In this document: piece after piece, positions 1 through 64,000 of the stretch | Layout of the letters: each line of letters opens with the position of its first letter | Position numbering within the stretch: position 1 is the stretch's first letter | NCBI GenBank assembly: GCA_000002445.1 | Contig: CH464491.1 | Coordinates: 928,001 to 992,000, forward strand | Length of the DNA stretch: 64,000 bases | Direction: 5' to 3' | From: Trypanosoma brucei | Taxonomy: Eukaryota | The notes under the pieces: generated by a model | The model's input: the letters and a program-made list of their open reading frames with translations, nothing else | Database searches by the model: none | Told to the model about the DNA's origin: nothing | Made by a program: the position numbers and the translations under genes

Positions 1-54
1 CTGGCAGACTTTTAAGCATATAACCACTGGTACGGGAGTGAAGGAAAAAATAGA

Positions 55-1794
55 ATGGAGGCGGCCATTATTGGATCAGTTGTTTTCCTAGCGGTAACGG
101 TAACATTCCTCTTTGTTCTGTTTGATCATGCTGTATCCGGTGTCCGGTTGAAGGAAGCGCGCCTAAACTATGACTATGATGTTATCATTGTTGGGGGAAG
201 TATCGCGGGACCAGTCATGGCTAAGGCTCTCGCAGACCAAAACCGCCGTGTGCTGCTACTCGAGAGGTCACTTTTCACTAAACCAAACCGTATTGTGGGG
301 GAACTCCTTCAACCTGGAGGTATGGATGTGTTGAGGAAATTAGGCATGGACGAATGCGCTAAATCCGTTGGAATGCCTTGCCATGGTTATGTTGTTCTGG
401 ATGAACGTGGCGATGAAATACGGCTACCGTATGCTGCTGGCCTTCAGGGGTTCTCTTTTCATTTTGGGGATTTGGTGAACAATTTACGAAAGTACGTGTG
501 GCAGAACTGTCAGCCAGCCGTCACGATGCTTGAAGCCACGGTAACAGAGGTCCTCGTGGAGCGAGTTGCTCCATGTGTGAACAGGGCCTACGGCGTTGTC
601 TACACCACGGCAGCCGAGTATAACGTTCCAGAGTCACCTTTTACGGGCGCGCCACCCTCGAGAACGGATTCTACAAGCATGTCGGAGGAGGTGCAAAAAA
701 CTGCAACAGCTCCTCTCATTATTATGTGTGACGGCGGTTCGTCAAAGTTCAAAGCTATGTATCAACACTACGACCCTGCAGCCAACTACCACTCGCACTT
801 CGTTGGTCTCATCATACGTAATGCTCGTCTTCCCCAAGAAGGATACGGAACCGTTTTCTTTGGGAAAAAAGGACCCATTCTTTCGTACCGCTTAGATCCT
901 AACGAGCTTCGTGTTCTCGTTGACTACAACAAACCAGCGTTACCATCGTTGGTGGAGCAAAGCCGCTGGCTATCCGAGGAAATCGCGCCATGCCTTCCTT
1001 CCAACATGCGAGAGGATTTTATTAAGGCAGCACAGAGTACCCAAAACATTCGATCCATGCCAATTGCCTTTTATCCCGCCACTTTTCCTTCTATCAGGGG
1101 TTACGTGGGGATCGGAGACCATGCCAATCAACGACACCCCCTTACGGGTGGGGGCATGACATGTGCATTCAGTGATGCATTTCTTTTAGCGGAGAAACTC
1201 CTCGAAATCAAGGAGATGCGCAGCTCCGACGTTGTGGAGATGGCCGATATTGAAGACAGTATCCAAAATGCTATCGTGAGCTATGCGCGTGGGCGCGTGG
1301 TGCACAGCTCCAGTATTAATATCTTATCGTGGGCACTGTATGCTGTTTTTGGCACCCGTTTGCTCCGCAATGCCTGCTTGGAATACTTCGCACGCGGTGG
1401 TGAGTGCGTTTCCGCTCCGATGGCATTGTTGGCTGGTGTGGATCACAGCCCACAGCGGCTACTGTGGCATTACACCAGAGTCATGTTTAATGGTGCACTG
1501 AACCTCGCCACGTTAAGTGGTCCCCGCAACTGTCGCGGTAAGGATACTCCCAGTTTCGGTAGAAGGTGCATTAATGCTGCTACATTCTTTGTATCTCCGT
1601 TTCGGGTCCTTGAGGCACTTTATCTTCTGATCGCGGCTGCATGTGTTGCAGTGCCGGTGGCGTACAGTGAATTCGTTTCCATCTGGCGGTTGATAAATCC
1701 AACGGGGTTTCTTTCGTCTATTTACAAGACCGTCCGAGTTGCTGTGTGTCGTTCGCTACTCAACGGGAGGAAAAGGAAGCCAATTGGTTTGTGA
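55..1794 (+). CDS. Squalene monooxygenase (squalene epoxidase), FAD-dependent
   Basis: The N-terminus has an FAD-binding Rossmann motif (VIIVGGSIAGPVMAKALADQNRRVLLLER). The segment GDHANQRHPLTGGGMTCAFSDAFLLAEKL matches the conserved squalene-epoxidase motif. A hydrophobic N-terminal helix and C-terminal hydrophobic segments are present. The ORF is complete at 579 aa. Confidence 0.88.
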   Translation: MEAAIIGSVVFLAVTVTFLFVLFDHAVSGVRLKEARLNYDYDVIIVGGSIAGPVMAKALADQNRRVLLLERSLFTKPNRIVGELLQPGGMDVLRKLGMDECAKSVGMPCHGYVVLDERGDEIRLPYAAGLQGFSFHFGDLVNNLRKYVWQNCQPAVTMLEATVTEVLVERVAPCVNRAYGVVYTTAAEYNVPESPFTGAPPSRTDSTSMSEEVQKTATAPLIIMCDGGSSKFKAMYQHYDPAANYHSHFVGLIIRNARLPQEGYGTVFFGKKGPILSYRLDPNELRVLVDYNKPALPSLVEQSRWLSEEIAPCLPSNMREDFIKAAQSTQNIRSMPIAFYPATFPSIRGYVGIGDHANQRHPLTGGGMTCAFSDAFLLAEKLLEIKEMRSSDVVEMADIEDSIQNAIVSYARGRVVHSSSINILSWALYAVFGTRLLRNACLEYFARGGECVSAPMALLAGVDHSPQRLLWHYTRVMFNGALNLATLSGPRNCRGKDTPSFGRRCINAATFFVSPFRVLEALYLLIAAACVAVPVAYSEFVSIWRLINPTGFLSSIYKTVRVAVCRSLLNGRKRKPIGL

Positions 1795-2172
1795 TGACAC
1801 ATGTGGTCAGTTATGTGAGGGCACATTGGTTGCGGGAAAAGAGTAGAAACGAAAGAAGCAGTTGTGTTGTTTAACCTTGCTTCTGGGGTTGGGCATCACT
1901 GTAAATTCGTTTACTTGTTATCACTATTTTTAGTTCAAACACATCTGTACGCATGTCTTTTAAACAATTCCCTTGTCGAGGAGGGGCTCGGCTCATTCAG
2001 CTGCGTGCCTGCACAGCACTGGTTGCTGATTGTGGATATGCTTCACGCCGCGCTATGGTGCAGTAGAGATGGAGGTCAAGGAACGAGTGGTACACATCAC
2101 TCTGTTATTGAATTGTATGCACTGTTACTCGCCTGGTGCGTCACCCTCTTTGAGGGGCGCGCGCTTCTGTTC

Positions 2173-2204
2173 GTGTGTGTGTGTGTGTGTTTGTGTTTGT
2201 GTTT
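2173..2204. repeat. (GT)n microsatellite, degenerating into (GTTT)
   Basis: Directly visible as gtgtgtgtgtgtgtgtgtgtttgtgtttgtgttt. Confidence 0.95.
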
Positions 2205-3240
2205 CATTATCGGCAGTTTGGATGACTGGGAGGGGGAGCGATCGCTATAGGTTTTTTTATAAAGTTTAAGCCGCAGCAGTAGCCCTCAGATCTCAGTATC
2301 TCGTGACGGGCATTAGTTCCCGATTGGCTGTGGCAAGGAGTTCCGCCTATGGTGCTAAGGGCGCGCCGCGAACACCCACCCGCCGTGGCGTGGTCTTCGA
2401 GTTTCGCGTGTTGTTTATACTTAATTCCTTCTCATTTTGTGTTTGAATTGGGCTGCAAATGTCAGGTAGGTGAAACTGGGTTGTTGCCGGTGCTTGTTTC
2501 CTTAAACTGAATATAACTGACAGTCGCATCGTATCTGGTTACCAACTGTTGAAACGAAATGCGGAGGCGCATGTTAACCCGGTTGCATGAATGGCCCGCG
2601 GCGTTTCTGGTGTAGTTTCCACGTTTTTCGATGTGTTGTTATTCTGAAGATGTGACGCGGTTGATGACGTGATAATGTTTTAAGATGATGTGCCGTATGT
2701 GACTCGGATTGGTGTGTCTCTTTGATGTAAAGGGGAACACACGCGTTCAGACTGCCAATAGGCCGCTGTGAGAGGGTGTGTGTTAAAGTTTTGGCGATCG
2801 AGCTTCATTCATTCCTTCCTTCTCTTTTTTTTTCGTGGGAACATATGGGGGCACATGGGTTTTTTGTGTAGAAATCCAAATTTATTACCGGAGTGAAGCG
2901 ATTCACCTCCTTGAACAACATTGAGGTCATTGTCATGAGACACACTACTCCGCTCGTTATCCTGCGCATTGGAAACCTCTTTGCGTTTGACCGGTTGGAA
3001 ACCTACCTTTACTGTTGCCTCTATCGTGGAGACTTCTGTGACTCTCCGACACGTTTTGTTTATCGTTGGGGCTCTTTCCTCCATTCTTTATTTTTTTATT
3101 TTTTTCGCTCTCCTCTTTACTGCCGCGTACCGAAACTATGTTGCGCGTCGGGGTTGGGGGTTTTGTGCGCGCGCAATTATGGAGAGCCAGTGACTCCTCG
3201 AGTGCATTGTTAAATGAAGGGAAAATTCGGGTACTTGTGC

Positions 3241-3310
3241 GTGCGTGACTTTCATATTCTTTTGGTTACCATTAAATTCTTTTTTCTCCTTGTGTGCTTT
3301 CGCCTGTTTT
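3241..3310 (+). promoter_or_regulatory. Polypyrimidine tract / candidate SL trans-splice acceptor region for the kinesin-13 gene
   Basis: The tract is ctttcatattcttttggttaccattaaattcttttttctccttgtgtgctttcgcctgttttgac. AG dinucleotides follow, and a purine-rich ~230-nt leader precedes ATG 3548. Confidence 0.6.
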
Positions 3311-3547
3311 GACTTTGTAGTAGAAGTGTGTGGGTTTCTCTAAGGTCTTCTTAGCGAAGGTCCTCAACACCGAGCAACCTCTAGAAACGAGTTTAACTGG
3401 GCGCAGACGAATATCTAAAATATTCGTTTGTATATAGATACACTGCCCTGATAGGGGAAGAAGAAAAAAGAACAGGGCCGAAGCTACAAGAGAGTGAAGT
3501 GAAAAGAGAGTTCAAAAGTAAAAGAAGCGAAAATCAAAAGGAAGGAA

Positions 3548-5707
3548 ATGGAGCGACAGCTTCGCGAACTCCTTGAGCAAGGAGGTTTGTCGCACACAAT
3601 TCAGGGGTTTGTCGATGGTGGTGTTCTTACCCTTCAGCAGCTTAAACAGCTCACCATGCAAGACTATCAATCTGTTGGTGTCATTGTCATGACTGACCGC
3701 CGAAAACTATTTGAGCTGATTCAATATATGAAGAGAGAGCAGGCGAACCCCCCCTCCGTATTGAACACCTCGGACGCGCCACGTGTACCCGAGCACACAC
3801 CTCAGGCCGTAACTGGTGCGCGAAACACAACGCCGAATTGCCGTAATGCGACACCCTCCAGCGCGCAACGCAAGGCGGAAAATGAGAACGCTCGCATGAA
3901 TGAAAGCAGGCAACTGTCAGGGGCGGGAGGGCGACGCGATCCACTTCATGTGATTGACGATATGGAACTCTCAGCCATGAAAATGACCCCAAACTCACGG
4001 CCACTCAGCCGTGTAGCACGCGCCTCCCCAACAGCCGCCACCCGTAAGCCTGGGGAGAGTGGAACTACTAAAAGAAAGGCAAGTCGCATCACAGTGGTGG
4101 TCCGCAAACGTCCGCTTAGCACGTCTGAGATCAATGATGGCTTATACGATATCCTTGCCACGGACCCTGACAACCTGCAGGCAATTGCCCTACTTGAGCC
4201 CAAACAGAAAGTTGACCTCACGAAATATATTGAAAAACATCGTTTCACCTATGATTTGGTTCTTGACGACAAGTACAGCAACCGCGATGTGTACGAGAAG
4301 GCATGCAAACCCCTTATTGAAACAGTGTTTGAGGGTGGGTGTGCCACTTGCTTTGCGTATGGACAAACGGGAAGTGGCAAGACATATACAATGCTCGGGA
4401 AGGGGGACCAGGAAGGTATATATCTGATGGCTGCACGTGATCTGTATGCTCGACTGGAAAGTGGGATGAGTATCATGGTTTCATTCTTCGAGATATATGG
4501 AGGAAAGTTGTTTGACCTGCTGAATGAGCGTGAGAAGCTTGCATGCCGTGAAGATAGTCGCGGTGTTATCAATGTTTGTGGCCTTACGGAACATCGTGTG
4601 GAGGATACGGGGCATCTCATGCGTGTAATCGACTACGGAAATTCCATTCGAGCGGCCGGCTCGACGGGCATGAATGCGGATTCCTCCAGGTCGCACGCTA
4701 TCCTTCACATAACGGTTTTGAATTCAAAGAACCGGTTCTTCGGTAGGTTCACCTTCATCGACCTCGCTGGAAGCGAGCGGGGTGCAGATACACTTGATAG
4801 CGACAGAACCACGCGCCTCGAAGGTGCAGAAATCAATAAGTCACTTTTGGCACTGAAGGAATGTATTCGTGCGCTGGACCAGAATCATCGGCACATTCCT
4901 TTCCGTGGTTCAAAGCTTACAGCCGTGCTGAGGGACTGCTTCACGGGGAACAGTCGCACTGTGATGATAGGCAATGTTAGTCCTGCAAGCGGAAGCTGTG
5001 AACACACCCTTAACACACTACGCTACGCTGATCGTGTGAAGGAACTAAAGAAAGACAAGTCGTCCCGCATCGCCGCCGAGGAAATCATGATTGGCCAGAT
5101 GCCAAGTGAAGAGATTGAAACACTTGGATTGAGCAGTAACTTTGCCCAAAGACGTGCCCGAGAAAAGAAGGCCGGCACCCGGTCCTCCAGTCATCTTTCA
5201 CAACGGGAACCAGGCACGCCTAACGCAAAGTCTCACAGCAGCTACGGCAGCGGCTATCGGCTCAAAGGGCAACATTCTCGCGTGTCAATGAGCTGCAAAG
5301 AGGAAGACTACCCGAACTTCTCCGACAGCATTCGCTCCGGGAAAGTTCCAAGTAGTGGAGGGACGAAGAGCTTCAACAGGGTGACACCAAAACACAGTCG
5401 TGTTGGCAGCGAAATATCGATCCGCGACGCTAGCCCGTATGAGATGACTTCTTTTGCGAGCGGTGATTCCTTAGACGAAGAAGAGGATAATACCATTCTG
5501 GGCCATCGCCGTCATATTGACGCAATGATGGAGTTATTGAAGCAAGAAATGACGGAATTGAATGGAGTAGAGATGCCTGGAGCCTCCATTGAGGTGTACT
5601 GCAAAAATGTTGAGAGCATTCTCAACCGTCAGGCGAAGAGTATTAGCAGTGTTAGAAATATGATAAGGCAGTTGCTAAACCGCCTGGAGTCTCGGCAACG
5701 CCGGTAA
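3548..5707 (+). CDS. Kinesin-13 family motor (MCAK-like microtubule depolymerase) with N-terminal SAM-like domain
   Basis: The motor domain is internal, at about nt 4085-5050. It has the P-loop [11 protein letters not shown], switch I SSRSH and switch II DLAGSE. Both kinesin-13-specific motifs are present: KVD ([12 protein letters not shown]) and KEC ([11 protein letters not shown]). The first ~65 aa look like a SAM-type helical bundle. Confidence 0.85.
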
Positions 5708-5831
5708 ATGAGCTTCCCTACCGGTGGTGTCGGGGGATCACCCGTTAGTTTATCTGTCTCCTCTTTCCTTTGCCTTGTACGAGTGGAGAAGGAGAGGGAG
5801 GGAGAATAGGACTTTTTTGTTTGTTTTGTTC

Positions 5832-5855
5832 GTGTGTGTGTGTGTGTGTGTGTGT
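5832..5855. repeat. (GT)12 microsatellite in the kinesin 3' flank
   Basis: Directly visible. Confidence 0.95.
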
Positions 5856-7292
5856 CCGAAGGGTTAGCGCGTTTTTTTTATTTGTGGGAAAGTCGGGTAA
5901 TGCACGGGGAAGTGTAAAGCAAAGGCTGTATAGAAGTTGAGAAGGAAATCGAGAAAAAAAGAAAGGGAAGGGGATCATGTAGGTGTGATGTTTAGCTCTT
6001 TGAGGCTAATTGCACCTGAGAGAAGAAGCGGCAAAACCGGATAAGGAATATTGAGTGCAAGGAAAAGTGTGTGTGTCTCCCACCTGACTCATGGAAAGAA
6101 ATGTGAATGACGCGAATGAATGGAATAGTAGCAGTACCACAAATATCACATATGTGCAGACATGTGAAGGAAAGGCGCAAGGCGGGAGGAGGAGGAGGAG
6201 GGGCGGGGAGGAAGTGTTCATACATAAGTGTGAATGTGGGAAGCTTACTTGGAACTTTACCGCCTCCCCCTCCCCAATCTCCCTCCTTTGCTGTTTCTAC
6301 GAGCCACCTCCTTCCTGACTACCGGTACAACAGCAGTGATTTCATCTTCCGAGTATTTGGCGTGTTCGCATGTGGGTGAGAGAAAGCGTTTCACTCTCCA
6401 CAGTTTCCCATTATGGGGCGGGGGAGAGAATGTTGAAGGGTGTAAACTGGGAAAACAAAAGTTAGGGTGCGAAAGAAAAAATATTAGAAGGAAAATTAGC
6501 ATGAATGAATAAACAGTGAGGGGTATTGGGTTGAGAGGGGGGAAGCGGCGTTGCAAGTCACAAAGGCTGTTGTTGTCTTTTTTTTTTTCCTATTATACCC
6601 TCTCCCATTTTCCTTACCTTGTTCTCCCACACTGTCCCCGTCCTTTTCCATTTGTCCTACCCGTCGCTGCTGCCTTATATATTTCAAAGCTGGCGGTATT
6701 ATTATGATTATTGTTGTCATTCGCACATAAACGTTATCCCTTATATTTACATATATTTAAATTTATGCTTTTCCCTTACCCATCTTCTTTGTACAGTGGC
6801 GGGTCGGATGTTGTGAGAACACCTTGAAATTTGTTGTCTTCTTCCCTCTGTGTCTCCCTTGTCCTCACCGGTGTTTACATATATATATATATATATGACT
6901 ATCACTATGAGCATCACTGTTTCCTTTGCTCAAAAGAAAAAACAAAACAAAAATTAAATGAAAACAATACCTTTATATTTATATATTACCTTGCTTTCCA
7001 TTGCTGGTGCTGCACCCTTTCCCCCTCCGCCCACTCTTCGGGGAAGGGAGTTCCCACTAAATCGGCCGTTGCCATTCCTGCTTGGGATATGGGCGCGTGC
7101 TCGTTGACTCAGTATCACAGAAATTACCGCAATGAACGAAATCAAAAAAATAAAAATAAAAAAATATATATATATATATAATAAAACAAGCAGCAGGTAA
7201 GGTGTTGACAGGAAAAGAGGAAAGGAAGCACGAAAGTAATAAAACCAACAACGTCAAAAAGAAGAACAAACTTATTTGCTCGTTTTTCCATG

Positions 7293-7315
7293 CACACACA
7301 CACACACACACACAC
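7293..7315. repeat. (CA)n microsatellite
   Basis: Directly visible. (TA)n runs flank it at 6879-6896 and 7164-7180. Confidence 0.95.
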
Positions 7316-7894
7316 CTCTGTGTATACGTTTGGCTGCATGAACGGCTACTCGTCTTTCTCCCTTCTTTGTTTTTGGTTTTCCGTGTGTGTCCATCCATAC
7401 TTATGTGTACCAAGGTGAGTGTTACGGTGGCTATTACTCACCATCGGGGTAATACTGGTTACTTTAATCACGATTGTTGTTGTTGTTGTTTGAGGTGCTT
7501 TTGTTCTCTTCTGGCATCTAGTCATTGGTGCTTCGTCCCTTCATCATCTTTTTTTGTTCGTTACCCTTCTTACATTCTCTGTTAACCCAGTCGTTTCCCT
7601 TCCCCCCTCCTCCTCCTCAAGACAGTAACAACAACAATTATTATTACACTCGCTACCTTCACTTCAACACGTGCGCAATTCTCTTGTCTTTTCGTCGGAT
7701 ACCTTCAAATGGTCTGTACGCGGATTGTGTTTATTTTCTTTTGTTTTTTTGTGCATGCGGTGGCACATAACCCTGTATGCTTACTCCCCTACATATTAGC
7801 TGATATCGGTTATAATGTTCTTGCCATCCTCACATTCCCCACTTGTCTACCCATATAACGTCCGAACATCGAAAACGAAACCTATAGTTAAGGA

Positions 7895-10800
7895 ATGAGG
7901 CGAGTACATCAGATTCCCTGTAAAAAACTGTTTAGGCAGTTGGGGCGTAGGGGAATATTATCCACACCGCCATCGCCAGTGGAGTCAGCAGAACCCACAA
8001 CCATCCGCTCAAGGGGCTACGGACCCAGTAAACATTTACTGCGCGGTGTTGACGCGACACGCGGCGTCGTTGTGGAAGCAGCCCTCAGCCCAGCGGATGT
8101 TGAGATGCAGCGCCGCGTTCTTTCGATGGCGAATCCAAATGTGGCGATCCACGCCAAACTTGAGGGTGAGCCTTCACCCGTTCATTCTGGCACCAACTCC
8201 CTTCATGGTGACGACCAGCGTCTGGCCGACCGTGCAGGTGTTGCTTCATCGGAGCAGTTAGCCTCTGTGGCAACTGTTATATTGGATGAGGTGAAGGAGC
8301 AATTGCAGCTCAACCTCAGCGCTGCGGATGCCTCACAAGATAGTCGAGCAGCCACTGTAGTGAATGCCGTCGCGGAGTGCCTGCGGAATGAGGTGGACCG
8401 CCTCATTCACGCGAACCACACGCAGGAGTCGTCCATTACCCGAGTGTTGAGGGAAAATACAGACCTGATTTGCAAGCGCGTCGCCGATGTCATATGCTCG
8501 GAGCAGCTGAAAACACTATCATTCAAGGACGTAGGTCAACTTCCGCAGGTCATCAAAGAGGTGGGAACGTCCCTTGTGAGGTTAGAGAGCGCCTTGAAGA
8601 GTGCACTGGATTCGAGCTTTGGAAAAGACAAAAATCTCGAAGAAGTATTGGGAGATTTGCGCGAACACATTGTCTCTGCCATCGAGCAAGCCTCGCATTT
8701 CCAACAGGAGCGACTTCTCGCTTCTGTGAGTGATTTACTGGCCGACTGCGCCGATGCGCAAGACAGCAAGTCACGTTTGGCTCAGGCTGCGAGTCTGAAG
8801 GTAATCGAAAAGAACGTGAGGGATGCCATGTCACAGATGGTGGAGGACACGCAACATAAGGTCCAGTCTGTATTGCGTGACCTCCGTGGGAGTGCTTCGA
8901 CCTCTGATGCCGCTGGAAGTACGACGAACGTAAGCAGCGGTAACGAGGTGGCGTTCGAGCGAATTTTAGCATCTTACGGCGAACGTCTTGAAGAACTGCG
9001 TGAGTCAACAGCTGCGGCCGTTGACCTTAAGGAGCTTATGATGGAAATTCATAGCATGCATCAGACAAGTGCAGGAGATGTGAGTGAAGTCAAAAACCTT
9101 GTGAAGAAACTAAAGAGAGAATTGATAAGCGCTCTCCAACCCTCCAACACTGAAAACACTGAAGGCAGCACTGTGGAACGTAAGTCCAGTGACACAATAG
9201 ATTACAATGGGATTTTTGCGGATAAATTGGACGCATTGGCAGACGATGTAATATCAAGGATAGATGGGCGACTGAAGGAGCAGCACGCTGATGTGAGGGA
9301 ACTGTCGGCGAGGCTTCTCCAGCTTGAAGATGTGATCAAGAAAACTCCCCGTGCTGCTCTCCAGGTGGGGTCAGTGCCTGAGCTGAACGACGACCGGCTG
9401 CTGGCGTTGGCACAAAGTATCAGTGAGAGTATTTTATCATCTCTTCCCCCGCATTCCGCCCCCGCTGTAGAGGAAAAAGAGCAACAGGAGCCACCGCGAC
9501 CGAGCGTCAGCACAGCGGTTGCCACTACTGCACACACCTTTACAGCAACAGAGCTCGCGGAGGCTGTGTCAGCTGCTCTCACCCCGAGACTGGATGAATT
9601 GGCGGCAGCCATCCAAAAGAAAGTGGCACCTACCTCCACTGCCTCGGGCAACGAATACGACAACAGACACATGGGTGAAACACAACTCGTAACCGTCGCA
9701 CAAACGATATGTGAAGGAGTGCGGGAAGCAGTTAGGGAAAGTATGGCCCTTTACAAACCACCCGTCGCCTCACCACCCACCCCGGCCCCGGGAGCAGTTG
9801 TTGCACCAGCTGTTGACACGTCTGCCTTAGAACAGGCAATGGTGACGAAAGTGGAAGATCTCAAAAGATGCGTTATGGACGCCGTGCAGGAAATGGACCG
9901 ACCACAGGAAATTGATCTCTCGCCGTTCCGTACGTACCTCGATGATGTGCTGCGCAGCATGCAGACAACTCTGAGCAAGCAGCAGCAAGCGACACAGGAC
10001 AAGGTTGATGGTGTGGTTGAAGCGCTGGCAAAGAAGCTTCAGGATTACCAACACCAATTAGAGTCGAAACTTCAAAGGCAGCACCGAGATCAAGTGGAGC
10101 AGATACAGGTTGTGCGAAGGGCACAAGAGCAAGATATGAAAGCTGATGAAGAGACGTGGAAACAACGGATGTCCCGGAACCAAGAAGACGCCGAGCAAAG
10201 GACAAACGAGCAAAAGTCTGCTGTCACGGGGGCCATGCAAGAGGTGTTTCTGCAAGTCAGGCAGCGGCTGACAGAAGATGTTCGCACACTTCTGAAAGGT
10301 GAAGTGGCCGCTGCCCTCATACCACTCGATGACCTTTACAAAGAGTTACGTGAAAGTGGGCAAAAGTCGCGTACCGCCTTGGAGGCGAAGTTGCGTTCTG
10401 TCGAGGACACACTGCAGTCCGTCCTTGACTCTGAACGACACCGCTCAGATCGTCTACAGGCAACACTTGACGACGTTATAGCATGTATTAAAAATAACTC
10501 GGGTGAAGTGAGCGGTTCGGAAACCGAAGCGTTGAAGTCCCTTAAAAGGCTATTGGAAGACCTCGCTGAGCGCAACACCGCTACCGGAATGGAAATATGT
10601 TCTGACGTGAAGGCTTCTTTAGAACGTACAGAAGAACTTCACGTTCAAACTGCAGAGAAGATGTTGAGGGGGTTTGATACGCTGAAGTATGAGATTCACG
10701 AAGGACGGCAACAACTTGACCAGCTCCTATCGTCCAACCAGCAGAATAAAGATGTTGCACTTGCTGTCGAGGCCATGCGCACGAAACTGGACGAAGTCCG

Positions 10801-12400
10801 TTATTCCCTCGACTGCATTATGGCATCTGTCCGTGAGATGCAAGAACACCCCATGAGACAATTACAAGAGCCGCAGCAGCAGCAGCAGTCCTTACTTAGC
10901 GAAACTGAAGTGAAGAGTCCAATAGATGACAAGGTGTTGGAGCAGTATGAGCAACGACAGCGAGAGGCATCCGATTTAATTGCGTCGCGTCTCGAAACCC
11001 TCTCGGCAACAACTCGTGAGGTTCTTTCGCAACTCCAACGGCAGCAGCCACGAAGATCGGAGGAGGAGATGGGTTCGCAGCCGGCCGTAACCACAAATTT
11101 AAGTGTGGAGAGTCTGCAAGCTATGGAGGGTCGTTTAGGTGAACGCATGCAGGCATTGCAGGCTGCGCTTGATGAGCTGACAAAAGTCAGTGCCAGTGTT
11201 CCTCCTACAACAGAGGTTTTCAGGAAAGACGAGGTAGACGGTGTTGAGGGAAGCAAAAGCTTCATAAAGGAAGTTGATGAGCTCATGACGCTCGTGAAGT
11301 CGTCGCGAAGTGTACAGGCGAAGCAAATGTGGGAGAGGCTGAGCATCTTGCGCACATCTCTGGTTGATGTGAGTACGAAAAAAACTGGAGACACCAACAT
11401 TAAACAACTGTTGGGGGCTCTGGAGGAAAATCGTCTGAAGCTGCGAGAGGAAATGGGGGAAGCAGAGAGAGAATTGGTTATAAAAATTGATGCCGCAACA
11501 CAGAAAGCGGTAGAGCACTTTGCTGCTCGTATAGAGAGGGCCGTTAAGGCGTCAGCAGATGCGGGGCTGGGGCAGCTGCGCAACGATCTCAAAGAAAGTA
11601 GTGAGATATTGAAAGCACACCAGCACCAGTTTTCGTCGCAGCTGCAGGATAGAATGACTAACATAGAGAGAACAAATAGGGAGTGCGCCGCTGAGTTAAA
11701 AGAAAAGTTGCGGGACACCAGCAAGGAGTATCATAATGCTTTGGGACAGTTTGTGAAAAACGATATGATTGCAGCCCTGCGTAGTACTGTTAATGAGGCG
11801 ACTACCCAGCAGATGCGTACCTTCACGCAACAGTTCACTTGGCAAAAGGAACGAGAGGAAACGAACAAAGAGGCGGTGATGCGGAGCGTTCAACAGGTTT
11901 CCCAAGGAGTTGGCAAACTCCAATCAATGAGCAGTGAGGTACGCACAGCCGTAACCAGCAGTTCGGCAGGTGTCGTTCAGGAGGTGAGGAACGCACAGAA
12001 GGACCTCGCGGTGCTTTTCGAGAAACGGCTTGCTGCCGTGTTAGAGCAGCAGAAAAAGCAGCAAGTGGTTCAAGTATTGTCGCCTGTGCGAGTCGGGGAA
12101 GCCGATTCTTCAAACGGTATTCCAAGTGAGACCACCGACACGCCTTCGCTTGTCACGATGGTAAATCCACAGGGGGCGTCCCACCTTTCATGGTTTTTGC
12201 TGTCGCAATCGGTTGTGACTATCATCACCATCATGCTGTGCGCATACTTTTTATTTGCGGCCTTCCTTGTTGCCTTCGTGCCTATTCCACTTACTGATGA
12301 ATTTGCCTCACACATGGAGCAGGCAGCGGATAATGATGTCTCTGAAATTGCCCTCAAGAGGCCGTTAGTCTCACGTGTAGCGGACCGGGTAATTCTATAA
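7895..12400 (+). CDS. Large coiled-coil protein (1501 aa) with C-terminal transmembrane anchor; hypothetical
   Basis: This is a 4.5-kb uninterrupted ORF in the same orientation as its neighbours. Its composition is heptad-like and rich in E, L, Q, K and R throughout. One strongly hydrophobic segment, SWFLLSQSVVTIITIMLCAYFLFAAFLVAFVPIPL, sits about 50 aa from the C-terminus. No catalytic motif was recognised. Confidence 0.8.
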   Translation: MRRVHQIPCKKLFRQLGRRGILSTPPSPVESAEPTTIRSRGYGPSKHLLRGVDATRGVVVEAALSPADVEMQRRVLSMANPNVAIHAKLEGEPSPVHSGTNSLHGDDQRLADRAGVASSEQLASVATVILDEVKEQLQLNLSAADASQDSRAATVVNAVAECLRNEVDRLIHANHTQESSITRVLRENTDLICKRVADVICSEQLKTLSFKDVGQLPQVIKEVGTSLVRLESALKSALDSSFGKDKNLEEVLGDLREHIVSAIEQASHFQQERLLASVSDLLADCADAQDSKSRLAQAASLKVIEKNVRDAMSQMVEDTQHKVQSVLRDLRGSASTSDAAGSTTNVSSGNEVAFERILASYGERLEELRESTAAAVDLKELMMEIHSMHQTSAGDVSEVKNLVKKLKRELISALQPSNTENTEGSTVERKSSDTIDYNGIFADKLDALADDVISRIDGRLKEQHADVRELSARLLQLEDVIKKTPRAALQVGSVPELNDDRLLALAQSISESILSSLPPHSAPAVEEKEQQEPPRPSVSTAVATTAHTFTATELAEAVSAALTPRLDELAAAIQKKVAPTSTASGNEYDNRHMGETQLVTVAQTICEGVREAVRESMALYKPPVASPPTPAPGAVVAPAVDTSALEQAMVTKVEDLKRCVMDAVQEMDRPQEIDLSPFRTYLDDVLRSMQTTLSKQQQATQDKVDGVVEALAKKLQDYQHQLESKLQRQHRDQVEQIQVVRRAQEQDMKADEETWKQRMSRNQEDAEQRTNEQKSAVTGAMQEVFLQVRQRLTEDVRTLLKGEVAAALIPLDDLYKELRESGQKSRTALEAKLRSVEDTLQSVLDSERHRSDRLQATLDDVIACIKNNSGEVSGSETEALKSLKRLLEDLAERNTATGMEICSDVKASLERTEELHVQTAEKMLRGFDTLKYEIHEGRQQLDQLLSSNQQNKDVALAVEAMRTKLDEVRYSLDCIMASVREMQEHPMRQLQEPQQQQQSLLSETEVKSPIDDKVLEQYEQRQREASDLIASRLETLSATTREVLSQLQRQQPRRSEEEMGSQPAVTTNLSVESLQAMEGRLGERMQALQAALDELTKVSASVPPTTEVFRKDEVDGVEGSKSFIKEVDELMTLVKSSRSVQAKQMWERLSILRTSLVDVSTKKTGDTNIKQLLGALEENRLKLREEMGEAERELVIKIDAATQKAVEHFAARIERAVKASADAGLGQLRNDLKESSEILKAHQHQFSSQLQDRMTNIERTNRECAAELKEKLRDTSKEYHNALGQFVKNDMIAALRSTVNEATTQQMRTFTQQFTWQKEREETNKEAVMRSVQQVSQGVGKLQSMSSEVRTAVTSSSAGVVQEVRNAQKDLAVLFEKRLAAVLEQQKKQQVVQVLSPVRVGEADSSNGIPSETTDTPSLVTMVNPQGASHLSWFLLSQSVVTIITIMLCAYFLFAAFLVAFVPIPLTDEFASHMEQAADNDVSEIALKRPLVSRVADRVIL

Positions 12401-13874
12401 CCTCCTTTTTTGTTCGTTTCAATCTTCCTTTTATTCTTCCACCACCTCTCACGCCCCTACATGTACACCCACATTTCATATATTTGGTGTGTAGTAAACA
12501 TTTTTCTCCCCATAGATGGGTGACATTCCAGCGTAACTACTTCGTCTTTAAGGTTGGTGTTGGCGTACGTTGGATTTGGCATGTGACCCCCTACCACTTT
12601 GTGTTGCTGGTGGCAGGCGTTGTCTTATTATTATTATTGTGTATGTGTGTGTGTATTTATGTGTTTCTTTATTTGTTTGGTGGAAAAACTTGGGAGCGAC
12701 GCCGCTGCGTTCGAAGGAACAGGGAAAGGAAACAGATAAGTATACGCCCGCTTTTTGCATTCCACTCTGTTAAATGTTCTTCCATCTTTTTTTTTGTTAT
12801 CTTCCCCCCTTATCCCTCATATATCCACGTCTGTTGCACACGTCGTCTCGTTTGCAGCCACCGGAGGCCCGTTGCGTCGACTGGTTCTGTGGGCGAGAAG
12901 GTTGCCGCAAGATGTTTTTGATTACTTCCTCTTCGTTAAACTTATTGTTTTCAGCTGTTAGTTGGTTGTATCTGGTGCCTGTTTCCTCATTTATTTATTC
13001 CGCTCTCGGTGTGATGCTCCACACATTAGTTTGAGATCATTCCCACTGACGTTGCCTTCGTATTCCGCTGATATTTTACTCTCTTGTCTTGTTTATCATT
13101 GCTTGTTTTCGCATTTCCTTTCGTCTTTATGGGGTTGTTCAAAAAAAAAAAACGAAATCAGCTAAAGGTTACTTAAAAGAAGAGGTCTAAGGAAAGTTGA
13201 GAGGGGGAGTAGCGTACGCGGTCGGGCGCAACAAAGAGAAGTAAAAGGTTAACCCTTTCTTTGTTTGAGTGCAGTGCCTTTTTCCCACGCGCACAAAAAA
13301 AAAGAAAAGAGAACCACGAAAACAAAGGGGGTGAGGAGAGTAAAGGAAATTTTTTTCGTAAAATTTAAGGCGGAGGGCGGACGAAGCGATATATACTAGT
13401 GTATTAGTAAGGAGGGAAAGACAAGAGAACATCAGTAAAGGTGGCACTCAAGGGTTGCAATTAATAGAGGAGCAGGGGAAACAAACATATTAAGTTGTAT
13501 ATATATAAGGGGAGAAACAGAAAGGCATCGGTCAGGAAAGTTGTTGCGCACGCACCACTTCGGCACGCTGTCACGAACTGTGCGTGTTTGGCGAAAAGAT
13601 CAATACACATAGAAAGCGAAAGGGAGAAGAATATTCTTTCTCCTTCCCGGGAAGGAGTACTGGACTGTTTGATTGTTCGTTTTGCACACTAGCACGCGGG
13701 TGTGAAAGAGGTCGCAGGAAAAGCGCATAAGTTAGAGTCAGAGAGGGAAAAGTGTTAGATACACTTGTTCTAATATACCTCCTTGAACATATCCACTGGT
13801 CAGGGGAGTGAAGTGAAGCAACAGTGACACGGGTTGTTTCAGTTGCGTTAATAATAGTAAGAATAGCGGCGTGA

Positions 13875-16685
13875 GTGGGGGGTTTGATGGCAGAGGTGAA
13901 GCTTCCGCGGCCGGGCCGAAGCCCCTCCTCGGGCAAAGTCACCGTCACCACCTCTTCAAAGCGCCAAGCAAAAAGCGCCCCATTCAAATTTCTCCGCAAA
14001 GATGAGGGACGGCTTTCTTACTCGTGCACACCAGAGTCCCCAGTTTCAGTGTGTGGTAATGTTTCCCACGGTAACAGTATGACTAACCGTGAGCTCGCTG
14101 CCATGGATAGGAACAGTTCCCGCTCACTCCGCGAAGCAATAGCCAATGATATGCGCAAAGGGAAAGCTAACGATCCTTTCGGCGGCTTTGAGGTCGCGGT
14201 TCCGAAGCGGGGACCACCACCTGGCGCATCGCCGCGGGAGGAACGTGGGATGTCTCTTGAAGGGTCGCAGTTGCATGACAACGTAAGTGTATCATCCCCT
14301 CCTGCTGCCGTGCAGCACACCTCTTCCCGCCTGGCTGTGGGAGACGCTAACCATAGCGAATCCATCGGGGACAAGTCCGTCAGCACGAAACGACTTGAAT
14401 CCCGTACTTCAGACGAGTCGGAAAGAACAGTAGAACCCCAGCCACAACAACACCAGCAGCTACAGTTGCAGCAACACCAACTGCAGCAGCAGCAACAAAT
14501 GCAGTTGCAACAACAGCTACAGCAGCAGCAACAGCTACAGCTTCAACAACAACAGCAACAACTGCAACTGCAACAACAGCAGCAGCAGCAAATACAACTA
14601 CAACAGCAACAGCACCAGCTACTGCCAAACCACAGTCACCAGATGCAATTGCAAACCCAACTCCCACAGCAACACCCTCCACAAGGCTATCAACAGCAGT
14701 TGCTGAATCACGGCCAGCAGTGGCAGCACTCGCAGGTGCAGGCGCAACCGCAGCCGACGCGACAGCGTGTGAGTCCAATGAACACCAACACTTTTTCGCG
14801 GAACATCGAGGAGAGTGAGTTGGGCGACTGGTGCCCCTCGCCGGTGCAACAACGTCGGTGGAGGAACGGGGAATCGGACAACGGACATACTCGTCGGTCG
14901 ATTGCTACCCGCTACGGTGACCCAGGAGAACTAGACGGTGAATATGTGAGTGGTGGAAGGAGCCTCCGCAACTATTTTCGACCTCCGCTTCCAGAATATC
15001 ATCAGCCACGTGAGGAGGAGGAGTTGGTGGGCCAGCTGGAAGAGGAATTGCGCGTCACGAAGGAGGAGCGATCCCGGTATTATCAGCTGCGCATGCAACT
15101 GGAGCGTGAGCGGCAGCGTTTCGAGGAATACCGCTCTGGAGTGGAACAGGACATGGAGGACGAACGGGTGCGGTTGGATGCCGCACGGGCTTCGGAGCAG
15201 CGCCAGGCAAAAAAGGACGTGAAGGTAGTGGAAGAGCGGTATAAATCTACTCTCGAACTTCTCAGGACAGAGCGTGATTCAAACACAAAGCTGACACAGG
15301 AAAACGAGATGCTGCGCCAGCAACTGGAGGTGACGACAGCACGGTTGCGTGAGTCGCAGAAGCTGCAAAAGGCGGAGACGAACCGGCTGCGACGTGAGAT
15401 TGAGTCTCTGACGCGGCGGAACGAAGAGCTGTTGGAATTGGCAAGAGAACAACAACTCACAGCATTAGAACGTGGTGAGACGCTGACACCACCACTGCTG
15501 TTGCACAGCGGCCCAAATATACGACATAAAGCTTCGGCTAACAGTAGTAGCGCTCCGAGGAGCGGTGAAGATGTATACGAATTGCATGGTAGTTCACTAC
15601 CCACTAGAAGCTACTCTTCTGAGCAGAATCGTTATCTGGACATTGTAGAGAGGGAGAGGAGACTAGCGGAGGAAGAGGAGCACGAGCGGAAACGGTTGGA
15701 AGCTGAGGATAGAAGACGTGCCGAGATGGAAGAAAGGCGAAGGCGCATTGAAGCCGAGGAAGCGCGGCGTGCTAAAGAGGAGGAGGAAAGGCGAAGGCGC
15801 ATTGAGGAGGAGGACCGTCGTCGCGCCCATGAAGAGGAGGAAAGGCGGAAGCGGGTTGAAGCCGAAGACAGGCGCCGCGCTGAGGAAGCGAAGCGCAAGT
15901 CTGCGGAAGCTGAAGAGAGGCGTCGTGCTGAAGAAGAGGAAAAGCGCAAACGTGCGGAAGCGGAGAACAGGAAGCGGGTTGAGGAGGACAAGGTTAGGCG
16001 CGCAGATGCGGAAGTTGCTCCGCGGCGGAAGGTAGATGCAAAGAAGGTTGTGCGGGAGGAGCGTTCGCAGGCGATCGACGAGGGCGCAACTAGCAAGAAG
16101 CTTGAGGCACGCCAGCAGCGGCGCTCCTCCGGTCATCCTGTTTTAACTCCTCGCGCGCAGAGCTCCAAAACAGCGAATTCTGCAGTAGCAACTGCCCGTG
16201 CAGCATCGCAGGCTTGCACCTACGCAACTCGCAAAGGACGCCGCGCACCCACTGCCAGCGAATTAACCGCGGACAATGAGCCCGTTCCGGATGAAGACTT
16301 TCCGAACGATACCGTCGTGTCGCAGACATCCCTAGGAGAAAATCCCAATAAGCGTGAAGTGTTGTACCGTAGCGGGAAGCGAGAGATACACTACACGAAT
16401 GGGACTCGCAAGATTATTCTTCCCTCGAGCCACGTGATGCTCTACTTCGCAAACGGAGACATCAAACGGACATTCCCCTCAGGGAAGAGCACATATTGGT
16501 ATGCTGTGGCGCAGACGACACACACACAGTATGCAGATGGAGCTCAGGTGTTTCAGTTCCATTCTACCGGGCAAGTAGAGCGCCACTTACCGGATGGAAA
16601 AAAAGAAATTCTTTACCCTGACGGTATCTACAAGGTTGTGCATCCAGACGGTAGGGATGAAACCATTTTCCCTGACGAAAGTTGA
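13875..16685 (+). CDS. CPAP/SAS-4-like protein with TCP10 C-terminal (G-box) domain; poly-Q and E/R/K-rich repeat regions
   Basis: The C-terminal ~110 aa carry repeated YxNG/YxDG beta-strand units (YTNGTRKIILPSSHVMLYFANGDIKRTFPSGK...YADGAQVFQF...YPDGIYKVVHPDGRDETIFPDE). These are typical of the TCP10_C/G-box of CPAP/SAS-4 centriole proteins. A long poly-Q tract and an E/R/K-rich repeat block also lie within the ORF. Confidence 0.75.
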   Translation: MGGLMAEVKLPRPGRSPSSGKVTVTTSSKRQAKSAPFKFLRKDEGRLSYSCTPESPVSVCGNVSHGNSMTNRELAAMDRNSSRSLREAIANDMRKGKANDPFGGFEVAVPKRGPPPGASPREERGMSLEGSQLHDNVSVSSPPAAVQHTSSRLAVGDANHSESIGDKSVSTKRLESRTSDESERTVEPQPQQHQQLQLQQHQLQQQQQMQLQQQLQQQQQLQLQQQQQQLQLQQQQQQQIQLQQQQHQLLPNHSHQMQLQTQLPQQHPPQGYQQQLLNHGQQWQHSQVQAQPQPTRQRVSPMNTNTFSRNIEESELGDWCPSPVQQRRWRNGESDNGHTRRSIATRYGDPGELDGEYVSGGRSLRNYFRPPLPEYHQPREEEELVGQLEEELRVTKEERSRYYQLRMQLERERQRFEEYRSGVEQDMEDERVRLDAARASEQRQAKKDVKVVEERYKSTLELLRTERDSNTKLTQENEMLRQQLEVTTARLRESQKLQKAETNRLRREIESLTRRNEELLELAREQQLTALERGETLTPPLLLHSGPNIRHKASANSSSAPRSGEDVYELHGSSLPTRSYSSEQNRYLDIVERERRLAEEEEHERKRLEAEDRRRAEMEERRRRIEAEEARRAKEEEERRRRIEEEDRRRAHEEEERRKRVEAEDRRRAEEAKRKSAEAEERRRAEEEEKRKRAEAENRKRVEEDKVRRADAEVAPRRKVDAKKVVREERSQAIDEGATSKKLEARQQRRSSGHPVLTPRAQSSKTANSAVATARAASQACTYATRKGRRAPTASELTADNEPVPDEDFPNDTVVSQTSLGENPNKREVLYRSGKREIHYTNGTRKIILPSSHVMLYFANGDIKRTFPSGKSTYWYAVAQTTHTQYADGAQVFQFHSTGQVERHLPDGKKEILYPDGIYKVVHPDGRDETIFPDES
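14441..14735 (+). repeat. Coding (CAG/CAA)n poly-glutamine tract within the CPAP-like CDS
   Basis: The translation is QQHQQLQLQQHQLQQQQQMQLQQQLQQQQQLQLQQQQQQLQLQQQQQQQIQLQQQQHQLL... Confidence 0.9.
15645..16075 (+). repeat. Coding tandem repeat (~48-51 nt, 5-6 units) encoding E/R/K-rich helical repeats inside the CPAP-like CDS
   Basis: The DNA unit aggcgaaggcgcattga(a/g)g...gaggaggaggaaa recurs. The peptide units are RRRRIEAEEARRAKEEEE, RRRRIEEEDRRRAHEEEE, RRKRVEAEDRRRAEEAKRK and SAEAEERRRAEEEEKRK. Confidence 0.85.
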
Positions 16686-18223
16686 GAGAGTAGTGCAATT
16701 CCTTTACTCAATTTAGTTTTTCTTGAAATAATTACCTTGTGGTGATGCCCGTAGACCTTTTTCAGGTACTAGTCAAAATGTGCGGTGTCATAGTTAAGTT
16801 TCCGACTTATTGTATGCCATCGTTTCTCCTCCTTTCTCCGTTCTATCTCCTCTTCTCACTCTACATTTCTTTCGTTTGCTCTGAGTTATATGCACCGTCC
16901 ACGAGTTTCTGCTTTTTTTTTCTGTTTTTGAGAGGGGAATGGGAAAAGATTTTACAGCTTTGTTGCTCACACCCCATATAATTTGGATGAGTGACATGCA
17001 CTTTATTGGATACGCATAATATAAGGAGGAGCAGGGGAAGTATTTTAACCCTAATGTTATCCCCTCGCGCACCCGTTCTTTCCCCTGCTTTTGTGGGGAT
17101 TTTTACTTTCTTTTTTTATCTCTCACATCTTTCTCGTTGTTTTTTTTTTTTGGTTCATCAAGCAACATTGACTTCCCACTTACCCATGCTTCTCTCGTGT
17201 TTGTGCAGCATTTTTTTTTTTTTGTATGGGTGTGTGGCTCCCTTTTATTACTTTGAAGGATGGTTTGACTTATTGTGCGCACTCATAACCACCTTTCACT
17301 GAAGGTAAAAGGGAGGTGGCACTGGACTGGGAAGAAAAAGCGAAAGAAATGACTTTGCTTCGCTGGCACACACAAATTCTACCATTATACGATGTTTGGT
17401 ATATGTTTTTGTGTGTTTAATTGCACTTGTTCTTGTGTTGCGCTAATGTGAGGGTGCTTGGTTTTATGATTTCGATGTTTTGCTTTTTTTCTTCTTTTTT
17501 TTTATACAGGAAAAAAAAAGAGAGGAAACGTAATATAACTTCACTGTTGTCGTTATCATTTGTTTCACCATTCACTGTTTGCGTGGGCCCGACTCACCTG
17601 TGGCGTCAACGTACGCTTTATGAGTTCAATTGTGCAAGTCAGCTGTCGTTGCAATAATTGATGAGAAGCAAGTGAGATTGTGGGGGGGGGGGAAAGAAAG
17701 AAAGATAAAAAGAACGGGAAAAAGTTATATATATATATATATATATTTATTTATTTATATTTATATATATACATGCGTGTGAGTGTGTGGGTGTATATTT
17801 ACTCCTTCTTTTGTGAGAGAAGAGACATGAGTGCGGTGTTGCGCTCAATTATTTGAGGGAAGGGGTTCACCATCGGGTATTGCTATGAAGCTGAGACAAC
17901 CTCATCCCTTTCCCCCCGTCGTAACAAAAACAAAAACAAAAAAAAACAACAAAAGTGAAAGGAATGTCTGTACTTAGTTTTTACAATATAGAAAAAAAAA
18001 CGAGAGAGAGAGAGTAGGAAACGAGGCCGATGTACTTTTTTTTTGTTGTTCTCTTAATGTTTCAGTCTCCGAAAAGTGCCTCGGGAAGGGAACACGGATG
18101 AGAGCTTAACGCTCGTATTTTCCCGTTGCTTTTCCATCCCACTTCATATTTCGTTCTTTTTGTTTGCATTCCGCCGTAAACTTTCGGTGCGGGTTGCCTC
18201 CTTCTGTCCGCTGCGTTTTTCGT

Positions 18224-18250
18224 TTGTTGTTGTTGTTGTTGTTGTTGTTT
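18224..18250. repeat. (TTG)9 microsatellite
   Basis: Directly visible. A second (TGT)n run lies at 19929-19950. Confidence 0.95.
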
Positions 18251-19677
18251 TTTGCTTTGAACTATTACCATTATTATCATTATTACGTTGCCGTACCCTT
18301 CTCCCCTCCTTTTTTTTTACTTTTCACTTCATGAAGCGTGGGTGCAAGGTGATAATAATAGTAATAATGATAATATTGTTGAGAAATGAAAAAAAAAAGG
18401 ATGAGGCCGAGGGATTGACATGGAGAAAAGGAGGCAGAAATGGTGGTTATTGGGAACGGTAACGAACGGGTGAAGAGTTTGTTTTTTTTTTCGTGTTTTC
18501 ACTTCGTTTGTCTTTTTCACCGTTTCGTTCATACCATCATAGACAATTTTTCTTGTAAAAATAAATAAATAAAAAAGGTGTGGGCGGAGGAAAGGAAGGA
18601 AGGAATGGAAGGAAGGAAGGGATGGTTGGAGTAAAGGAAAGAGGGGGGAAAAAAAAAGAAGCACAGTTGAGAAAATATATACATTTTTTTTTGTTTTTTG
18701 TCTTTACTTTTTTCCCCCTTTTGCGTGTATGGAAGTGTGCGTTGAAATGTTGTTATTGTTGTTGTTCTTGTTTTTCTGCGGTGTGTGCTATTTTTTCTCC
18801 CTGTCCTCTCGCCCCTTCTTCTTTTCCCCTTTTTGAGAAGTAAAGAGTGAAAGGAATGACTTAATGAGAGAATGGGTTAAGAGAAAATGAAGTGATAATG
18901 TGGAAGATGAAAAAAGAGGAGCCAGTTGTGATCTTTGCATTTATACTTTACTTTTTCTTTGCGTGTGTGTGTATGTGTGTTTTTTTTTTTTTGGGGGGGG
19001 GGCGGGGGAAAGTTATATATTTGGAATTTTTTCCTATGGTGGTGTGGTGTAGTGGCTGCGTTTATGCTTGTTTTTTATTTATTTACTTTTCCCTAATGCA
19101 GAGGCGCACGCATGCATAATTACTGCTGTTGGTATTATGTGATGTGTGAAATGTCCGTCTTTAATTTGGGATTTGGTTGTATTTAGAGCGTATGCGGGAT
19201 GGCGGTTTAGCGAGGAACTGCGAAAGGTGGAAGAAAATTATGGGGGAAAAAAGGAAAAAAAAAAGGAGTACGTAAAAGAAAGAAAGGAAGACACTTGTAA
19301 GAATAATGAGTTTCGTTGCGGCACTAAAGGGGAAAGCCAAGGAAGGAACGGTGCATATAAACAAAGAAAAAGAAGAAAAGGAAGTGACGTTGGGGGCGTA
19401 AAGTTGTTTCCTCCACTTTACTTTACTTTTTCTTATTTTTTTTTTTTTACTTATGATTCTTATCTTTCTTTTCGTTATTTTCGACTCTGGTATGTTTTTC
19501 TTCTTTTTGACCCTTCCGCTCGCTGCGCTCCCCTCTCCCCTTCCCCGACCCCTTTTTTTTTGGGGGGGCTCTTCCTTGAACTCTAAGTGTTATCATCTTT
19601 ATATATTTACACTTCTGCACCTTCCTTCACCTTCAGCTTCACCTTCCCGCAACGCCGCCGCTGATGAGTTTGTCTGA

Positions 19678-19714
19678 TGATAATAATAATAATAATTATT
19701 ATTATTATTATTTC
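19678..19714. repeat. Perfect AT-only palindrome (TAA)6-(TTA)6
   Basis: taataataataataataattattattattatt is self-complementary and has cruciform or hairpin potential. Confidence 0.9.
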
Positions 19715-20989
19715 TTCCCTCTCCCACTTATTTCGCTCCTCTGTTTTCTTACACAGTGACCTTCCAATGATGTTGGTGCATCTTCAGAGACACTGCCGCA
19801 CCGCCGTCGTAGTTCCTCTGCTGAATTTTTATTTTTCAAATAATAAAGCAAGAAATAAGTTTGTAAGAATTTGTGATTGTTTACATATATATATATATAT
19901 ATATCCGTAATGGTTGTTATTACTACCTTTGTTGTTGTTGTTGTTGTTGTGGACAGAACAGGAGAGAATCAACCGAACAAAAATCCCCGAAGCTGAAAGA
20001 GAAACCAAACAAACAAACAAAAAAAAAAAGGAACTTCTTAAAACCTTCTTCCCCTCCGTTACATCTCATTTGCCATATCGGTGTGTGAAAGCACGGCTTT
20101 GCTACGATGCCCCGCCGTGTTTGTTTGTTTTTGTTTCATTTGGTCCGATGCATGGCTCTGATGAACTTCATTTTCTCTTCACATGCATACGTATCATATT
20201 CTTTTCTTTTACACTTTTCCCTCTTTTGTTCTTTCTTCATGTACGACTTGTGTGTCTTTCCCTTCTTTTCCCCGCCACCCTCATGCCTTTATTATTAAAT
20301 GACGCATGTGTACCAATGAAAGATGGAACTTGTTAGGTCGTTAGGTGAAGTTTTTCTTTTTTTTAAAAAAAAAAGAAAAAAAAAGAGAAAAAAATTTTCG
20401 AGCCATGGGAGAAGGCGTTTGATGTGTCGTGATGGGGAATGAGATGGAGGAATTGATGTGTGCGTGTGTGTGTTTGTGTGTGGCGTGCTCTTGTAATCTG
20501 AAGTTTAAATTTCAACCTTATGGCCATTGCGGTACTGATTTGGGTTTTTACCTCCCTCCCTCCCTCCCACTGTGTCAATCCTTTACATATTTATGTGTCA
20601 ATTTATTTATTTATTTGTTTGTTTATTTTTATTTATTTAATTTGCTGTTACTTTCATCCCGACATAATTTTGGACCTGTCGCCAATTGTGGTGTCCCCCC
20701 CAAAAAAAAATAAACATATTAATATTCATAAAGGAGAAGGGAAGGTTTTTGACATCAACGAAACTTAAAGGGAAAACAAGTCAACACGTGGAGAAAATTA
20801 AAGAGAAATAAGTGAAGCACAAGAAAAAGGGGAAAAAATAAAATAAAATAAAGAACTAACACAACATTTTCCTTAAAAAAAAAAAAAGGAATTCAAAGAA
20901 ATAGCAGTAGCAGAAGCAAAAGAAAAAGAAAAAAATAAAAAAAAAAGAAAAGCACCAAATACAATTATTATTTATCCACTTACGCATCA

Positions 20990-21406
20990 ATGGTTGAGGT
21001 ACCGCGTAATTTCCGTTTGTTGCAGGAACTTGAGGCGGGGGAAAAGGGAACAGGTGTAAGCCAAAGTGTCTCTATTGGCCTCAGTGGGATGGATGACATT
21101 TATATGCATAATTGGAATGGCACTATTCTCGGACCTCCCGGTACCACATTTGAGAATCGCATCCTCTCACTAGAAATTCACTGCGATGAACATTACCCCA
21201 AACGCCCGCCGAACATTAAGTTCATCAGCCGTGTGAACCTGCCGTGTGTGAGCAGTGATGGTACTGTTGATAAAAACAAGTTTGCCGTCTTCAAGACTTG
21301 GGATCGCAACTTCACAATGGCGCATTGTTTGATGGAACTCCGTCGGGAGATGTCGCTTCCAGCTAATAAAAAACTACCGCAACCGGAGGAGGGTTCAACG
21401 TATTGA
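20990..21406 (+). CDS. Ubiquitin-conjugating enzyme E2 variant (UEV/Mms2-like, catalytically inactive UBC fold)
   Basis: The N-terminus MVEVPRNFRLLQELEAGEKG and the segment WNGTILGPPGTTFENRILSLEIHCDEHYPKRPPNIKFISRVNLPCV align with the UEV1/Mms2 family. The HPN active-site motif is replaced by HYP and the catalytic Cys position is lost. The protein is 138 aa, a typical UEV size. Confidence 0.82.
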   Translation: MVEVPRNFRLLQELEAGEKGTGVSQSVSIGLSGMDDIYMHNWNGTILGPPGTTFENRILSLEIHCDEHYPKRPPNIKFISRVNLPCVSSDGTVDKNKFAVFKTWDRNFTMAHCLMELRREMSLPANKKLPQPEEGSTY

Positions 21407-21419
21407 TGAGGCCGCCATT

Positions 21420-21600
21420 TGTTGTGATCGCTGGCCCTCTTTCTTTTTCTTTTTTTTTTCCTTTTCTTTTTTTTTTTCTTCACCTTTCTTCATTTGTTTG
21501 TTTTGTTTGTTTTTGGTTCAATTCCTTCCTTCCTTCCTCCCCTCCCCTCCCCTCTCCTCTCTATTTCTCTCCTCTTTCTTTCTTTTTCTAAAACCCTCTG
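21420..21600 (+). promoter_or_regulatory. 180-nt homopyrimidine (C/T) block downstream of the UEV gene
   Basis: It is almost purine-free on the + strand (ctttctttttcttttttttttcc...cctcccctcccctcccctctcctctctatttctctcc). It is a candidate polyadenylation or trans-splicing control tract, but no ORF lies within 2.3 kb downstream. Confidence 0.5.
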
Positions 21601-22898
21601 CTACGACACTAAAACTATGATAATTATGATGGTAATAACTTTTAATTATTATTATTATTATTGCGATTATAGTTAATACTCTTATGTTCTCCTAAGTGTG
21701 TGTGCATGCGTTTTAAAAACAAAAAAAAAGGGGAAAGAAGGAGAAATGAAGTTAGAGCGGAAAAATAGGAGAAAAGTACGAGTCAACGTAAAAAAAAAAA
21801 GGAAGAAGAAACAGCACCAAATAAAAACGTGGGAGAAAAATGAAAAAAAAAAAGAAACAGAAACTGAAACTGACACAAGAAAATAATAAATTTTTTATTT
21901 GTAAAAAAGAATGAAGGAAAGAGGTAAATGTTAGGAGAGATTGGTTGGTAGGGCCATCATGTTGACAAGACAGAAAAGGCAAAAAAAAAACAAAGGGGGG
22001 CAGGAACAGAAATAAAGTAAAATGAGAAAAGGAGTTTTTTTTTTTTTTTTGAAAGAAAAAAAAGAAGAAAGGGAAAGGGATATGAGAGAGTGAATCGTAA
22101 TTATACACGGAAGTAAATAAAGGATGGAAGGAATTAATTGTGTGTGTGTTTTTTTTGTTGTTGTTGTTTTTTTGTTGAGGGGAGAGGAAGAAATAAAAAG
22201 AGAAGAATCAGAAGAAAAAGGGAAGAGAAAAAGAAAGTGGAAAGAGGGGAGTGTATAAGGAAGAGTTGCGAGGGAGTCATGCATCTATATATCCCATGCT
22301 GTGTGTTTCTTTTTTTTTTATTATTTGAAGGAGGGGGAAATAAAAACAACAATAACAACACTCATTACATGCGCACGCACAGGGACGACATGCGTTTGAA
22401 TTTGATATAAGAAGAAAGAATTGCTTGTGAAGAAGAAGGAATAGTGAACAGCGAACACCAATTTTTTTTTTCTAAAAAAAGAAAAAAAAAGGGACAAAAG
22501 GATGCATTGTTTTGAGGTTATGAGCGCCCGCCAATCCTAAACCCTCCATACTTTTAAAAAAAAAAATGATGTTTGAATGACGTCCATAACACATTTCTTC
22601 GAAAGCGAGGAGGAGGATAAAAGAGGATGAAATTGCTCAAAAAGAGTAAAAGGGATAAAAATGTATCATTTGAAATACTCCAGAAGTAACGCGGTATACC
22701 ATATAGGAAGCAGAATATATATATGGTATATGTTTTTCATGAAAGTTTCCTCTACTCTTCCAAAAAAAGAAAAAGAAGAAAAGAAAAAAAAAATCATAAC
22801 ATGAGCCTCAGAATGTTGCCGGACAAGTGAATGTACGTTTTTTTTTCTTTTTCTTCTTTTTTTTTTTCTTCTGTTCGACTTGATTTTGATATCTTCCA

Positions 22899-22961
22899 TA
22901 TATATATATATATATATGAGTGAGTGAGTGAGTGGGGGGGGAGGGAGGGAGGAAGGAAGGG
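22899..22961. repeat. Compound microsatellite (TA)9-(GAGT)4-G-rich (GGGA/GGAA)n
   Basis: Directly visible as tatatatatatatatatat gagtgagtgagtgagt ggggggggagggagggaggaaggaaggg. Confidence 0.9.
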
Positions 22962-23986
22962 AGTTGAAGGCCCGTCACTACTTGTGTGGACGAGCGTTTA
23001 TGTACGAGTGTGCTTGTGTTTGTGTTTGTGTGTGTGTGTTTTTGTTTTTTTTTTTCGTTTGTCGGTGTTCGTGTTCGTCTTTGAAAAGGGGGAGGGGAGG
23101 AGTTGCTGATGTTTCTCTTAACTTTGCTTTATTCTTGGTTCTGCGTTACCCTGCTTAATAAAAAAAAACAATATGTGAAGAAGGGAATTATATATATATA
23201 TATATAGAAGAAAGCAAAAACAAAAAAAGGAGCGAGATATAATTCTTCTGCTAGGGTGTTGCACTGTTCGTGAGTTCCCTCTTTTGTTCTTTTTTTTTGT
23301 TGTTGTTGTGAAGGTTGAGGAGTCAATTTGTAGGGACCACACGTATTGTCTCAATCTTCCATCTTTCCTTTCCTTTTTTGTGTGTGTTTTGTTCAGTATT
23401 TTATCTTTTTCCTTTTCACTCCACTGATTGCTCTTTTCTCTTTCCCTCTCTCTTGTAGTTGTTGTTTTGTCATATCAATGATAGATGAAAGGCAAGCTAA
23501 TAGAAAACATAAAACATGGCAGTCGGTGATATCAATGAGGTAACCTCTTTGTAAAGTCGGATGTATTGTTTTGATCCTGTGATTTGAATTATTATTTTCC
23601 TCAATGTCGGTTATATTATGAACATATGGGGGAGTGGAAGGTATACATAGGTGCAATTTGTGATGGTTTGTGTGAGAATATCACAAGCTTTCTAGCGGGT
23701 GCACTTCGTGGTCAGATGTTTTTTTTTCTTTTTCCTTGGGCTTCTTCACATCAACTGCAGGTGGTATTAGACGCTGCTGTTGAGATACTTGCGAGGATGC
23801 TGACGTGCAGAATTCCCCCAATAGCACAATATGTTGATTTGTTACTCTCTTCTATTCGACAGGTTTGTTTGTTTGTTTGTTTGTTTTTCCTTGTTCCCGG
23901 TTTCCTCATTTGTCTTTCCTTTTCCTATACTGCTTTTCATATCCGAAATTATATTTGAACTTTTGCTGGCTAATCCTGTGAAGCTT

Positions 23987-25054
23987 ATGCACGAACAAAT
24001 CCAGAAGCTCCTCTTAATGGGCCCTGCGAGGGCGGGAAAGACCAGCATGCGGAGTATAATCTTTGATAACTATTTACCTCGCGACACACTACGACTGGCA
24101 ATAACAATATCGCATGAGGAAAGCCGTGTTCGGTTATTAAATAACATGTACGTGAACCTGTGGGACTGCGGCGGGCAACAGCAGTACGTAGCGGAATATT
24201 TGAATCGACAGAGAGAGTGCATATTTCGTAATGTTGGTGTGCTCTTATTTGTCTTTGATATCAGTAGCATGAGCCGCGAGGAGAGTGACGTGTTCGGGGG
24301 GAAAACTTCCGAACAGAACTTGAGAGATACGTTTCAGTACTTCCGTGAGGCAGTGCAGCATGTCCGTACGTACAGTCCACAGGCGAAGGTGTTTGTGCTA
24401 CTGCACAAAATGGATGTCATTCAACAGAAGTTGCGTAGCAGCATTTTTGAGTCGCGGAAAAGGGAAATACTGAAGGAAGTTGAAAACGTTGGTGGTTCCG
24501 GTGGTGACGTTCAATTCTTTGCCACTAGTATATACGATGACACGCTATATCTTGCTTACAGCAACATTGTGAGATCGCTTATTCCGCATTGTGATGTTCT
24601 GACGAGGGCGATGGAGAAGTTGCTTGTGTCTTGTAACGCCTCTGAAGTTGCGCTGTACGAGCGCGGTACCTTTCTTTGTTTGACATACGTTAGCAAAATT
24701 GACGCTGCTGCCGCTGATAATGGGAGTTTGATAGCTGAAGACGATGGCAGTAACAGGGGTGATCGCTGTTCGGGAACTGAATCGCGAACGACTAAAGTTA
24801 GTGAGACAGTGAAGCATTTTAAGTTGAGCTGCATGAATAATGCAACAAGTCTGGAAGGATACCAGATGACAACGACCACGTTTACGGCACTCCTTCATCC
24901 GTTTACGAGCTGTACGTATGTTCTCATCTTCTCCGAAGACACTAGTGTTAATGTTGAGCTTCACAGAATTAACGTGCTAAGCGCCAGGTGGAATTTTGAG
25001 CAGTTTCTTCTCTCAGGAGATAGCATCGCTGAGGAAATGCGTAAAGTGTTGTAG
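23987..25054 (+). CDS. Ras-related GTP-binding protein RagA/Gtr1 family
   Basis: KLLLMGPARAGKTSMRSIIFDNY...LWDCGGQ closely matches the RagA/Gtr1 G1-G3 region. The protein ends in a roadblock-like domain. The six-frame ORF opens at 23831, but the first 52 codons are low-complexity poly-Y-tract sequence, so the start is placed at Met 23987 (MHEQIQKLLLMG). Confidence 0.82.
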   Translation: MHEQIQKLLLMGPARAGKTSMRSIIFDNYLPRDTLRLAITISHEESRVRLLNNMYVNLWDCGGQQQYVAEYLNRQRECIFRNVGVLLFVFDISSMSREESDVFGGKTSEQNLRDTFQYFREAVQHVRTYSPQAKVFVLLHKMDVIQQKLRSSIFESRKREILKEVENVGGSGGDVQFFATSIYDDTLYLAYSNIVRSLIPHCDVLTRAMEKLLVSCNASEVALYERGTFLCLTYVSKIDAAAADNGSLIAEDDGSNRGDRCSGTESRTTKVSETVKHFKLSCMNNATSLEGYQMTTTTFTALLHPFTSCTYVLIFSEDTSVNVELHRINVLSARWNFEQFLLSGDSIAEEMRKVL

Positions 25055-25354
25055 ACGCACAAGTACTGTTTCCTCTCTCTTCCTTCTGCACGGGTACGCT
25101 TGCGCGCTCTCTCAAAGGTTTCATTGAAATGCAGCGCAAGCTGTTATTGTTGTTGTTTTTCACACTTACCACTGTGCACATCTTTTTGCCAATTTCCTTT
25201 ACCATGCTCTCTTACCCCCCACCCCCTCCTCCCTCCTTGGTGGCTCATGTGTCACTTTGTGTGTGAGCATAATGAATTTTACATTTCATTATTTCTGGTC
25301 TCTTCCGGTCACTATCTCAACAATTCCTTATTTTCAACTTCCTTAAGAAGGTAA

Positions 25355-28300
25355 ATGTGCGGTGTGTCGGGGGTCGGTGGACATGACGTACCATTGCCTT
25401 CGCTCGTGACCTCCAGTGACAAGTGGCTTGTGTACGGCTGCGCTACCGACGCATTGGTTGTGTGTGCACTGAAGGATGAACTTCCCTCATCTTGTTCTTC
25501 TAACGCCGGTTCCACCGGAGGTGAGAGCGATTTTGTTCAAAATACATCTGTGGTATCGCTTCCCGCAGGTGAAGAGTTGTCTGTTGTTTGTATACATCCA
25601 GTAAAGGACCTTTTGTGCGTTGGGACTACGCTTAACGGCGTTTACCTGACGACGGCAGCGAACCCCAACTTTAGTGCCGGTGCAAAACTGTCCCTTCGAT
25701 TCAGCGGTATTGTCAGCCACTGTGCGTGTTTTGTTAATGGAGTAGAAGAGGGACATGACATATTGGTGATGTCGTGTTTGTTGGAGGAGGCACTAGTGGA
25801 ATGCCACAAACTGTTACTGTGGGACGTTTGTTCAAAAGCACTTCTTTGGCGGGGATGTACCGAAGCAATGGTCTCAATAACTGCTGTACCGGGAGTGGTT
25901 GGCTTTGCAAGCTGTTCGAGAAGGCACTTGCTAATGTGGTCTTTTCGTAACGGTGCCAGTAGTGCCTCTTCTTTAACTTCGACTGCCAACAGTGCTGTAG
26001 GGGCCGACGAAGACAGTGGTGGGACGATCACCGTTTTCAGTAAAACGTTCGCCGCTGTTGAGGAGCTGCATGATGTGGAGTATGTGTGCGTTGTCACTCC
26101 AGCCTCGTCGGCAGAGAAGTCGTTGACGGTTCTTACAACTAAGGGGTTCCTTGTCTCATTCAATCTCCATAGCGGTGAGCCACTCAAGTGGATGGACTGT
26201 AAAATTTCTTCAGTCACGTCAGCATACAGATGTGGAGGAGATATTGTGGTATGTGGCGGTCTTGTTCGTTTCTTCTCAGAGGACTGGGTGTTTCGTGGAA
26301 AGATCAGACCACCAGAGCACTCTCCTCATCCCGGGACACCCCATGCACCACATTCGACTGGTTTGACCTGCACAGGAGCTGCACCTTGTGGCGGTAACGC
26401 AATAGCTTTTTTCTTCACGGGAGGTGGTATCGTTAGATGCCGTATCGGGCGTTTGGGAGTTGAAGCAAAAATGTGTGACTCCGTAAGCACGTGCTCCAAG
26501 TTGACCTTTCATTGTGTGTACGAATATGTACCGATATCTCCGCATGATGCGCCTATTCAATTGTTGGCTCTGACGCCGGATGTGATATGCCTTCACTCGC
26601 GGCATCAGCTCCGATTGTATGGTACTCCTCTGTTGTTTAGTCGGGGCAACATGTCATTTGAGAGTACTTGCTGTGCGTATCATCGCGGTTTAGGCGTAAT
26701 TGCGATGTATGAATCTTCTGCCCACCAAATAGTTGCTGTAACACCGGGGTTGGAAAGGGTGTTATGTCGTTTGGGTTTGGAGGTGCCACTCACAGCCCTG
26801 ATCACCTTGGAAGATAACCAATTTGTAGGTTTGTCGGCCGCTAATACAATTATTTACCTTGAGGGACAGTGGGGGGAAGATATGCAGCACTTTTCCCTGC
26901 GGTTATTGCGAATACAACGTTTTGCGGAACTCAAGACGCCGTTCACGCATCTGGCATACTCAGCAGGTGTGTTGCATGTCGCCTCCTCCCGTGAGGTTGT
27001 TAACTTGCATACAGGGCACATTACTAGCTTCAACGATGATATCATTGCCCTAATTCCGGCCAGCGGCGGCGCATTGCTTGTAGTACACACTCACTCATGT
27101 ATTTTCTTGAGTCCTAGCGGGGTGACACCTGTTGGTTTCCCGTTCCTTGAGGCCGACTTGCGTGGTGCTGCGTCGTCCCTGGGCAGAAGGTACGTGGCGC
27201 TCTACAATGAAGGAAATGTGCATGTTGTTGAACTAAGCAGCGGTAAGCGCGTCAAGCATATCAGCGCCCAACGTGGTGCGAGCGGGGCCTCCCCAACTAC
27301 AATTAGATGTGTTGGATTCACAGCGGATGACAGCAGTATTGTGGTGTGTGATTCGAGAGGGGTTCTGGAGGTGCACGGCTTTGAGGGCACGGGGCTGATA
27401 TCACCCGGTATTTATGGTGATGCCACTTCGGCAGACGACACAAATACGAATCGCTTTTCTAGAGAAAGCAGTTGTTCCAGCAGTAGGCGTGCAAAGCAGC
27501 TCGATGGGCCCACGAGCACTGAGTTGCAGAACCGCTTCAAAGATTTACATGGTTTCTACGAGGCGTCCCGACGCGTGGCAACGGAACGAAAAGCTTACAA
27601 ACTGCCCGAGAGACATTCAAAGTTTGCAAGCAGCACTGGTACCAACTCATCATCAGGACGATCTACTCCAAGCCCACCAACGTCGGCCAACAGGAGTAGT
27701 GGGAAAAACGCGTTCCGTGTCCAAGACGGGGATGAGGGTTTGCTGCCAACGCCCAAAAAGTCGCCGTATCCAGCCCGGCGCTGGAAAGCAGCTGATGTGC
27801 CGGCAAGCTTACTTAATGTTGGTGCTGGTGGAAACGAAATTCTTGTTTCAGCTTCTTTAGTTGAAGTTTCGGCATTGACTTCCATAGATTCAAAACATAA
27901 CGATCTCAGTAGCGTGCTGGAAGGCGGAGCAGCCGCCTTATCGTGGGCAGTAAATGACATTCCACGCGACAGCGGAAAATGCAGGGTCCCGGACTCTCCC
28001 GCTTACGTTTTGCAGAGTCCTACACGGAAGGGAGAACCTTTGTTGAGCCCAATGAAAGTACCTGAGGACGACGTGGTAAACGTTGACTCGTTTGATCGCG
28101 TTGACCCGCGGCGGATCGAACGGCTACACTCACAGACTGCAGGGCACGATGACCCCACAGCGCTGCAGTGCCATCGTACAAATTCGTCTGACGGCATCGC
28201 GTCTCTGCGCGCAAGGTCGCTGGATATACGCGATGGGCTCAAAGAACTTGCTGATGCGTACGAGCGTCTCGGTGAAGAAGATGGGGATGATGTGGATGAG

Positions 28301-28525
28301 ACGACCATGGAAGAAATGTTCTCCACTGTAAGTCGACTCTATACAAGATTGCAGTCTCGTCAAAGCCGCCGCTCGAATAGCAGCTGTAGTTTCGCGAGTG
28401 ATCAGTCTTCGGCGTCGATCAACGCTATGCTCGCGAACCTACAGCTTCTGCAATGCCAAAATAGTCGTATAGAGGCCCAGAACCGCGAGATCCTGTCGAA
28501 ACTTAGCTCTGCGAACGGTCGATAA
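25355..28525 (+). CDS. Hypothetical protein (1056 aa), possible beta-propeller N-terminal region, Ser-rich disordered middle, C-terminal coiled coil
   Basis: The ORF is long, same-strand and sits behind a polypyrimidine tract. It has a coding-like, non-repetitive composition. No recognisable catalytic motif was found. The C-terminal 80 aa are heptad-like. Confidence 0.7.
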   Translation: MCGVSGVGGHDVPLPSLVTSSDKWLVYGCATDALVVCALKDELPSSCSSNAGSTGGESDFVQNTSVVSLPAGEELSVVCIHPVKDLLCVGTTLNGVYLTTAANPNFSAGAKLSLRFSGIVSHCACFVNGVEEGHDILVMSCLLEEALVECHKLLLWDVCSKALLWRGCTEAMVSITAVPGVVGFASCSRRHLLMWSFRNGASSASSLTSTANSAVGADEDSGGTITVFSKTFAAVEELHDVEYVCVVTPASSAEKSLTVLTTKGFLVSFNLHSGEPLKWMDCKISSVTSAYRCGGDIVVCGGLVRFFSEDWVFRGKIRPPEHSPHPGTPHAPHSTGLTCTGAAPCGGNAIAFFFTGGGIVRCRIGRLGVEAKMCDSVSTCSKLTFHCVYEYVPISPHDAPIQLLALTPDVICLHSRHQLRLYGTPLLFSRGNMSFESTCCAYHRGLGVIAMYESSAHQIVAVTPGLERVLCRLGLEVPLTALITLEDNQFVGLSAANTIIYLEGQWGEDMQHFSLRLLRIQRFAELKTPFTHLAYSAGVLHVASSREVVNLHTGHITSFNDDIIALIPASGGALLVVHTHSCIFLSPSGVTPVGFPFLEADLRGAASSLGRRYVALYNEGNVHVVELSSGKRVKHISAQRGASGASPTTIRCVGFTADDSSIVVCDSRGVLEVHGFEGTGLISPGIYGDATSADDTNTNRFSRESSCSSSRRAKQLDGPTSTELQNRFKDLHGFYEASRRVATERKAYKLPERHSKFASSTGTNSSSGRSTPSPPTSANRSSGKNAFRVQDGDEGLLPTPKKSPYPARRWKAADVPASLLNVGAGGNEILVSASLVEVSALTSIDSKHNDLSSVLEGGAAALSWAVNDIPRDSGKCRVPDSPAYVLQSPTRKGEPLLSPMKVPEDDVVNVDSFDRVDPRRIERLHSQTAGHDDPTALQCHRTNSSDGIASLRARSLDIRDGLKELADAYERLGEEDGDDVDETTMEEMFSTVSRLYTRLQSRQSRRSNSSCSFASDQSSASINAMLANLQLLQCQNSRIEAQNREILSKLSSANGR

Positions 28526-29023
28526 AGTGGTCACCCGCACAAGTTCTTGTCAAAGTTCCAGTCCAAGGGATTCTGTTTTGTTTTTTTTTGACCCCTCGAC
28601 AGCATTTCGCGTTGTTCTGTTTCTCCAAAAGAAAAAAAAGTGAAGAAAATCCCCTAAGACGTGGATTAGTCTTCTTAATAGTCCGGAAAACGCCACCTAA
28701 ATCATAGCAAATGGTCGCGAAGCAATCTGAATGAGGCGTGCTCTGTTCGGTATATTCATTTTCATGGGGATGTTGAGGGGCGTACATGTTGTTGTTCCTT
28801 TGAGTTGTTGCTGCTGCTCGAGGTGGCATCTGCGGCCTTCGCGCCCATCACGCGGCACCTTTAGTGTATAGGTGTCGTTATTTCGTTACTTGGGGAAGTG
28901 GTGCAAATAAACTACCTGCTTGCTTATCCCTACATTTCTACCCCTTTCCACCCCACATGCACACATTTTATGTATTTGCACTTTTACTGACCTCACGGGC
29001 ACATCAATTACTCAAGGTGACAC

Positions 29024-29776
29024 ATGTCCAAGTTATTTATATCTAAACTTCCAAAAACGGTCTCCGCGGAGGAAGTGAAAGAGTTTCTTGAGAACCTCAT
29101 GCCGGAAGCTACGCGCATCCAACTACTACTCGGCTCTCAGCACCACGAGCATAAGGGGTACGCCTACGCGCATTTTGCAGGGGAGGAGGCAGCCACAGAG
29201 GCATTACAACGTCTTTGTGGTGATGAGCCACCATCCCTGCACGGCGTGGCGATTACGGCAAAGCGCGCCAGTCGTGTCTCAGACGCGGTGGAAAGCGACG
29301 TGACGCCATTGCCGGCGGCGTTGGCACATTTTAGCCACTCGCAATGCGTAACGGTTGCACCCCCTTCACTCGTGGATGAACTTAATGGTGTTGTGGCTCG
29401 TTGTAGTGTAAACGACAATTTGGAGGCGGTAGCGTTTGCTACGGGGGCGGAAGCTGCGGCATGTGTGGCATCGAGTGGAGGACGGGTGGTGAAATGTACG
29501 CCTCCGCGGCTACCGGAGTTACTCGCCTCTCGTGAAGCAACAAAGCGAAGGCGCGAGGAGCCACCGGTAGTGAAGTCAGGTGAGGCAGCAACGGAGGGAA
29601 GCGCCGGGGATATCGTGACCGCTTACGAGCGACTCGGTTACACCGCGTTATCGCCTTCGCAGTTGCTTCAGCTTGTGGAAGATTTTTTAGAGGGCCGTGG
29701 ACGAGTCGCGGTTCAAGACCGTGAGGGACATGTGGCGTTGCTAAATCTCCCAGCGTATATTTCTGCGCTGGAGTAA
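29024..29776 (+). CDS. RRM-domain RNA-binding protein (single N-terminal RRM), hypothetical
   Basis: LFISKLPKTV is an RNP2-like motif. KGYAYAHFAGEEAATEAL is RNP1-like with the expected spacing. The remainder of the 250-aa ORF is Ala/Val-rich. Confidence 0.68.
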   Translation: MSKLFISKLPKTVSAEEVKEFLENLMPEATRIQLLLGSQHHEHKGYAYAHFAGEEAATEALQRLCGDEPPSLHGVAITAKRASRVSDAVESDVTPLPAALAHFSHSQCVTVAPPSLVDELNGVVARCSVNDNLEAVAFATGAEAAACVASSGGRVVKCTPPRLPELLASREATKRRREEPPVVKSGEAATEGSAGDIVTAYERLGYTALSPSQLLQLVEDFLEGRGRVAVQDREGHVALLNLPAYISALE

Positions 29777-29945
29777 AGTTTGCCGACGGTAAATGAAGGC
29801 GAAGAGGACGAAGCGCGGGGTCCTAATTTGTTTGTTTGTTTTCCCCGATATCTCCGTTCCGTGTTGGAATTAACAAAAGAAAAATATGGCACCATGTGTG
29901 TACGCACTGCCTTTTAGATGGGGGGAGGTGGGTTGTGTGAGATGA

Positions 29946-29967
29946 GGTTATGGTTAGGGTTAGGGTT
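29946..29967. repeat. Interstitial telomere-like repeat (TTAGGG)~3.5
   Basis: ggttat ggttag ggttag ggtt lies in the RRM-gene to flippase spacer. It matches the kinetoplastid and vertebrate telomere hexamer. Confidence 0.85.
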
Positions 29968-31426
29968 GCGTTTTGTTAAAACCCTTTTACTCTTTCCTTC
30001 TCCCAACCTCACTTTCTTCCTCTTTTAGGTCAGGTGTAGTTCCGTTACGATCTGCATGTTTTGCGTCCTTTTTCTCCTGTGCTATGCGCTCGCTGTTTAT
30101 TTGTTTTGTTCATAATTTGCATGAAACATTCTCTTCCTCTCCTCTCCTCTCTCTCTCTCTTCTCACTTCTCATTTCTGCACCACTTCGTCTTGCACATTT
30201 TGTGCTCTCTAGCGCTACTGGAACACTTACGCTCCACAAGACACAGGTTAAAGTCCTTCCTCACAGAAATTAGGGAGAGAAGATTATAAGGAAAAAATTT
30301 AAGTGGGAACGAAGTATTTGGAAGGCTTTTTTCTTTTTTTTTTGGGGGGGAGTGGGAAATTTGTTTAGTTTGCGATCCGTGCTGGTGGTTAACTTGGGAG
30401 CAGATACGATACGTACTGCAGAGCACATATCTTATATATTTTATTTAAAAACATAGGTTTGCACTATACACAAACCAAGAAGGCTTTGTCTTTTTCTTTT
30501 GAGGCTCGTATTCATCGCTCTTAGATCACCTTTTTGACGTTGCGGGAAGTTCTCTGTGCGACTTCACGTGCGGATAGTGCCCAAAAAAGGCAAAAAAGAA
30601 AAAGTCTACAACTTCCCCTTAATCATAGTCTGCAGGTGACAAGGGGCTGTATATATTTGTTCCCGTTGGTGATCACTGGGGCCGAAAGGGGGAAGGGAGA
30701 AAAGAAGCGGAAGCAGCTGCCGTACGCAAAAGGGAGGTAACGTCTGCAAAGTTACATAAATAGTAGTTTTATTGTGTACATATATACATTTATCTACATA
30801 TCTGCAGCCAAAAGCATTTTGGCTACCTTTTTTTTTGTTTCTGGAGAGTCCATCGGCGTCACGTTCGTACGTAGGAGACGAAGGGACAGAGCCTTTTTAA
30901 AAAAAAATTTATTTGTTTGTTGGTCGTTCTTGTTAGGAGGCGCACAGGAGGGTGGTGGGGCTGCCAAAAGAACTGAAGGCCAGAGGCAAGGGGAGTCGGA
31001 ATTTGTCTTTAATCCGTGAAAAAAAGTAAACAAGCAATACAGAACGTAAGGGAACCGCTGGAGGAGCACCACGGTATAAGAAGGTGTTGGACTGAAGAGG
31101 TGGCGAAAAAAAAAAAGGGATTAGAGAACCAGAAGGAAACAGGAATTAAGATAAAATAAGGCTCATTCACTGGAACAGGGTGTAGATCTCACACACCCCT
31201 GTTTCACTGCACTCTAGTGGAACGTAGAGCGAGGGTTCAACTAAGTACAAAAAGAAACATCAACGGAAGAGAAGATAATTTATACGTCAGTGGAACGTTG
31301 TAAACAAGCACGGGAAGGGGTGGGAAGAAGAAAGGAAAATCACCTGCAAGGAGCGACCCCGGAAAGGAAGAGAGTGCGTGAAAAGATCAAGGAAGGAAAG
31401 AGGAACAGCAAAGTGGAACATCAGAC

Positions 31427-34400
31427 ATGGCGGAAGACGCTGCACCCGACACATCGCACCAGAGTAGCAACACCAGCGATGAAGGAGGTGCAAAATCGGA
31501 GGTTATAGTACACATGAATAACCGTGAGGCTAACGAAGAGTACGGCTATCCCAATAATTTCATCAAAACATCGCATTACACCGCACTCAGCTTCCTGCCA
31601 TTGGGGCTTATCGCACAATTTATGCGCGTCAGTAATTTTTACTTCCTCGTATGCATGTGCCTCACTCTGATTCCGGGCCTCTCTCCGGTGAACCCTGTGA
31701 CAGCCATCCTACCCCTTTTATTCGTCATTGGTGTTTCACTGGCGAAGGAGGGCGTGGAGGAGTTTCGCCGCCACACCGCCGACCGCTTGGCGAATTCCGT
31801 TGAGGTTGACGTATTAATAAACGGAGTGATGCAGCGGGTTCCGAGTCGTGACATCCGCGTGGGTGATATCGTCCGTGTGAGCAACGGTGAGGAGGTGCGA
31901 GCAGATCTTCTCTGCTTGTCCACCTCGGATGAAGAAGATCAGGTATATATTGATATGTGTAATCTCGACGGAGAGACCAGTCTCAAAAACCGAAAGCCAC
32001 ATGAACATACGGCGTCCCTACGCACTCCAGAGCAATTGCAGGAGGCGCAAGTGAAGATTGTTACCACCCAGCCGGATGCCGAGCTTCATTCCTGGAGTGG
32101 TTGCATTGAAAGTAACGGTGAAGCATTCGCTGTGGATATTGGAAACTTTTTGTGTCGAGGTTCTGTCTTGCGGAAGACCGACTGGGTTTGGGGTGTTGTC
32201 GTTTATGCCGGTGTAGATACTAAAATGTTCCGTAACCTGAAGGGGCATCCGATGAAGATGTCCGATCTCGACCGTAGGTTGAATGTAATGATTGTGGCGC
32301 TGCTACTGTTCAAATGCGTAGTGCTCGCAACGCTGGCGTTCCTTCTGGTTTGGTGGAACCGGAACAATAAGGAACATATATGGTACCTACACTGGTACAT
32401 GAACCAGTACGGCTCGACGGTGCTATTGTTGCGCTCCTTTGTGACGATATTTCTGTTGCTCTCTTACTTTATCCCGATTTCGCTATTCGTGACCATCGAG
32501 GTTTGCAAGGTGATCCAGGCGTACTGGATGGTTGCCGACGGCAAAATGACGGACGTGGTGAATGGACGTTTGTGTCGCTGCAGGCCCAACACTTCAAACC
32601 TAAATGAACAACTCGCGATGGTGCGCTTCATTTTCACAGACAAGACGGGTACCCTAACGGAGAATGTGATGAAGTTTAAACAAGGTGATTTTCAGGGGTT
32701 TCGCCTTGATTCTGCGTGTGGAACCAAACCCACAGACCTCCTTGACCGCTGCAATCCAGCGCGTGAGGCTGCGTATGAGTACTTCCTTTCGATTGCTTTA
32801 TGTAATACCGTTCAGCCAACCGAGGACCCCAATGCAGAAGGGGGTATCAGCTACGATGGCACCTCCCCGGATGAGGTGGCACTCGTCAGCATGGCTGCGG
32901 AACACGGGTTCCGCCTGAAGAAGCGCACAACACGTGAAATGGTGCTAGACATTGAAGGTGTGGAACATGAATATAGGATACTTGCCACCCTTGAGTTCAC
33001 ACCGGAGCGGAAGATGATGAGCATAATTGTGCGGGATAACGTTAGCCATCACATTGTGCTCTTCACGAAGGGTGCCGATTCCTCTCTACTTCCAAGGACT
33101 TGCACCAACCGGCAAGCACAGAACTATGTGCAAAAGCTAAGAGGCACACTGCAGGATATGAGTGTCTGTGGTTTACGCACACTTGTTATTGGAAGGCGGT
33201 TTCTTCTTCCGGAGGAGTACAAAAATTGGGAGGATTCGTACAAAACTGCTTCAAGGACTCTCATTGATCGTAGCGCGGCCCTGGATGATGTTTGTATGCG
33301 GATCGAGGGTGACCTGTGGCCAGTAGGGGCGACAGCCATCGAGGACAAGCTTCAGCAGGAGGTTCCTGAGACCATCTCCTTTTTTCTGGAAGCTGGTGTG
33401 GTTATATGGATGCTTACTGGAGATAAACGTGAAACTGCCGTTACGGTTGCGGCCACTGCAAAATTGTGCGATCCGCAGAAAGACTCCATCATACACATAG
33501 ACATCGGGTCGTTTGATCCGAAGAGTGCCGAGGCGATCAGAAAGGTGGACTCTGACTTGAGCAAAGTGAGGCGGACACTGGAGAGCGGGGGCGAGAACGG
33601 CTCGAAATGCACTATTGTTATTGATGGTCTCGCACTTGGGGTTGCAATGAGCGAACACTTTTTAACCTTTCTGGATCTTTCCATGAGGGTCAATTCAGCC
33701 GTTTGCTGCCGACTTACCCCTTTGCAAAAGGCAGAAGTTGTACGCATGTTTCAGGGATCGACAGGGTTAACCGCCATTGCAATTGGTGATGGTGCCAACG
33801 ATGTTTCAATGATTCAGGAGGGGCGTGTTGGTGTTGGTATTATTGGGCTTGAGGGATCGCAGGCGGCCCTCTCAGCAGATTATGCTATACCCCGATTTAG
33901 GCACCTGCGTCGGCTTTGTGCTGTCCATGGTCGATACTCACTCGTTCGTAACTCGGGTTGTATTATGATTAGCTTTTATAAGAACGCGGTCCTCGGTATG
34001 ATGATGATTTTGTTCTGCTTCCATTCAGCGTTTTCAGGTGGAACACTGTTTGACGGGTGGCTGTTGACATTCTTCAACATTCTTCTGACGAGCATCCCAC
34101 CCTTCTTCCTCGGCGTGTTTGACAAGGACCTTCCAGAGGATGCGCTCCTACGCCGCCCGCATCTTTTCACTCAACTCTCTCACGGGTTGTACTTCGACGT
34201 GATGACAACAGTGAGGTGGTTCGGGGAAGCGTTAATCCACGGTACATTAATATTCTACCTCTTTTACTTGACTATCAGGAATCTCGACTGGAGCACGCAC
34301 AACATATCAATGATTGAGCTGGGGACCATGCAAATTTTTATCGTTGTTTTAGTTGTGCTCGTTCGGTGTGGCCTCGCTGTCCGCTGCTGGCGCTCGCTAC

Positions 34401-34813
34401 AGTTGTTGGGCCTATTGGCTTCTCTTGCGATTACCCTTGCTCTGACGCTCACTTACTCCTCCTTCAAAAGTGTGGGAGGCAGCTCCATTTATTGGCAGAT
34501 GTTTGACTTGGCTTTAGGGCCAAAGTTCTGGTTGTATATGCTGCTCGTGCTGGGATCTCTCATAATGATTAATCTTTCCGTATTATATTTCCAGAAGAGG
34601 CGCTACCCCACGTTGCGTGATACCGCTGATGAGGAAAATAGGGTAATGTGTCGTGGGTCGTTGTTGGATGAAAACGTGTCTCAAGGGGATAAAGCGGGTT
34701 ATGTGACATTTGGAGTCGAGAGTACCCAAAGTAGCGACAGAGAAGACAAGAGTATTGACATTCAGGACATGCGAAGGAGGGAAATCGAAGCCGGGGATAC
34801 GCTTCATGGGTAG
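31427..34813 (+). CDS. Phospholipid-transporting P4-type ATPase (aminophospholipid flippase)
   Basis: The P-type phosphorylation motif DKTGTLTEN lies at about nt 32636. The hinge motif GDGANDV lies at about nt 33785. The actuator-domain TGE-like region, ten predicted TM segments, and the N-terminal motif YPNNFIKTSHYTALSFLPLGLIAQF are all typical of P4-ATPases. Confidence 0.9.
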   Translation: MAEDAAPDTSHQSSNTSDEGGAKSEVIVHMNNREANEEYGYPNNFIKTSHYTALSFLPLGLIAQFMRVSNFYFLVCMCLTLIPGLSPVNPVTAILPLLFVIGVSLAKEGVEEFRRHTADRLANSVEVDVLINGVMQRVPSRDIRVGDIVRVSNGEEVRADLLCLSTSDEEDQVYIDMCNLDGETSLKNRKPHEHTASLRTPEQLQEAQVKIVTTQPDAELHSWSGCIESNGEAFAVDIGNFLCRGSVLRKTDWVWGVVVYAGVDTKMFRNLKGHPMKMSDLDRRLNVMIVALLLFKCVVLATLAFLLVWWNRNNKEHIWYLHWYMNQYGSTVLLLRSFVTIFLLLSYFIPISLFVTIEVCKVIQAYWMVADGKMTDVVNGRLCRCRPNTSNLNEQLAMVRFIFTDKTGTLTENVMKFKQGDFQGFRLDSACGTKPTDLLDRCNPAREAAYEYFLSIALCNTVQPTEDPNAEGGISYDGTSPDEVALVSMAAEHGFRLKKRTTREMVLDIEGVEHEYRILATLEFTPERKMMSIIVRDNVSHHIVLFTKGADSSLLPRTCTNRQAQNYVQKLRGTLQDMSVCGLRTLVIGRRFLLPEEYKNWEDSYKTASRTLIDRSAALDDVCMRIEGDLWPVGATAIEDKLQQEVPETISFFLEAGVVIWMLTGDKRETAVTVAATAKLCDPQKDSIIHIDIGSFDPKSAEAIRKVDSDLSKVRRTLESGGENGSKCTIVIDGLALGVAMSEHFLTFLDLSMRVNSAVCCRLTPLQKAEVVRMFQGSTGLTAIAIGDGANDVSMIQEGRVGVGIIGLEGSQAALSADYAIPRFRHLRRLCAVHGRYSLVRNSGCIMISFYKNAVLGMMMILFCFHSAFSGGTLFDGWLLTFFNILLTSIPPFFLGVFDKDLPEDALLRRPHLFTQLSHGLYFDVMTTVRWFGEALIHGTLIFYLFYLTIRNLDWSTHNISMIELGTMQIFIVVLVVLVRCGLAVRCWRSLQLLGLLASLAITLALTLTYSSFKSVGGSSIYWQMFDLALGPKFWLYMLLVLGSLIMINLSVLYFQKRRYPTLRDTADEENRVMCRGSLLDENVSQGDKAGYVTFGVESTQSSDREDKSIDIQDMRRREIEAGDTLHG

Positions 34814-37189
34814 CGTTGAACACAGTCCCTGACTCTCTTCGCTACCCTCTGTGTTATTTATTGCTTTAAATGTCGGTTGATGTTACGAATTTGCTTCTTG
34901 ATGTGTCGTAGAGCCAGTTTGACTAAAGGTTTGTTGCGGGATGAATTGTGCGGTTATGCGTGTGGTGGAGAGTGGGGAAGTGGAAGGACGATCGAATTGG
35001 CAATTATCAATAGAGGGAAGTGAAAGCATGGAACTGGAAGAATATATAGGTGGAAACGGTTATGTACAAGAGGAAAATAAAGTTTGAAACTCCCCGTAAA
35101 TGCAGGGAGCGGAAGTATGTGTAATGGAAAGAGGGGAAAAAGCTGCCGAAACATAGGCCGTAAGAAACAATGCTTGTTTTGGATCGGGTACGGGGGAAGG
35201 AAGAAACAGGTGAATTTCTTCATACCGTGAGGTGGATGTTGTTGACATTTGCTTGGAAACTATTGAGAAAAACGTTTGTGACGGCTGCCAGTTTGCGCGA
35301 GGGATGAGTAGAAGTTGCGTATGCCTGTGCAGTGGTGTGTGTGTGTGTGTTGGTAGGGAGGAGGGTTGTAACGAAAAGGAAATAAAGAGTGCTGTGAAGC
35401 GCTCTAACTGTAAACTTGCATGCGTGTATTTGCATTCCAATTGCCTGGTGCTTCGTCAAGGCGGCGGTTGCCCTGTTAGCCACGCGCATTTTTCACTTGG
35501 ACGCTTCCTTCGTTTCCCCTGCTGTTGTGCCTCTTCTGCATTTCGAGGGTGCCGTTTTCCCTTCCATTTGAGGAAAGGTTGGAAACCATAACATTGAATA
35601 ATGAGGGAGACAAACATGACTGCCAAGCACACGCGTGCATACACATACACGTACATACACATACGGCTTTCCATCCATGTTTCTCGCACCTCTTTTTCTT
35701 TGTAACGGTAGTTTTTTCTTTTTATTTTTCATTGCCCTTCTCCTCTTGTTTATGTCCACTATTATAATATTCAGTGTGAAGGTTTGCCGCATTGATTAAT
35801 GCGCTGTCAAAATAACCAACCACATACTGCTGTGTCCCACTTTAGCGTGGGCATCTTTCTTTGCCTGTGTTCCGGCTCCTTCCCTACTTTTCGTTTATTG
35901 GGTTTACAATTGTGTATTTGTGAAACTCCCCGTCCCCTCCCCTATACGCGAAATTAAAGGGGGAGGGAAAGCCCCAACGTGTGCGTTAAGTTCCTCCGTG
36001 TTGTTGAGGGTCAGTTGTTGAAAATTTGAGCTCAGCAGATGTATTTTTTTTTTTTTTGGTTTGGTTTCTTCATTATTTTGCTGCAGAAGTTCCTCTTGTC
36101 TAGATCCAAGGTGACGTGCTCAGAAGGAGAAGCATCCATCAAAACGAGGACTAAGAAAGTGGAAAGAGGCGGTGGCAGTTGTCCTTCTGTCTTTTGTCTT
36201 TTTTCTTTTTTTTTTTATGGGGGAGGTGGGGGTTGTTTCCTCAGGAACGCCGTATGGTGAGAAAGTAAAATGGAAAAAAAAAGAAAGAGGGATGTAATTC
36301 GTTCCCTGCATATTGTATATTATCAAGCACATTGGCTCCCTCCGCTGTTGTTCTCAGCAACGTTTGCGTTCATGTTTGGAAACCCCCACCCGTGTATGAA
36401 AAATACAAAATTTTATATTTATGCTACCAAACTTGTTTTTCCATGTTGTCTTCTTCCAGACTATTGGTTATGGTTTTGGTTATTAGGTTGAAGCTTTTGT
36501 GTGTGTGTGTGTGTTGTCTCGTACCCTTGTGACGACTTAAAAGTTTTCCACTTCGCGTTACTTTGAGAGCAGAGAGATGGATTTTAGGGCGGTTGAAGGG
36601 AAAAAAAAATGGGCAGCGGTCCGTTATTAATCGACAGTGGGAGTAAAACCTGGTGTTTTCTTGCGGTGCATGTTTTGCCCGGCTCCCGTTCCCGTAACGC
36701 AGTTTTGCAATCTGGTTTTATTCTTAAACCTCGAATCCTTTCTTCTTGTTGTTATTGTTGTTGTTGTTTTTTCTACTTACTTGTTTTACTTTTACTTCAT
36801 GCTCTTTACCTCTCTTGCTTGGTGGTCGCCGATCCCTCCCTTTTTCTTTTGTTTTTGCTTTACCTTGGTTGTAGGTTTGGTCACTTAACTCCCTAATAGA
36901 GGTTCATTTTCCCTTTTCTTTTTCTTACGTTTTTCTCTTTCCATAAAATGTTTTTGTTCCTTTTACGATCATTTTTGATGTTTTTTCACTACTCCCTAAC
37001 CTCTATAAAACATAAATAGGCTTTATCAAATGAGAAACCATTTGCTTTTGTTATCTCTTGCTGATAAGTGACAATCTGCGGGGTGCGCACAGGATAGAAG
37101 TGGATACGTCAGATGGGCGCATATGTGTGTGATACTTGAAATAAGAACCCTGTGAGTTATTGTTTCCCTCACTCCGTCCTGTTGTAGAA

Positions 37190-37380
37190 GGAAAAAAATG
37201 AAAAGGGGATACTCCTCTTCTGTGTGTGGTGTTTTCTTTTTTTTTTTTCATCTTGCTTTTCTTTTCTTTTTTCTTTTCTTCAATTGGTCGATTGTGCTTA
37301 GACGATCTGCTGATGTTGCTGTTGTAGTTCCTCCCTCCCTCCCTGTCGTTCCTCTTTTTTTTTTTAGTTGCTGTGCCCCT
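37190..37380 (+). promoter_or_regulatory. Extended polypyrimidine region upstream of the IQ-AAA gene
   Basis: Sequence cttctgtgtgtggtgttttcttttttttttttcatcttgcttttcttttcttttttcttttcttc...cctccctccctccctgtcgttcctctttttttttttag lies about 500 nt before ATG 37892. Confidence 0.55.
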
Positions 37381-37891
37381 CCCTCTCAATAGTGGTATTG
37401 TTTCTACTTTGTACTAAATTGTGCGCAGCATATGGGCACGACACATGTACGGATACTGAATATACTTATGCCCTGCGGTGAGGTTATGATGTATTACATG
37501 TTTTGAAAATATACACACCTCGTGTAATATATGTGTGACCTCTTACGATGTGATTGAGAAGAGACAAGCTCATATTTGACCGTGCGCATGCGCGTTTTGT
37601 TGCTCATCAATATCATTTGCATCGACTTGTGCGGAAATATCTCACCTTATATGCTTGTGCCTCTTTTTCCTTTCTCCCAATTTCTCAATTGTGAGTATTT
37701 TTTACGGCAAGTACTGGTGCCACCATATAAGGAACCATCGAGTACGCTGACGTCAGCGTGTGAAAGATAGGGGAAATAGACAAGATATTTAGAACGAAAG
37801 AAAAAAAAGGGAGAGAAGCAAAAAAAAAATCTGAAGGTCAGGGTTCGCAGGTGTTCGTGTCACCTGAAAGTTTCACCGCGTTGTTGGAGAT

Positions 37892-40621
37892 ATGTCTTCG
37901 TTGACATGTGAGGAGCTCTACAGACGAGCTTTGGACGATCTGACGGCAATATGGAGGGAAGATGTGAATGTTTCCAAGATGAAGGTGATGCCTACTGGAA
38001 GGCAGCGTTATGACCAACTTCTGCTCTGTTGGGCCTCGCTTTACGTTCAGTACCTGCGGACGGGGCGGCGGCTGGTGATCGTTCACGACGCACAGTTACA
38101 ACCACAGAAGAGGTACGACGTGCGCACAGTACTTGATGCATGTATGGCTCGAATGCTAGAACTTCGGGCTTTGTTATCCACAAACTGTGGTGAGTTTGTC
38201 AAACTTGATGAGTGTATTTTAGACTTGAAAATGACGCCGGATGAACTCGAAGTGCCTATCCCCCGTTACTTTGTGGAAGACAATGCTTCAGTTATGCAGG
38301 AGAGGCGGCGGCAGATCGCTTCGCTTCAACAGTACTACAAGGAAACGGAGCCGGACGCTCCCGTTACAAAGGCGCTAACAGCATCGAGTGTTCCTCCTCA
38401 GAAAAAAAGTACTGAAGCTGCGGCAGGGAATGTCATGTCGATGGATGAGGCCCTTATGCTACTAAAGATTAATGAACGTGGGCGGCAAGCGCGAGAACGG
38501 GCCAAATTTCAACTTTCCATGTATGCCCAGAAGCGGCACTCGGTGGAGCTTGCCAGTGTTTACAATCACCCGACGGGGAGGGAAAGAGCCGCTACAGTTC
38601 TGCAAAGTGCTGTGCAAGCTTACCTGACCCGAAAGCACATCTTTTCTGACCACCAGGAGGAACTCCAACTTCTTGGAATGGCTCCCTCCGCTGATAGCAC
38701 AAACAGGGAGGAAGCGGTACAGGCAGAGGCCCGTCTAGATGAGCAGAAGGCACGGCAACGTATGAACGAGGCGAACTTCAGGCAGAAGACCTTAGAGATC
38801 GAGAGCCGCATCAAGACGGAGGAGGGACCAAGGACAATGGAGTTGATGCTGAACGAAGCACTTACTCGTATGGCTTACGCTCGGATGGAAGGCAAGGATG
38901 ACCAGGGAATGCTGCAAGCTGCAGATGTTAGCGGCAGCCGTAGACTCGCAGATTCTTCTAACCAAGCTGGAAGTTTGGCTCCCATCATTACTGACTCGTT
39001 CCGGTCCCCGGCGCCCAATATATCTGGTACATTCCCCTCTGCCGGAGGCACGGGAAACGATGCTCGCAATGCCATGCGAAGAACTGGAAGTGTCTCAGCT
39101 CGACGGAGGGGCGAGGAGGATGAAACCGTTCCCGCTATGCCTCCTAGTGTTCTGTGGGAAACCATCAGGGCTGAGGACGAGCGCTACAGCTCATTGTGGA
39201 AACCTCGGTTTGAACAAACATATGTTAGAGAGGTAGATTTAGAGCAATCTGCGGACCTGGTCCTGCTTCGACAGCAACTACTGGAAGGGCCTCGTGGAGT
39301 CATGGAAGAACTGCGACATGTTGTTGACGAACTTATCTTGATGGAGGTGGAAAATCTGAAGAAGCGCCTGGAGCAGGAGCGACGCAGTGGCAAAAGGAAG
39401 GGAGCAAAGAAAAAGAAAGGTCCCCGAAAGCCACGCGCACCAAAGTTGAAGGATCCGACGAAGGGCTCAACGGTAGAAACACTCATGAATACTGCAGTGC
39501 ACCAGAATGTATTGAAATTACCTGACTCGGAGGTAGTCTTGAGTGGTTACTTGGGGTGTGTTGCTGTGCACGAGTCTCCACTAGACGCTCTACTCCGCGC
39601 TCAGAAGCCGGACGACGACATGAGGAAGAAGTGGCAGAGAATCCTCAACAACTGGGATGCTAACGTGGAGAAAGTAATGAAAATGAAGAAAGATGCTTTT
39701 CAAAAGGTCTTCGACAAATACCTACAGCAGTCTACATGGCTTGCTGAGCCCACAGCGGCTCACGTCCGGCAGTCGGTAACTGAGTATGCGATACTACCAC
39801 TTGGCTCCCAGGTTATCCATGACTTAGCGCCTAGTAGTAAAACGTTGCTACTCTACGGTTTTCATGGGACTGGAAAGACCCACCTGGTGCACGCCGTTTG
39901 TAACCATAGCGGCGCGAACTTCTTTGATTTGTCACCAGCTAACTTTGAGACAGACACGGGTTTAGCGGGTATCATTCAAACCGTATTTTACCTCGCGAAG
40001 GTGATGGCTCCGTCAGTCATTTACATTGACAACGTCGAAAAGCTGTTTTTGCGTAAAAAGAGAAAAGGACCAAAGGATCCACTTATGAAACGCGGCAGAA
40101 AAATGAAGAAAGAGGTACTTAAGGGCATTGCTAGCATTTCGCCAACTGATCGGGTTATAGTCATTGGTTGTACTTGTGCACCATACGATGCGGAGTTTAA
40201 TGCAATGGTAAACAATTTTGCCCACATGGTGTACTGTGGTTGCCCAGACTATGCCTCACGTGTTGTTGTTCTGCAGGAATTAGCGGGTAGTCACACTGGT
40301 GATGTCTGGTCACTCAAGCCGGAGCACTATCACGAGTTGGCGCTCCTCACAGAAGGATTCACATGCGGCGATATAAGTGCAGTGTTTGAGGAAGTGCTCA
40401 CCAAACGCCGCCTAAGGCGCATAGAACAGAGGCCACTTACGGCTGACGACTTTCTTTCCGCCGTTGCTCGTGCGAAACCGCCATCTGTAGAAGATCGAGC
40501 GCTGATGAAAGAATTTACTGCGCGTCTTCCATTACATTTACGTCGTGTTAACCCCATTGCAGATATCCCTCTGCCAGAGAAGGAAACAGCGGCTAAGAAG
40601 AGACCCAAGAAGAAGGAATAA
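37892..40621 (+). CDS. IQ-motif and AAA-ATPase domain protein (IQCA1/DRC11-like, axonemal nexin-dynein regulatory complex candidate)
   Basis: An IQ motif (ATVLQSAVQAYLTRKHIF) lies at about nt 38585-38640. An AAA Walker A motif (LLLYGFHGTGKTHLVHAV) lies at about nt 39850-39900, with Walker B/SRH-like sequence downstream. The tail is basic and ends KKRPKKKE. Confidence 0.75.
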   Translation: MSSLTCEELYRRALDDLTAIWREDVNVSKMKVMPTGRQRYDQLLLCWASLYVQYLRTGRRLVIVHDAQLQPQKRYDVRTVLDACMARMLELRALLSTNCGEFVKLDECILDLKMTPDELEVPIPRYFVEDNASVMQERRRQIASLQQYYKETEPDAPVTKALTASSVPPQKKSTEAAAGNVMSMDEALMLLKINERGRQARERAKFQLSMYAQKRHSVELASVYNHPTGRERAATVLQSAVQAYLTRKHIFSDHQEELQLLGMAPSADSTNREEAVQAEARLDEQKARQRMNEANFRQKTLEIESRIKTEEGPRTMELMLNEALTRMAYARMEGKDDQGMLQAADVSGSRRLADSSNQAGSLAPIITDSFRSPAPNISGTFPSAGGTGNDARNAMRRTGSVSARRRGEEDETVPAMPPSVLWETIRAEDERYSSLWKPRFEQTYVREVDLEQSADLVLLRQQLLEGPRGVMEELRHVVDELILMEVENLKKRLEQERRSGKRKGAKKKKGPRKPRAPKLKDPTKGSTVETLMNTAVHQNVLKLPDSEVVLSGYLGCVAVHESPLDALLRAQKPDDDMRKKWQRILNNWDANVEKVMKMKKDAFQKVFDKYLQQSTWLAEPTAAHVRQSVTEYAILPLGSQVIHDLAPSSKTLLLYGFHGTGKTHLVHAVCNHSGANFFDLSPANFETDTGLAGIIQTVFYLAKVMAPSVIYIDNVEKLFLRKKRKGPKDPLMKRGRKMKKEVLKGIASISPTDRVIVIGCTCAPYDAEFNAMVNNFAHMVYCGCPDYASRVVVLQELAGSHTGDVWSLKPEHYHELALLTEGFTCGDISAVFEEVLTKRRLRRIEQRPLTADDFLSAVARAKPPSVEDRALMKEFTARLPLHLRRVNPIADIPLPEKETAAKKRPKKKE

Positions 40622-41135
40622 AGCCCGGAATGTTCCTCACAATTGGAAGCAGAAAGTTCTTTGTGTTTGGGATTGCGGGGGTCGAAGAAAGTGGGGGGAG
40701 AGGGAAAACGAAAAAAAAGTCACATGACTCTGTGGGTATTAGAAGCGGTTTTGTAACGTCGACGACGTGAGGGAGCGGCGCGCATATTGCTCACTCATGT
40801 ACATTATGAAAGAGGATAAATAGTTGTCTCACCTGGATGTATGAAGCATGTGCCACCTTCCCTTCTCCTATACCGAGGTGACTTTCTCTGTTTCTTGTAT
40901 GTTTTTGCACATCAACAGTGCGTCTATGTACGTAAACACACTCATTGAGGAAGAGAGGGGGAGGGGGAGGGGGCGGCCTAAATCGTTGTTTTTTAGTGCC
41001 ACATCCCCGTTGTACAGGTGCGAAGCGTTCCTACGCCAACGGTGGTCTAAACACTCACCCTGAATTGTTGAAGAGCTTCAAATTATTCTATTCCATCTGG
41101 TCCATGCTTTGATAACCGTGAAATCGATGACACTT

Positions 41136-41215
41136 CGCTTTTTTTTCTTTTCTTTTCTTCCTTTTTTCACGGGAGCACGGAGTAGTCTCAAGGCACATCC
41201 GACACAGCTGCAGGT
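41136..41215 (+). promoter_or_regulatory. Polypyrimidine tract plus AG acceptor immediately upstream of the 187-aa ORF
   Basis: The sequence is cgcttttttttcttttcttttcttccttttttcac...cagctgcag|gtatg. Confidence 0.6.
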
Positions 41216-41779
41216 ATGCTCAACATCACCAGACTGCGCAACCTTCCGGAAGACCTCTTCGAGGTCGACCGGCGTCAAAAGAATGGTTCCAATCAAAGTG
41301 GCAAAGGTTGGCCTCAACATAAGGAGCTGATCTTCGACTTCACGTCACTAGTGCGAGCATACAATCAGAACAAATTTGAGCACTTAACAGATACCTTTAA
41401 CAACAACAGGATTCTCATTTCTGAGCTCGTCTTACATCAGTTGGATGAAAAAAACAAGGTTGTGCGATCTACAGATGCTGCGAATGCCCAAGAGGATGAC
41501 TTCCATCCCGTTCGGCTGCGTGATTTAATAAATTTTCTCGTTACCAATATGACCGAAAGTTGGCTTGAGTTCCAGAGGAAGGGCACTCAGGAGGACAAAC
41601 AGTTTACTCAACTCCGTTGCTTGAATGAAAATGTCGAAACCCCACTGCGGCTGATAAGTTATGCGCTTTATAAAAAGAGGCAAGGAAAGGATGTTTTACT
41701 CGTTACTTCCGACTCAGGGCTCAAATGTGAGGCGGGGCTGAACTCCATTGATAGCCAAAGTATTGAAAACATTGGGTAG
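41216..41779 (+). CDS. Hypothetical protein (187 aa), possible PIN-like fold
   Basis: The ORF sits directly downstream of a textbook poly-Y tract plus AG (41136-41170 cttttttttcttttcttttcttccttttttc...gcag|gtATG). Its composition is non-repetitive. The C-terminal VLLVTSDSGL resembles the T-x-D acidic motif of PIN-like nucleases. Confidence 0.5.
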   Translation: MLNITRLRNLPEDLFEVDRRQKNGSNQSGKGWPQHKELIFDFTSLVRAYNQNKFEHLTDTFNNNRILISELVLHQLDEKNKVVRSTDAANAQEDDFHPVRLRDLINFLVTNMTESWLEFQRKGTQEDKQFTQLRCLNENVETPLRLISYALYKKRQGKDVLLVTSDSGLKCEAGLNSIDSQSIENIG

Positions 41780-43554
41780 TTGCGTACTTAACAATACTTT
41801 GCGGGACAGATATCGCGCTCTTATGACTTCGTGAATGGGGGCAAAAGAAAAAAAGGATTGTTTCATGGTAGGTGTTGGTTCACTTATACATTAAAAGAAT
41901 GTGCCACTGCCATTTGTTAAAGGTCAGTTCCACAAGTATCATCTACCAGATTGCGCTAAATATGCTTGTTGAAGGAATAACATGTCATTCCTTCATCCTG
42001 TCTCCTCGGTATTAATTCACTTATCTCCATGTGTTTTCGGTGGTTGGAGGGCCCGATGGCGCATGTGCTGGCATCCCTCCGTCGTGGCCACTCGGGTGGT
42101 GTCTGCTACCGGTACCGTTGGGGCGATTTAACAAAGTTCCGTGTGGCGACTGCGCTCAGGCGCTTGGGAGGTGACTGTGTGTAAATACGGAAATGACGGT
42201 GAACCCTTCAACAACGCTGGTGGTTTCCACGCTTGGTCTGAAGGGTCCTGCGGAAGGCAACCACGTTTCCAGGACACCGTTCTATACACGTGCAGACTGG
42301 CGAAACTTTCTGCGGAATCATTCTAAATGTTTGTGGCATGTTTTGCTTTGCAGATACCTTTTGTTGTACAAAAAAGGTGTCTTCTTCCTCTTGAGGAGGG
42401 AGAGGGAGGAGCAACTGACCTTTGACTTCATTTTGAATCAAAACGCGGATAAGCAAGTGTGAGTTGCCGGGCCCGTGGCTAGCAGATGCACAGTAGCATA
42501 TAACTGCGCTTCAAGGAGTCACTCTATACCTCTTCAAGCTGCACAAGCGCGAGAATTAGTGGTATCTACATTGTGCTGTTTCATGTGAAATTTCTGGAGT
42601 TTACTTCATCGCCCCGCAAAACTACGGACTGAGAGCAAGTACGTGATACTGAAGGCAAGAAACAAACTGCTGAAGGCGGAAACCCCTAGTTTATTTCCCG
42701 ATCGACCTTCCCTGTTAGCGAAGGAGCGCAACCATCTTTACCGGTTGTCGTAGGAAATTAGTGGAAACATCGACTGTACACAACCTTTCCACATTGTTAC
42801 GGGTATGGTTGGGGCGATTCGGCTGTCGATGAGCGAAGAGGAATGGCGAGCAGCGAGTGCTCGTTCACACTACCTCTGTGCCATTGAGTTTCCTATAGGA
42901 ACCACGGCGTGAAGCATTCTGCCTTCTTCGGGTTTATAAGCGGTTACGACTGTTGCGGTGGGGTCCACAGCACCGCATGTCTCACTTGCCTTTACGAACG
43001 AGTTGAACAGATGCTACTTTCTTCGTCGTAAACACGTGGTGTGCTGGACCGAAAGAAGAAGGTAGGCACATGCCTACCGATAGGTCACTCAGTGGCACGC
43101 TAATTAAAGTAAATTCTCTGAGAAGCCTGTGGACTGGTGAAATATCTCTGCTTGGGAAGAAGAGAATGACCAGGGCCTCCGATTCTGGTAGTTTTTCCAC
43201 CACTGCGTGGACGGCTGAAAGAGTCGGCAATACGCAATGTCTTCGTGTGCTTCCTCACTCACGTTACACATGCGTATGTGGTTCAGCATGGGGTTATAGT
43301 TTTGTTGCAGCTTTATTCTTTCTTTCTTGGTCTTATTGACGCCTACATAAGATCTAACTGGAAAATATGCACTGGACATTACGCTGCAGTTCCTGCGCAT
43401 GTATTTACATGTACCTTGCTACATGCCTCGTGTTTATTTTTCCCCTTTAATTCTGTCTCAATTATCTCCTTTAATGTCCTTTGTATATAACGTGGTGCTA
43501 GGAGTAGTTCCCAGATTTGTCGGATACAACAGTACCACCAGGTGATCAAGATCA

Positions 43555-44028
43555 ATGGCAGACGGTAAGGCAGAAAATGAGTTGATGGAAATTGAAGAAA
43601 TCGCCGTTTCAGACGGAGGGGCCGCTCGCTTCGCACCAGTAGAAGTGAAGAGCGGTGAGGAAAAGTACAACATCGTTTGGGAGGAAACTGGGAAGCTTCT
43701 GCGCTTCGATGAGGGTGAGAATGCGTGGAAGGAGCGTGGGCAGGGCATGGCAAAGATACTACAGAAGAAGGAAGACAGTGGGGTGTACATGTTCGTATTC
43801 CGCCGTGAAGGTGTTGGGAAGTTGGCGGCCCAGCACTACTTACTTCGTGGCATGACGATTAAGGTGCATCCACAGAGCGAAAAAGCACTTCTGTGGACGG
43901 CGTTCAAGGACTACAGTGATGATGAGGAGGGGTTCCCCGAGAGGTTTGTGCTTCGGTTCGCCTCGAAAGAATTAGCTGATAGCGGGTTGAAGGCGTTCAA
44001 CGATGCCCTTTCCAAAACCACCACATAG
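43555..44028 (+). CDS. Ran-binding protein 1 (RanBD domain)
   Basis: The protein is 157 aa. FAPVEVKSGEEKYNIVWEETGKLLRFDEGENAWKERGQGMAKILQKKEDSGVYMFVFRREGVGKLAAQHYLL matches the RanBD1 core, including the WKERG motif. A poly-Y tract lies at about 43420-43470 upstream. Confidence 0.82.
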   Translation: MADGKAENELMEIEEIAVSDGGAARFAPVEVKSGEEKYNIVWEETGKLLRFDEGENAWKERGQGMAKILQKKEDSGVYMFVFRREGVGKLAAQHYLLRGMTIKVHPQSEKALLWTAFKDYSDDEEGFPERFVLRFASKELADSGLKAFNDALSKTTT

Positions 44029-44985
44029 ATTGCATCCCTCGTGTTTGTTGTTTCGCTTGGTTTTGAATGTGATGTGCGTGTGTGCACTGTTGAAATCTCC
44101 CTTTTTTTATGTACGTCCACTTCCTCATTCTCATCTCTCCTCCTATTTGTAACGAGCTTCCTCGTTACTTTCTTTTCTCTTAACTCTTCGTTTTCTCGTC
44201 GGAACTTCGGCATATGTGACGGTGGAATTATCCACGTCGCGTTGGTCTTGAGGGGCCGAAGGAAGGGGGAGGGAGTGGTTCATTGTGTCGTCTGTTTGTG
44301 TGTGTGTGTGTGTGCGTGGAGGGGGTGGGGAAGGGTGGGTGATGGTCAATGGCGATATCAAGAGGAGAAAGCAACGCACTTTGCCGCTGATGTTGTCGTT
44401 ACGGTCACGCCAACCATTTGCAACTTCCCCCATCCCTCCCATGAATTTATCACTATACAGTGGCTCCTTGTTGGAGAAGAGGCTAAATAATGGTAGTCGG
44501 TGGGTGAGTGTGTGCGGACATGTGAAAATAGGTATGAGAGAAAAGGGAAAGAAGAGAGGTAACCGCAAAAGGGGAGAGGAGGAGGAGGAAAAACTCTAAG
44601 CAACGTAATAAACTGTGTAAGTGATGCGGTGGGGGTAACTACATACAACTGCTGACGGTTTGGTGCTACAGGTACATAAGTGTGTGTTCGTTGGGGGACA
44701 CTCTTTCGCGTGTGTTTTGTATTGTTATTTTCAGTGGCTACTTGGCTTCTGCCGCATGATATTTTATTTTTTTTCTTCGTTTATTCCGGTGGTTTTCTTT
44801 GTACTTACGCTCGGGACTGCCTCGCGTGCACCGCAGGCAAATCACCAAGCCTGTGTCTGTAGAGTACGGAACCGACGTCAGCTGCGAGAAAGCAGCAAAA
44901 TAAGCAAAAAGAGGGATATCCCAGTTGAAGAGGGGATTAGAAAAGAGTTTGATAGCATTCCTTCTAACTTCACCAGAGATTTACC

Positions 44986-47900
44986 ATGGATGGTCTCAGC
45001 ACACAATACTTGCAGATGGCGAACGGCCCGCAGAGCCAGATGCATGATCCGGTATCTGTGGTGAATTTCGTAGACCAAATGCAACTTGCTTTTGAGAGAA
45101 GCACGGCCCCGCGTAAGAACTTCCTCCTTGACAGCACAACGCCTCGTGGTGATGCTATCATTACTGAAGTTTCTGCAATGAAGCCAGGGAACGGCTGGGT
45201 CACACTGCAGGTAACCGAGGGAATTAGGCGTGGTGTGCACGAATGGGGTGTAACCATTGAAAACCAGGGCGAGACCACAGACGGAAGTGGGCTCATGCTT
45301 GGAATAGTTCCCAAAAGCTTCTCAAAGTATGATTCCTTCATTTCACAAGGTGGTGGCTGGTGTCTAAGCCGCGCCGGAAAGTTTTACGGCCATTGGAGGA
45401 GGCACGAGGCGAACGCAAGCGTTACTTTTGGTACAGGTGACCGTGTCATTTTTATTCTGGATTACGAAGCGGCACGCATGACGGTGCGGGTGGGCGATAA
45501 GTATGTTGTGGGTGAGATTAGCAACATTGCTCCCGAGGTGTTCCCGGCGGTATCCCTGCATTATCGGCACCAGTTTGTGCGGTTTGAGTACCGCAAGGTG
45601 CATGATCGGCAGTCAAAGAAACTGAATTGGATAGAGAGACTTGCATTCCCTCACGCAACGGTGTTCCTACCACTGACAAGGCAACAATTAGAAGATGTAC
45701 CACTAGGTTCATACGTTTTTAGTCCACTATTCGCCGAGGGGCAGGGATGTGCGCCGCCGCGGAAAAGGCAGGGAGAGCATGGGCCAGCAACTGGCGAATC
45801 TCTTGACACTGAGGAAAGGGGAGCGAAGTTGCATTGCGATTACGAGGCTCACAGCGCTGCAAAGGCACGGTTGACTGTTGTTCTTCGCGCCATACAAGCA
45901 GTGAGACGCTACTGTACGAACGGTGTTGTGGCGGCACACACTTTTCTTGACCGAAACGTAACGGCAGAAATGCTGCGAAGTCAACGACACGCCTTAGCAA
46001 CTCGCGGGTCCGATCGGCGCGGCGGAGGGGACGCCGCAGTGGACTGCGGGGCGTTAATACTTATCCACATGTTTTCGCACTCCAGCATGACAATCACTGG
46101 TGTTACTATGTTACCGGTGCTGCGTAGCTTGCAAGAGTACCTTCGTAGTGTTGACCTCTTTAGCCTCAGTGAAGCATCTGTTGGTTGCACTAACGCGGGG
46201 ACCATCGTTTCTCCAGACGTTGTGCGGATGGCAGCAGATAACGTAGCTGGGCTCATTGACCGCGCTCGTAGGAATGAGTGTGATAGCAGCAATGATACGG
46301 CTGTCAGTGGTATGGGTAGCACAGATGCTAGCATCAGTTTGATTCCCGGTTTGACGGAACTCCTTGTACTGGTGGCACTGCAGTGTGGTACGGTGTGTGA
46401 AGTACTCCGTGCCGTCAGGGTGCTGCTGCGCGCACCCACAAGTGATGTTTCACCCGAGATGCTCACTTGGTTGCGGTTGAATAAGGCAGCGCTCACACCG
46501 AAATGTTACCTACCTAAACTTCACGAAGCCTATGACGCTATTGAAGAGGATATGGAGCATGTTACGCCCTTCGCTCCTACCATAGAGGTTAAGGTTATTT
46601 CAGTAGGTTATCATCGTGGAGCAATATACGTTCATACAGCTGACACCCTCCGTAGGTGGGGTGTTTTTGTTGGGGCATACACACCAACATCCACGACAAC
46701 CGAACCTAGGAACTGCTGCCTCAACTGTACCAGCTCCAGTATCGCTTTTATGAAGGACGAAGGGGTCATATTCCACACTGATCGTATGGCGGGTGCCGGC
46801 ATTGCTGTGGTGGTCTATTCTTCATCACTTGAGATCCAGCAAACGGTGATGCTTGCCAGTGTGCCACAGTGGCCTACGACGTCCAATTATGTGCGCATGT
46901 GCTCTGGGCCCGGCCACCACATATTGCTTGTGTACGACGTGCCTCACTCGGACACATCGTCAGCATTACGAGGAACGGCAGCTCCGGTGCCATCGACAAC
47001 CGCGGGAACGTTGACGGACGACGCAAGCAAAGCTTCTGCTACTGGAATCGAGGTACAAGTACTCAATGGCAAAAAGTTTCCGGAGGTAAAGTGGCGTACG
47101 AAACTTCAATTTCCACCATTCGACAACACAACAAGATCGTGTGTGACGTTGCGCAAAGGAAGCGTCATTGACTTTGGCAACCCTGAGACGTACCTTAACA
47201 CCACAGGTGGTCACATAACTGTGGAAGTGTGGATAAAAATGCTTGATAAGAACGATGTTTCCGTGTTTTACCAGCATGGTGACCGCAGCACAAGTGGCGA
47301 AGTATTTCTCGAGACGGCACGGCTGGAGGGGGCGTGGCGGATTCGTGGTGGCTATCGTCACGACTATCGTGGAATGTGTGTCGTTTCGGCGCCATTTAAC
47401 CCGGCTTCCGAGTCCCGTTTCGTTCATGTGGCGTTGGTGTTCGACGGAAACTGGCGACTTCATTTTGATGGTGAAGAGGTGTCGCGTACCAAACAGTGCC
47501 TCCAGGTGGCACTTGAAAACCCCCGGCAGCGATGGACAGCCGGCAATGACTGCGTTTGCCAGTTGGCGGGGCTGCGGGTATGGAAGGGGGGGCGGACATT
47601 TCGCGAGATTGCCCGTGATTCCTCCCGTGTTCTTGGTGGAGATGAGCCTGGTCTGGTGTGCCAATACCTATTCAACGAGCACAACGGAAACGTCGTCTAC
47701 AACCATGTGAGGGGCGAAGCGGCTGCGGGACGTCACGCCATTGTCCGGGGGGCATTTTCTCGCACTGTGTGCAACGATCATCCACTTCTCGCTTCTGCAC
47801 ACAGCGAGCCGGCACTCGGGACCTCGACGGTGCGTGTCACAGCCCCAACGTACGATCTACCTAAACTAGAGCATGCTCATGTGTTCTATGACGGTGTACA

Positions 47901-50900
47901 TCTTGGTATATTAGAACAGAAGGAGCGAGCATTTCATGGTTTTGCTGAGATGAAATGTCTCCACCAGGCAGTGTTTTTTGACATTGAAACTGGTCGCGGA
48001 GTGTATGGGAGTTTCATGCTTCGACATCGCTACAAGCTAGGTCTCCTCGGGTGCGATGAAAATGGCCGTTACTGGGAGCTATTTCAGGCAGGGGGGCAAC
48101 CAAACGTTTCTTTGTTTGGTCAGCAGCAGCAGCAGGCGCAGTTACCTGCAACCGTTTCAGCAGGTACACTCTCCGTCTCCCCGAGCGCAGTGCTGGAAGA
48201 GGACCACATCGCGTGGCACGACAACTTGGAATTTTTATCCTTCACTAGCTCAGTTAAGTCCGAAACACCGGGTGATGCCCCGAAGGGATCCATTTATGGG
48301 GACATGGGTACCAGCTCACCAACCGACAATGACATCAATACCCAGCATATGAGCTTTGGTGCATTGGCGATTTGGTTGTTGAACCTCCTTTCTTCGTTCT
48401 CGGAATCAAACGACACTGCGTCCACCAATTCCCTGTTTAGTCCACTACTTGACGATGTGAGTGTTCGCTGTGTGCAGGAAATACGGCAGTTGCTGCACGA
48501 ACACTGTCGCCCAGTGAAGTCCATCAGCTCGAGGCGTTCCCTGAGTCTTAAGGACAGTACTTCCACCATTGCCATTGGCACTGCCATGCGCATCCTTCTG
48601 CGCCTTGTGAGACGGGTGCGTGATTTCAGAATACATCCGGACACGATTGGACTTTCTGAAGCTGCTTCTGTCGGTGATCTCAGAGGTGTTTTTCGTGAAC
48701 TTAATGCCATCCAGCGCAGGCGTAGTACCGATTGGTCTAAAGCTGGCGATTCCTTTTTGACTACGCCAAGTCAGGCAGCAACGATGGCGAAGGCGGCATT
48801 GTCAGTACCGCCAAAAGACATATTCAACAGCATTTCACCAACTTATATACCACATGTTGGATTGGGCTTACTTGGCATTCTTCTTGACATCATAAATGAG
48901 TCGGGCTTAAGTTTACCCACAGAGTTGGGTAGCATAGCTTGCATCATCGTAAACGAAGGTGTAACACTTTTCTTCCCCACTGCGGTGGTGCGTGCCAATC
49001 TGCTACGTGAAATACTCGGAAAGGAGGAAGAGAGCATGACTCGGTCACCGGCTCTGAGTGTGCTTCTTCATGCTATTGTAAGGAGTTTTACTGATGTAAC
49101 ATCTGCGGCGTCCCTTCTTCAGATCACAGAACCCGACAACTGCATTCCGAGGCGAAATGATGGCATCGAACCGAACCGAAGCAAAAATGACGATACCGCG
49201 GCAGCCTATGGAAAGCTCGCTGCAGTAAAGAGCACACTTTCAACGTTAGTTGTAGAATGTACACAGCAGGTAATGCGCCAGGCTCCAAACAATCTGCGTC
49301 AGTCCCAACTTTCCCTTCTGTCGACAATGGCTGAGGCAATCGGGGTACTGCAGATGCTGCTTTTTAGTCACTGTGATGAGTTTGGGACAGTGGATGTACA
49401 CGAAAAGATGAACAAAGGTATTGAAAATATGCATTCACTCCACGGTGTCGTTGGACTTGGTACGACGGCAAGAGATTATTACACGGAACTTTTTGATAAT
49501 GCGGGGCTAATTTTCGAAACATTTGCGCAACGACTTGAGGTGATGTCATTGGGAGAGGAAAAGGAGACATCCGGAAGAGTTTCTTTTGTTCTCGATGTGC
49601 TTGGTAACTCCTTCGTTGGAAGCCCACTTCACACAGCTATTACCGCCTTGCCCCTTATGTGCTCTCAGGAGGAATCTGGGTGGTTGCTTGGGAGACTCAA
49701 CCACTTGTCGCTACGGTATCGCGCACTTCTTTGCTCACTTCGCGCAAGCATGACAACGGGAACAACACTTGGGTCACACCGTCCACTACATGTCCTCGAC
49801 ACCGCCCTGTCGTTGGCATCTTCGTGGGTTGCATCCTTCATGTCATTAGGACAAATATCGGCACCAACAATACGGGAGGAAAGTGCTTCCCCGTCCCACT
49901 CAACTGTCTCGACACCGCCTCACGACAACGCGACTGATGCACCGTCTTGTGAATTATCCGCCACCCTGAAGGAAATCTGTGACCACCCTCTGCTTGCTGC
50001 TGGAATAAAAAAAGACGACGACAAAAATGATAAAAAAATGGAAGTTCTAATGAAGCTTCAACAGCGGCAGGCCGAGTGGCAGTCCATTGCTCGACGGGAT
50101 GTGGTGCTTGCGTCCAAGACGCCGGTGGAGATTGAAGAAGTGATATCTATGGCTGCAATCGCAGTTGTTCATCTTAGCAGTGCGAGAATAGAGGTTCTCG
50201 CCATGAACGAATGTATCGAATTGCTTGCAAAGACATTGGTACGCCTGAAAGGACTAAGGAGTGGATTACTGGATAAACGTTCCAAGAGTCCCGGTGACTT
50301 TTTAGCTGTCCAACAAAACGCGAAGGAGTGCTGTCATTTCCTGCTGCGTGTGGCAAGAGTATCGGACTCTACAGTGATTCAAATGCCATCCCTCTATCTC
50401 GCTCGGACGTACGCGGATCGAGCGCAGGGGGATCCTAAACGGCCTGGCAATGTGAACGTCGACAATTGGAAACGGGCAGTCCTCATTATGCGGATGAAGC
50501 GGCTCTACCATCGTGCCCTTGTCTATGGCTGGTCATTGATTCAGATTCCCGCCGCAGTTGCACTTGTGGAACGTATCATTCTCTCCCCCGAAATAAAAGC
50601 ATCAGACATGCGGGAAGCCTTCGAAGAGAGGGAAAGGGGGGCGCTCAGGCGCTTAAGTGGTCTTCAGCATATGTACCAGCTATTTCAGAATAATGCCCGC
50701 CTTGGTTGTAAGGTTGCATCACTTCTTTTCAATGGTCGCGTGGGTGGAGGCCGACATTTTGAGCTTGGCATATCCGCGTCGGGTGATTCCACGCGTTGTA
50801 GCTACCGACAAACGATGTATGACATTATTCGGCGACTTTGTGAGATCACACGGCCGATAACAAATCACAAAGGCTTCCCCGAGGCAACCACTGATGGCTC

Positions 50901-53900
50901 TGCATCACCTGCGTCGTCTCCACGAGGAGTTGTCGAACCGTGTCGATCAGCTACGCTAAGCGAGGTACTCAACAGGCAGTGGCTTCCCAGTGATTTTTGT
51001 TTCTTCAGGGAGGTCCGCGTCGTGGAAGTAATGTTCCTTTCGTTCTGTAGCATATTCCAACCAAATGCGTCTGAAACGTTGCGGCATGAACGGGCACTGG
51101 AGCTGTCGCACCGGGGGGCCGTTAAGGGGAATAGAACCCACCCGGTGGCTGGCATCGGTGGGAGCAACAACGGCACTACCTTTCCAAGCTCTACCACTGC
51201 TATGAGTGGTGGTCGTACGAGCGGGAGCGGTAGACCTCTTGCTGTTGTCGCGCCCGGGGGTGTGGGAGATGAAGGAAATGAACAGACGTTGCAGCGCACA
51301 CCGAGCGAGTGGGCGTTGCTGGAATCTCTCAATGCCCTCAAGTCATTGGGACTACAGTGTGCTGCTGCGCTGGGTGATGAGAATGCGGCACCGAACGAGG
51401 TGCGTGGCTGTGTTAATTTTCTCGACCTCGTTTTTGAGGTGCTCGATGAGGAGCTACGTAAGTGCGCTTACTATGCATCACAGCCGTACTACCATAGTCA
51501 AGATCGCGTACTGGAGCACATCGGATTGCTGTGTACTCTAATCAGCACGTTTGCCCGAGCGCTTCCGGCTGGCTTTATTTGCACTGAGGTTGTCTGTCCA
51601 AAAGCGGCGTTTCTGGCCTTCCGCCTTTGGTTGGTGGCTGATGTAATGGTATTAGCATCCGCAATGAATGTGGGAGCCTGTCCACTGGCGGAGGTATGCG
51701 TTCACACCAGTATTTTGCTACTTCGTCACTGCTCGCCCGCTGCTGTCAACCCATTGTTTACCAAAGAGAGTATTATGAGTGTTGTGCGGAAGTTACTACC
51801 CGCCGTAGCCGCGGATTGTGCAGCTGTAGGCTACTTTTTTTCCTTTGCAATACGTTGTGTCTCTGGGGACAGTAGTACGGGTGGCAGTGGTGCAAGCGGG
51901 AGTGCGCTCGGTAATTTCGGTGACATTGGGATAAGCTGTGTGGCTTCGCTACATGCACTTCTCTGCAGTCACCCATGGGATGAGACATTCTCCGCCATGC
52001 GTGGGCCTTTCTTGGCTGACCTCGCAGACTCGGCAAATGGCGGAGAGGCCATGCGTCCGAACGGCGTTCGTCTGCTCATGTGGATTTATCTCATCGGGGG
52101 GCCTCCGTCTGCTTCGTTAGGTCCTGGCAGGAAGGTTTTCATGTGTGTTGACGAAACGCTAGCAGCAACCGAGGAAGCTTACATCGTCGACTGCAACGCG
52201 AAGGCGGGCACAGCAACCGTCTTGCCAATACAAGTGGGCGCATTCACCGAGGAACATGAGGTTCCCCTCGACAACCTCATCAATGCGTCGCAGGATGAGG
52301 TTCTACTTCCCCGCTCTGAGGTGTTATTCCAGTTCCTACTTCCAGCCTTGGAACAGTGCTTCTCACCGCGACTTCGGCCACATTCTTCGCCCCTCCCGTG
52401 GGCTGTGATCGCCAGCCTGCTGCGCATCACACTCGCCGTCTTGAAAAAAGATCCTTCTGCAAGTTATGTCCTGCTTGAGCGGGGGATCATCGCGCAAGTG
52501 GACGATTTCGCGTTCCGGACACCTGCCAAAACCCCGTTACCGTTGCGGTATCTTTACGAGATGTGGCCGTTGCTCCTTCCACAGACAATGAATTGTCAAC
52601 AGCGGGCATTGTTTGATGCTGTCACCTCTTCCTCGAAGGATAATGATGCAAAGGCTCTATCATCCGGCTATGTATATCCGGTACGTACACCATGCCACGA
52701 TATCCAAGGTCCGCCTTCTGACCCTTCTGCGCACACAGCAAACTCGCTGTTTAGTGTAGCAGCTGCGGCTAGATACTCGGTACTTCCCCGTTTGGATGTT
52801 GAATGCAGCAACGCTGACGTGGATGATTACAACGGCAGTGGGAACATGGGGGGTAGTCCGGCCAATATTAGTGGGAGCAGCGTCGGTTGCACTGGTTCAC
52901 CTCCGCTGTTCTCCCGCCTACAGCAAGCACACTCCTCGCTCTGTCTTACACCCTCTGTTCTGTGCTTCAGTGGAGCCAGGGGCGATCCAGCCGGAACACT
53001 CATCATGAAGGGTGTCAGTAAGGATAGCTGCATCCCACCTTGGGCGGACGGTATAACCATTGAGGCGAGTGTCCTTCTGTATGACCGCCTTTTCCCCGAG
53101 CTGGGCGAAGCGTTCGTAATCCCAGCTTCCTGGGGCCGCCCACCAATTTCTTTCTCACTGTTTTCCTTGTACGAGAAGAAAGGAGACGGTCGAAGGTCGT
53201 TCCTGCGAGTGGTGCTGGACGAGGCGCGGATGGATTGTATCATAGAAACGGCAGCAGTATCGGCAGTGGTAATATCTACGAAACTTCTTCAGGAGGATTG
53301 GGACCATTGGATTCATTTAGCAGTGGTCATCGATAGCAAAAGCATAACGTTGTACAAAGATGGTGCTGGGGTAGCGGCGGCCCTTCCCAAGCACTTGGGT
53401 GTATACCTGGAAAATCTGTTTCGTGAAGGAAGCGTAGACCGGCTTGTTATAGGAAATATTAGTTCTGATGGAAAGAGAACTGGTCGGGGGGTCGTGTCAG
53501 TGGACGAAACCGACAGTGATGAAGCCAGTAGCAGTGGTGGTGGCAGGAGCTATGGCAAATCATCCAACGGGGTTGTTGTGGCTCTCGACAGTGTGCGGCT
53601 GTGGGGATGTGCGCGTTCTATGAAGATGCAGCGATCGGCCGCCGATTTCGTTGCGCGGGAACAGACGCTCCCGGTTTACGGTGTAAACGATGGTTCCAAC
53701 GTTACCTTTCGCTTTTCAGAGGCCACCGGAAACGAGACTTACGCTGAGAAGTGCGAGGGAGTGGGGGTGCTTAGCGGTAGTGTGCGCTGGGCCCCCTTCC
53801 CCGTTTTCTCCAGCAACGTTAACCTAGACAAGGTTCAGCGCACTGACGTGGCCCCACCTACTGCCCTACCTCTTTTCATTCCACGGCGTGAGTTTGAAAG

Positions 53901-56900
53901 CTTCTTTGCCACGCTTGACCACTCACCAGCCCTCAGGCTGGGTGGGGAGTACATGCAGAGCATTTGTGCTCATCTCAGTCGGCAGTGTGTTGTTGCCGCC
54001 ATTCAGCAAGCGATGTCGCCACAGTACCGTGTCGTTCACTTTGAACATTGTCGCACCAAAGGCTGCGGTGATGTTCCGGCTTCTGCCATTGTCGACCCGC
54101 GGAACATCATCGCAAGTACCGAGCTGATCAGCCATCTGATCAATTTGCTGCGATATAGTGACACTGGTTACCTTGAAGAAAAGGTGGTATTGGCAGTTTC
54201 CCAGTTTGTGAAGGTGTATTTTAGCTCTATGACCTCAGAAAAGCGTCTCTTGAAGGGATTCCGAGAGGCCGCCGTTGCGATCACTAAGGCTCTGCACGAT
54301 GAAACAGAACCTTTCTGTGTGGAATTGCCGACTGTTTCGTACGTGGCAACAGATGCTAATTTGGTGCCCATTGCTACTATTAACGGACCAGGAGGGGTAG
54401 TATCCTTCGATGCGAACAGTCGAGGTATCGAGCAGATGACCCTCTTGCGCGACCGTAAGCAGCGGGTACTCCTTGCAAAGTATCCCGACGCACAAAGCGG
54501 TTGGCCGGAGTTAGAGGTGCCTAGCGACAGCCTTTGGTTCTATGCGAAACCAAGCATCAGTACACGGTCTGTTGCACCATCCTTCACAGTTTCAGCACGG
54601 TCGCTTAAACCGCAGGTTGCGTGCGCAATTTTTGCTGCACTTCGTGAAGTTCTCTCTTCGGATGCTCGATTCCATTGCGGTCTTGGTTCTTTCTTGAACG
54701 CACCATTCATATCACTCTTGACGGTGCGCACAGGGACGACGAAGTGCGCTGCCGTCCCCTCGTGCCGAATCTTTACCTCTGTGTTGGAGTTGTGGCGGGA
54801 ATTCCCCCAATTCTCTCAACAAGACCAATGTCCATTGAAGATAACCCTAGCTAACCTCAACGCGCCGCTCATGTCGGTTCTACAGCGTGGCCATGCATCA
54901 GTTGCATCTTCGCCCATTGGTCGCCACAACGTGAGGGTTCAAAGTGTATTTGAGCTTTTGGTGGCCGCAATTCGGACCGAAGCAGCATGGGATATTTTGA
55001 CTCATAACCAGCGGACGCAAATCCGGTGGAGGCGCCTTTGCTCGCTGTGGGAACGTTCCATTGGCTTGTGTGCGCCAGCCATAACCATCGGAGTTAATTC
55101 CTCCGCCCTGCCTGCTTCCGCCACTACAGCTTTGGGCAATTCCAATCGAAACCACAAAGTTAGCAACGTTAATGCTGGTGGGTGCGGTTTGTCGTCGTCG
55201 GAGCATAAGCATGGTTATGTACATCTGGTTTTGTTGCCTTTTTCTGGTTCCACGCTGCAGCATCAACCCAAGGCATCGATATTCCAGCGCGGCAGTGGCG
55301 TTTGGAATGCCTTCTGCGACCGGGGTTTCCTCTCGGCACGTAGTAACGTGGGCTTCAAACATGGTCGGTTTTACTTCGAGGTCCGCATTCCTGCTAACGG
55401 CGATCCCATATCAGTGGGTGCTGTCACCGAGCGGGCGCAGCAGAACTCGTTTCTCTCACCGCGGGGGCTTGGCCACGACGGCGATTCTTGGGGTTTTGAA
55501 AGTGCGCAAATGTGTCGTTTCTATCATGGCTTTCGCCATGAATTTACCATGCGTACAAAGTGGAAGGGGCTTGATGTCATAGGCATCATGCTAGACCTTG
55601 AGACGGACACACTCGCCTGCCTGCACGAGGAACGTCAAGTTAGTGTGTTCGACAATTTCAGAGCATCCTTAGGTGCAGGGGTGCCTCTATCGTTTTTCCC
55701 AGCCGTTTCATTTGGAGCGGGAGGCGTAGATGTAAACTTCGGTGCGGCGCCCTTCGCCTACCGCGTTCCAGCTGGATTCGTACCAGTTGACCCATCAAAT
55801 TACATGGCTTCACCAACGTCAACGCCGTGGATGCTTATTTCGGCGATTGACGTAAGCGAGTGCCTTGCGAGGAGTGGGAAGAAGGGCACCGGGACGGACG
55901 CTAGTGATGGTGCCGTCGTTGCCACTAGTTCCTCAAAGGAAACCCGGCAGCTCCCACCCTTTCTAGCAAGAGCTAATGCTTCTGCTGCAACTTATTATGA
56001 AGGTCGAAGTGGACCACTGTGTGTGAACCTTCTTCCTTGTGGTCCTAAAAACAAAATGACATCTGTACAGGGAAGTGAGGTACGTGCTGAAGAGGACCCA
56101 CGGTTCTTTCGGGGTAGCGTTTGTGTCCGCTCTGGACGCTGGTACTATGAGGTTGGCCTCCGTGGCGACGCATTAATAAGTGTCGGTTGGGCAACGTCTA
56201 CCGCTGCAACTGATTGGTCGCGATCAAGGGGGTTGGGCGACGATGCTGAATCATGGGTGCTCGAAGGAAACCGAGCGACGGCAAGGCACAACAAGCACAC
56301 GCGAAGTGTTGGCGGCCAGTTGTGGAAACATGGCGATATCGTTGGCTGCTTGTTGGACTGCGAAGCCGGTACGATTGCGTACACACTGAATGGCGTCCCA
56401 CTACAGGAAGCGCAAAACACCGATGGTGAAGGTATTCTCTTCCGCTCAGTGAATCATGCAAACGGCCTGATGCCGGTCATTGGTGTTGACCCTAAAAATA
56501 CCGCGGTCGTCTGCTTCTGCGAGGAAGAACTATCGCACCTTCCGAAAAGGTGTCGGGCACTTGGCACAACGAGCCCCCTAAGAAAGGCACTGGAAAATCA
56601 CTTTTGTGGAGTAGATACAAGTGGGGTGGCGGAAAGGGGCGTCAGTGGTGTTTGTAGTACCCAATTCTCTCCCTCGCTGGCGCGACGTCTGCTACTGACC
56701 CTTTCGTCTTTGACGGAACTGAACTTTCACAATGGCGCAGCTTATTGCTTGGAAGATACCCTCACGAAGACTGACAAAGCCGTACTATGTGATAAGTTTC
56801 TGGGTCACAAAAACGCCATGCAGCTCCTTGTCACGTTACAAAACCTCACGAGCTTGGCCGAAGCGGTGATCCCGTATGCAGGCGTCCCGAGCATTCCTAT

Positions 56901-58368
56901 GGAATGCGATGTGCTTCTGTCTGGTCCCATCCGTAGGGCGTTGGATCACCTTCATGACTACATGCTTCCTGCTGTTGGCTTGCGTTTCCTCCATGGCTTT
57001 TTCTCCCAGACTAGCAGCTCTGGTGAAAATCTCAAACTTACGCTCAATAGGCGGAAGGCGTTGTCGCTGGTGAAGGACACAACTGCCACGCTTCCTGAGC
57101 GCCTCAGCGGAAGCATTTTCGGTCAGGTTTACCAACTGTTACACGACAAGAATGTTTCCCTTTTCTGTACCAGCCGGAAGCTGTGGTCCGTTAATTTTGT
57201 GGGGGAAGGCGCTGATGACATTGGCGGGCCGTACCGTGAAAGCATCACACAGCTGTGTTCCGAGTTGATGGGCCCAAGCCTCCCGCTCTTTATTCCTAGT
57301 CCTAACCAAGCCAGCGAAATTGGGGAGTCTCGTGAGGTGTTTGTCGTGAGGCCTGAAATGGAGGCCCCTGTGCGGCTAAATATGTACCACTTCTTCGGTC
57401 GTTTTCTCGGCGGTTGTCTCCGTAGCTCAGAGCCGGTTCCGATTTACCTCTCCAGCCGCGTGTGGAAGACAATACTCGGTGCGCCAGTGGGCGTAAGTGA
57501 CTTGGGGAGGGTAGATGTGGCAACAGTGCAGTCGTATCGATACATTCAACAACTTAGCTCATTGGGTGGCGGTGAAGCGGGCGCTACAGATGGAGAGGTT
57601 GAAGAACTGTGTCCCGGAGGATTTACTGTTGTGGACGATATTGGAGTGGAGCGAGAGCTCTTTCCAGGAGGAAGCGCCATATCCGTCGGCCGTCACAATG
57701 TTGATCTTTTTCTCGAGCTTGCCATGGACTACAGACTGCACGTAATGGGTGAAGCGCAGGTTAAGGCAATCGCAGATGGATTTCATCAGGTGGTCCCCGT
57801 GTCTGCAGTATCGTTACTGAAGTGGTATGAACTGGAGCGCATGGTTTGCGGTCTGCCAGACTATGATGCGGATGAGCTGCTTGATGCAGCACGATATGAA
57901 GATCTAAATCCGGACAGCGTTATTGTGCAGTACCTTCGCCAAGTGCTGCGTCAGTTCTCTCGCCATGAGCGTGCATTGTTCATGCGGTTTGTGAGTGGGA
58001 GGGAACGACTTCCTTCCGGAGTGCGGCTTAAGGTAATGCTTGACACCTCTGCACAGCAGACGAGAGATGAGCGTGGTAACAACGCCTCAGGTGCCGACAA
58101 CGCGGAGAACTCCAACATGGGTGGCGATACGTTTGATGACAGCAGACTCCCACACGCCTCCACATGTTTCTACTGGTTATCGCTGCCGCGGTACAGTTCA
58201 GTGGAGGTGATGCGGGAGAGGTTGCTCTTTGCGATTCAACACTGCCTTGACATTGATGCTGACTTCATGGTGCGTGACACCGGTAGTATGGAGGATGAGG
58301 GGGAACCCATGTTGGCTGTAATTGTGGAGGACGACGACGAGTTTGAGGATTTTTCACATCTTCGGTAG
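44986..58368 (+). CDS. Giant HECT-domain E3 ubiquitin ligase (4460 aa) with multiple SPRY/B30.2 and ConA-like lectin-fold domains
   Basis: This is a single 13.4-kb ORF. The C-terminal HECT domain spans about 57150-58365. Its N-lobe start is FVGEGADDIGGPYRE, and its active-site context ASTCFYWLSLPRYSS has the Cys codon at 58165-58167. SPRY domains lie at about 45150-45590, about 55290-55770 (GFKHGRFYFEV) and about 56100-56520 (SGRWYYEVGL). ConA-like and pentraxin-like modules lie at about 47150-47500 and about 52990-53400. Confidence 0.9.
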   Translation: MDGLSTQYLQMANGPQSQMHDPVSVVNFVDQMQLAFERSTAPRKNFLLDSTTPRGDAIITEVSAMKPGNGWVTLQVTEGIRRGVHEWGVTIENQGETTDGSGLMLGIVPKSFSKYDSFISQGGGWCLSRAGKFYGHWRRHEANASVTFGTGDRVIFILDYEAARMTVRVGDKYVVGEISNIAPEVFPAVSLHYRHQFVRFEYRKVHDRQSKKLNWIERLAFPHATVFLPLTRQQLEDVPLGSYVFSPLFAEGQGCAPPRKRQGEHGPATGESLDTEERGAKLHCDYEAHSAAKARLTVVLRAIQAVRRYCTNGVVAAHTFLDRNVTAEMLRSQRHALATRGSDRRGGGDAAVDCGALILIHMFSHSSMTITGVTMLPVLRSLQEYLRSVDLFSLSEASVGCTNAGTIVSPDVVRMAADNVAGLIDRARRNECDSSNDTAVSGMGSTDASISLIPGLTELLVLVALQCGTVCEVLRAVRVLLRAPTSDVSPEMLTWLRLNKAALTPKCYLPKLHEAYDAIEEDMEHVTPFAPTIEVKVISVGYHRGAIYVHTADTLRRWGVFVGAYTPTSTTTEPRNCCLNCTSSSIAFMKDEGVIFHTDRMAGAGIAVVVYSSSLEIQQTVMLASVPQWPTTSNYVRMCSGPGHHILLVYDVPHSDTSSALRGTAAPVPSTTAGTLTDDASKASATGIEVQVLNGKKFPEVKWRTKLQFPPFDNTTRSCVTLRKGSVIDFGNPETYLNTTGGHITVEVWIKMLDKNDVSVFYQHGDRSTSGEVFLETARLEGAWRIRGGYRHDYRGMCVVSAPFNPASESRFVHVALVFDGNWRLHFDGEEVSRTKQCLQVALENPRQRWTAGNDCVCQLAGLRVWKGGRTFREIARDSSRVLGGDEPGLVCQYLFNEHNGNVVYNHVRGEAAAGRHAIVRGAFSRTVCNDHPLLASAHSEPALGTSTVRVTAPTYDLPKLEHAHVFYDGVHLGILEQKERAFHGFAEMKCLHQAVFFDIETGRGVYGSFMLRHRYKLGLLGCDENGRYWELFQAGGQPNVSLFGQQQQQAQLPATVSAGTLSVSPSAVLEEDHIAWHDNLEFLSFTSSVKSETPGDAPKGSIYGDMGTSSPTDNDINTQHMSFGALAIWLLNLLSSFSESNDTASTNSLFSPLLDDVSVRCVQEIRQLLHEHCRPVKSISSRRSLSLKDSTSTIAIGTAMRILLRLVRRVRDFRIHPDTIGLSEAASVGDLRGVFRELNAIQRRRSTDWSKAGDSFLTTPSQAATMAKAALSVPPKDIFNSISPTYIPHVGLGLLGILLDIINESGLSLPTELGSIACIIVNEGVTLFFPTAVVRANLLREILGKEEESMTRSPALSVLLHAIVRSFTDVTSAASLLQITEPDNCIPRRNDGIEPNRSKNDDTAAAYGKLAAVKSTLSTLVVECTQQVMRQAPNNLRQSQLSLLSTMAEAIGVLQMLLFSHCDEFGTVDVHEKMNKGIENMHSLHGVVGLGTTARDYYTELFDNAGLIFETFAQRLEVMSLGEEKETSGRVSFVLDVLGNSFVGSPLHTAITALPLMCSQEESGWLLGRLNHLSLRYRALLCSLRASMTTGTTLGSHRPLHVLDTALSLASSWVASFMSLGQISAPTIREESASPSHSTVSTPPHDNATDAPSCELSATLKEICDHPLLAAGIKKDDDKNDKKMEVLMKLQQRQAEWQSIARRDVVLASKTPVEIEEVISMAAIAVVHLSSARIEVLAMNECIELLAKTLVRLKGLRSGLLDKRSKSPGDFLAVQQNAKECCHFLLRVARVSDSTVIQMPSLYLARTYADRAQGDPKRPGNVNVDNWKRAVLIMRMKRLYHRALVYGWSLIQIPAAVALVERIILSPEIKASDMREAFEERERGALRRLSGLQHMYQLFQNNARLGCKVASLLFNGRVGGGRHFELGISASGDSTRCSYRQTMYDIIRRLCEITRPITNHKGFPEATTDGSASPASSPRGVVEPCRSATLSEVLNRQWLPSDFCFFREVRVVEVMFLSFCSIFQPNASETLRHERALELSHRGAVKGNRTHPVAGIGGSNNGTTFPSSTTAMSGGRTSGSGRPLAVVAPGGVGDEGNEQTLQRTPSEWALLESLNALKSLGLQCAAALGDENAAPNEVRGCVNFLDLVFEVLDEELRKCAYYASQPYYHSQDRVLEHIGLLCTLISTFARALPAGFICTEVVCPKAAFLAFRLWLVADVMVLASAMNVGACPLAEVCVHTSILLLRHCSPAAVNPLFTKESIMSVVRKLLPAVAADCAAVGYFFSFAIRCVSGDSSTGGSGASGSALGNFGDIGISCVASLHALLCSHPWDETFSAMRGPFLADLADSANGGEAMRPNGVRLLMWIYLIGGPPSASLGPGRKVFMCVDETLAATEEAYIVDCNAKAGTATVLPIQVGAFTEEHEVPLDNLINASQDEVLLPRSEVLFQFLLPALEQCFSPRLRPHSSPLPWAVIASLLRITLAVLKKDPSASYVLLERGIIAQVDDFAFRTPAKTPLPLRYLYEMWPLLLPQTMNCQQRALFDAVTSSSKDNDAKALSSGYVYPVRTPCHDIQGPPSDPSAHTANSLFSVAAAARYSVLPRLDVECSNADVDDYNGSGNMGGSPANISGSSVGCTGSPPLFSRLQQAHSSLCLTPSVLCFSGARGDPAGTLIMKGVSKDSCIPPWADGITIEASVLLYDRLFPELGEAFVIPASWGRPPISFSLFSLYEKKGDGRRSFLRVVLDEARMDCIIETAAVSAVVISTKLLQEDWDHWIHLAVVIDSKSITLYKDGAGVAAALPKHLGVYLENLFREGSVDRLVIGNISSDGKRTGRGVVSVDETDSDEASSSGGGRSYGKSSNGVVVALDSVRLWGCARSMKMQRSAADFVAREQTLPVYGVNDGSNVTFRFSEATGNETYAEKCEGVGVLSGSVRWAPFPVFSSNVNLDKVQRTDVAPPTALPLFIPRREFESFFATLDHSPALRLGGEYMQSICAHLSRQCVVAAIQQAMSPQYRVVHFEHCRTKGCGDVPASAIVDPRNIIASTELISHLINLLRYSDTGYLEEKVVLAVSQFVKVYFSSMTSEKRLLKGFREAAVAITKALHDETEPFCVELPTVSYVATDANLVPIATINGPGGVVSFDANSRGIEQMTLLRDRKQRVLLAKYPDAQSGWPELEVPSDSLWFYAKPSISTRSVAPSFTVSARSLKPQVACAIFAALREVLSSDARFHCGLGSFLNAPFISLLTVRTGTTKCAAVPSCRIFTSVLELWREFPQFSQQDQCPLKITLANLNAPLMSVLQRGHASVASSPIGRHNVRVQSVFELLVAAIRTEAAWDILTHNQRTQIRWRRLCSLWERSIGLCAPAITIGVNSSALPASATTALGNSNRNHKVSNVNAGGCGLSSSEHKHGYVHLVLLPFSGSTLQHQPKASIFQRGSGVWNAFCDRGFLSARSNVGFKHGRFYFEVRIPANGDPISVGAVTERAQQNSFLSPRGLGHDGDSWGFESAQMCRFYHGFRHEFTMRTKWKGLDVIGIMLDLETDTLACLHEERQVSVFDNFRASLGAGVPLSFFPAVSFGAGGVDVNFGAAPFAYRVPAGFVPVDPSNYMASPTSTPWMLISAIDVSECLARSGKKGTGTDASDGAVVATSSSKETRQLPPFLARANASAATYYEGRSGPLCVNLLPCGPKNKMTSVQGSEVRAEEDPRFFRGSVCVRSGRWYYEVGLRGDALISVGWATSTAATDWSRSRGLGDDAESWVLEGNRATARHNKHTRSVGGQLWKHGDIVGCLLDCEAGTIAYTLNGVPLQEAQNTDGEGILFRSVNHANGLMPVIGVDPKNTAVVCFCEEELSHLPKRCRALGTTSPLRKALENHFCGVDTSGVAERGVSGVCSTQFSPSLARRLLLTLSSLTELNFHNGAAYCLEDTLTKTDKAVLCDKFLGHKNAMQLLVTLQNLTSLAEAVIPYAGVPSIPMECDVLLSGPIRRALDHLHDYMLPAVGLRFLHGFFSQTSSSGENLKLTLNRRKALSLVKDTTATLPERLSGSIFGQVYQLLHDKNVSLFCTSRKLWSVNFVGEGADDIGGPYRESITQLCSELMGPSLPLFIPSPNQASEIGESREVFVVRPEMEAPVRLNMYHFFGRFLGGCLRSSEPVPIYLSSRVWKTILGAPVGVSDLGRVDVATVQSYRYIQQLSSLGGGEAGATDGEVEELCPGGFTVVDDIGVERELFPGGSAISVGRHNVDLFLELAMDYRLHVMGEAQVKAIADGFHQVVPVSAVSLLKWYELERMVCGLPDYDADELLDAARYEDLNPDSVIVQYLRQVLRQFSRHERALFMRFVSGRERLPSGVRLKVMLDTSAQQTRDERGNNASGADNAENSNMGGDTFDDSRLPHASTCFYWLSLPRYSSVEVMRERLLFAIQHCLDIDADFMVRDTGSMEDEGEPMLAVIVEDDDEFEDFSHLR

Positions 58369-58825
58369 GACTGCAGGCAGCAGGGAAACTTGTCTCTGGA
58401 GGGATACCCTTGCTGAGAGTGTCGAAGTGATGTTTGTGTTTGGGAGAATGTATGTCGGTGGTGAGTGTTACCGCGGACTGTTGTAATATTTGTTCGTTTG
58501 GTGTCGGGAAGGTGGCCCCGTATGGGCTAGAACAAGAGGGATTTTTGCGAAGCTCAATGCACCGTTCTTGGGAATCAGCCATTCTGCCCCGTGTTTGTCA
58601 TTTGCCGTACCTACCCTGGCATGTTATTTCACTCTGTCATATGTCTCTCCTCTTTCGTGTGGGTGCGTCCACATACGCTCCAATTCCCTACAGAAAGGGT
58701 GTGTGAAGAAAATCAAGTAAAAAAAAGGAGGAAAACACAGCAAACCCCCTCATTTTCACACACATACACACACAGAAAAAGTGAGTAGTAATTATTGTAT
58801 TTAATAGAAGTAAATCCTGAGCGTT

Positions 58826-59767
58826 GTGATGGAGGGAAGAGGGGGAGAAGACCCCTATATGCCTCCCCTAAGAAGGCGCCCGGGAACGCGACGGGACTAC
58901 CAGCCGCTCTACGCGTCGGACGCATCGCGTGGTCCGCGGTCCAGGCCGAACACGGCAAGATGTCATAGTCAACGTCCGGCTCCCCCGTCTGTACGCTGGC
59001 GCTCTCCGGACCACCTTAATACCAGCTACAGAGAAACTGACACATCGTCAATAATGCGTGCCACACCGAGAACTGGTCGGACACACGTTGCGGAGGAGCG
59101 GACGTCTAGGCACCAACAAAGGCGGTGCCAATCAGCAACACCTCCCGTGACGAGATCGGTGCTCTCCTGGGATCTGCAGGTACTTGACGGCGTTGAGTTA
59201 GGTTTCTCGGACCCAGGGTCATTGAGACTATTGGAGCTGCAGGTGCCTTGTTCCACAAGCGCAAATTTATTCGGCACCCACGAGCGGAGTAAGACGTTCA
59301 TTCCTGGCGATCCAGTTGGGTTGAAGTTGCGTCGCGACGCCATGAGCATCCACCCTTCGCGCCCTCGGGACCTTTGTTTCCTATCACCGGCTGCTGCGAA
59401 ACGAAACAACATACCGCTTTCCCTCGGGAACATCGGCGATGGAACGATCGCCACGATACCGTACTACCGTGTGAGTCGTATATCACGTTGCAGGTTCGCC
59501 TCCACTGACCGGCGAATCGTAGTACGTTTGACAGGTACCACTGGCCTTGTCCTTACCCTTGCTTTCACTGATAAAGCACTCTACACCACTGCCATGAAAG
59601 TTATCACTGGCTATTGCAGCAATTGTGACCGGAGGCCCGACGGGGTCAGATGTTCCTCTCCTGCTCGAAATATGTCACACCCGGAGGGTGAAGGAAGGTA
59701 CGTTTGTTTCGCTGAGCCGGAGGTGCGGACATTGCGTTCAAGCCGCGCCAACGGCTATACATATTAG
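58826..59767 (+). CDS. Hypothetical protein (313 aa), doubtful
   Basis: This is the longest + ORF between the HECT gene and the final gene. The N-terminal third is Arg/Pro/Ser-rich and low-complexity; the C-terminal two-thirds are more balanced. No recognisable domain was found, and there is only a weak poly-Y tract upstream. Confidence 0.4.
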   Translation: MMEGRGGEDPYMPPLRRRPGTRRDYQPLYASDASRGPRSRPNTARCHSQRPAPPSVRWRSPDHLNTSYRETDTSSIMRATPRTGRTHVAEERTSRHQQRRCQSATPPVTRSVLSWDLQVLDGVELGFSDPGSLRLLELQVPCSTSANLFGTHERSKTFIPGDPVGLKLRRDAMSIHPSRPRDLCFLSPAAAKRNNIPLSLGNIGDGTIATIPYYRVSRISRCRFASTDRRIVVRLTGTTGLVLTLAFTDKALYTTAMKVITGYCSNCDRRPDGVRCSSPARNMSHPEGEGRYVCFAEPEVRTLRSSRANGYTY

Positions 59768-61095
59768 TTCTGTAGGGCATGATGGATCCGCAGCCGTCGT
59801 TGGGGTTGTGAGGCAGGATTGCACCTGCTATTCTCATTGGTGGTGGTGGTTCCTTGTTTTTATTGTGAAGTGCTGAACGTAGGATCCTTTCTTTATGTTT
59901 TAGTTGTGTTTGTGGCGTTACGCGATGCCGAAGTGGCCAAAAGGTAGTTCACATGTATTAATACAGACTTTACAAATATTTATATATATAAGTGTGTACC
60001 TTGTCTCCTCCCCCTATTTATTTGTTTCGAATTCTTTTACTTTTCCTAACTGTTCTTTCTGTTGCGCGCTGCGCAGGGAGAATGAAGAAAGAGGGAGGAG
60101 AGAGCAAGAAAAAAAGTGAAAAAGCGGCGGTCCCTACGATAGGGGCTAGGCACCGCGTCTTTCGACCGCTCTCTCCCCTTTACCGATCTGTTGTTTGCTT
60201 AATTCGTTTGTTTTGTTTTTTTGCCTTGATGACGGGTCCTCACGGAGGCGGAGGACACCTTTTTATTATGGGCGCGCTCGCTAAGGTGGCCATGGTTTGG
60301 TTACTGTCGATAGTGTGTGTGTGTTTGTGGTTTTGTGTCTGTTGTAGTAGTCACTCACATTAACAGCACTCCAAGGGCAGCGAAAAGCCGGCGAAAAGGA
60401 CAGAATGGAAACATGGACACATATATATCCATGGAAACAAGCAAACATTCTTCCCCTAAGCAACTTTCATGTATGTATTATACCCACGTGTAAGTGCTCA
60501 TCCCACTCCTTGCGATTGACGGTAGGTGTGCATGCAGTTGCACTTACACATTACGTGATGGGGGAAGCTAGCAATGCCCTTCATAGTTTATTGTCTCCTC
60601 CCCTTTGTTCATTTTTGTTTTCTTTTCATACCTTTCCACGTTTGATATTTCTGTGGTACTCCAGAGCCTAACCTTCTCTGCTGCTTTGGTGCATCGGTGG
60701 AAACAAGGTTGGGGTTAGGGTCTTGGTGGTAACATCTTCCACCGGCCTTGTTATGTATGTGTGCGGTGCAGGGGAGCTAGCTCTGCCACGGGCCCGCATG
60801 GTTGTATCCTGTTATCCGTATTTCGCGTTCCTTTATATTTTCCCTCATCGTGATGATGCCCATCGGTTATTCAAACCCAAATTGCGGTGCGGGAGCCGTA
60901 TGTGTCCCGCTTTCAACGTTTGAGTCGCAACTTTCGACTTTGACTTTACGTCAATGCGCTCCTTCATGAATCCTTCCACTTGTCTTCTCTTCTCTTCATT
61001 CCTTCCTTCCGTACATGCATGTATGTACGTACACGTGTATAAATATATGTGTGACCGTGGATGTATCATCTTTCTAGTCGGCAGGCGAAGCGGAT

Positions 61096-64000
61096 ATGAA
61101 CAAGGCGGGTGTGTATTCTCTCCGCACTGACCCTTCCCTACAGGATTACTACGACGCCTGCGCAGAGGGGAGTGGAGATGAGGGTAATGGCAGCGGGGAT
61201 GAAAGTGATCAGGATTCTGGGAACTACTGGCGCTCCACGCGGCGCTCGCCGCTTCGTGGCAAAGCCCGGCTAAGGCTTTACCAGCGTGATTCCGTCCAGA
61301 AACTGCTGCGCGATCAGGGCTACTTCGCGAGTCGGGGCCCCGAAGCGGAAGCCGCAGCCTCTCTTCTCTCTAGGCCTCTGGTTTTTGCCGGTGGGAGCCA
61401 CGAGGCAAACATGTCGTGCTCAAGACAGCTACTTCCGCCATGCACAAGCAATGACAGTTACGTTCCCACAACGGAAGAGCGACTCATTTTTGATGCACTG
61501 TGTGCGCTGCGCCAATCGCCCAGTACAAGCTTTGCTGCGTCAGCAGGCCCCGAGGGAGCCAGTAATCTTGATCGCCCGGCCGTCTGGGCGCTACGGAGGG
61601 ATGTAATGCATACTGCGTCATTGAGGGGAATCTCTCTTAGCGTCCGTTCACTCGTGGATACGATACTCACTGGTTCCAATGAGGTGGCACGGGCCGAGTG
61701 GCAACTTCAGTCTATTTCAACATCCCTCTCCAAAGAAGATCTGAATACAATGGAAGATGCTTTCACCGATTATTCCGTAACTACCAGTGGGGATGAGGCA
61801 TTAATGTTGGCGTCACACCTCGTCCTCCGTCGGCTCTGCGGCATTGTTCGAAGTATCATGCGGGATGTTTCGATGTTGGCGCTGGGTTTCCTGGAAGATG
61901 AAGAGAGACAGCAGAGGCAAACTAACTCCTCAAGCTTCACGTACCATAGGAGGATGGAAATAGAAAAAGGCGTTGAAGAGGTGCTTCTTCCTCTGCGGCG
62001 GTGCATTCACATAATAGACTGCGCTTGCAAGCTGGAGGAGCGTGCAGAAAGCGAAACGGGCGAAGAAGATGACATAGACTCTATCGATCGTGCTTCAGGG
62101 TTGATGGACTACCTTATTGTTCGGATGAGTGCGCTTCAGGACAGTAGCACGATGGATTTATACCGGTTCTACATGGTGCTTTTGATGTTCTTCAGTTGGC
62201 CGTACGTGCAGCTCATAACGTCTGCTATTTTTGGTTTCGTGACGAAGATCGATTCGGACATGTGGAGGTCGCGTGTGCCGCGTATCTTCCGCCTCTCTTT
62301 TTCCCATATCCGTGTGGGGGAGGACCCCCGACGGGGTCAGAAGGCAGCCATCCTCCCAACGGATATACTTTCTCACGTCTTTTTGTGCGTTGGACATGCT
62401 CGACCGGAGGGGCGGCGGTGGTCTGGACGCGATGAGGGAGAGGGTGGGCACCAGCGGCAGAGGCAGTCGTTAAGCCGAGCCGAGAGGCGGGCCGCATATG
62501 GGTCAATGATGTCGTCGCGTAGCTTCATTCTTCATAGCTTTGTTGCCTTCGCTCGGCAAAGAGCGCTCAAGGGGTGGCGGCGCAAGCGAATGGCGGACCA
62601 TCACGCCATCTCTGGTTGTGTAGAGCAAGACGAGTGGGAGTTGTGTCGGTTTGGGCGCCTCGGATCTTCTGTTGAAGGTGGCGCCACAGATGCGTTGCCG
62701 CTAGCGTTGTGTACTTGTCATACAAGTGCGTCCACTCCCGTTGGGGTTGGGGCAACAAAATGGGGGCTTTGCGTAGAAAACTACAAAACTCATCACAACA
62801 TTGCACTCACCGATGGTGACAGACAGGAAAAAAGTGCGACTGGGGGGCGCTCGGACCTGTGGCTGCACCCGTTTATCCCGGCTGCTAGATGGGTGACAGT
62901 AAGTCTGCTTGTCCCCATCGCGCAAGTTGTGCAGCGGTTGCAAGAACGAGGACTGACCGACTTGTTGTCGGTTGCTGTCGTGCCTCCCTGTGTTAATAGC
63001 AGCGATACCGCTGACTTCGACGACCGCAATGAAACGGACGATGGGGCTCATATGGTCGAAGAGGGCAGTAGTATGGGGGAATTTCCCTCTTTGAAGTCAA
63101 TAAACGCTTTGCAAGTGTACAGCAGCGTCTCCGACCCGAGTGAAAGCCGTGCAAGTTTTCGCGACTACATGTCGTTGTTCATTGATATTGCGCTGTGTCG
63201 TGACACAGAGCGCATTGTGCACAAATTTCTGTATCGTCTTTTCACAGAGTCGCATTGGTGGTACCGTTGCGGTGAAGCGGAATACGCGTGCAGTGGGACC
63301 GCGTCTAGCTTCATTTCAAACACCTTCGCGGAGGCGATTAAAGAACATCCTCTCGGGCAGTTTGTTCGCCTCTCCGTCGCACCCAAGTTAGAGGTTGTAG
63401 ATGAGAATGACAATGGGAGCACCCGTGTTGATTGTCAGTCAGAAATGCTCCGCACTTTCGCCGCGTTTGAGCTCGTCTTTACTCTCCCGCCCGATGTTGA
63501 TCTTATACTTGTCCCCCGATATCTCTCAGTTGAGTGGGATGAGAGTGGAGATGTGCGGGAGACTTACACCTCCTATTTTTGGAAGCGGCGGCAATGCAGC
63601 GAGGAGCGAACAGGGCAACCAGCGGAATTGACGGATGCAACAGGGCAGCGGGCGCGAGATAGCTGGAGTTACTGCTTTGGTTACCTGTGTTCGCTTTACT
63701 ACGCCCAAATATCACTTCGAGAGCAAAGGAAGCGACTGCAGCGGCAGGACGTTGACGAATACAACAGCGCAGCAGCGCCAGGTGAGGCACTATTCGGGTA
63801 CCGTCATCGTGCTGTACGCGTTATTAGGGGCCTTGGTAGTGCCTACTTCGAGCTTTCATTTGCAGTTGATTGCCTTCTTAGTTTCAATAAAAACGTGGTA
63901 ACTGTTGTGGCGTGCGAAATGGAGAAACTGACGAGAGTGGGGTCCGCGAGTTCTTGTATAGCCCTGTGCCAGAGCCTTGACGCCTTGCTCCTTCGACTGC
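61096..64000 (+). CDS. Hypothetical protein, 5' part only (ORF open to window end, at least 968 codons)
   Basis: By manual translation, frame 1 has an in-frame stop at 61075-61077 and a first ATG at 61096. No stop follows up to nt 64000. Composition is coding-like and non-repetitive. The ORF is absent from the supplied six-frame track, which apparently lists only stop-terminated ORFs. Confidence 0.6.
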   Translation, partial: MNKAGVYSLRTDPSLQDYYDACAEGSGDEGNGSGDESDQDSGNYWRSTRRSPLRGKARLRLYQRDSVQKLLRDQGYFASRGPEAEAAASLLSRPLVFAGGSHEANMSCSRQLLPPCTSNDSYVPTTEERLIFDALCALRQSPSTSFAASAGPEGASNLDRPAVWALRRDVMHTASLRGISLSVRSLVDTILTGSNEVARAEWQLQSISTSLSKEDLNTMEDAFTDYSVTTSGDEALMLASHLVLRRLCGIVRSIMRDVSMLALGFLEDEERQQRQTNSSSFTYHRRMEIEKGVEEVLLPLRRCIHIIDCACKLEERAESETGEEDDIDSIDRASGLMDYLIVRMSALQDSSTMDLYRFYMVLLMFFSWPYVQLITSAIFGFVTKIDSDMWRSRVPRIFRLSFSHIRVGEDPRRGQKAAILPTDILSHVFLCVGHARPEGRRWSGRDEGEGGHQRQRQSLSRAERRAAYGSMMSSRSFILHSFVAFARQRALKGWRRKRMADHHAISGCVEQDEWELCRFGRLGSSVEGGATDALPLALCTCHTSASTPVGVGATKWGLCVENYKTHHNIALTDGDRQEKSATGGRSDLWLHPFIPAARWVTVSLLVPIAQVVQRLQERGLTDLLSVAVVPPCVNSSDTADFDDRNETDDGAHMVEEGSSMGEFPSLKSINALQVYSSVSDPSESRASFRDYMSLFIDIALCRDTERIVHKFLYRLFTESHWWYRCGEAEYACSGTASSFISNTFAEAIKEHPLGQFVRLSVAPKLEVVDENDNGSTRVDCQSEMLRTFAAFELVFTLPPDVDLILVPRYLSVEWDESGDVRETYTSYFWKRRQCSEERTGQPAELTDATGQRARDSWSYCFGYLCSLYYAQISLREQRKRLQRQDVDEYNSAAAPGEALFGYRHRAVRVIRGLGSAYFELSFAVDCLLSFNKNVVTVVACEMEKLTRVGSASSCIALCQSLDALLLRL

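What the first reader, a model, noticed from the sequence alone, without database searches (positions are those of the whole stretch)
7895..12400. 1501-aa coiled-coil protein with a single C-terminal TM helix (tail-anchored golgin/nesprin-like architecture)
About 1400 residues are heptad-rich and free of recognisable enzymatic motifs. One very hydrophobic 30-aa segment follows, then a ~35-aa tail. This topology is that of tail-anchored tethers such as giantin-like golgins, or of KASH-type nuclear-envelope proteins. Either would be a structurally interesting organelle-positioning factor in a trypanosome.
Basis: inference. Interest (0 to 1): 0.5.

Follow-up and report, generated by a model that had tools for sequence, protein, structure and literature searches.

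The report
Known trypanosome kDNA-tether protein p166
The 1501-residue open reading frame is real, but it is the well-studied Trypanosoma brucei protein p166, which sits in the inner mitochondrial membrane and ties the mitochondrial genome to the flagellar basal body; it is not a Golgi or nuclear-envelope tether.

Summary
The ORF at 7895-12400 (+) exists and encodes 1501 aa (166.3 kDa). It has one strong hydrophobic segment (aa ~1431-1467) followed by exactly 34 residues. The sequence is 100% identical to GenBank ACJ38224.1 "p166 [T. brucei brucei TREU927]" (XP_828411.1, Tb927.11.3290).

p166 was the first subunit found of the tripartite attachment complex (TAC). Published experiments show four things:
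- The N-terminal 25 aa act as a mitochondrial presequence.
- The C-terminal TMD anchors p166 in the inner mitochondrial membrane.
- The large N-terminal part lies in the matrix and binds TAC102.

The golgin/KASH/tail-anchored assignment is wrong. There is an N-terminal presequence, no KASH or golgin domain, and no PPPX end. "About 1400 heptad-rich residues" is overstated. The protein is about 75% predicted helix, but its hydrophobic periodicity peaks at 3.6-3.67 and only about 320 residues score as heptad-like.

The family is confined to trypanosomatids in an exhaustive search. It has three conserved islands: aa 36-80, the TMD, and the last 11 aa. Verdict: already known, low interest.

The parts
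7895..12400 (+). p166 gene (Tb927.11.3290), 1501 codons plus stop
   Evidence: ORF confirmed. The product is 100% identical over 100% of its length to XP_828411.1 / ACJ38224.1 'p166 [T. brucei brucei TREU927]'. The 1501-aa length and the gene ID are given in PMC9242489.
7895..7969 (+). Mitochondrial presequence, aa 1-25 (MRRVHQIPCKKLFRQLGRRGILSTP)
   Evidence: Net charge +7, with the first acidic residue at aa 30. In PMC9242489 the first 25 aa of p166 import GFP into the mitochondrion in a membrane-potential-dependent way and are cleaved.
8000..8134 (+). Most conserved island of the family, aa 36-80 (..R-S-x-G-Y-G-P-S/T-x-D/H-L..L-x-P-x-D..Q-R-x-V-L..), just behind the presequence
   Evidence: 57% mean identity to the T. 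brucei sequence across 12 trypanosomatid sequences, against 28% for the whole protein, with 9 invariant columns. Modelled as non-helical at low confidence. None of the papers I read assigns it a function of its own.
8105..8524 (+). aa 71-210, the overlap of the yeast two-hybrid clones that bind TAC102
   Evidence: The TAC102-binding Y2H clones cover aa 37-210 (two clones) and aa 71-716 (one clone) of p166 (PMC7521757). This stretch contains many invariant residues among Trypanosoma orthologues, Q121 to I200.
8246..12178 (+). Long, acidic, mostly alpha-helical matrix region (aa ~118-1428) with coiled-coil patches, forming part of the unilateral filaments
   Evidence: About 80% helix in low-confidence AF2 models. 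Amphipathic periodicity 3.6-3.67. Heptad-like patches at aa 156-191, 447-487, 823-869, 941-989, 1020-1051, 1068-1098, 1230-1259 and 1301-1355. One L-x6 leucine-zipper pattern at aa 1074-1095. Whole-protein pI 5.3.
12185..12295 (+). Transmembrane segment, aa ~1431-1467 (LSWFLLSQSVVTIITIMLCAYFLFAAFLVAFVPIPLT), inner mitochondrial membrane anchor
   Evidence: The only Kyte-Doolittle peak, 2.63. Modelled as a helix at aa ~1429-1461 with block pLDDT of 66-77. 50% identity to the T. brucei sequence across trypanosomatids, with the motif A-Y-x-x-F-x-x-F-L-x-A-F-V-P-x-P. Deleting the TMD makes p166 carbonate-extractable (PMC9242489).
12296..12397 (+). 34-aa C-tail, aa 1468-1501, exposed to the intermembrane space. 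The last 11 aa (LVSRVADRVIL, window 12365-12397) form the TAC60-binding amphipathic helix.
   Evidence: The tail is exactly 34 aa. The last 11 aa have a hydrophobic moment of 0.61. R1494, V1495, D1497 and V1499 are invariant in Trypanosoma; R1494 and D1497 correspond to R1492/D1495 in the 1499-aa Tb427 numbering of PMC11637284. The linker aa 1468-1490 is only 9% conserved. The tail is protease-accessible in mitoplasts and is needed for TAC60 pull-down and for kDNA segregation (PMC9242489).

Best explanation

The mechanism, step by step:
1. The precursor is imported through its N-terminal presequence (aa 1-25) across the outer and inner membranes.
2. The single C-terminal TM helix (aa ~1431-1467) stays in the inner membrane. 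About 1400 mostly helical, acidic residues are left in the matrix and 34 residues in the intermembrane space.
3. The last 11 residues form an amphipathic helix. Its hydrophobic face docks into a kinked-helix pocket in the intermembrane-space loop of the outer-membrane protein TAC60. This makes a permanent outer-inner membrane contact site.
4. The N-terminal region (within aa 37-716, minimal overlap aa 71-210) binds TAC102, the subunit nearest the kDNA.

p166 is therefore the load-bearing link that carries the pull of the separating basal bodies across the inner membrane to the kDNA, so that each daughter cell inherits one mitochondrial genome.

Basis of each step:
- Shown experimentally in the cited papers: the presequence, membrane integration, topology, TAC60 and TAC102 binding, and kDNA loss on RNAi.
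- Shown here: sequence identity, the one-TM architecture, the 34-aa tail, the conserved islands, helical content and taxonomic restriction.
- Inferred: that the matrix part is an extended filament-like spacer, and that a stop-transfer mechanism retains the TMD.
For: Identity:
- The sequence is exactly GenBank ACJ38224.1 'p166' = XP_828411.1. Orthologues are named 'protein p166'.
- The 1501 aa and Tb927.11.3290 match PMC9242489.
- The computed mass is 166.3 kDa and the pI 5.3, which fits 'p166, large acidic protein' (PMC7521757).

Architecture tested here:
- A single hydrophobic peak.
- A 34-aa tail, matching the paper's '34 aa C-tail'.
- A basic N-terminus free of acidic residues.
- Invariant R1494/D1497, matching the conserved R1492/D1495 of the 1499-aa Tb427 protein.

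Conservation:
- The TM segment and a terminal R-x-V-D-x-V motif are kept in Trypanosoma, Phytomonas, Porcisia and Angomonas.
- Synteny with T. cruzi: squalene epoxidase, kinesin, p166, Tcp10_C protein.

Function, from the literature:
- PMC9242489.
- PMC11637284.
- PMC7521757.
- PMC10374059.
- PMC12453217.
Against: Nothing contradicts the identification.

Caveats:
- Both AlphaFold2 models are low confidence (mean pLDDT 54.8 and 48.4). The shape of the matrix region (extended filament or bundle, monomer or oligomer) is therefore not established here.
- p166 lacking the TMD or the C-tail still localises to the TAC region (PMC9242489). Localisation must therefore also depend on other, unidentified contacts.
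- The original 2008 paper (PMC2206137) is not in the held library and could not be read.
Confidence: 0.97

Rival explanations
1. Tail-anchored golgin (giantin / golgin-84 / CASP-like). In this reading a cytosolic coiled-coil rod is inserted post-translationally into Golgi membranes by its C-terminal TM helix and tethers vesicles.
For: A long helical protein with a single TM helix about 35 aa from the C-terminus and patches of heptad pattern.
Against: - There is no match to any golgin family (Golgin_A5, CASP_C, GRIP, GRAB) in Pfam at E <= 1, or at E <= 10 for the last 100 aa.
- The N-terminus is a basic presequence, shown experimentally to import GFP into mitochondria (PMC9242489). That excludes the tail-anchor route.
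- Homologues occur only in trypanosomatids.
Confidence: 0.01
2. KASH-type (nesprin-like) nuclear-envelope protein. In this reading the short luminal tail binds a SUN protein to form a LINC bridge.
For: The topology is superficially KASH-like: a large helical part, one TM helix and a tail of about 30-35 aa that crosses an inter-membrane space and binds a protein of the opposite membrane (PMC9242489).
Against: - No KASH Pfam hit.
- The tail ends ...SRVADRVIL, and orthologues end ...RVVDQVME or ...RVVDQVL. None ends in PPPX or a terminal P-T.
- The partner is TAC60 of the mitochondrial outer membrane, not a SUN protein.
- The protein is in the inner mitochondrial membrane.
Confidence: 0.01
3. A generic helical scaffold of the inner mitochondrial membrane, unrelated to genome segregation (for example a cristae or contact-site organiser), with the p166 name attached by annotation transfer only.
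For: The sequence has no diagnostic domain. Most database entries call it 'hypothetical protein, conserved'.
Against: - The exact sequence is the GenBank entry named 'p166 [T. brucei brucei TREU927]' (ACJ38224.1), so this is not annotation transfer.
- RNAi of Tb927.11.3290 causes kDNA loss and missegregation, and an RNAi-resistant tagged copy rescues it (PMC9242489).
Confidence: 0.01

Closest known systems
p166 (Tb927.11.3290), TAC subunit of Trypanosoma brucei (Zhao et al. 2008 EMBO J; Schimanski et al. 2022, PMC9242489; Stettler et al. 2024, PMC11637284)
   Same: Identical sequence. Same length, presequence, TMD, 34-aa C-tail and conserved R/D pair in the terminal helix.
   Different: Nothing differs. 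Residue numbers in PMC11637284 are lower by 2 because that paper uses the 1499-aa Tb427 allele.
LINC complex (KASH-domain nesprins with SUN proteins) of the nuclear envelope
   Same: It works in a comparable way. A single-pass protein with a short C-terminal tail spans an inter-membrane space and binds a protein of the opposite membrane. Together they form a force-bearing bridge that couples a microtubule-organising structure to a genome. This comparison is my inference from the topology.
   Different: - It is a different organelle, the mitochondrion.
- The polarity is reversed: the tail-bearing protein is in the inner membrane.
- There is no KASH or SUN homology and no PPPX end.
- Binding relies on the hydrophobic face of an 11-aa helix.
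- It is restricted to trypanosomatids.
It is not a member of this family.
Transmembrane golgins (giantin, golgin-84, CASP)
   Same: A long helical protein with a TM helix near the C-terminus.
   Different: - It has an N-terminal mitochondrial presequence, so it is not tail-anchored.
- There is no family match.
- The helical part faces the matrix, not the cytosol.
- Canonical heptad pattern covers only about a fifth of the protein.
It is not a member of this family.
Apolipoprotein A1/A4/E-type amphipathic helix repeats (PF01442)
   Same: A weak sub-threshold Pfam match over aa 556-728 (33 bits, E = 5.5e-8) and a hydrophobic periodicity of 3.6-3.67, typical of 11-mer amphipathic helices.
   Different: The score is far below the curated cutoff of 90 bits. 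It most likely reflects composition and periodicity rather than homology.

Membership tests
p166 (TAC inner-membrane subunit) family | Sequence orthology to T. brucei p166 / Tb927.11.3290 | tested here: met
   100% identity over 100% coverage to ACJ38224.1 'p166' / XP_828411.1. Conserved gene order with T. cruzi.
p166 (TAC inner-membrane subunit) family | N-terminal mitochondrial presequence | tested here: met
   aa 1-25 have net charge +7, with no acidic residue before aa 30. Experimentally sufficient for GFP import (PMC9242489).
p166 (TAC inner-membrane subunit) family | Single TMD near the C-terminus, followed by a short C-tail ending in a conserved amphipathic helix (R-x-V-D-x-V) | tested here: met
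   One Kyte-Doolittle peak. 34-aa tail. The motif is invariant in Trypanosoma and recognisable in Phytomonas, Porcisia and Angomonas.
p166 (TAC inner-membrane subunit) family | Localisation between basal body and kDNA, TAC60 and TAC102 binding, and kDNA loss on depletion | not testable with these tools
   Taken from the literature for this exact gene: PMC9242489, PMC11637284 and PMC7521757.
KASH-domain proteins (nesprin type) | KASH domain (PF10541): a TM helix plus a luminal peptide of about 30 aa ending in PPPX (or a terminal P-T in plants) | tested here: not met
   No KASH hit at E <= 1 for the whole protein or at E <= 10 for the last 100 aa. The end is ADRVIL with no PPPX, and orthologues end in VDQVME or VDQVL.
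KASH-domain proteins (nesprin type) | Outer nuclear membrane location and a SUN-domain partner | not testable with these tools
   The literature places the protein in the inner mitochondrial membrane, with TAC60 as partner.
Tail-anchored proteins (GET/TRC40 clients), including the TM golgins giantin, golgin-84 and CASP | No N-terminal targeting signal, with the C-terminal TM helix as the sole targeting element and the N-terminus in the cytosol | tested here: not met
   A basic presequence-like N-terminus is conserved in orthologues. It is functional as an MTS, and the N-terminal part lies in the matrix (PMC9242489).
Tail-anchored proteins (GET/TRC40 clients), including the TM golgins giantin, golgin-84 and CASP | Golgin family domains (Golgin_A5, CASP_C, GRIP, GRAB) or homology to known golgins | tested here: not met
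   No such Pfam hit. An exhaustive phmmer search of aa 30-730 found only trypanosomatid p166 relatives. No PDB relative.
Canonical coiled-coil rod | Heptad (3.5-residue) hydrophobic periodicity over most of the length | tested here: inconclusive
   A home-made heptad score beats the 99th percentile of shuffles over about 321 of 1501 aa (null 70 +/- 43). Periodicity is stronger at 3.6-3.67 (z = 14-15) than at 3.5 (z = 9.7). No dedicated predictor (COILS, MARCOIL, DeepCoil) was available.

The most novel reading that the evidence does not exclude
The gene itself is known. The least-explored features are two conserved islands that published work has not explained.

(a) aa 36-80, just behind the presequence (R-S-x-G-Y-G-P...L-x-P-x-D...Q-R-x-V-L), is the best-conserved stretch of the family: 57% identity against 28% overall. 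Its first half lies outside the minimal TAC102-binding overlap (aa 71-210).

(b) The TM segment is conserved well beyond what a passive anchor needs (A-Y-x-x-F-x-x-F-L-x-A-F-V-P-x-P, 50% identity).

One or both might be the docking sites for the still-unidentified accessory factors that Schimanski et al. postulate to hold tail-less p166 at the TAC. Alternatively they might mediate p166 self-assembly into the ring seen by expansion microscopy.
Probability: 0.25. Interest if true: 0.3.

Novelty: already known. Interest (0 to 1): 0.1.

Why it matters
p166 matters biologically. It is the only known inner-membrane link in the machine that segregates the single mitochondrial genome of trypanosomes. 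The p166-TAC60 contact is a rare example of a permanent outer-inner membrane contact site, and it is a parasite-specific drug-target idea (PMC11637284). All of this is already published for exactly this gene, so the finding adds nothing new. The value of this check is to replace a plausible but wrong Golgi/nuclear-envelope assignment with the correct mitochondrial one. It also records that the 'coiled coil' label is only partly justified by the sequence.

Tried and rejected
- Golgin, KASH and tail-anchor readings. Rejected on Pfam scans of the whole protein and of the last 100 aa, on the terminal-motif check and on the published MTS and topology data.
- Word-indexed profile search with the alignment of Trypanosoma orthologues. 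It found nothing beyond the genus. The exhaustive phmmer search was needed to reach Phytomonas, Porcisia and Angomonas. Its tenth hit, P0020, is a 602-aa repetitive protein with no TM segment and no p166 motifs, and I treat it as spurious.
- AlphaFold2 on the two halves with an 11-sequence alignment. Mean pLDDT was 54.8 and 48.4, so I used only the secondary structure. I did not run fold search, because matches to such low-confidence models would be meaningless.
- PDB sequence search. No relative was found.
- The look-up of encoding contigs for the T. brucei protein. It is not on record, so I used the T. cruzi orthologue for synteny instead.
- Zhao et al. 2008 (PMC2206137). It is not in the held library, so its statements are cited only as relayed by later papers.
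- Rfam and tRNA scans of the whole window. They found nothing.


Full report

The + strand carries an uninterrupted ORF from the ATG at 7895 to the stop ending at 12400, encoding 1501 aa. The ATG is the first possible start after the upstream in-frame stop. Pyrimidine-rich tracts typical of trypanosome trans-splicing regions lie upstream. The minus-strand ORFs of 151-307 aa inside the gene have no support and are most simply shadows of the coding frame.

The product weighs 166.3 kDa and has a pI of 5.3. It is rich in L, A, E, S, V, Q and R.

A Kyte-Doolittle scan finds exactly one hydrophobic segment. The peak is 2.63 at aa 1443-1461, and the next-best window anywhere scores 0.88. The hydrophobic core is aa ~1431-1467, and exactly 34 residues follow it, D1468-L1501.

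Pfam finds no enzymatic domain. The only hits are sub-threshold: Apolipoprotein (33 bits against a cutoff of 90) and DUF7108_C.

**2. The coiled-coil claim is overstated.**

- A heptad a/d occupancy score in 28-aa windows exceeds the 99th percentile of shuffled sequences over about 321 residues. These fall in eight patches. The shuffled null is 70 +/- 43 residues.
- Hydrophobic periodicity is very strong, but it peaks at 3.6-3.67 residues (z = 14-15), not at 3.5 (z = 9.7).
- AlphaFold2 models of the two halves, built with an 11-sequence alignment, are low confidence: mean pLDDT 54.8 and 48.4.
- Their DSSP strings give about 75% helix overall and about 80% for aa 118-1428. The first ~117 residues are mostly non-helical.
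- The TM segment is modelled as a helix at aa ~1429-1461, with some of the highest pLDDT values in that model.

A fair summary is a long, acidic, amphipathic-helical protein with coiled-coil patches. It is not 1400 residues of heptads.

**3. What it is.**

The first protein search returned a 100% identical, full-length match from T. brucei brucei TREU927. Orthologues at 34-46% identity in T. congolense, T. theileri, T. rangeli, T. conorhini and T. cruzi are named 'protein p166'. The exact-sequence look-up shows that the same sequence is GenBank ACJ38224.1 'p166 [Trypanosoma brucei brucei TREU927]' and XP_828411.1 / Q386I2.

Schimanski et al. [quoted passage not shown] The 34-aa tail I measured equals their '34 aa C-tail'.

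Stettler et al. 2024 (PMC11637284) name R1492 and D1495 as the best-conserved tail residues. They use the 1499-aa Tb427 allele. In the 1501-aa sequence here the corresponding residues are R1494 and D1497, and both are invariant in my alignment of eight Trypanosoma sequences.

Gene order matches T. cruzi: squalene epoxidase, kinesin, p166, Tcp10_C protein, small UQ_con protein. The identification is secure.

**4. How it works.**

The following is published for this exact gene.
- RNAi of p166 causes kDNA loss and missegregation. An RNAi-resistant tagged allele rescues this.
- The first 25 aa import GFP into the mitochondrion. Import depends on membrane potential, and the presequence is cleaved.
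- p166 resists carbonate extraction, but the TMD-deleted version does not.
- The C-terminal tag is protease-accessible in mitoplasts, which places the tail in the intermembrane space and the ~150-kDa N-terminal part in the matrix.
- The binding site is the last 11 residues, an amphipathic helix. Its hydrophobic face docks into a kinked-helix pocket of the TAC60 intermembrane-space loop. The conserved charges are dispensable.
- Yeast two-hybrid clones covering aa 37-210 and aa 71-716 bind TAC102, the subunit nearest the kDNA.
- TAC102 depletion lowers p166 abundance.
- Expansion microscopy shows p166 in a ring-like arrangement.

My own calculations agree with this picture.
- The N-terminus has net charge +7 and no acidic residue before position 30.
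- The last 11 aa have a hydrophobic moment of 0.61.

The mechanism is therefore a force-bearing bridge. TAC60 in the outer membrane binds the p166 tail. The p166 TMD spans the inner membrane. The p166 matrix region binds TAC102, which connects towards the kDNA. In this way basal-body separation is coupled to segregation of the mitochondrial genome.

Two steps are inferred rather than shown:
- that the matrix part is an extended spacer contributing to the unilateral filaments;
- that the TMD is retained in the inner membrane by a stop-transfer mechanism.

**5. Distribution and conservation.**

A word-indexed profile search found only Trypanosoma. An exhaustive phmmer search of aa 30-730 against 1.84 billion representative proteins returned only ten hits.
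- Nine are p166 relatives from Trypanosoma, Phytomonas (CCW66757.1), Porcisia (XP_067758799.1), Angomonas (CAD2219674.1) and one unnamed assembly.
- The tenth is a repetitive protein without any p166 feature.

Every full-length relative has three features in common:
- the GYGP motif near the N-terminus;
- one TM peak ending in F-V-P-x-P;
- a 31-44-aa tail ending in R-x-V/I-D-x-V/L-L.

In a 12-sequence alignment the mean identity to the T. brucei protein is as follows.

| Region | Mean identity |
|---|---|
| Whole protein | 28% |
| aa 36-80 | 57% |
| TM segment (aa 1431-1467) | 50% |
| Last 11 aa | 41% |
| Tail linker (aa 1468-1490) | 9% |

No PDB entry is related by sequence.

**6.

Membership of the KASH family fails.
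- There is no KASH match.
- There is no PPPX end.
- The partner is TAC60, not a SUN protein.

Membership of the tail-anchored golgins fails.
- There is a functional N-terminal presequence.
- There is no golgin domain.
- The helical part faces the matrix.

The p166-TAC60 pair is functionally analogous to a LINC bridge. In both, a short C-terminal tail crosses an inter-membrane space to bind a protein of the opposite membrane, and the assembly links a microtubule-organising structure to a genome. The differences are the organelle (the mitochondrion), the reversed polarity and the absence of homology. This analogy is my inference.

**7. Verdict.**

The feature is already known and intensively studied, so interest is low. 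Two modest open points remain. One is the strongly conserved aa 36-80 island. The other is the unusually conserved TM sequence. Neither has an assigned role in the papers I read.

Noticed in passing
window 8000-8134 (p166 aa 36-80): This is the best-conserved stretch of the whole p166 family (R-S-x-G-Y-G-P...L-x-P-x-D...Q-R-x-V-L): 57% identity against 28% overall across 12 trypanosomatids. It lies just behind the presequence, and its first half lies outside the minimal TAC102-binding overlap, aa 71-210. It is modelled as non-helical. No function is assigned to it in the papers I read.
   Followed up: partly
window 12185-12295 (p166 aa 1431-1467): The TM segment is conserved far more than a passive anchor would need (A-Y-x-x-F-x-x-F-L-x-A-F-V-P-x-P, 50% identity). 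That could point to a specific intramembrane contact or an import/stop-transfer signal.
   Followed up: partly
window 13875-16685 (+): The gene immediately downstream of p166 encodes a 936-aa protein with Tcp10_C repeats, a domain I know from centriole proteins of the CPAP/SAS-4 type. It also carries a Q-rich CAG/CAA repeat at 14439-14622. The ORF as listed starts at a GTG, so the true ATG start is probably further in. A Tcp10_C-containing gene next to a TAC gene is conserved in T. cruzi, but trypanosome polycistrons are not normally functional clusters.
   Followed up: no
window 16686-23830: This is a stretch of about 7 kb with 36-44% GC and no ORF of 150 aa or more, which is unusually long for T. 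brucei. It contains one small 138-aa ORF at 20990-21406 (+) with a ubiquitin-conjugating-enzyme (UQ_con) domain, syntenic with T. cruzi. About 4.3 kb upstream of that ORF and 2.4 kb downstream remain apparently non-coding. There are no Rfam or tRNA hits, only short simple repeats.
   Followed up: partly
window 44986-58368 (+): A giant 4460-aa ORF with a C-terminal HECT ubiquitin-ligase domain, SPRY domains and a Laminin_G_3/ConA-like domain.
   Followed up: no
window 3548-5707 (+): A 719-aa kinesin with a sub-threshold N-terminal SAM-domain match ahead of the motor domain (SAM_1, 21.7 bits against a cutoff of 23). If real, that would be an uncommon combination.
   Followed up: no
window 25355-28525 (+) and 58826-59767 (+): Two ORFs, of 1056 aa and 313 aa, have no Pfam match at E <= 0.001. 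All large ORFs in the window are on the + strand, consistent with one polycistronic transcription unit.
   Followed up: no

What the first reader, a model, noticed from the sequence alone, without database searches (positions are those of the whole stretch)
13875..16685. CPAP/SAS-4-like basal-body candidate with G-box, poly-Q and E/R/K repeats
The C-terminal YxNG/YxDG beta-repeat block is the hallmark of the TCP10_C/G-box that binds STIL/Ana2 in centriole assembly. Upstream lie a ~90-residue poly-Q/L tract and five or six tandem E/R/K-rich units. These units are the type that forms single alpha-helix (SAH) spacers. The CPAP-type G-box architecture is known, but poly-Q and SAH-type repeats are not usual parts of it.
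Basis: partly seen in the sequence, partly recalled or inferred. Interest (0 to 1): 0.5.

Follow-up and report, generated by a model that had tools for sequence, protein, structure and literature searches.

The report
Known trypanosome SAS-4/CPAP gene (TbSAS-4)

Summary
It is 100% identical to T. brucei TREU927 XP_828412.1, which I equate with TbSAS-4/Tb927.11.3300.

- **G-box:** the C-terminus is a real Tcp10_C/G-box (Pfam 54.2 bits; E 1.8e-32 to zebrafish CPAP; model rmsd 1.2-1.7 Å).
- **Poly-Q/L tract:** about 86-90 residues.
- **E/R/K repeats:** about 128 residues, in roughly 14 units of 9 aa (about six 18-aa double units).

Further findings from this work:
- A CPAP-type SAC tubulin-binding motif (FLRKDEG…Y) lies at residues 35-45. 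No LID element was detected.
- The G-box is a short form that stops at the equivalent of zebrafish residue 1053. This form is shared across Euglenozoa.
- Seven of eight STIL-contact residues are identical to zebrafish CPAP.
- The E/R/K block has single-alpha-helix chemistry. The central helix looks like a coiled coil.
- Length is invariant at 932 aa in five Trypanozoon sequences. T. cruzi varies from 4 to 9 E/R/K units.

Published work places TbSAS-4 at the FAZ tip, where it controls FAZ length. A proteome-wide tagging map instead reports basal body plus subpellicular array. "Basal-body candidate" is therefore only partly right. The gene is already known, so interest is low.

The parts
13887..16685 (+). 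Complete coding sequence of TbSAS-4 (932 aa plus stop codon at 16683-16685).
   Evidence: The product is 100% identical to XP_828412.1/EAN79300.1 (T. brucei TREU927) and SCU69494.1 (T. equiperdum). The computed mass of 107.9 kDa matches the 108 kDa listed for Tb927.11.3300 TbSAS4 in PMC4827413.
13983..14021 (+). SAC-type tubulin-binding motif, aa 33-45 (FKFLRKDEGRLSY). F35-L36-R37-K38 and Y45 have the same spacing as human CPAP F375-L376-K377-R378 and F385.
   Evidence: The motif F[LIVM][KR][KR]x[ED]G occurs 75 times in 161 family proteins against 2 in their reversed sequences. hhalign places it on the metazoan SAC (E 1.5e-4). Tubulin-contact residues are taken from PMC4884677. The block is invariant in kinetoplastid orthologues.
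14118..14222 (+). Clade-specific conserved block, aa 78-112 (SRSLREAIANDMRKGK..DPF..VAVPKRxPPP). It comprises a short helix (81-91) followed by a proline-rich motif. Its function is unknown.
   Evidence: Invariant columns in alignment A1. Conserved out to diplonemids. AlphaFold predicts a helix at 81-91 with pLDDT 73.
14415..14672 (+). Poly-Q/L tract, aa 177-262 (core 186-245 is 72% Q and 18% L). Weaker Q-richness continues to about aa 295. Predicted alpha-helical over 186-242.
   Evidence: Orthologues have little or nothing at this position, except T. conorhini with a 51-aa Q tract.
15012..15473 (+). Central long alpha-helix, aa 376-529. This is the most conserved helical region and is probably the dimerising coiled coil.
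   Evidence: AlphaFold predicts a continuous helix at pLDDT about 90. Hydrophobic enrichment at heptad a/d positions has z = 3.0 against shuffles. Invariant columns are dense here. CPAP has a parallel dimeric coiled coil before its G-box (PMC3824074).
15627..16058 (+). E/R/K repeat helix, aa 581-724 (charged core 584-711). About 14 units of [E/A]4[R/K]4x. Candidate single alpha-helix (SAH) spacer of roughly 17-21 nm.
   Evidence: The core is 75% charged, 7% hydrophobic and net +1. Opposite charges sit at 55% of i/i+4 positions. There is no heptad signal (z = 0.5).
16314..16676 (+). Short-form G-box/TCP domain, aa 810-930, modelled as 13 beta strands. It aligns to zebrafish CPAP 942-1053, and the protein then ends. 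STIL-contact equivalents are F854, Y870, Y872, H879, Q881, F891, Q896 and E898.

Best explanation
The locus is the single-exon gene for TbSAS-4 (Tb927.11.3300), the Trypanosoma brucei orthologue of the centriole protein CPAP/SAS-4/CENPJ.

Shown here, from N- to C-terminus:
- a basic N-terminus carrying the CPAP 'SAC' tubulin-binding motif at residues 35-45;
- a euglenozoan-specific conserved helix plus proline-rich block (78-112);
- a Trypanozoon-expanded poly-Q/L tract (177-262);
- a conserved 154-residue helix with heptad character (376-529);
- a roughly 128-144-residue E/R/K repeat helix with single-alpha-helix chemistry (581-724);
- a short G-box (810-930) that keeps the N-terminal, STIL-binding part of the CPAP beta-sheet and seven of its eight STIL-contact residues.

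Inferred mechanism. The protein is an elongated, probably dimeric, microtubule-associated scaffold. The SAC end binds tubulin or microtubules. The central coiled coil dimerises. The ER/K helix acts as a semi-rigid spacer of about 17-21 nm. The G-box edge captures a proline-rich partner and/or stacks head-to-tail.

From the literature. [quoted passage not shown] Its knock-down gives epimastigote-like cells. A genome-wide tagging map also sees it at the basal body and subpellicular array.

The poly-Q/L and E/R/K segments are lineage-specific low-complexity elaborations, not assembly artefacts.
For: Identity. The product is 100% identical to the T. brucei TREU927 and T. equiperdum proteins, which sources annotate as 'T-complex protein 10 C-terminus' or 'Centromere protein J'. 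Its mass matches the published TbSAS4 entry. T. cruzi orthologues are named 'Spindle assembly abnormal 4'.

G-box. The STIL-contact mapping is, using residues from PMC3776556 and PMC3824074. These positions average 97% conservation in 28 euglenozoan sequences, against 67% for the domain as a whole.

Short G-box. In 36 of 150 family representatives the protein ends within 20 residues of the main match, and this group includes nearly all of the euglenozoan-like sequences. In 103 of 150 a further 40-100 residues follow. All full-length kinetoplastid orthologues end at ...FPD(E/G)x.

SAC motif.

Helices.

Repeats are real. Five Trypanozoon sequences are all 932 aa and differ by 5-7 substitutions. 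The Q tract uses 23 CAG and 21 CAA codons with Leu interruptions, and the longest pure codon run is 4.

Function and localisation. PMC5993322, PMC5210500, PMC5683654, PMC11555346, PMC4827413, PMC4551316 and PMC9981465.
Against: - The primary functional paper (Hu, Zhou & Li 2015) could not be read here. Its findings are taken from papers that cite it.
- I did not find a record that links XP_828412.1 to Tb927.11.3300 directly. The link rests on species, domain, chromosome-sized contig and matching mass.
- Localisation reports disagree: FAZ tip and not basal body against basal body plus subpellicular array.
- No LID element was detected, so CPAP-like plus-end capping cannot be assumed.
- Tubulin binding, dimerisation, SAH behaviour and proline-motif binding are all inferred from sequence and a monomer model built on only 8 sequences (pTM 0.28).
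- No STIL/Ana2 orthologue has been reported in trypanosomes. This rests on my own knowledge of Carvalho-Santos 2010 and Hodges 2010 and was not tested here.
Confidence: 0.9

Rival explanations
1. It is a canonical basal-body assembly factor that works as CPAP does in animals. In this reading it is recruited to the pro-basal body through a STIL-like partner bound to the G-box and controls triplet-microtubule growth. The FAZ-tip signal would be secondary.
For: SAC motif conserved. Seven of eight STIL-contact residues identical and near-invariant across Euglenozoa. TrypTag reports a basal-body signal. SAS-4 is counted among the ancestral centriole core proteins conserved in T. brucei.
Against: Papers citing the dedicated study state that TbSAS-4 is not at the basal body and that its depletion changes FAZ length and morphology. 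The LID element needed for CPAP's plus-end capping was not detected. The C-terminal third of the G-box is missing. T. brucei does not use the conserved polo-like-kinase pathway for basal-body biogenesis.
Confidence: 0.25
2. The E/R/K helix is not a single alpha-helix. It would instead continue the dimeric coiled coil, or form an antiparallel charged hairpin.
For: It follows a coiled-coil-like helix. A monomer AlphaFold model cannot tell an SAH from a coiled coil. Alanines recur in the units.
Against: The core is 7% hydrophobic and 75% charged, with opposite charges at 55% of i/i+4 positions. Hydrophobic enrichment at a/d positions is absent (z = 0.5, against 3.0 for the central helix). A disordered linker of about 50 residues (530-580, pLDDT below 50) separates the two helices.
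Confidence: 0.15
3. The poly-Q and E/R/K tract lengths are assembly artefacts (collapse or expansion).
For: Both regions are tandem-repetitive at the DNA level. One short-read assembly yields a 621-aa product that begins just after the Q tract. T. cruzi assemblies differ, with 4-9 E/R/K units.
Against: Five full-length Trypanozoon sequences are all 932 aa with only point differences. They come from TREU927/T. equiperdum, a second T. equiperdum, T. b. gambiense DAL972 and two independent read-set assemblies. The repeats are imperfect at the DNA level, with 63-79% matches for the Q- and E/R/K-tract arrays and a longest pure CAG or CAA run of 3-4 codons.
Confidence: 0.03
4. It is a TCP10-like protein that shares only the G-box, not a true SAS-4/CPAP orthologue.
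For: Apart from the G-box and the 13-residue SAC motif, no sequence similarity to metazoan CPAP was detected.
Against: The SAC/PN2-3 element is described as exclusive to CPAP/SAS-4 proteins. It is present here and in 66 of 150 family representatives at a consistent position N-terminal to the helices. The order SAC, helix, G-box is kept. The best PDB hits are CPAP and Sas-4.
Confidence: 0.03

Closest known systems
Vertebrate CPAP/CENPJ (zebrafish G-box structures 4BXP, 4BXR, 4LD1; human PN2-3-tubulin structure 5ITZ)
   Same: C-terminal single-layer beta-sheet G-box, 45% identical over 111 residues, rmsd 1.2-1.7 Å. Seven of eight STIL-contact residues, including the microcephaly glutamate equivalent E898. 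SAC motif with the same F-L-basic-basic...aromatic spacing. A long helix before the G-box.
   Different: SAC sits at residue 35 rather than about 375. No LID was detected. The G-box stops at the equivalent of zebrafish residue 1053, whereas the ordered domain runs to about 1106; the model has 13 strands against 17-20 in the crystal structures. It adds a poly-Q/L tract and an E/R/K SAH-like helix that are rare in the family. Reported localisation is the FAZ tip.
Drosophila Sas-4 (4BY2, 4MPZ) and C. elegans SAS-4
   Same: G-box homology, E about 1e-17 to 1e-18, and top Foldseek hits. Same family.
   Different: More distant than zebrafish CPAP. [quoted passage not shown] No equivalent partner or requirement has been shown for TbSAS-4.
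Kinetoplastid and diplonemid SAS-4 orthologues (T. cruzi 'Spindle assembly abnormal 4', T. grayi 'centromere protein J', Lotmaria passim, Diplonema papillatum, Papus, Artemidia)
   Same: Same architecture: N-terminal SAC, the SLREAIANDM...VAVPKRxPPP block, a conserved central helix, a charged region, and a short G-box ending ...FPD.
   Different: They are 745-793 aa in T. cruzi and T. grayi because the poly-Q/L tract is absent or short. Their E/R/K units differ in sequence (for example EAEEKERKRL in T. cruzi) and vary in copy number, 4-9 units. The T. brucei charged block is the longest seen, at 128 aa.
ER/K single alpha-helix (SAH) domains such as those of myosin X, myosin VI, caldesmon and INCENP (from my own knowledge)
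   Same: Alternating blocks of about four acidic and four basic residues, very low hydrophobic content, dense i/i+4 opposite charges, and no heptad seam.
   Different: The resemblance is in composition and physics only, with no homology. Monomeric helix behaviour has not been measured for this protein.

Membership tests
CPAP/SAS-4/CENPJ | C-terminal Tcp10_C / G-box (TCP) domain | tested here: met
   Pfam PF07202 scores 54.2 bits against a cut-off of 36. E 1.8e-32 to zebrafish CPAP G-box chains. The top 11 Foldseek PDB hits are CPAP/Sas-4 TCP domains. It is a short form that ends at the equivalent of zebrafish residue 1053.
CPAP/SAS-4/CENPJ | SAC element of the PN2-3 tubulin-binding domain (human F375, L376, K377, R378, F385) | tested here: met
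   F35-L36-R37-K38...Y45 has identical spacing. The motif occurs 75 times in 161 family proteins against 2 in reversed controls. hhalign E 1.5e-4 aligns SAC on SAC. Tubulin binding itself was not tested.
CPAP/SAS-4/CENPJ | LID element of PN2-3 (human F338, E339, Y341; metazoan consensus KTFEExLEEQL about 35 residues before SAC) | tested here: not met
   Only 34 residues precede SAC and none resemble LID. hhalign of the metazoan LID alignment against 17 full-length euglenozoan sequences gives E 0.39.
CPAP/SAS-4/CENPJ | Coiled-coil dimerisation domain N-terminal to the G-box | tested here: inconclusive
   Continuous helix 376-529 at pLDDT about 90, with heptad a/d hydrophobic enrichment z = 3.0. 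The oligomeric state cannot be tested here.
CPAP/SAS-4/CENPJ | Proline-motif (STIL/Ana2 PRxxPxP) binding edge of the G-box | tested here: met
   F854, Y870, Y872, H879, F891, Q896 and E898 are identical to zebrafish F978, Y994, Y996, H1003, F1015, Q1019 and E1021. T1005 is replaced by Q881. Conservation at these positions is 97% in Euglenozoa. This covers residue conservation only; binding and the partner are unknown.
CPAP/SAS-4/CENPJ | Centriole or basal-body localisation and a requirement for centriole assembly or elongation | not testable with these tools
   The literature conflicts. One line says not at the basal body, at the FAZ tip, with a FAZ-length phenotype. TrypTag reports basal body plus subpellicular array.
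CPAP/SAS-4/CENPJ | [quoted passage not shown] | not tested
   The first 45 residues contain 11 K/R against 3 D/E, read directly from the sequence. No homology test against the CPAP MBD was possible.
ER/K single alpha-helix (SAH) domains | Long helix dominated by E, R and K with i/i+4 opposite charges, little hydrophobic content and no heptad seam | tested here: met
   Core 598-711 is 75% charged, 7% hydrophobic and net +1, with 55% i/i+4 opposite-charge pairs. AlphaFold helix spans 581-724. Heptad a/d z = 0.5.
ER/K single alpha-helix (SAH) domains | Stable monomeric helix in solution | not testable with these tools
   This needs CD plus AUC or SEC-MALS on the recombinant fragment.

The most novel reading that the evidence does not exclude
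Euglenozoan SAS-4 keeps an intact proline-motif-binding edge on a shortened G-box. Seven of eight STIL-contact residues are identical and 97% conserved across the clade. Yet no STIL/Ana2 orthologue is recognised in trypanosomes, and the protein is reported at the FAZ tip. This would predict an undiscovered proline-motif partner. That partner could be a cryptic STIL-like basal-body protein, a FAZ-tip protein, or the protein's own conserved VAVPK(R/K)xPPP block (P106-K107-x-x-P110-x-P112) acting in trans for head-to-tail assembly. The species-variable ER/K helix would set the distance between the microtubule-binding end and that partner, so that an ancestral centriole 'ruler' module has been redeployed to measure FAZ length.
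Probability: 0.2. Interest if true: 0.5.

Novelty: already known. Interest (0 to 1): 0.2.

Why it matters
It matters little as a discovery. The gene is annotated with this domain in public records, and its knock-down phenotype and localisation are published.

The modest added value is a finer anatomy that I did not see stated in the papers I could read:
- SAC is present at the extreme N-terminus, and no LID was detected.
- A short G-box that keeps the STIL-binding edge is shared across Euglenozoa.
- An SAH-like ER/K spacer is typical of the clade and varies in length between species and between T. cruzi strains.
- The poly-Q/L tract is a Trypanozoon-specific expansion.

These features give concrete mutants for resolving the published disagreement over basal-body versus FAZ-tip function. 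They also point to a search for the G-box partner in an organism that appears to lack STIL.

Tried and rejected
1. My first translation calls used a start one base off and failed.
2. phmmer of the N-terminal 121 aa and of a 29-aa SAC peptide against PDB sequences found no PN2-3 chain. The motif is too short for phmmer, so I tested it across 150 family representatives instead.
3. An HMM of the kinetoplastid N-terminal module hit only the diplonemid Artemidia outside the clade. The 78-112 block is therefore clade-specific.
4. I considered 'RFEEY' at 411-415 as a displaced LID and rejected it. hhalign does not align it (E 0.39), and FE[ED][YF] is not specific, occurring in 39 forward against 14 reversed sequences.
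5. A simple 3.5-residue Fourier test did not separate the helices. I replaced it with an a/d-register test.
6. The Q/L tract as a heptad coiled coil is not supported (z = -1.3).
7. The self-ligand idea (VPKRGPPP as a PRxxPxP mimic) is weak. The P at +4 and +6 is not kept in T. vivax, and +6 is not kept in several non-trypanosomatid sequences. AlphaFold gives no confident docking, with pLDDT below 50 for 99-137. I keep it only as speculation.
8. Rfam and tRNA scans of the window found nothing.
9. The primary TbSAS-4 paper and Hodges 2010 are not held.
10. Literature searches for STIL in kinetoplastids were uninformative.
Full report
**What is there.** The window carries a run of plus-strand genes typical of a trypanosome polycistron. 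In order they are squalene epoxidase, a SAM-kinesin, a 1501-aa helical protein, the gene in question, a UEV/E2-like gene, RagA/Gtr1, an RRM protein, a P4-ATPase, an AAA protein and a 4460-aa HECT ligase. The flagged ORF at 13875-16685 is real. Its listed GTG start comes from the bacterial-code ORF caller. An in-frame TGA lies at 13872-13874, and the first ATG is at 13887. This gives a 932-aa protein of 107.9 kDa and pI 8.9.

**Identity.** The protein is 100% identical to T. brucei brucei TREU927 XP_828412.1/EAN79300.1 and to a T. equiperdum protein. Sources name these 'T-complex protein 10 C-terminus, putative' or 'Centromere protein J C-terminal domain-containing protein'. T. cruzi orthologues (52-56% identity) are named 'Spindle assembly abnormal 4'. 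A FAZ review lists Tb927.11.3300 = TbSAS4, 108 kDa, 'T-complex protein 10 C terminus', at the anterior tip of the FAZ filament. I equate the two on species, domain and mass. I did not see a record that links the accessions directly.

**Check of the three observed features.**
- *G-box.* Pfam Tcp10_C scores 54.2 bits, E 1.1e-14, against a cut-off of 36. phmmer against PDB sequences gives E 1.8e-32 to the zebrafish CPAP G-box, with query 819-930 on chain residues 10-121, which is 45% identity over 111 residues. An AlphaFold model built on 8 orthologues shows 13 antiparallel strands (810-927) at pLDDT about 90. Its 11 best Foldseek PDB hits are all CPAP/Sas-4 TCP domains, and the zebrafish CPAP hits superpose at rmsd 1.2-1.7 Å.
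- *Poly-Q/L tract.* Residues 177-262 are at least 50% Q, and the core 186-245 is 72% Q and 18% L. The codons are 23 CAG and 21 CAA, interrupted by Leu, His, Met and Ile codons, and no pure codon run exceeds 4.
- *E/R/K repeats.* DNA periods are 27 and 54 nt. The protein period is about 8.7 aa. There are 14 sub-units such as EAEDRRRA, EMEERRRRI and EEEERRRRI, which is about six 18-aa double units.

**Additional anatomy.**
- *SAC motif.* Residues 33-45 (FKFLRKDEGRLSY) match the SAC tubulin-binding element of CPAP. Its contacts are human F375, L376, K377, R378 and F385, and the spacing F35-L36-R37-K38...Y45 is the same. I searched 1.84 billion protein representatives with the G-box alone. This gave 1761 hits at E ≤ 0.001. 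Of the best 150, 66 carry F[LIVM][KR][KR]x[ED]G. In a set of 161 family proteins the motif occurs 75 times, against 2 in reversed sequences. Profile-profile alignment puts the kinetoplastid motif on the metazoan one (E 1.5e-4). In metazoan-like proteins it lies at roughly residues 200-380, and here it lies at 35.
- *LID element.* The upstream LID element (metazoan consensus KTFEExLEEQL) was not detected.
- *Clade-specific block.* Residues 78-112 (SLREAIANDMRKGK..DPF..VAVPKRxPPP) are invariant in kinetoplastids and recognisable in diplonemids. They are not found elsewhere.
- *Central helix.* A 154-residue helix (376-529, pLDDT about 90) is the best-conserved helical region. It shows heptad a/d hydrophobic enrichment with z = 3.0, consistent with the coiled coil that CPAP has before its G-box.
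- *E/R/K helix.* This helix (581-724) has a core that is 75% charged, 7% hydrophobic and net +1. Opposite charges occupy 55% of i/i+4 positions, and there is no heptad signal (z = 0.5). This is the signature of an ER/K single alpha-helix. At 0.15 nm per residue it would span about 17-21 nm, which is an inference.

**The G-box is a short form.** The alignment to zebrafish CPAP ends at residue 1053, and the protein stops two residues later. The crystal structures are ordered to about residue 1106 and have 17-20 strands.
- In 36 of 150 family representatives the protein ends within 20 residues of the main match, and these include nearly all of the euglenozoan-like sequences. In 103 of 150 a further 40-100 residues follow, with a second matching stretch.
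- All full-length kinetoplastid orthologues end at ...FPD(E/G)x, so this is not a truncation artefact.
- The clade includes Lotmaria passim, Diplonema papillatum, Papus ankaliazontas and Artemidia motanka.
- The retained part is the STIL-binding part. The published interface runs from the N-terminus of the domain to just beyond E1021.
- Mapping the published contact residues gives F978→F854, Y994→Y870, Y996→Y872, H1003→H879, T1005→Q881, F1015→F891, Q1019→Q896 and E1021→E898.
- These positions are 97% conserved in 28 euglenozoan sequences, against 67% for the domain. F854, Y870, F891, Q896 and E898 are essentially invariant in 119 other family members. They may also be structurally important, so conservation alone does not prove ligand binding.

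**Are poly-Q and SAH unusual here?** Yes.
- Among 157 family proteins, a segment of at least 60 aa with at least 70% charged residues occurs in 10. Nine of these are in the euglenozoan clade, and the T. brucei one is the longest at 128 aa.
- A Q-rich segment of at least 30 aa occurs in 7. The T. brucei one is the longest at 86 aa, and T. conorhini has 51 aa at the same position.
- Other trypanosomes have only short Q runs there, which accounts for most of the size difference of 932 against 745-793 aa.
- AlphaFold predicts the Q/L tract as a helix (pLDDT 78-93), but it has no heptad pattern.

**Repeat stability.** Five full-length Trypanozoon sequences are all 932 aa and differ by 5-7 point substitutions. 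They come from TREU927/T. equiperdum, a second T. equiperdum, T. b. gambiense DAL972 and two independent read-set assemblies. One 621-aa product from a short-read assembly begins just after the Q tract. It is probably a contig break or an ORF-calling effect. In T. cruzi the EAEEKERKRL-type array varies from 4 to 9 units between assemblies. That may be true variation or collapse.

**What is known experimentally.**
- Papers citing Hu, Zhou & Li (JBC 2015) state that TbSAS-4 is not localised to the basal body. [quoted passage not shown] Depleting it in trypomastigotes produces epimastigote-like cells.
- It was a TbPLK BioID hit scored as FAZ.
[quoted passage not shown] - I could not read the primary paper.

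**Most likely mechanism.** The modules and their conservation are shown. The rest is inferred: an elongated, probably dimeric scaffold whose basic SAC-bearing N-terminus binds tubulin or microtubules. The central coiled coil would pair two chains. The ER/K helix would hold the G-box at a fixed distance. The G-box edge would bind a proline-rich partner and/or stack head-to-tail, as the zebrafish domain does in crystals. Loss of LID argues against CPAP-like plus-end capping. Which structure it acts on, FAZ tip or basal body, is a matter of the published experiments and is unresolved between them.

**Verdict.** The homology interpretation is right, but the basal-body label is only partly supported, and the gene is already known and characterised. 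The finer points are useful annotations rather than a discovery: SAC present with no LID detected, a short G-box with a conserved ligand edge across Euglenozoa, a clade-typical SAH-like spacer, and a Trypanozoon-specific Q/L expansion.

Noticed in passing
window 14193-14222 (aa 103-112, EVAVPKRGPP): The conserved motif VAVPK(R/K)xPPP resembles the STIL consensus PRxxPxP that binds CPAP G-boxes (P106-K107-x-x-P110-x-P112). It is invariant in most trypanosomatids but not strictly kept in T. vivax or diplonemids. It could be a self-ligand or a partner-binding site. This is speculative.
   Followed up: partly
P0003-P0008 (T. cruzi orthologues), about aa 490-585: The E/R/K array of EAEEKERKRL-type units varies from 4 to 9 units (48-96 aa) between T. 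cruzi assemblies or haplotypes, while Trypanozoon sequences are invariant in length. This is either true copy-number variation or short-read collapse.
   Followed up: partly
window 16686-23830: An AT-rich stretch of about 7 kb (GC 0.36-0.44 against about 0.5 elsewhere) lies downstream of TbSAS-4. It contains only one convincing small gene and no Rfam or tRNA hits. It probably consists of long UTRs and intergenic sequence.
   Followed up: partly
window 20990-21406 (+): A 138-aa ORF with a ubiquitin-conjugating enzyme (UQ_con) domain, E 1.9e-15. By its sequence it looks like a UEV/MMS2-type variant, which is my own reading.
   Followed up: partly
window 7895-12400 (+): A 1501-aa ORF lies immediately upstream. 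It has only a weak sub-threshold apolipoprotein-like helical match and a hydrophobic C-terminal segment that looks like a tail anchor. Its function is unknown.
   Followed up: no
window 3548-5707 (+): A kinesin motor protein with a weak N-terminal SAM-domain match (21.7 bits, just under the cut-off of 23), which would be an uncommon combination.
   Followed up: no
window 44986-58368 (+): A giant 4460-aa ORF with Laminin_G_3, SPRY and C-terminal HECT domains, which is a HERC/HECT-type ubiquitin ligase.
   Followed up: no
P0019 (Logan assembly, 621 aa): This product starts at the equivalent of residue 312, shortly after the Q-rich region. It suggests that a short-read assembly or its ORF call breaks at the poly-Q tract.
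   Followed up: no

Follow-up and report, generated by a model that had tools for sequence, protein, structure and literature searches.

The window analysed here is a 64,000-nt stretch of Trypanosoma brucei DNA (contig CH464491.1, positions 928,001 to 992,000, forward strand). On its plus strand, the mechanical ORF list and the translation gave an uninterrupted single ORF of 4460 codons at positions 44986–58368, with no internal stop and with an in-frame stop 21 nt 5' of the ATG. From the base composition of the window, the chance of a stop-free run of this length is about 10^-102, and the longest run in the remaining five frames over the same interval is 233 codons. The encoded protein matches XP_828421.1 (UniProt Q386H2) of T. 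brucei brucei TREU927 with 100% identity, and independent assemblies of T. b. brucei and T. b. gambiense, among others, give an ORF of 4460–4461 aa as well. A preliminary description of this DNA had claimed a single intron-less gene of 13.4 kb and had named frameshifts or stops as the thing to check; the frame is open throughout and of the same length in the independent assemblies, and the one-gene reading is further supported by full-length orthologues. A UQ_con gene, the orthologue of UEV1 (Tb927.11.3310), lies eight genes upstream within the window, and since gene numbers rise by ten, the ORF is most likely Tb927.11.3390. Around 200 nt 5' of the ATG lies a pyrimidine-rich run with AG dinucleotides behind it. 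From the sequence only, and in view of general kinetoplastid mRNA processing, it is proposed as a candidate trans-splicing signal. The features of the locus are as follows.

44700–44800, plus strand: candidate trans-splicing signal
44986–58368, plus strand: complete ORF, 4460 aa, 486.5 kDa (translation, database match)
45172–45603, plus strand: SPRY1, aa 63–206 (Pfam SPRY aa 85–198, 31.2 bits)
45613–46026, plus strand: poorly conserved, low-confidence linker, aa 210–347 (model pLDDT < 50)
46033–46548, plus strand: helical bundle, aa 350–521 (predicted helices, pLDDT ~70)
46564–47109, plus strand: blades 1–3 of a predicted five-bladed beta-propeller, aa 527–708
47137–47775, plus strand: ConA-like/Laminin_G_3 module 1 (LamG1), aa 718–930 (Pfam aa 739–867, 30.5 bits)
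47875–48168, plus strand: final blades of the predicted beta-propeller, aa 964–1061 (structure prediction)
48343–51435, plus strand: weakly conserved middle region (15–50%) with no Pfam match, aa 1120–2150
51436–52098, plus strand: helical repeats, aa 2151–2371 (structure model)
52132–52284, plus strand: small five-strand beta domain with no Pfam match, aa 2383–2433 (structure model)
52315–52620, plus strand: helical segment, aa 2444–2545, then a disordered linker up to aa 2654 (structure model)
52954–53796, plus strand: ConA-like/Laminin_G_3 module 2 (LamG2), aa 2657–2937 (Pfam core aa 2744–2797; structure model)
53884–54297, plus strand: helical segment, aa 2967–3104 (structure model)
54304–54600, plus strand: conserved eight-strand beta domain of ~100 aa without known family, aa 3107–3205 (structure model, alignment)
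54607–55029, plus strand: helical segment, aa 3208–3348 (structure model)
55366–55743, plus strand: SPRY2, aa 3461–3586, GRFYFEV core (Pfam, 48.3 bits)
56137–56520, plus strand: SPRY3, aa 3718–3845, GRWYYEV core (Pfam, ~75 bits)
57250–58245, plus strand: HECT domain, aa 4089–4420 (Pfam)
58036–58146, plus strand: low-complexity C-lobe insertion directly before the catalytic loop, aa 4351–4387 (orthologue comparison)
58165–58167, plus strand: codon TGT of the catalytic cysteine, Cys4394 (aligned with the HECTD3 catalytic loop)
58267–58365, plus strand: C-terminal extension past the HECT fold, aa 4428–4460, 33 aa (orthologue comparison)

The whole protein was scanned against Pfam in overlapping 800-aa segments (E ≤ 5), with thresholds of 23.9 bits for HECT (PF00632), 26.3 bits for SPRY (PF00622) and 27.6 bits for Laminin_G_3 (PF13385). 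All three SPRY domains scored above the threshold, as did two Laminin_G_3 matches, and the fold predictions confirm SPRY1 and both ConA-like modules and also show a propeller. The three SPRY domains with GRWYYEV and GRFYFEV cores and the two ConA-like modules reported in the preliminary description are therefore present. SPRY1 is the best-conserved block of the protein, with 72–79% identity among kinetoplastids and 55–58% to the euglenid and diplonemid proteins, and its conservation exceeds that of the HECT domain. Taken alone, it retrieved no sequence match in the PDB; its best structural match is the SPRY domain of HERC1. Further along, LamG1 appears in the structure prediction to sit as an insertion between blades of the five-bladed beta-propeller. 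With LamG1 excised, the propeller matched no Pfam family in six orthologues, and the region is among the less conserved parts of the protein. The propeller fold resembles glutaminyl cyclases, but in view of the missing Pfam match this likeness was not taken as evidence of cyclase activity.

The middle region (aa 1120–2150) presumably forms a scaffold made up largely of helices. A Chou-Fasman profile of the alignment over these residues gives a crude hint only, being too coarse to decide the fold. For aa 2150–3349, a structure model points to a mixed alpha/beta organization, in which helices are interrupted by the small beta domain (enlarged in Leishmania by low-complexity inserts), by the ConA-like sandwich and by the ~100-aa beta domain. 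ARM or HEAT repeats had no Pfam match in any segment, and ARM/HEAT proteins were absent from the top 50 Foldseek matches for aa 2150–3349, a list dominated by beta-sandwich folds. The armadillo- or HEAT-like middle suggested earlier for aa 2000–3300 is thus not supported as such. The eight-strand beta domain carries the motif NGGxGxxSFD...KDRxQKxxLAKYPDxQGGWP, and a profile of aa 3095–3215 from 12 orthologues retrieved nothing in PDB sequences or Pfam.

LamG2 scored 29.4 bits when searched as its own segment, a match covering profile positions 51–103 only, and contains a disordered loop at aa 2828–2859. Its Foldseek matches include clostridial neurotoxin Hc domains and PAPP-A (E ~1e-4). It could be argued that both ConA-like modules serve as lectins, making the protein a glycan-directed ligase that chooses glycosylated substrates: the closest folds include carbohydrate binders (4dqa, sialidase CBM40 lectin domains and clostridial toxin binding domains), and Grau-Bové et al. 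(PMC3673628) describe Laminin-G3 as binding complex sugars. However, protein-binding LamG and pentraxin folds (PAPP-A, neurexin, PTX3) match equally well and LamG folds are generic binding platforms, so we regard a glycan-directed ligase as unlikely.

The C-terminal part contains the SPRY2–SPRY3 pair followed by the HECT domain. The motifs GRFYFEV and GRWYYEV begin at aa 3460 and aa 3717, respectively. Among solved structures, the nearest sequences to SPRY2 are SPRYSEC-15 and Ash2L, and the nearest to SPRY3 is the SPRY2 domain of the ryanodine receptor (E 5e-20). The HECT domain was detected with 194–198 bits (E 7e-57). Its closest named relatives by sequence are HERC2 proteins, while among solved structures HECTD3 (9r85, E 9e-43) comes first and HUWE1 second. 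Cys4394 lies within LPHASTCFYWLSLPRY (local motif LPHASTCF), exactly at the codon where the preliminary description had placed the active cysteine of a C-terminal HECT domain. HECT blocks are 61–71% identical and among the best-conserved parts of the protein, and the final 10 aa are 79% identical. The tail following the catalytic cysteine is 65–68 aa long in all orthologues (66 aa in T. brucei) versus 32–54 aa in the other HECTs compared. It ends in FEDFSHLR, part of an acidic motif, [DE][DE]xFED[FY][ST]HL[LR], that is conserved family-wide. The C-lobe insertion is 37 aa long here and 26–181 aa among the orthologues.

Either this insertion or the 33-aa extension could in principle disturb catalysis, leaving a catalytically dead scaffold (pseudo-HECT), and a pseudo-HECT nature has been proposed for Leishmania HECT13 and HECT14. 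Against this, the HECT match is near-complete (profile positions 2–300 of 306), the cysteine and its LPxASTCF motif are invariant in every orthologue compared, and Burge et al. (PMC7647121) found the catalytic cysteine kept in HECT1–12, HECT4 included. A dead scaffold is, in our judgement, very improbable, and Cys4394 of an active ligase would be expected from its sequence to carry out thioester chemistry.

HERC1 is a metazoan giant that combines SPRY and HECT, and to this extent the earlier remark that such modules occur together in giant metazoan ligases is correct. It does not extend to the combination of Laminin-G3, SPRY and HECT, which Grau-Bové et al. 2013 (PMC3673628) give as exclusive to excavate and heterokont families of class I, where HECTEx1 (Excavata) and HECTHe1 (Heterokonta) combine these domains as here. 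The same study also includes HERC1, HERC2, HECTD3 and KIAA0614 in class I. The T. brucei protein, an excavate protein with Laminin-G3, SPRY and HECT, has the HECTEx1 architecture. Its putative membership in HECTEx1 is assigned by architecture and taxon only, with HERC2 and HECTD3, both class I, having the nearest named HECT domains.

Could the protein instead be orthologous to HERC1 or HERC2, the large HERCs of metazoans? HERC2 has the nearest named HECT domain (33–35% identity, E ~1e-52), and the structural likeness of SPRY1 is to HERC1. HERC2 has a long acidic C-terminal extension too, but its tail motif differs from that of the T. brucei protein, and beyond HECT and SPRY there is no alignment to HERC2. 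In human HERC1 there are two RCC1-like domains together with WD40 repeats and no Laminin_G_3, and its SPRY identity with the T. brucei protein is only 16%. The Pfam scan found no match at E ≤ 5 to RCC1-like (PF00415), WD40, DOC/APC10, MIB-HERC2, Cyt-b5 or ZZ in the whole protein. Within class I, moreover, Grau-Bové et al. (PMC3673628) keep the excavate family apart from these two HERCs. We consider orthology to a large HERC extremely unlikely.

Full-length collinear orthologues of 4400–5900 aa were found, as the preliminary description had proposed to look up, in T. vivax, T. grayi, T. cruzi, T. rangeli, Leishmania, Leptomonas, Phytomonas and Entosiphon, and a collinear but truncated one in Diplonema; collinear orthologues thus cover kinetoplastids, one diplonemid and one euglenid. 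Word-indexed searches with the first 1100 aa and with the HECT domain added little, yielding short or fragmentary proteins only. That the locus is an artefact of assembly or annotation, really several genes or a decaying pseudogene, has no positive point in its favour and can be given practically no credence, given the repeated ORF length in independent assemblies, the negligible chance of a random ORF of this size and the collinear single ORFs in > 15 other species, with conservation that begins at the first residues and still holds in the last ten.

The copy in L. donovani carries the name HECT4, and S1 Table of Burge et al. 2020 (PMC7647121) pairs HECT4 LmxM.13.1470 (592.1 kDa) with Tb927.11.3390. 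This pairing and the similarity along the whole length make Tb927.11.3390 the orthologue of Leishmania HECT4. The two share the order N-terminal SPRY, LamG, SPRY-SPRY, HECT, as well as the catalytic motif and the FEDFSHLR tail, and in both species the gene shares its chromosome with UEV1. Leishmania HECT4 is longer (5610 aa), mainly through low-complexity insertions, and its C-lobe insert has 164 aa versus 37 aa here. We are therefore highly confident that the ORF is Tb927.11.3390, encoding as a single polypeptide a 487-kDa class I HECT ubiquitin ligase orthologous to Leishmania HECT4.

Functional data concern Leishmania HECT4 only. The L. mexicana HECT4 null mutant is viable as promastigotes and shows a fitness loss during axenic differentiation to amastigotes and early in macrophage infection, and does not count among the strong phenotypes (PMC7647121). 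The statement in the preliminary description that substrates and role of the kinetoplastid protein are not characterised is nearly correct but leaves something out: no substrate or T. brucei phenotype for Tb927.11.3390 was found in the searchable literature, and the Leishmania orthologue has been deleted and fitness-profiled. The identifier Tb927.11.3390 itself had no match in the searchable literature and is absent from the supplements of the TrypTag paper, whose text is possibly incomplete. TbE3HECT1 is likewise a giant kinetoplastid HECT ligase (470 kDa; Dewar et al. 2022, PMC9163028). It was ruled out as the same gene, being Tb927.8.1590, a paralogue and the orthologue of Leishmania HECT3. 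TbE3HECT1 removes mistargeted mitochondrial precursors (PMC9163028) and is the sole giant kinetoplastid HECT ligase with a role described in T. brucei, a role that cannot be transferred to Tb927.11.3390.

As to how the Tb927.11.3390 ligase might operate, HUWE1/Tom1 offers a working analogy, being a giant HECT with a helical scaffold that bears several substrate-binding modules. HUWE1 belongs to another class, VI of Grau-Bové et al., its tail after the catalytic cysteine has 33 aa, and its DUF908, DUF913, UBA and WWE modules are all missing from the T. brucei protein. In the likely mechanism, a ubiquitin-charged E2 would dock onto the HECT N-lobe, and ubiquitin would pass to Cys4394 as a thioester and from there to substrate lysines. 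Substrates would be held by recognition modules spaced along the largely helical scaffold, namely the N-terminal SPRY, the propeller and LamG unit, the second LamG, the eight-strand beta domain and the SPRY-SPRY pair beside HECT. By analogy, the SPRY, LamG and propeller modules may thus act as substrate receptors.

The variable C-lobe insertion and the invariant acidic tail, two family-specific features on either side of the catalytic loop, may in turn have a regulatory role. A more specific and speculative proposal is that insertion and tail form a built-in regulator, in which the tail would occupy one of the protein's own SPRY domains as a pseudo-substrate, much as acidic D/E-box peptides bind to SPRY domains of the Ash2L type, and would gate ubiquitin transfer, and that, separately, SPRY1 would read one Euglenozoa-wide partner; we attach little probability to it.

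The gene is a real, ordinary and previously annotated one, and databases and published work already cover its catalytic class, the combination of domains and the orthologue in Leishmania. It therefore means little as a discovery, and its practical value is a refined domain map for work on the Tb927.11.3390 ligase. Work on HECT ligases of this size is difficult, and domain boundaries for expressing fragments are therefore useful; the 470-kDa paralogue was called refractory to analysis by Dewar et al. (PMC9163028). The strongest constraint is on the N-terminal SPRY and LamG1, and the conserved C-terminal tail and the beta domain at aa 3107–3205 are worthwhile targets for mutation.

The HECT gene of the window is a single ORF of 4460 codons (44986-58368, + strand), as the preliminary description had claimed, and it cannot be extended because an in-frame stop lies 21 nt 5' of the ATG. 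Given the base composition of the window, 4460 stop-free codons have a probability of ~10^-102, and the longest open run in the five remaining frames across this interval is 233 codons. The predicted protein (486.5 kDa) is identical at every residue to XP_828421.1/EAN79309.1/UniProt Q386H2 of T. brucei brucei TREU927, encoded on a 5.26-Mb chromosome, and the T. b. gambiense protein is 99% identical. The catalytic cysteine, Cys4394 (codon TGT, 58165-58167), lies within LPHASTCFYWLSLPRY; the coordinates previously assigned to this codon and to two SPRY core motifs were exact. The observation is confirmed, and its main interpretation is supported. In the intergenic region 5' of the gene, a (TG)n run occupies 44296-44312. 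Nearer the ATG, at 44700-44800, long pyrimidine tracts are followed by AG dinucleotides, the typical appearance of trans-splice acceptor regions, making this stretch a candidate.

Pfam scans of the whole protein, and then of overlapping segments to pin domain boundaries, retrieved the following modules:

aa 85-198, SPRY1 (31.2 bits)
aa 739-867, Laminin_G_3 module 1, LamG1 (30.5 bits)
aa 2744-2797, core of Laminin_G_3 module 2, LamG2 (29.4 bits in its own segment)
aa 3461-3586, SPRY2 (48.3 bits)
aa 3718-3845, SPRY3 (~75 bits)
aa 4089-4420, HECT (E 7e-57)

The claimed C-terminal HECT domain and three SPRY domains were thus recovered, as were two ConA-like segments, the second marginally: LamG2 barely exceeds the cutoff (29.4 vs 27.6 bits) and spans only one third of the profile. 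As SPRY and Laminin_G_3 folds are both ConA-like sandwiches, this brings the number of sandwich modules of this general type to five. No further Pfam family matched the overlapping segments at E <= 5, RCC1, WD40, DOC, ARM and HEAT included.

In model 1, a structure prediction containing SPRY1, LamG1 and a propeller, the SPRY and LamG folds were corroborated by Foldseek, and the model is most simply read as a predicted propeller of five blades, two of which are separated by LamG1. The propeller fold resembled glutaminyl cyclases. The resemblance is given no enzymatic meaning, since Pfam matched no family to the propeller in any of six orthologues and its region is poorly conserved. Model 2 (aa 2150-3349, mean pLDDT 74.1, pTM 0.75) predicts:

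aa 2151-2371, helices
aa 2383-2433, small five-strand domain
aa 2444-2545, helices
between aa 2545 and 2657, disordered linker
aa 2657-2937, beta-sandwich
aa 2967-3104, helices
aa 3107-3205, eight-strand domain
aa 3208-3348, helices

Of the armadillo- or HEAT-like middle proposed earlier, the helices are present, but three beta domains interrupt them and no ARM or HEAT signature was found. For the sandwich, Foldseek returned the binding domains of clostridial neurotoxins and PAPP-A, both also matched by LamG1 of model 1, which supports LamG2 as a predicted second ConA-like module. The eight-strand domain is conserved (NGGxGxxSFD...KDRxQKxxLAKYPDxQGGWP); its profile retrieved nothing from PDB or Pfam.

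Among solved HECT sequences HECTD3 was closest (E 9e-43), with HUWE1, HACE1 and Tom1 next; the closest named proteins in large databases were HERC2. Directly before the catalytic loop lies a family-specific low-complexity insertion (37 aa in T. brucei, 26-181 aa in orthologues). A second family-specific feature is the C-terminus: the catalytic cysteine is followed by 65-68 residues in all orthologues, whereas the comparison HECT proteins have 32-54, and this extended C-terminus ends with an invariant acidic motif (EDDDEFEDFSHLR in T. brucei, NDDDEFEDYSHLL in Entosiphon). HECT C-terminal residues participate in ubiquitin transfer, so the conserved extension is plausibly a regulatory element.

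All genes of the window run in the + direction, the arrangement that a kinetoplastid polycistronic unit predicts. From 5' to 3' they are:

+ strand, squalene epoxidase
+ strand, kinesin
7895-12400, + strand, 1501-aa ORF whose sole match, to Apolipoprotein, is sub-threshold
+ strand, Tcp10_C protein
20990-21406, + strand, UQ_con protein of 138 aa (Pfam E 1.9e-15)
+ strand, Gtr1/RagA GTPase
25355-28525, + strand, 1056-aa protein without Pfam match at E <= 0.001
+ strand, RRM protein
+ strand, P4-ATPase
+ strand, AAA ATPase
+ strand, PIN protein
+ strand, RanBP1
44986-58368, + strand, HECT gene

The T. brucei orthologues of UEV1 and of L. mexicana HECT4 (LmxM.13.1470, 592.1 kDa) are Tb927.11.3310 and Tb927.11.3390, respectively (Burge et al. 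2020, PMC7647121). The UQ_con gene lies eight genes 5' of the HECT gene, in agreement with this numbering. A 5610-aa protein of L. mexicana chromosome 13 matched the HECT-gene protein over its full length, and an L. donovani copy carries the name HECT4. Gene order, these identifiers and the full-length match identify the HECT gene as Tb927.11.3390, the HECT4 orthologue. By position, the 138-aa UQ_con protein is the orthologue of UEV1, an E2 variant essential for Leishmania differentiation (Burge et al. 2020). Its gene lies ~24 kb 5' in the same strand-run, and UEV1 (LmxM.13.1580) and HECT4 likewise share a single chromosome in L. mexicana; such proximity within a kinetoplastid polycistron does not imply common function.

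Around the small UEV1 gene (18000-24000), GC falls to 0.36-0.39 vs ~0.50 elsewhere and long ORFs are few; a long untranslated region or intergenic DNA may lie here. The Apolipoprotein match of the 1501-aa ORF (33 bits vs a cutoff of 90) suggests a long helical or coiled-coil protein, and the antisense 307-aa ORF inside it (10801-11724, - strand, TTG start) is most likely due to chance. A 313-aa ORF (58826-59767, + strand, listed with a GTG start) has no Pfam match at E <= 0.001; like the 1056-aa protein, it is presumably kinetoplastid-specific.

Collinear orthologues of 4400-5900 aa were found in T. vivax, T. grayi, T. cruzi, T. rangeli, Leishmania, Leptomonas, Phytomonas and several further assemblies. 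The euglenid Entosiphon sulcatum, Diplonema papillatum (whose gene model is truncated) and three environmental proteins show the layout too: an N-terminal SPRY at ~45-240, LamG at ~720-905 and SPRY-SPRY-HECT at the C-terminal end. An exhaustive HMMER search with aa 1-1100 against 1.84 billion representatives retrieved only 21 clusters at E <= 1e-30. SPRY1 matches were exclusively orthologues or short proteins/fragments; the remainder matched the LamG region alone, within very large proteins that were hit at many places. Judged from these searches, the HECT4-type family looks small and confined to Euglenozoa. Three short proteins, P0177 (420 aa), P0202 (503 aa) and P0225 (359 aa), resemble SPRY1 in their C-terminal part (33-42% identity, E 8e-32 to 1.5e-11) and may be orthologue fragments or small proteins with a SPRY domain of the SPRY1 subtype. 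One environmental orthologue (P0024; 3948 aa, Laminin_G_3, SPRY and HECT) is an uninterrupted ORF at L001 1001-12847 (ENA ERZ25333236, ctg690, 1.49 Mb), with one gene called on the opposite strand 40 nt before it and another called 12 nt after it.

Measured as identity to the T. brucei residue across 17 kinetoplastid sequences, conservation peaks in the N-terminal SPRY (aa 51-200, 72-79%), followed by parts of the HECT domain (61-71%); LamG1 reaches 57-68%, the final ten residues 79%, and most of aa 900-3450 only 15-40%. SPRY1 is 55-58% identical to the euglenid and diplonemid proteins, and no sequence relative of it was detected among solved structures.

The standard HECT cycle is the best-supported account of this protein; its domains and catalytic motif are observed, the chemistry and the receptor roles inferred. 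A ubiquitin-charged E2 would dock on the N-lobe, and ubiquitin would pass to Cys4394 and next to a substrate lysine. As is assumed for giant ligases such as HERC1 and HUWE1, the SPRY, LamG, propeller and unassigned beta modules may act as receptors that position substrates on a helical scaffold. A glycan-directed ligase whose ConA-like modules serve as lectins is possible but lacks support. An assembly artefact, pseudogene or pseudo-ligase is argued against by conservation and independent assemblies. Orthology to HERC1 or HERC2 fails because no RCC1-like domain was detected at E <= 5.

Class I HECTs comprise HERC1, HERC2, KIAA0614, HECTD3, HECTEx1, HECTAm1 and HECTHe1, among which Laminin-G3 was found only in HECTEx1 (Excavata) and HECTHe1, both also containing SPRY (Grau-Bové et al. 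2013, PMC3673628). The striking domain combination was therefore already described in 2013. HECTD3 and HERC2 as closest sequence relatives fit class I, and the protein resembles HECTEx1 in combining Laminin-G3, SPRY and HECT, a likeness of domain combination rather than tree placement. In L. mexicana promastigotes every HECT gene, HECT4 included, could be deleted, and the catalytic cysteine is kept in HECT1-12; the hect4 null lost fitness 24-120 h into axenic amastigote differentiation and from the metacyclic stage to 12 h in macrophages, and it fell outside the strong-defect group (Burge et al. 2020). Our literature search found no paper naming Tb927.11.3390 in its main text, and the TrypTag supplements searched contained no entry. 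TbE3HECT1, the only one of the giant HECT ligases whose role in T. brucei has been described, is a separate gene, Tb927.8.1590 (PMC9163028). The HECT gene is ordinary and already annotated; its family has been described, and in Leishmania the orthologue has both a name and a null mutant.
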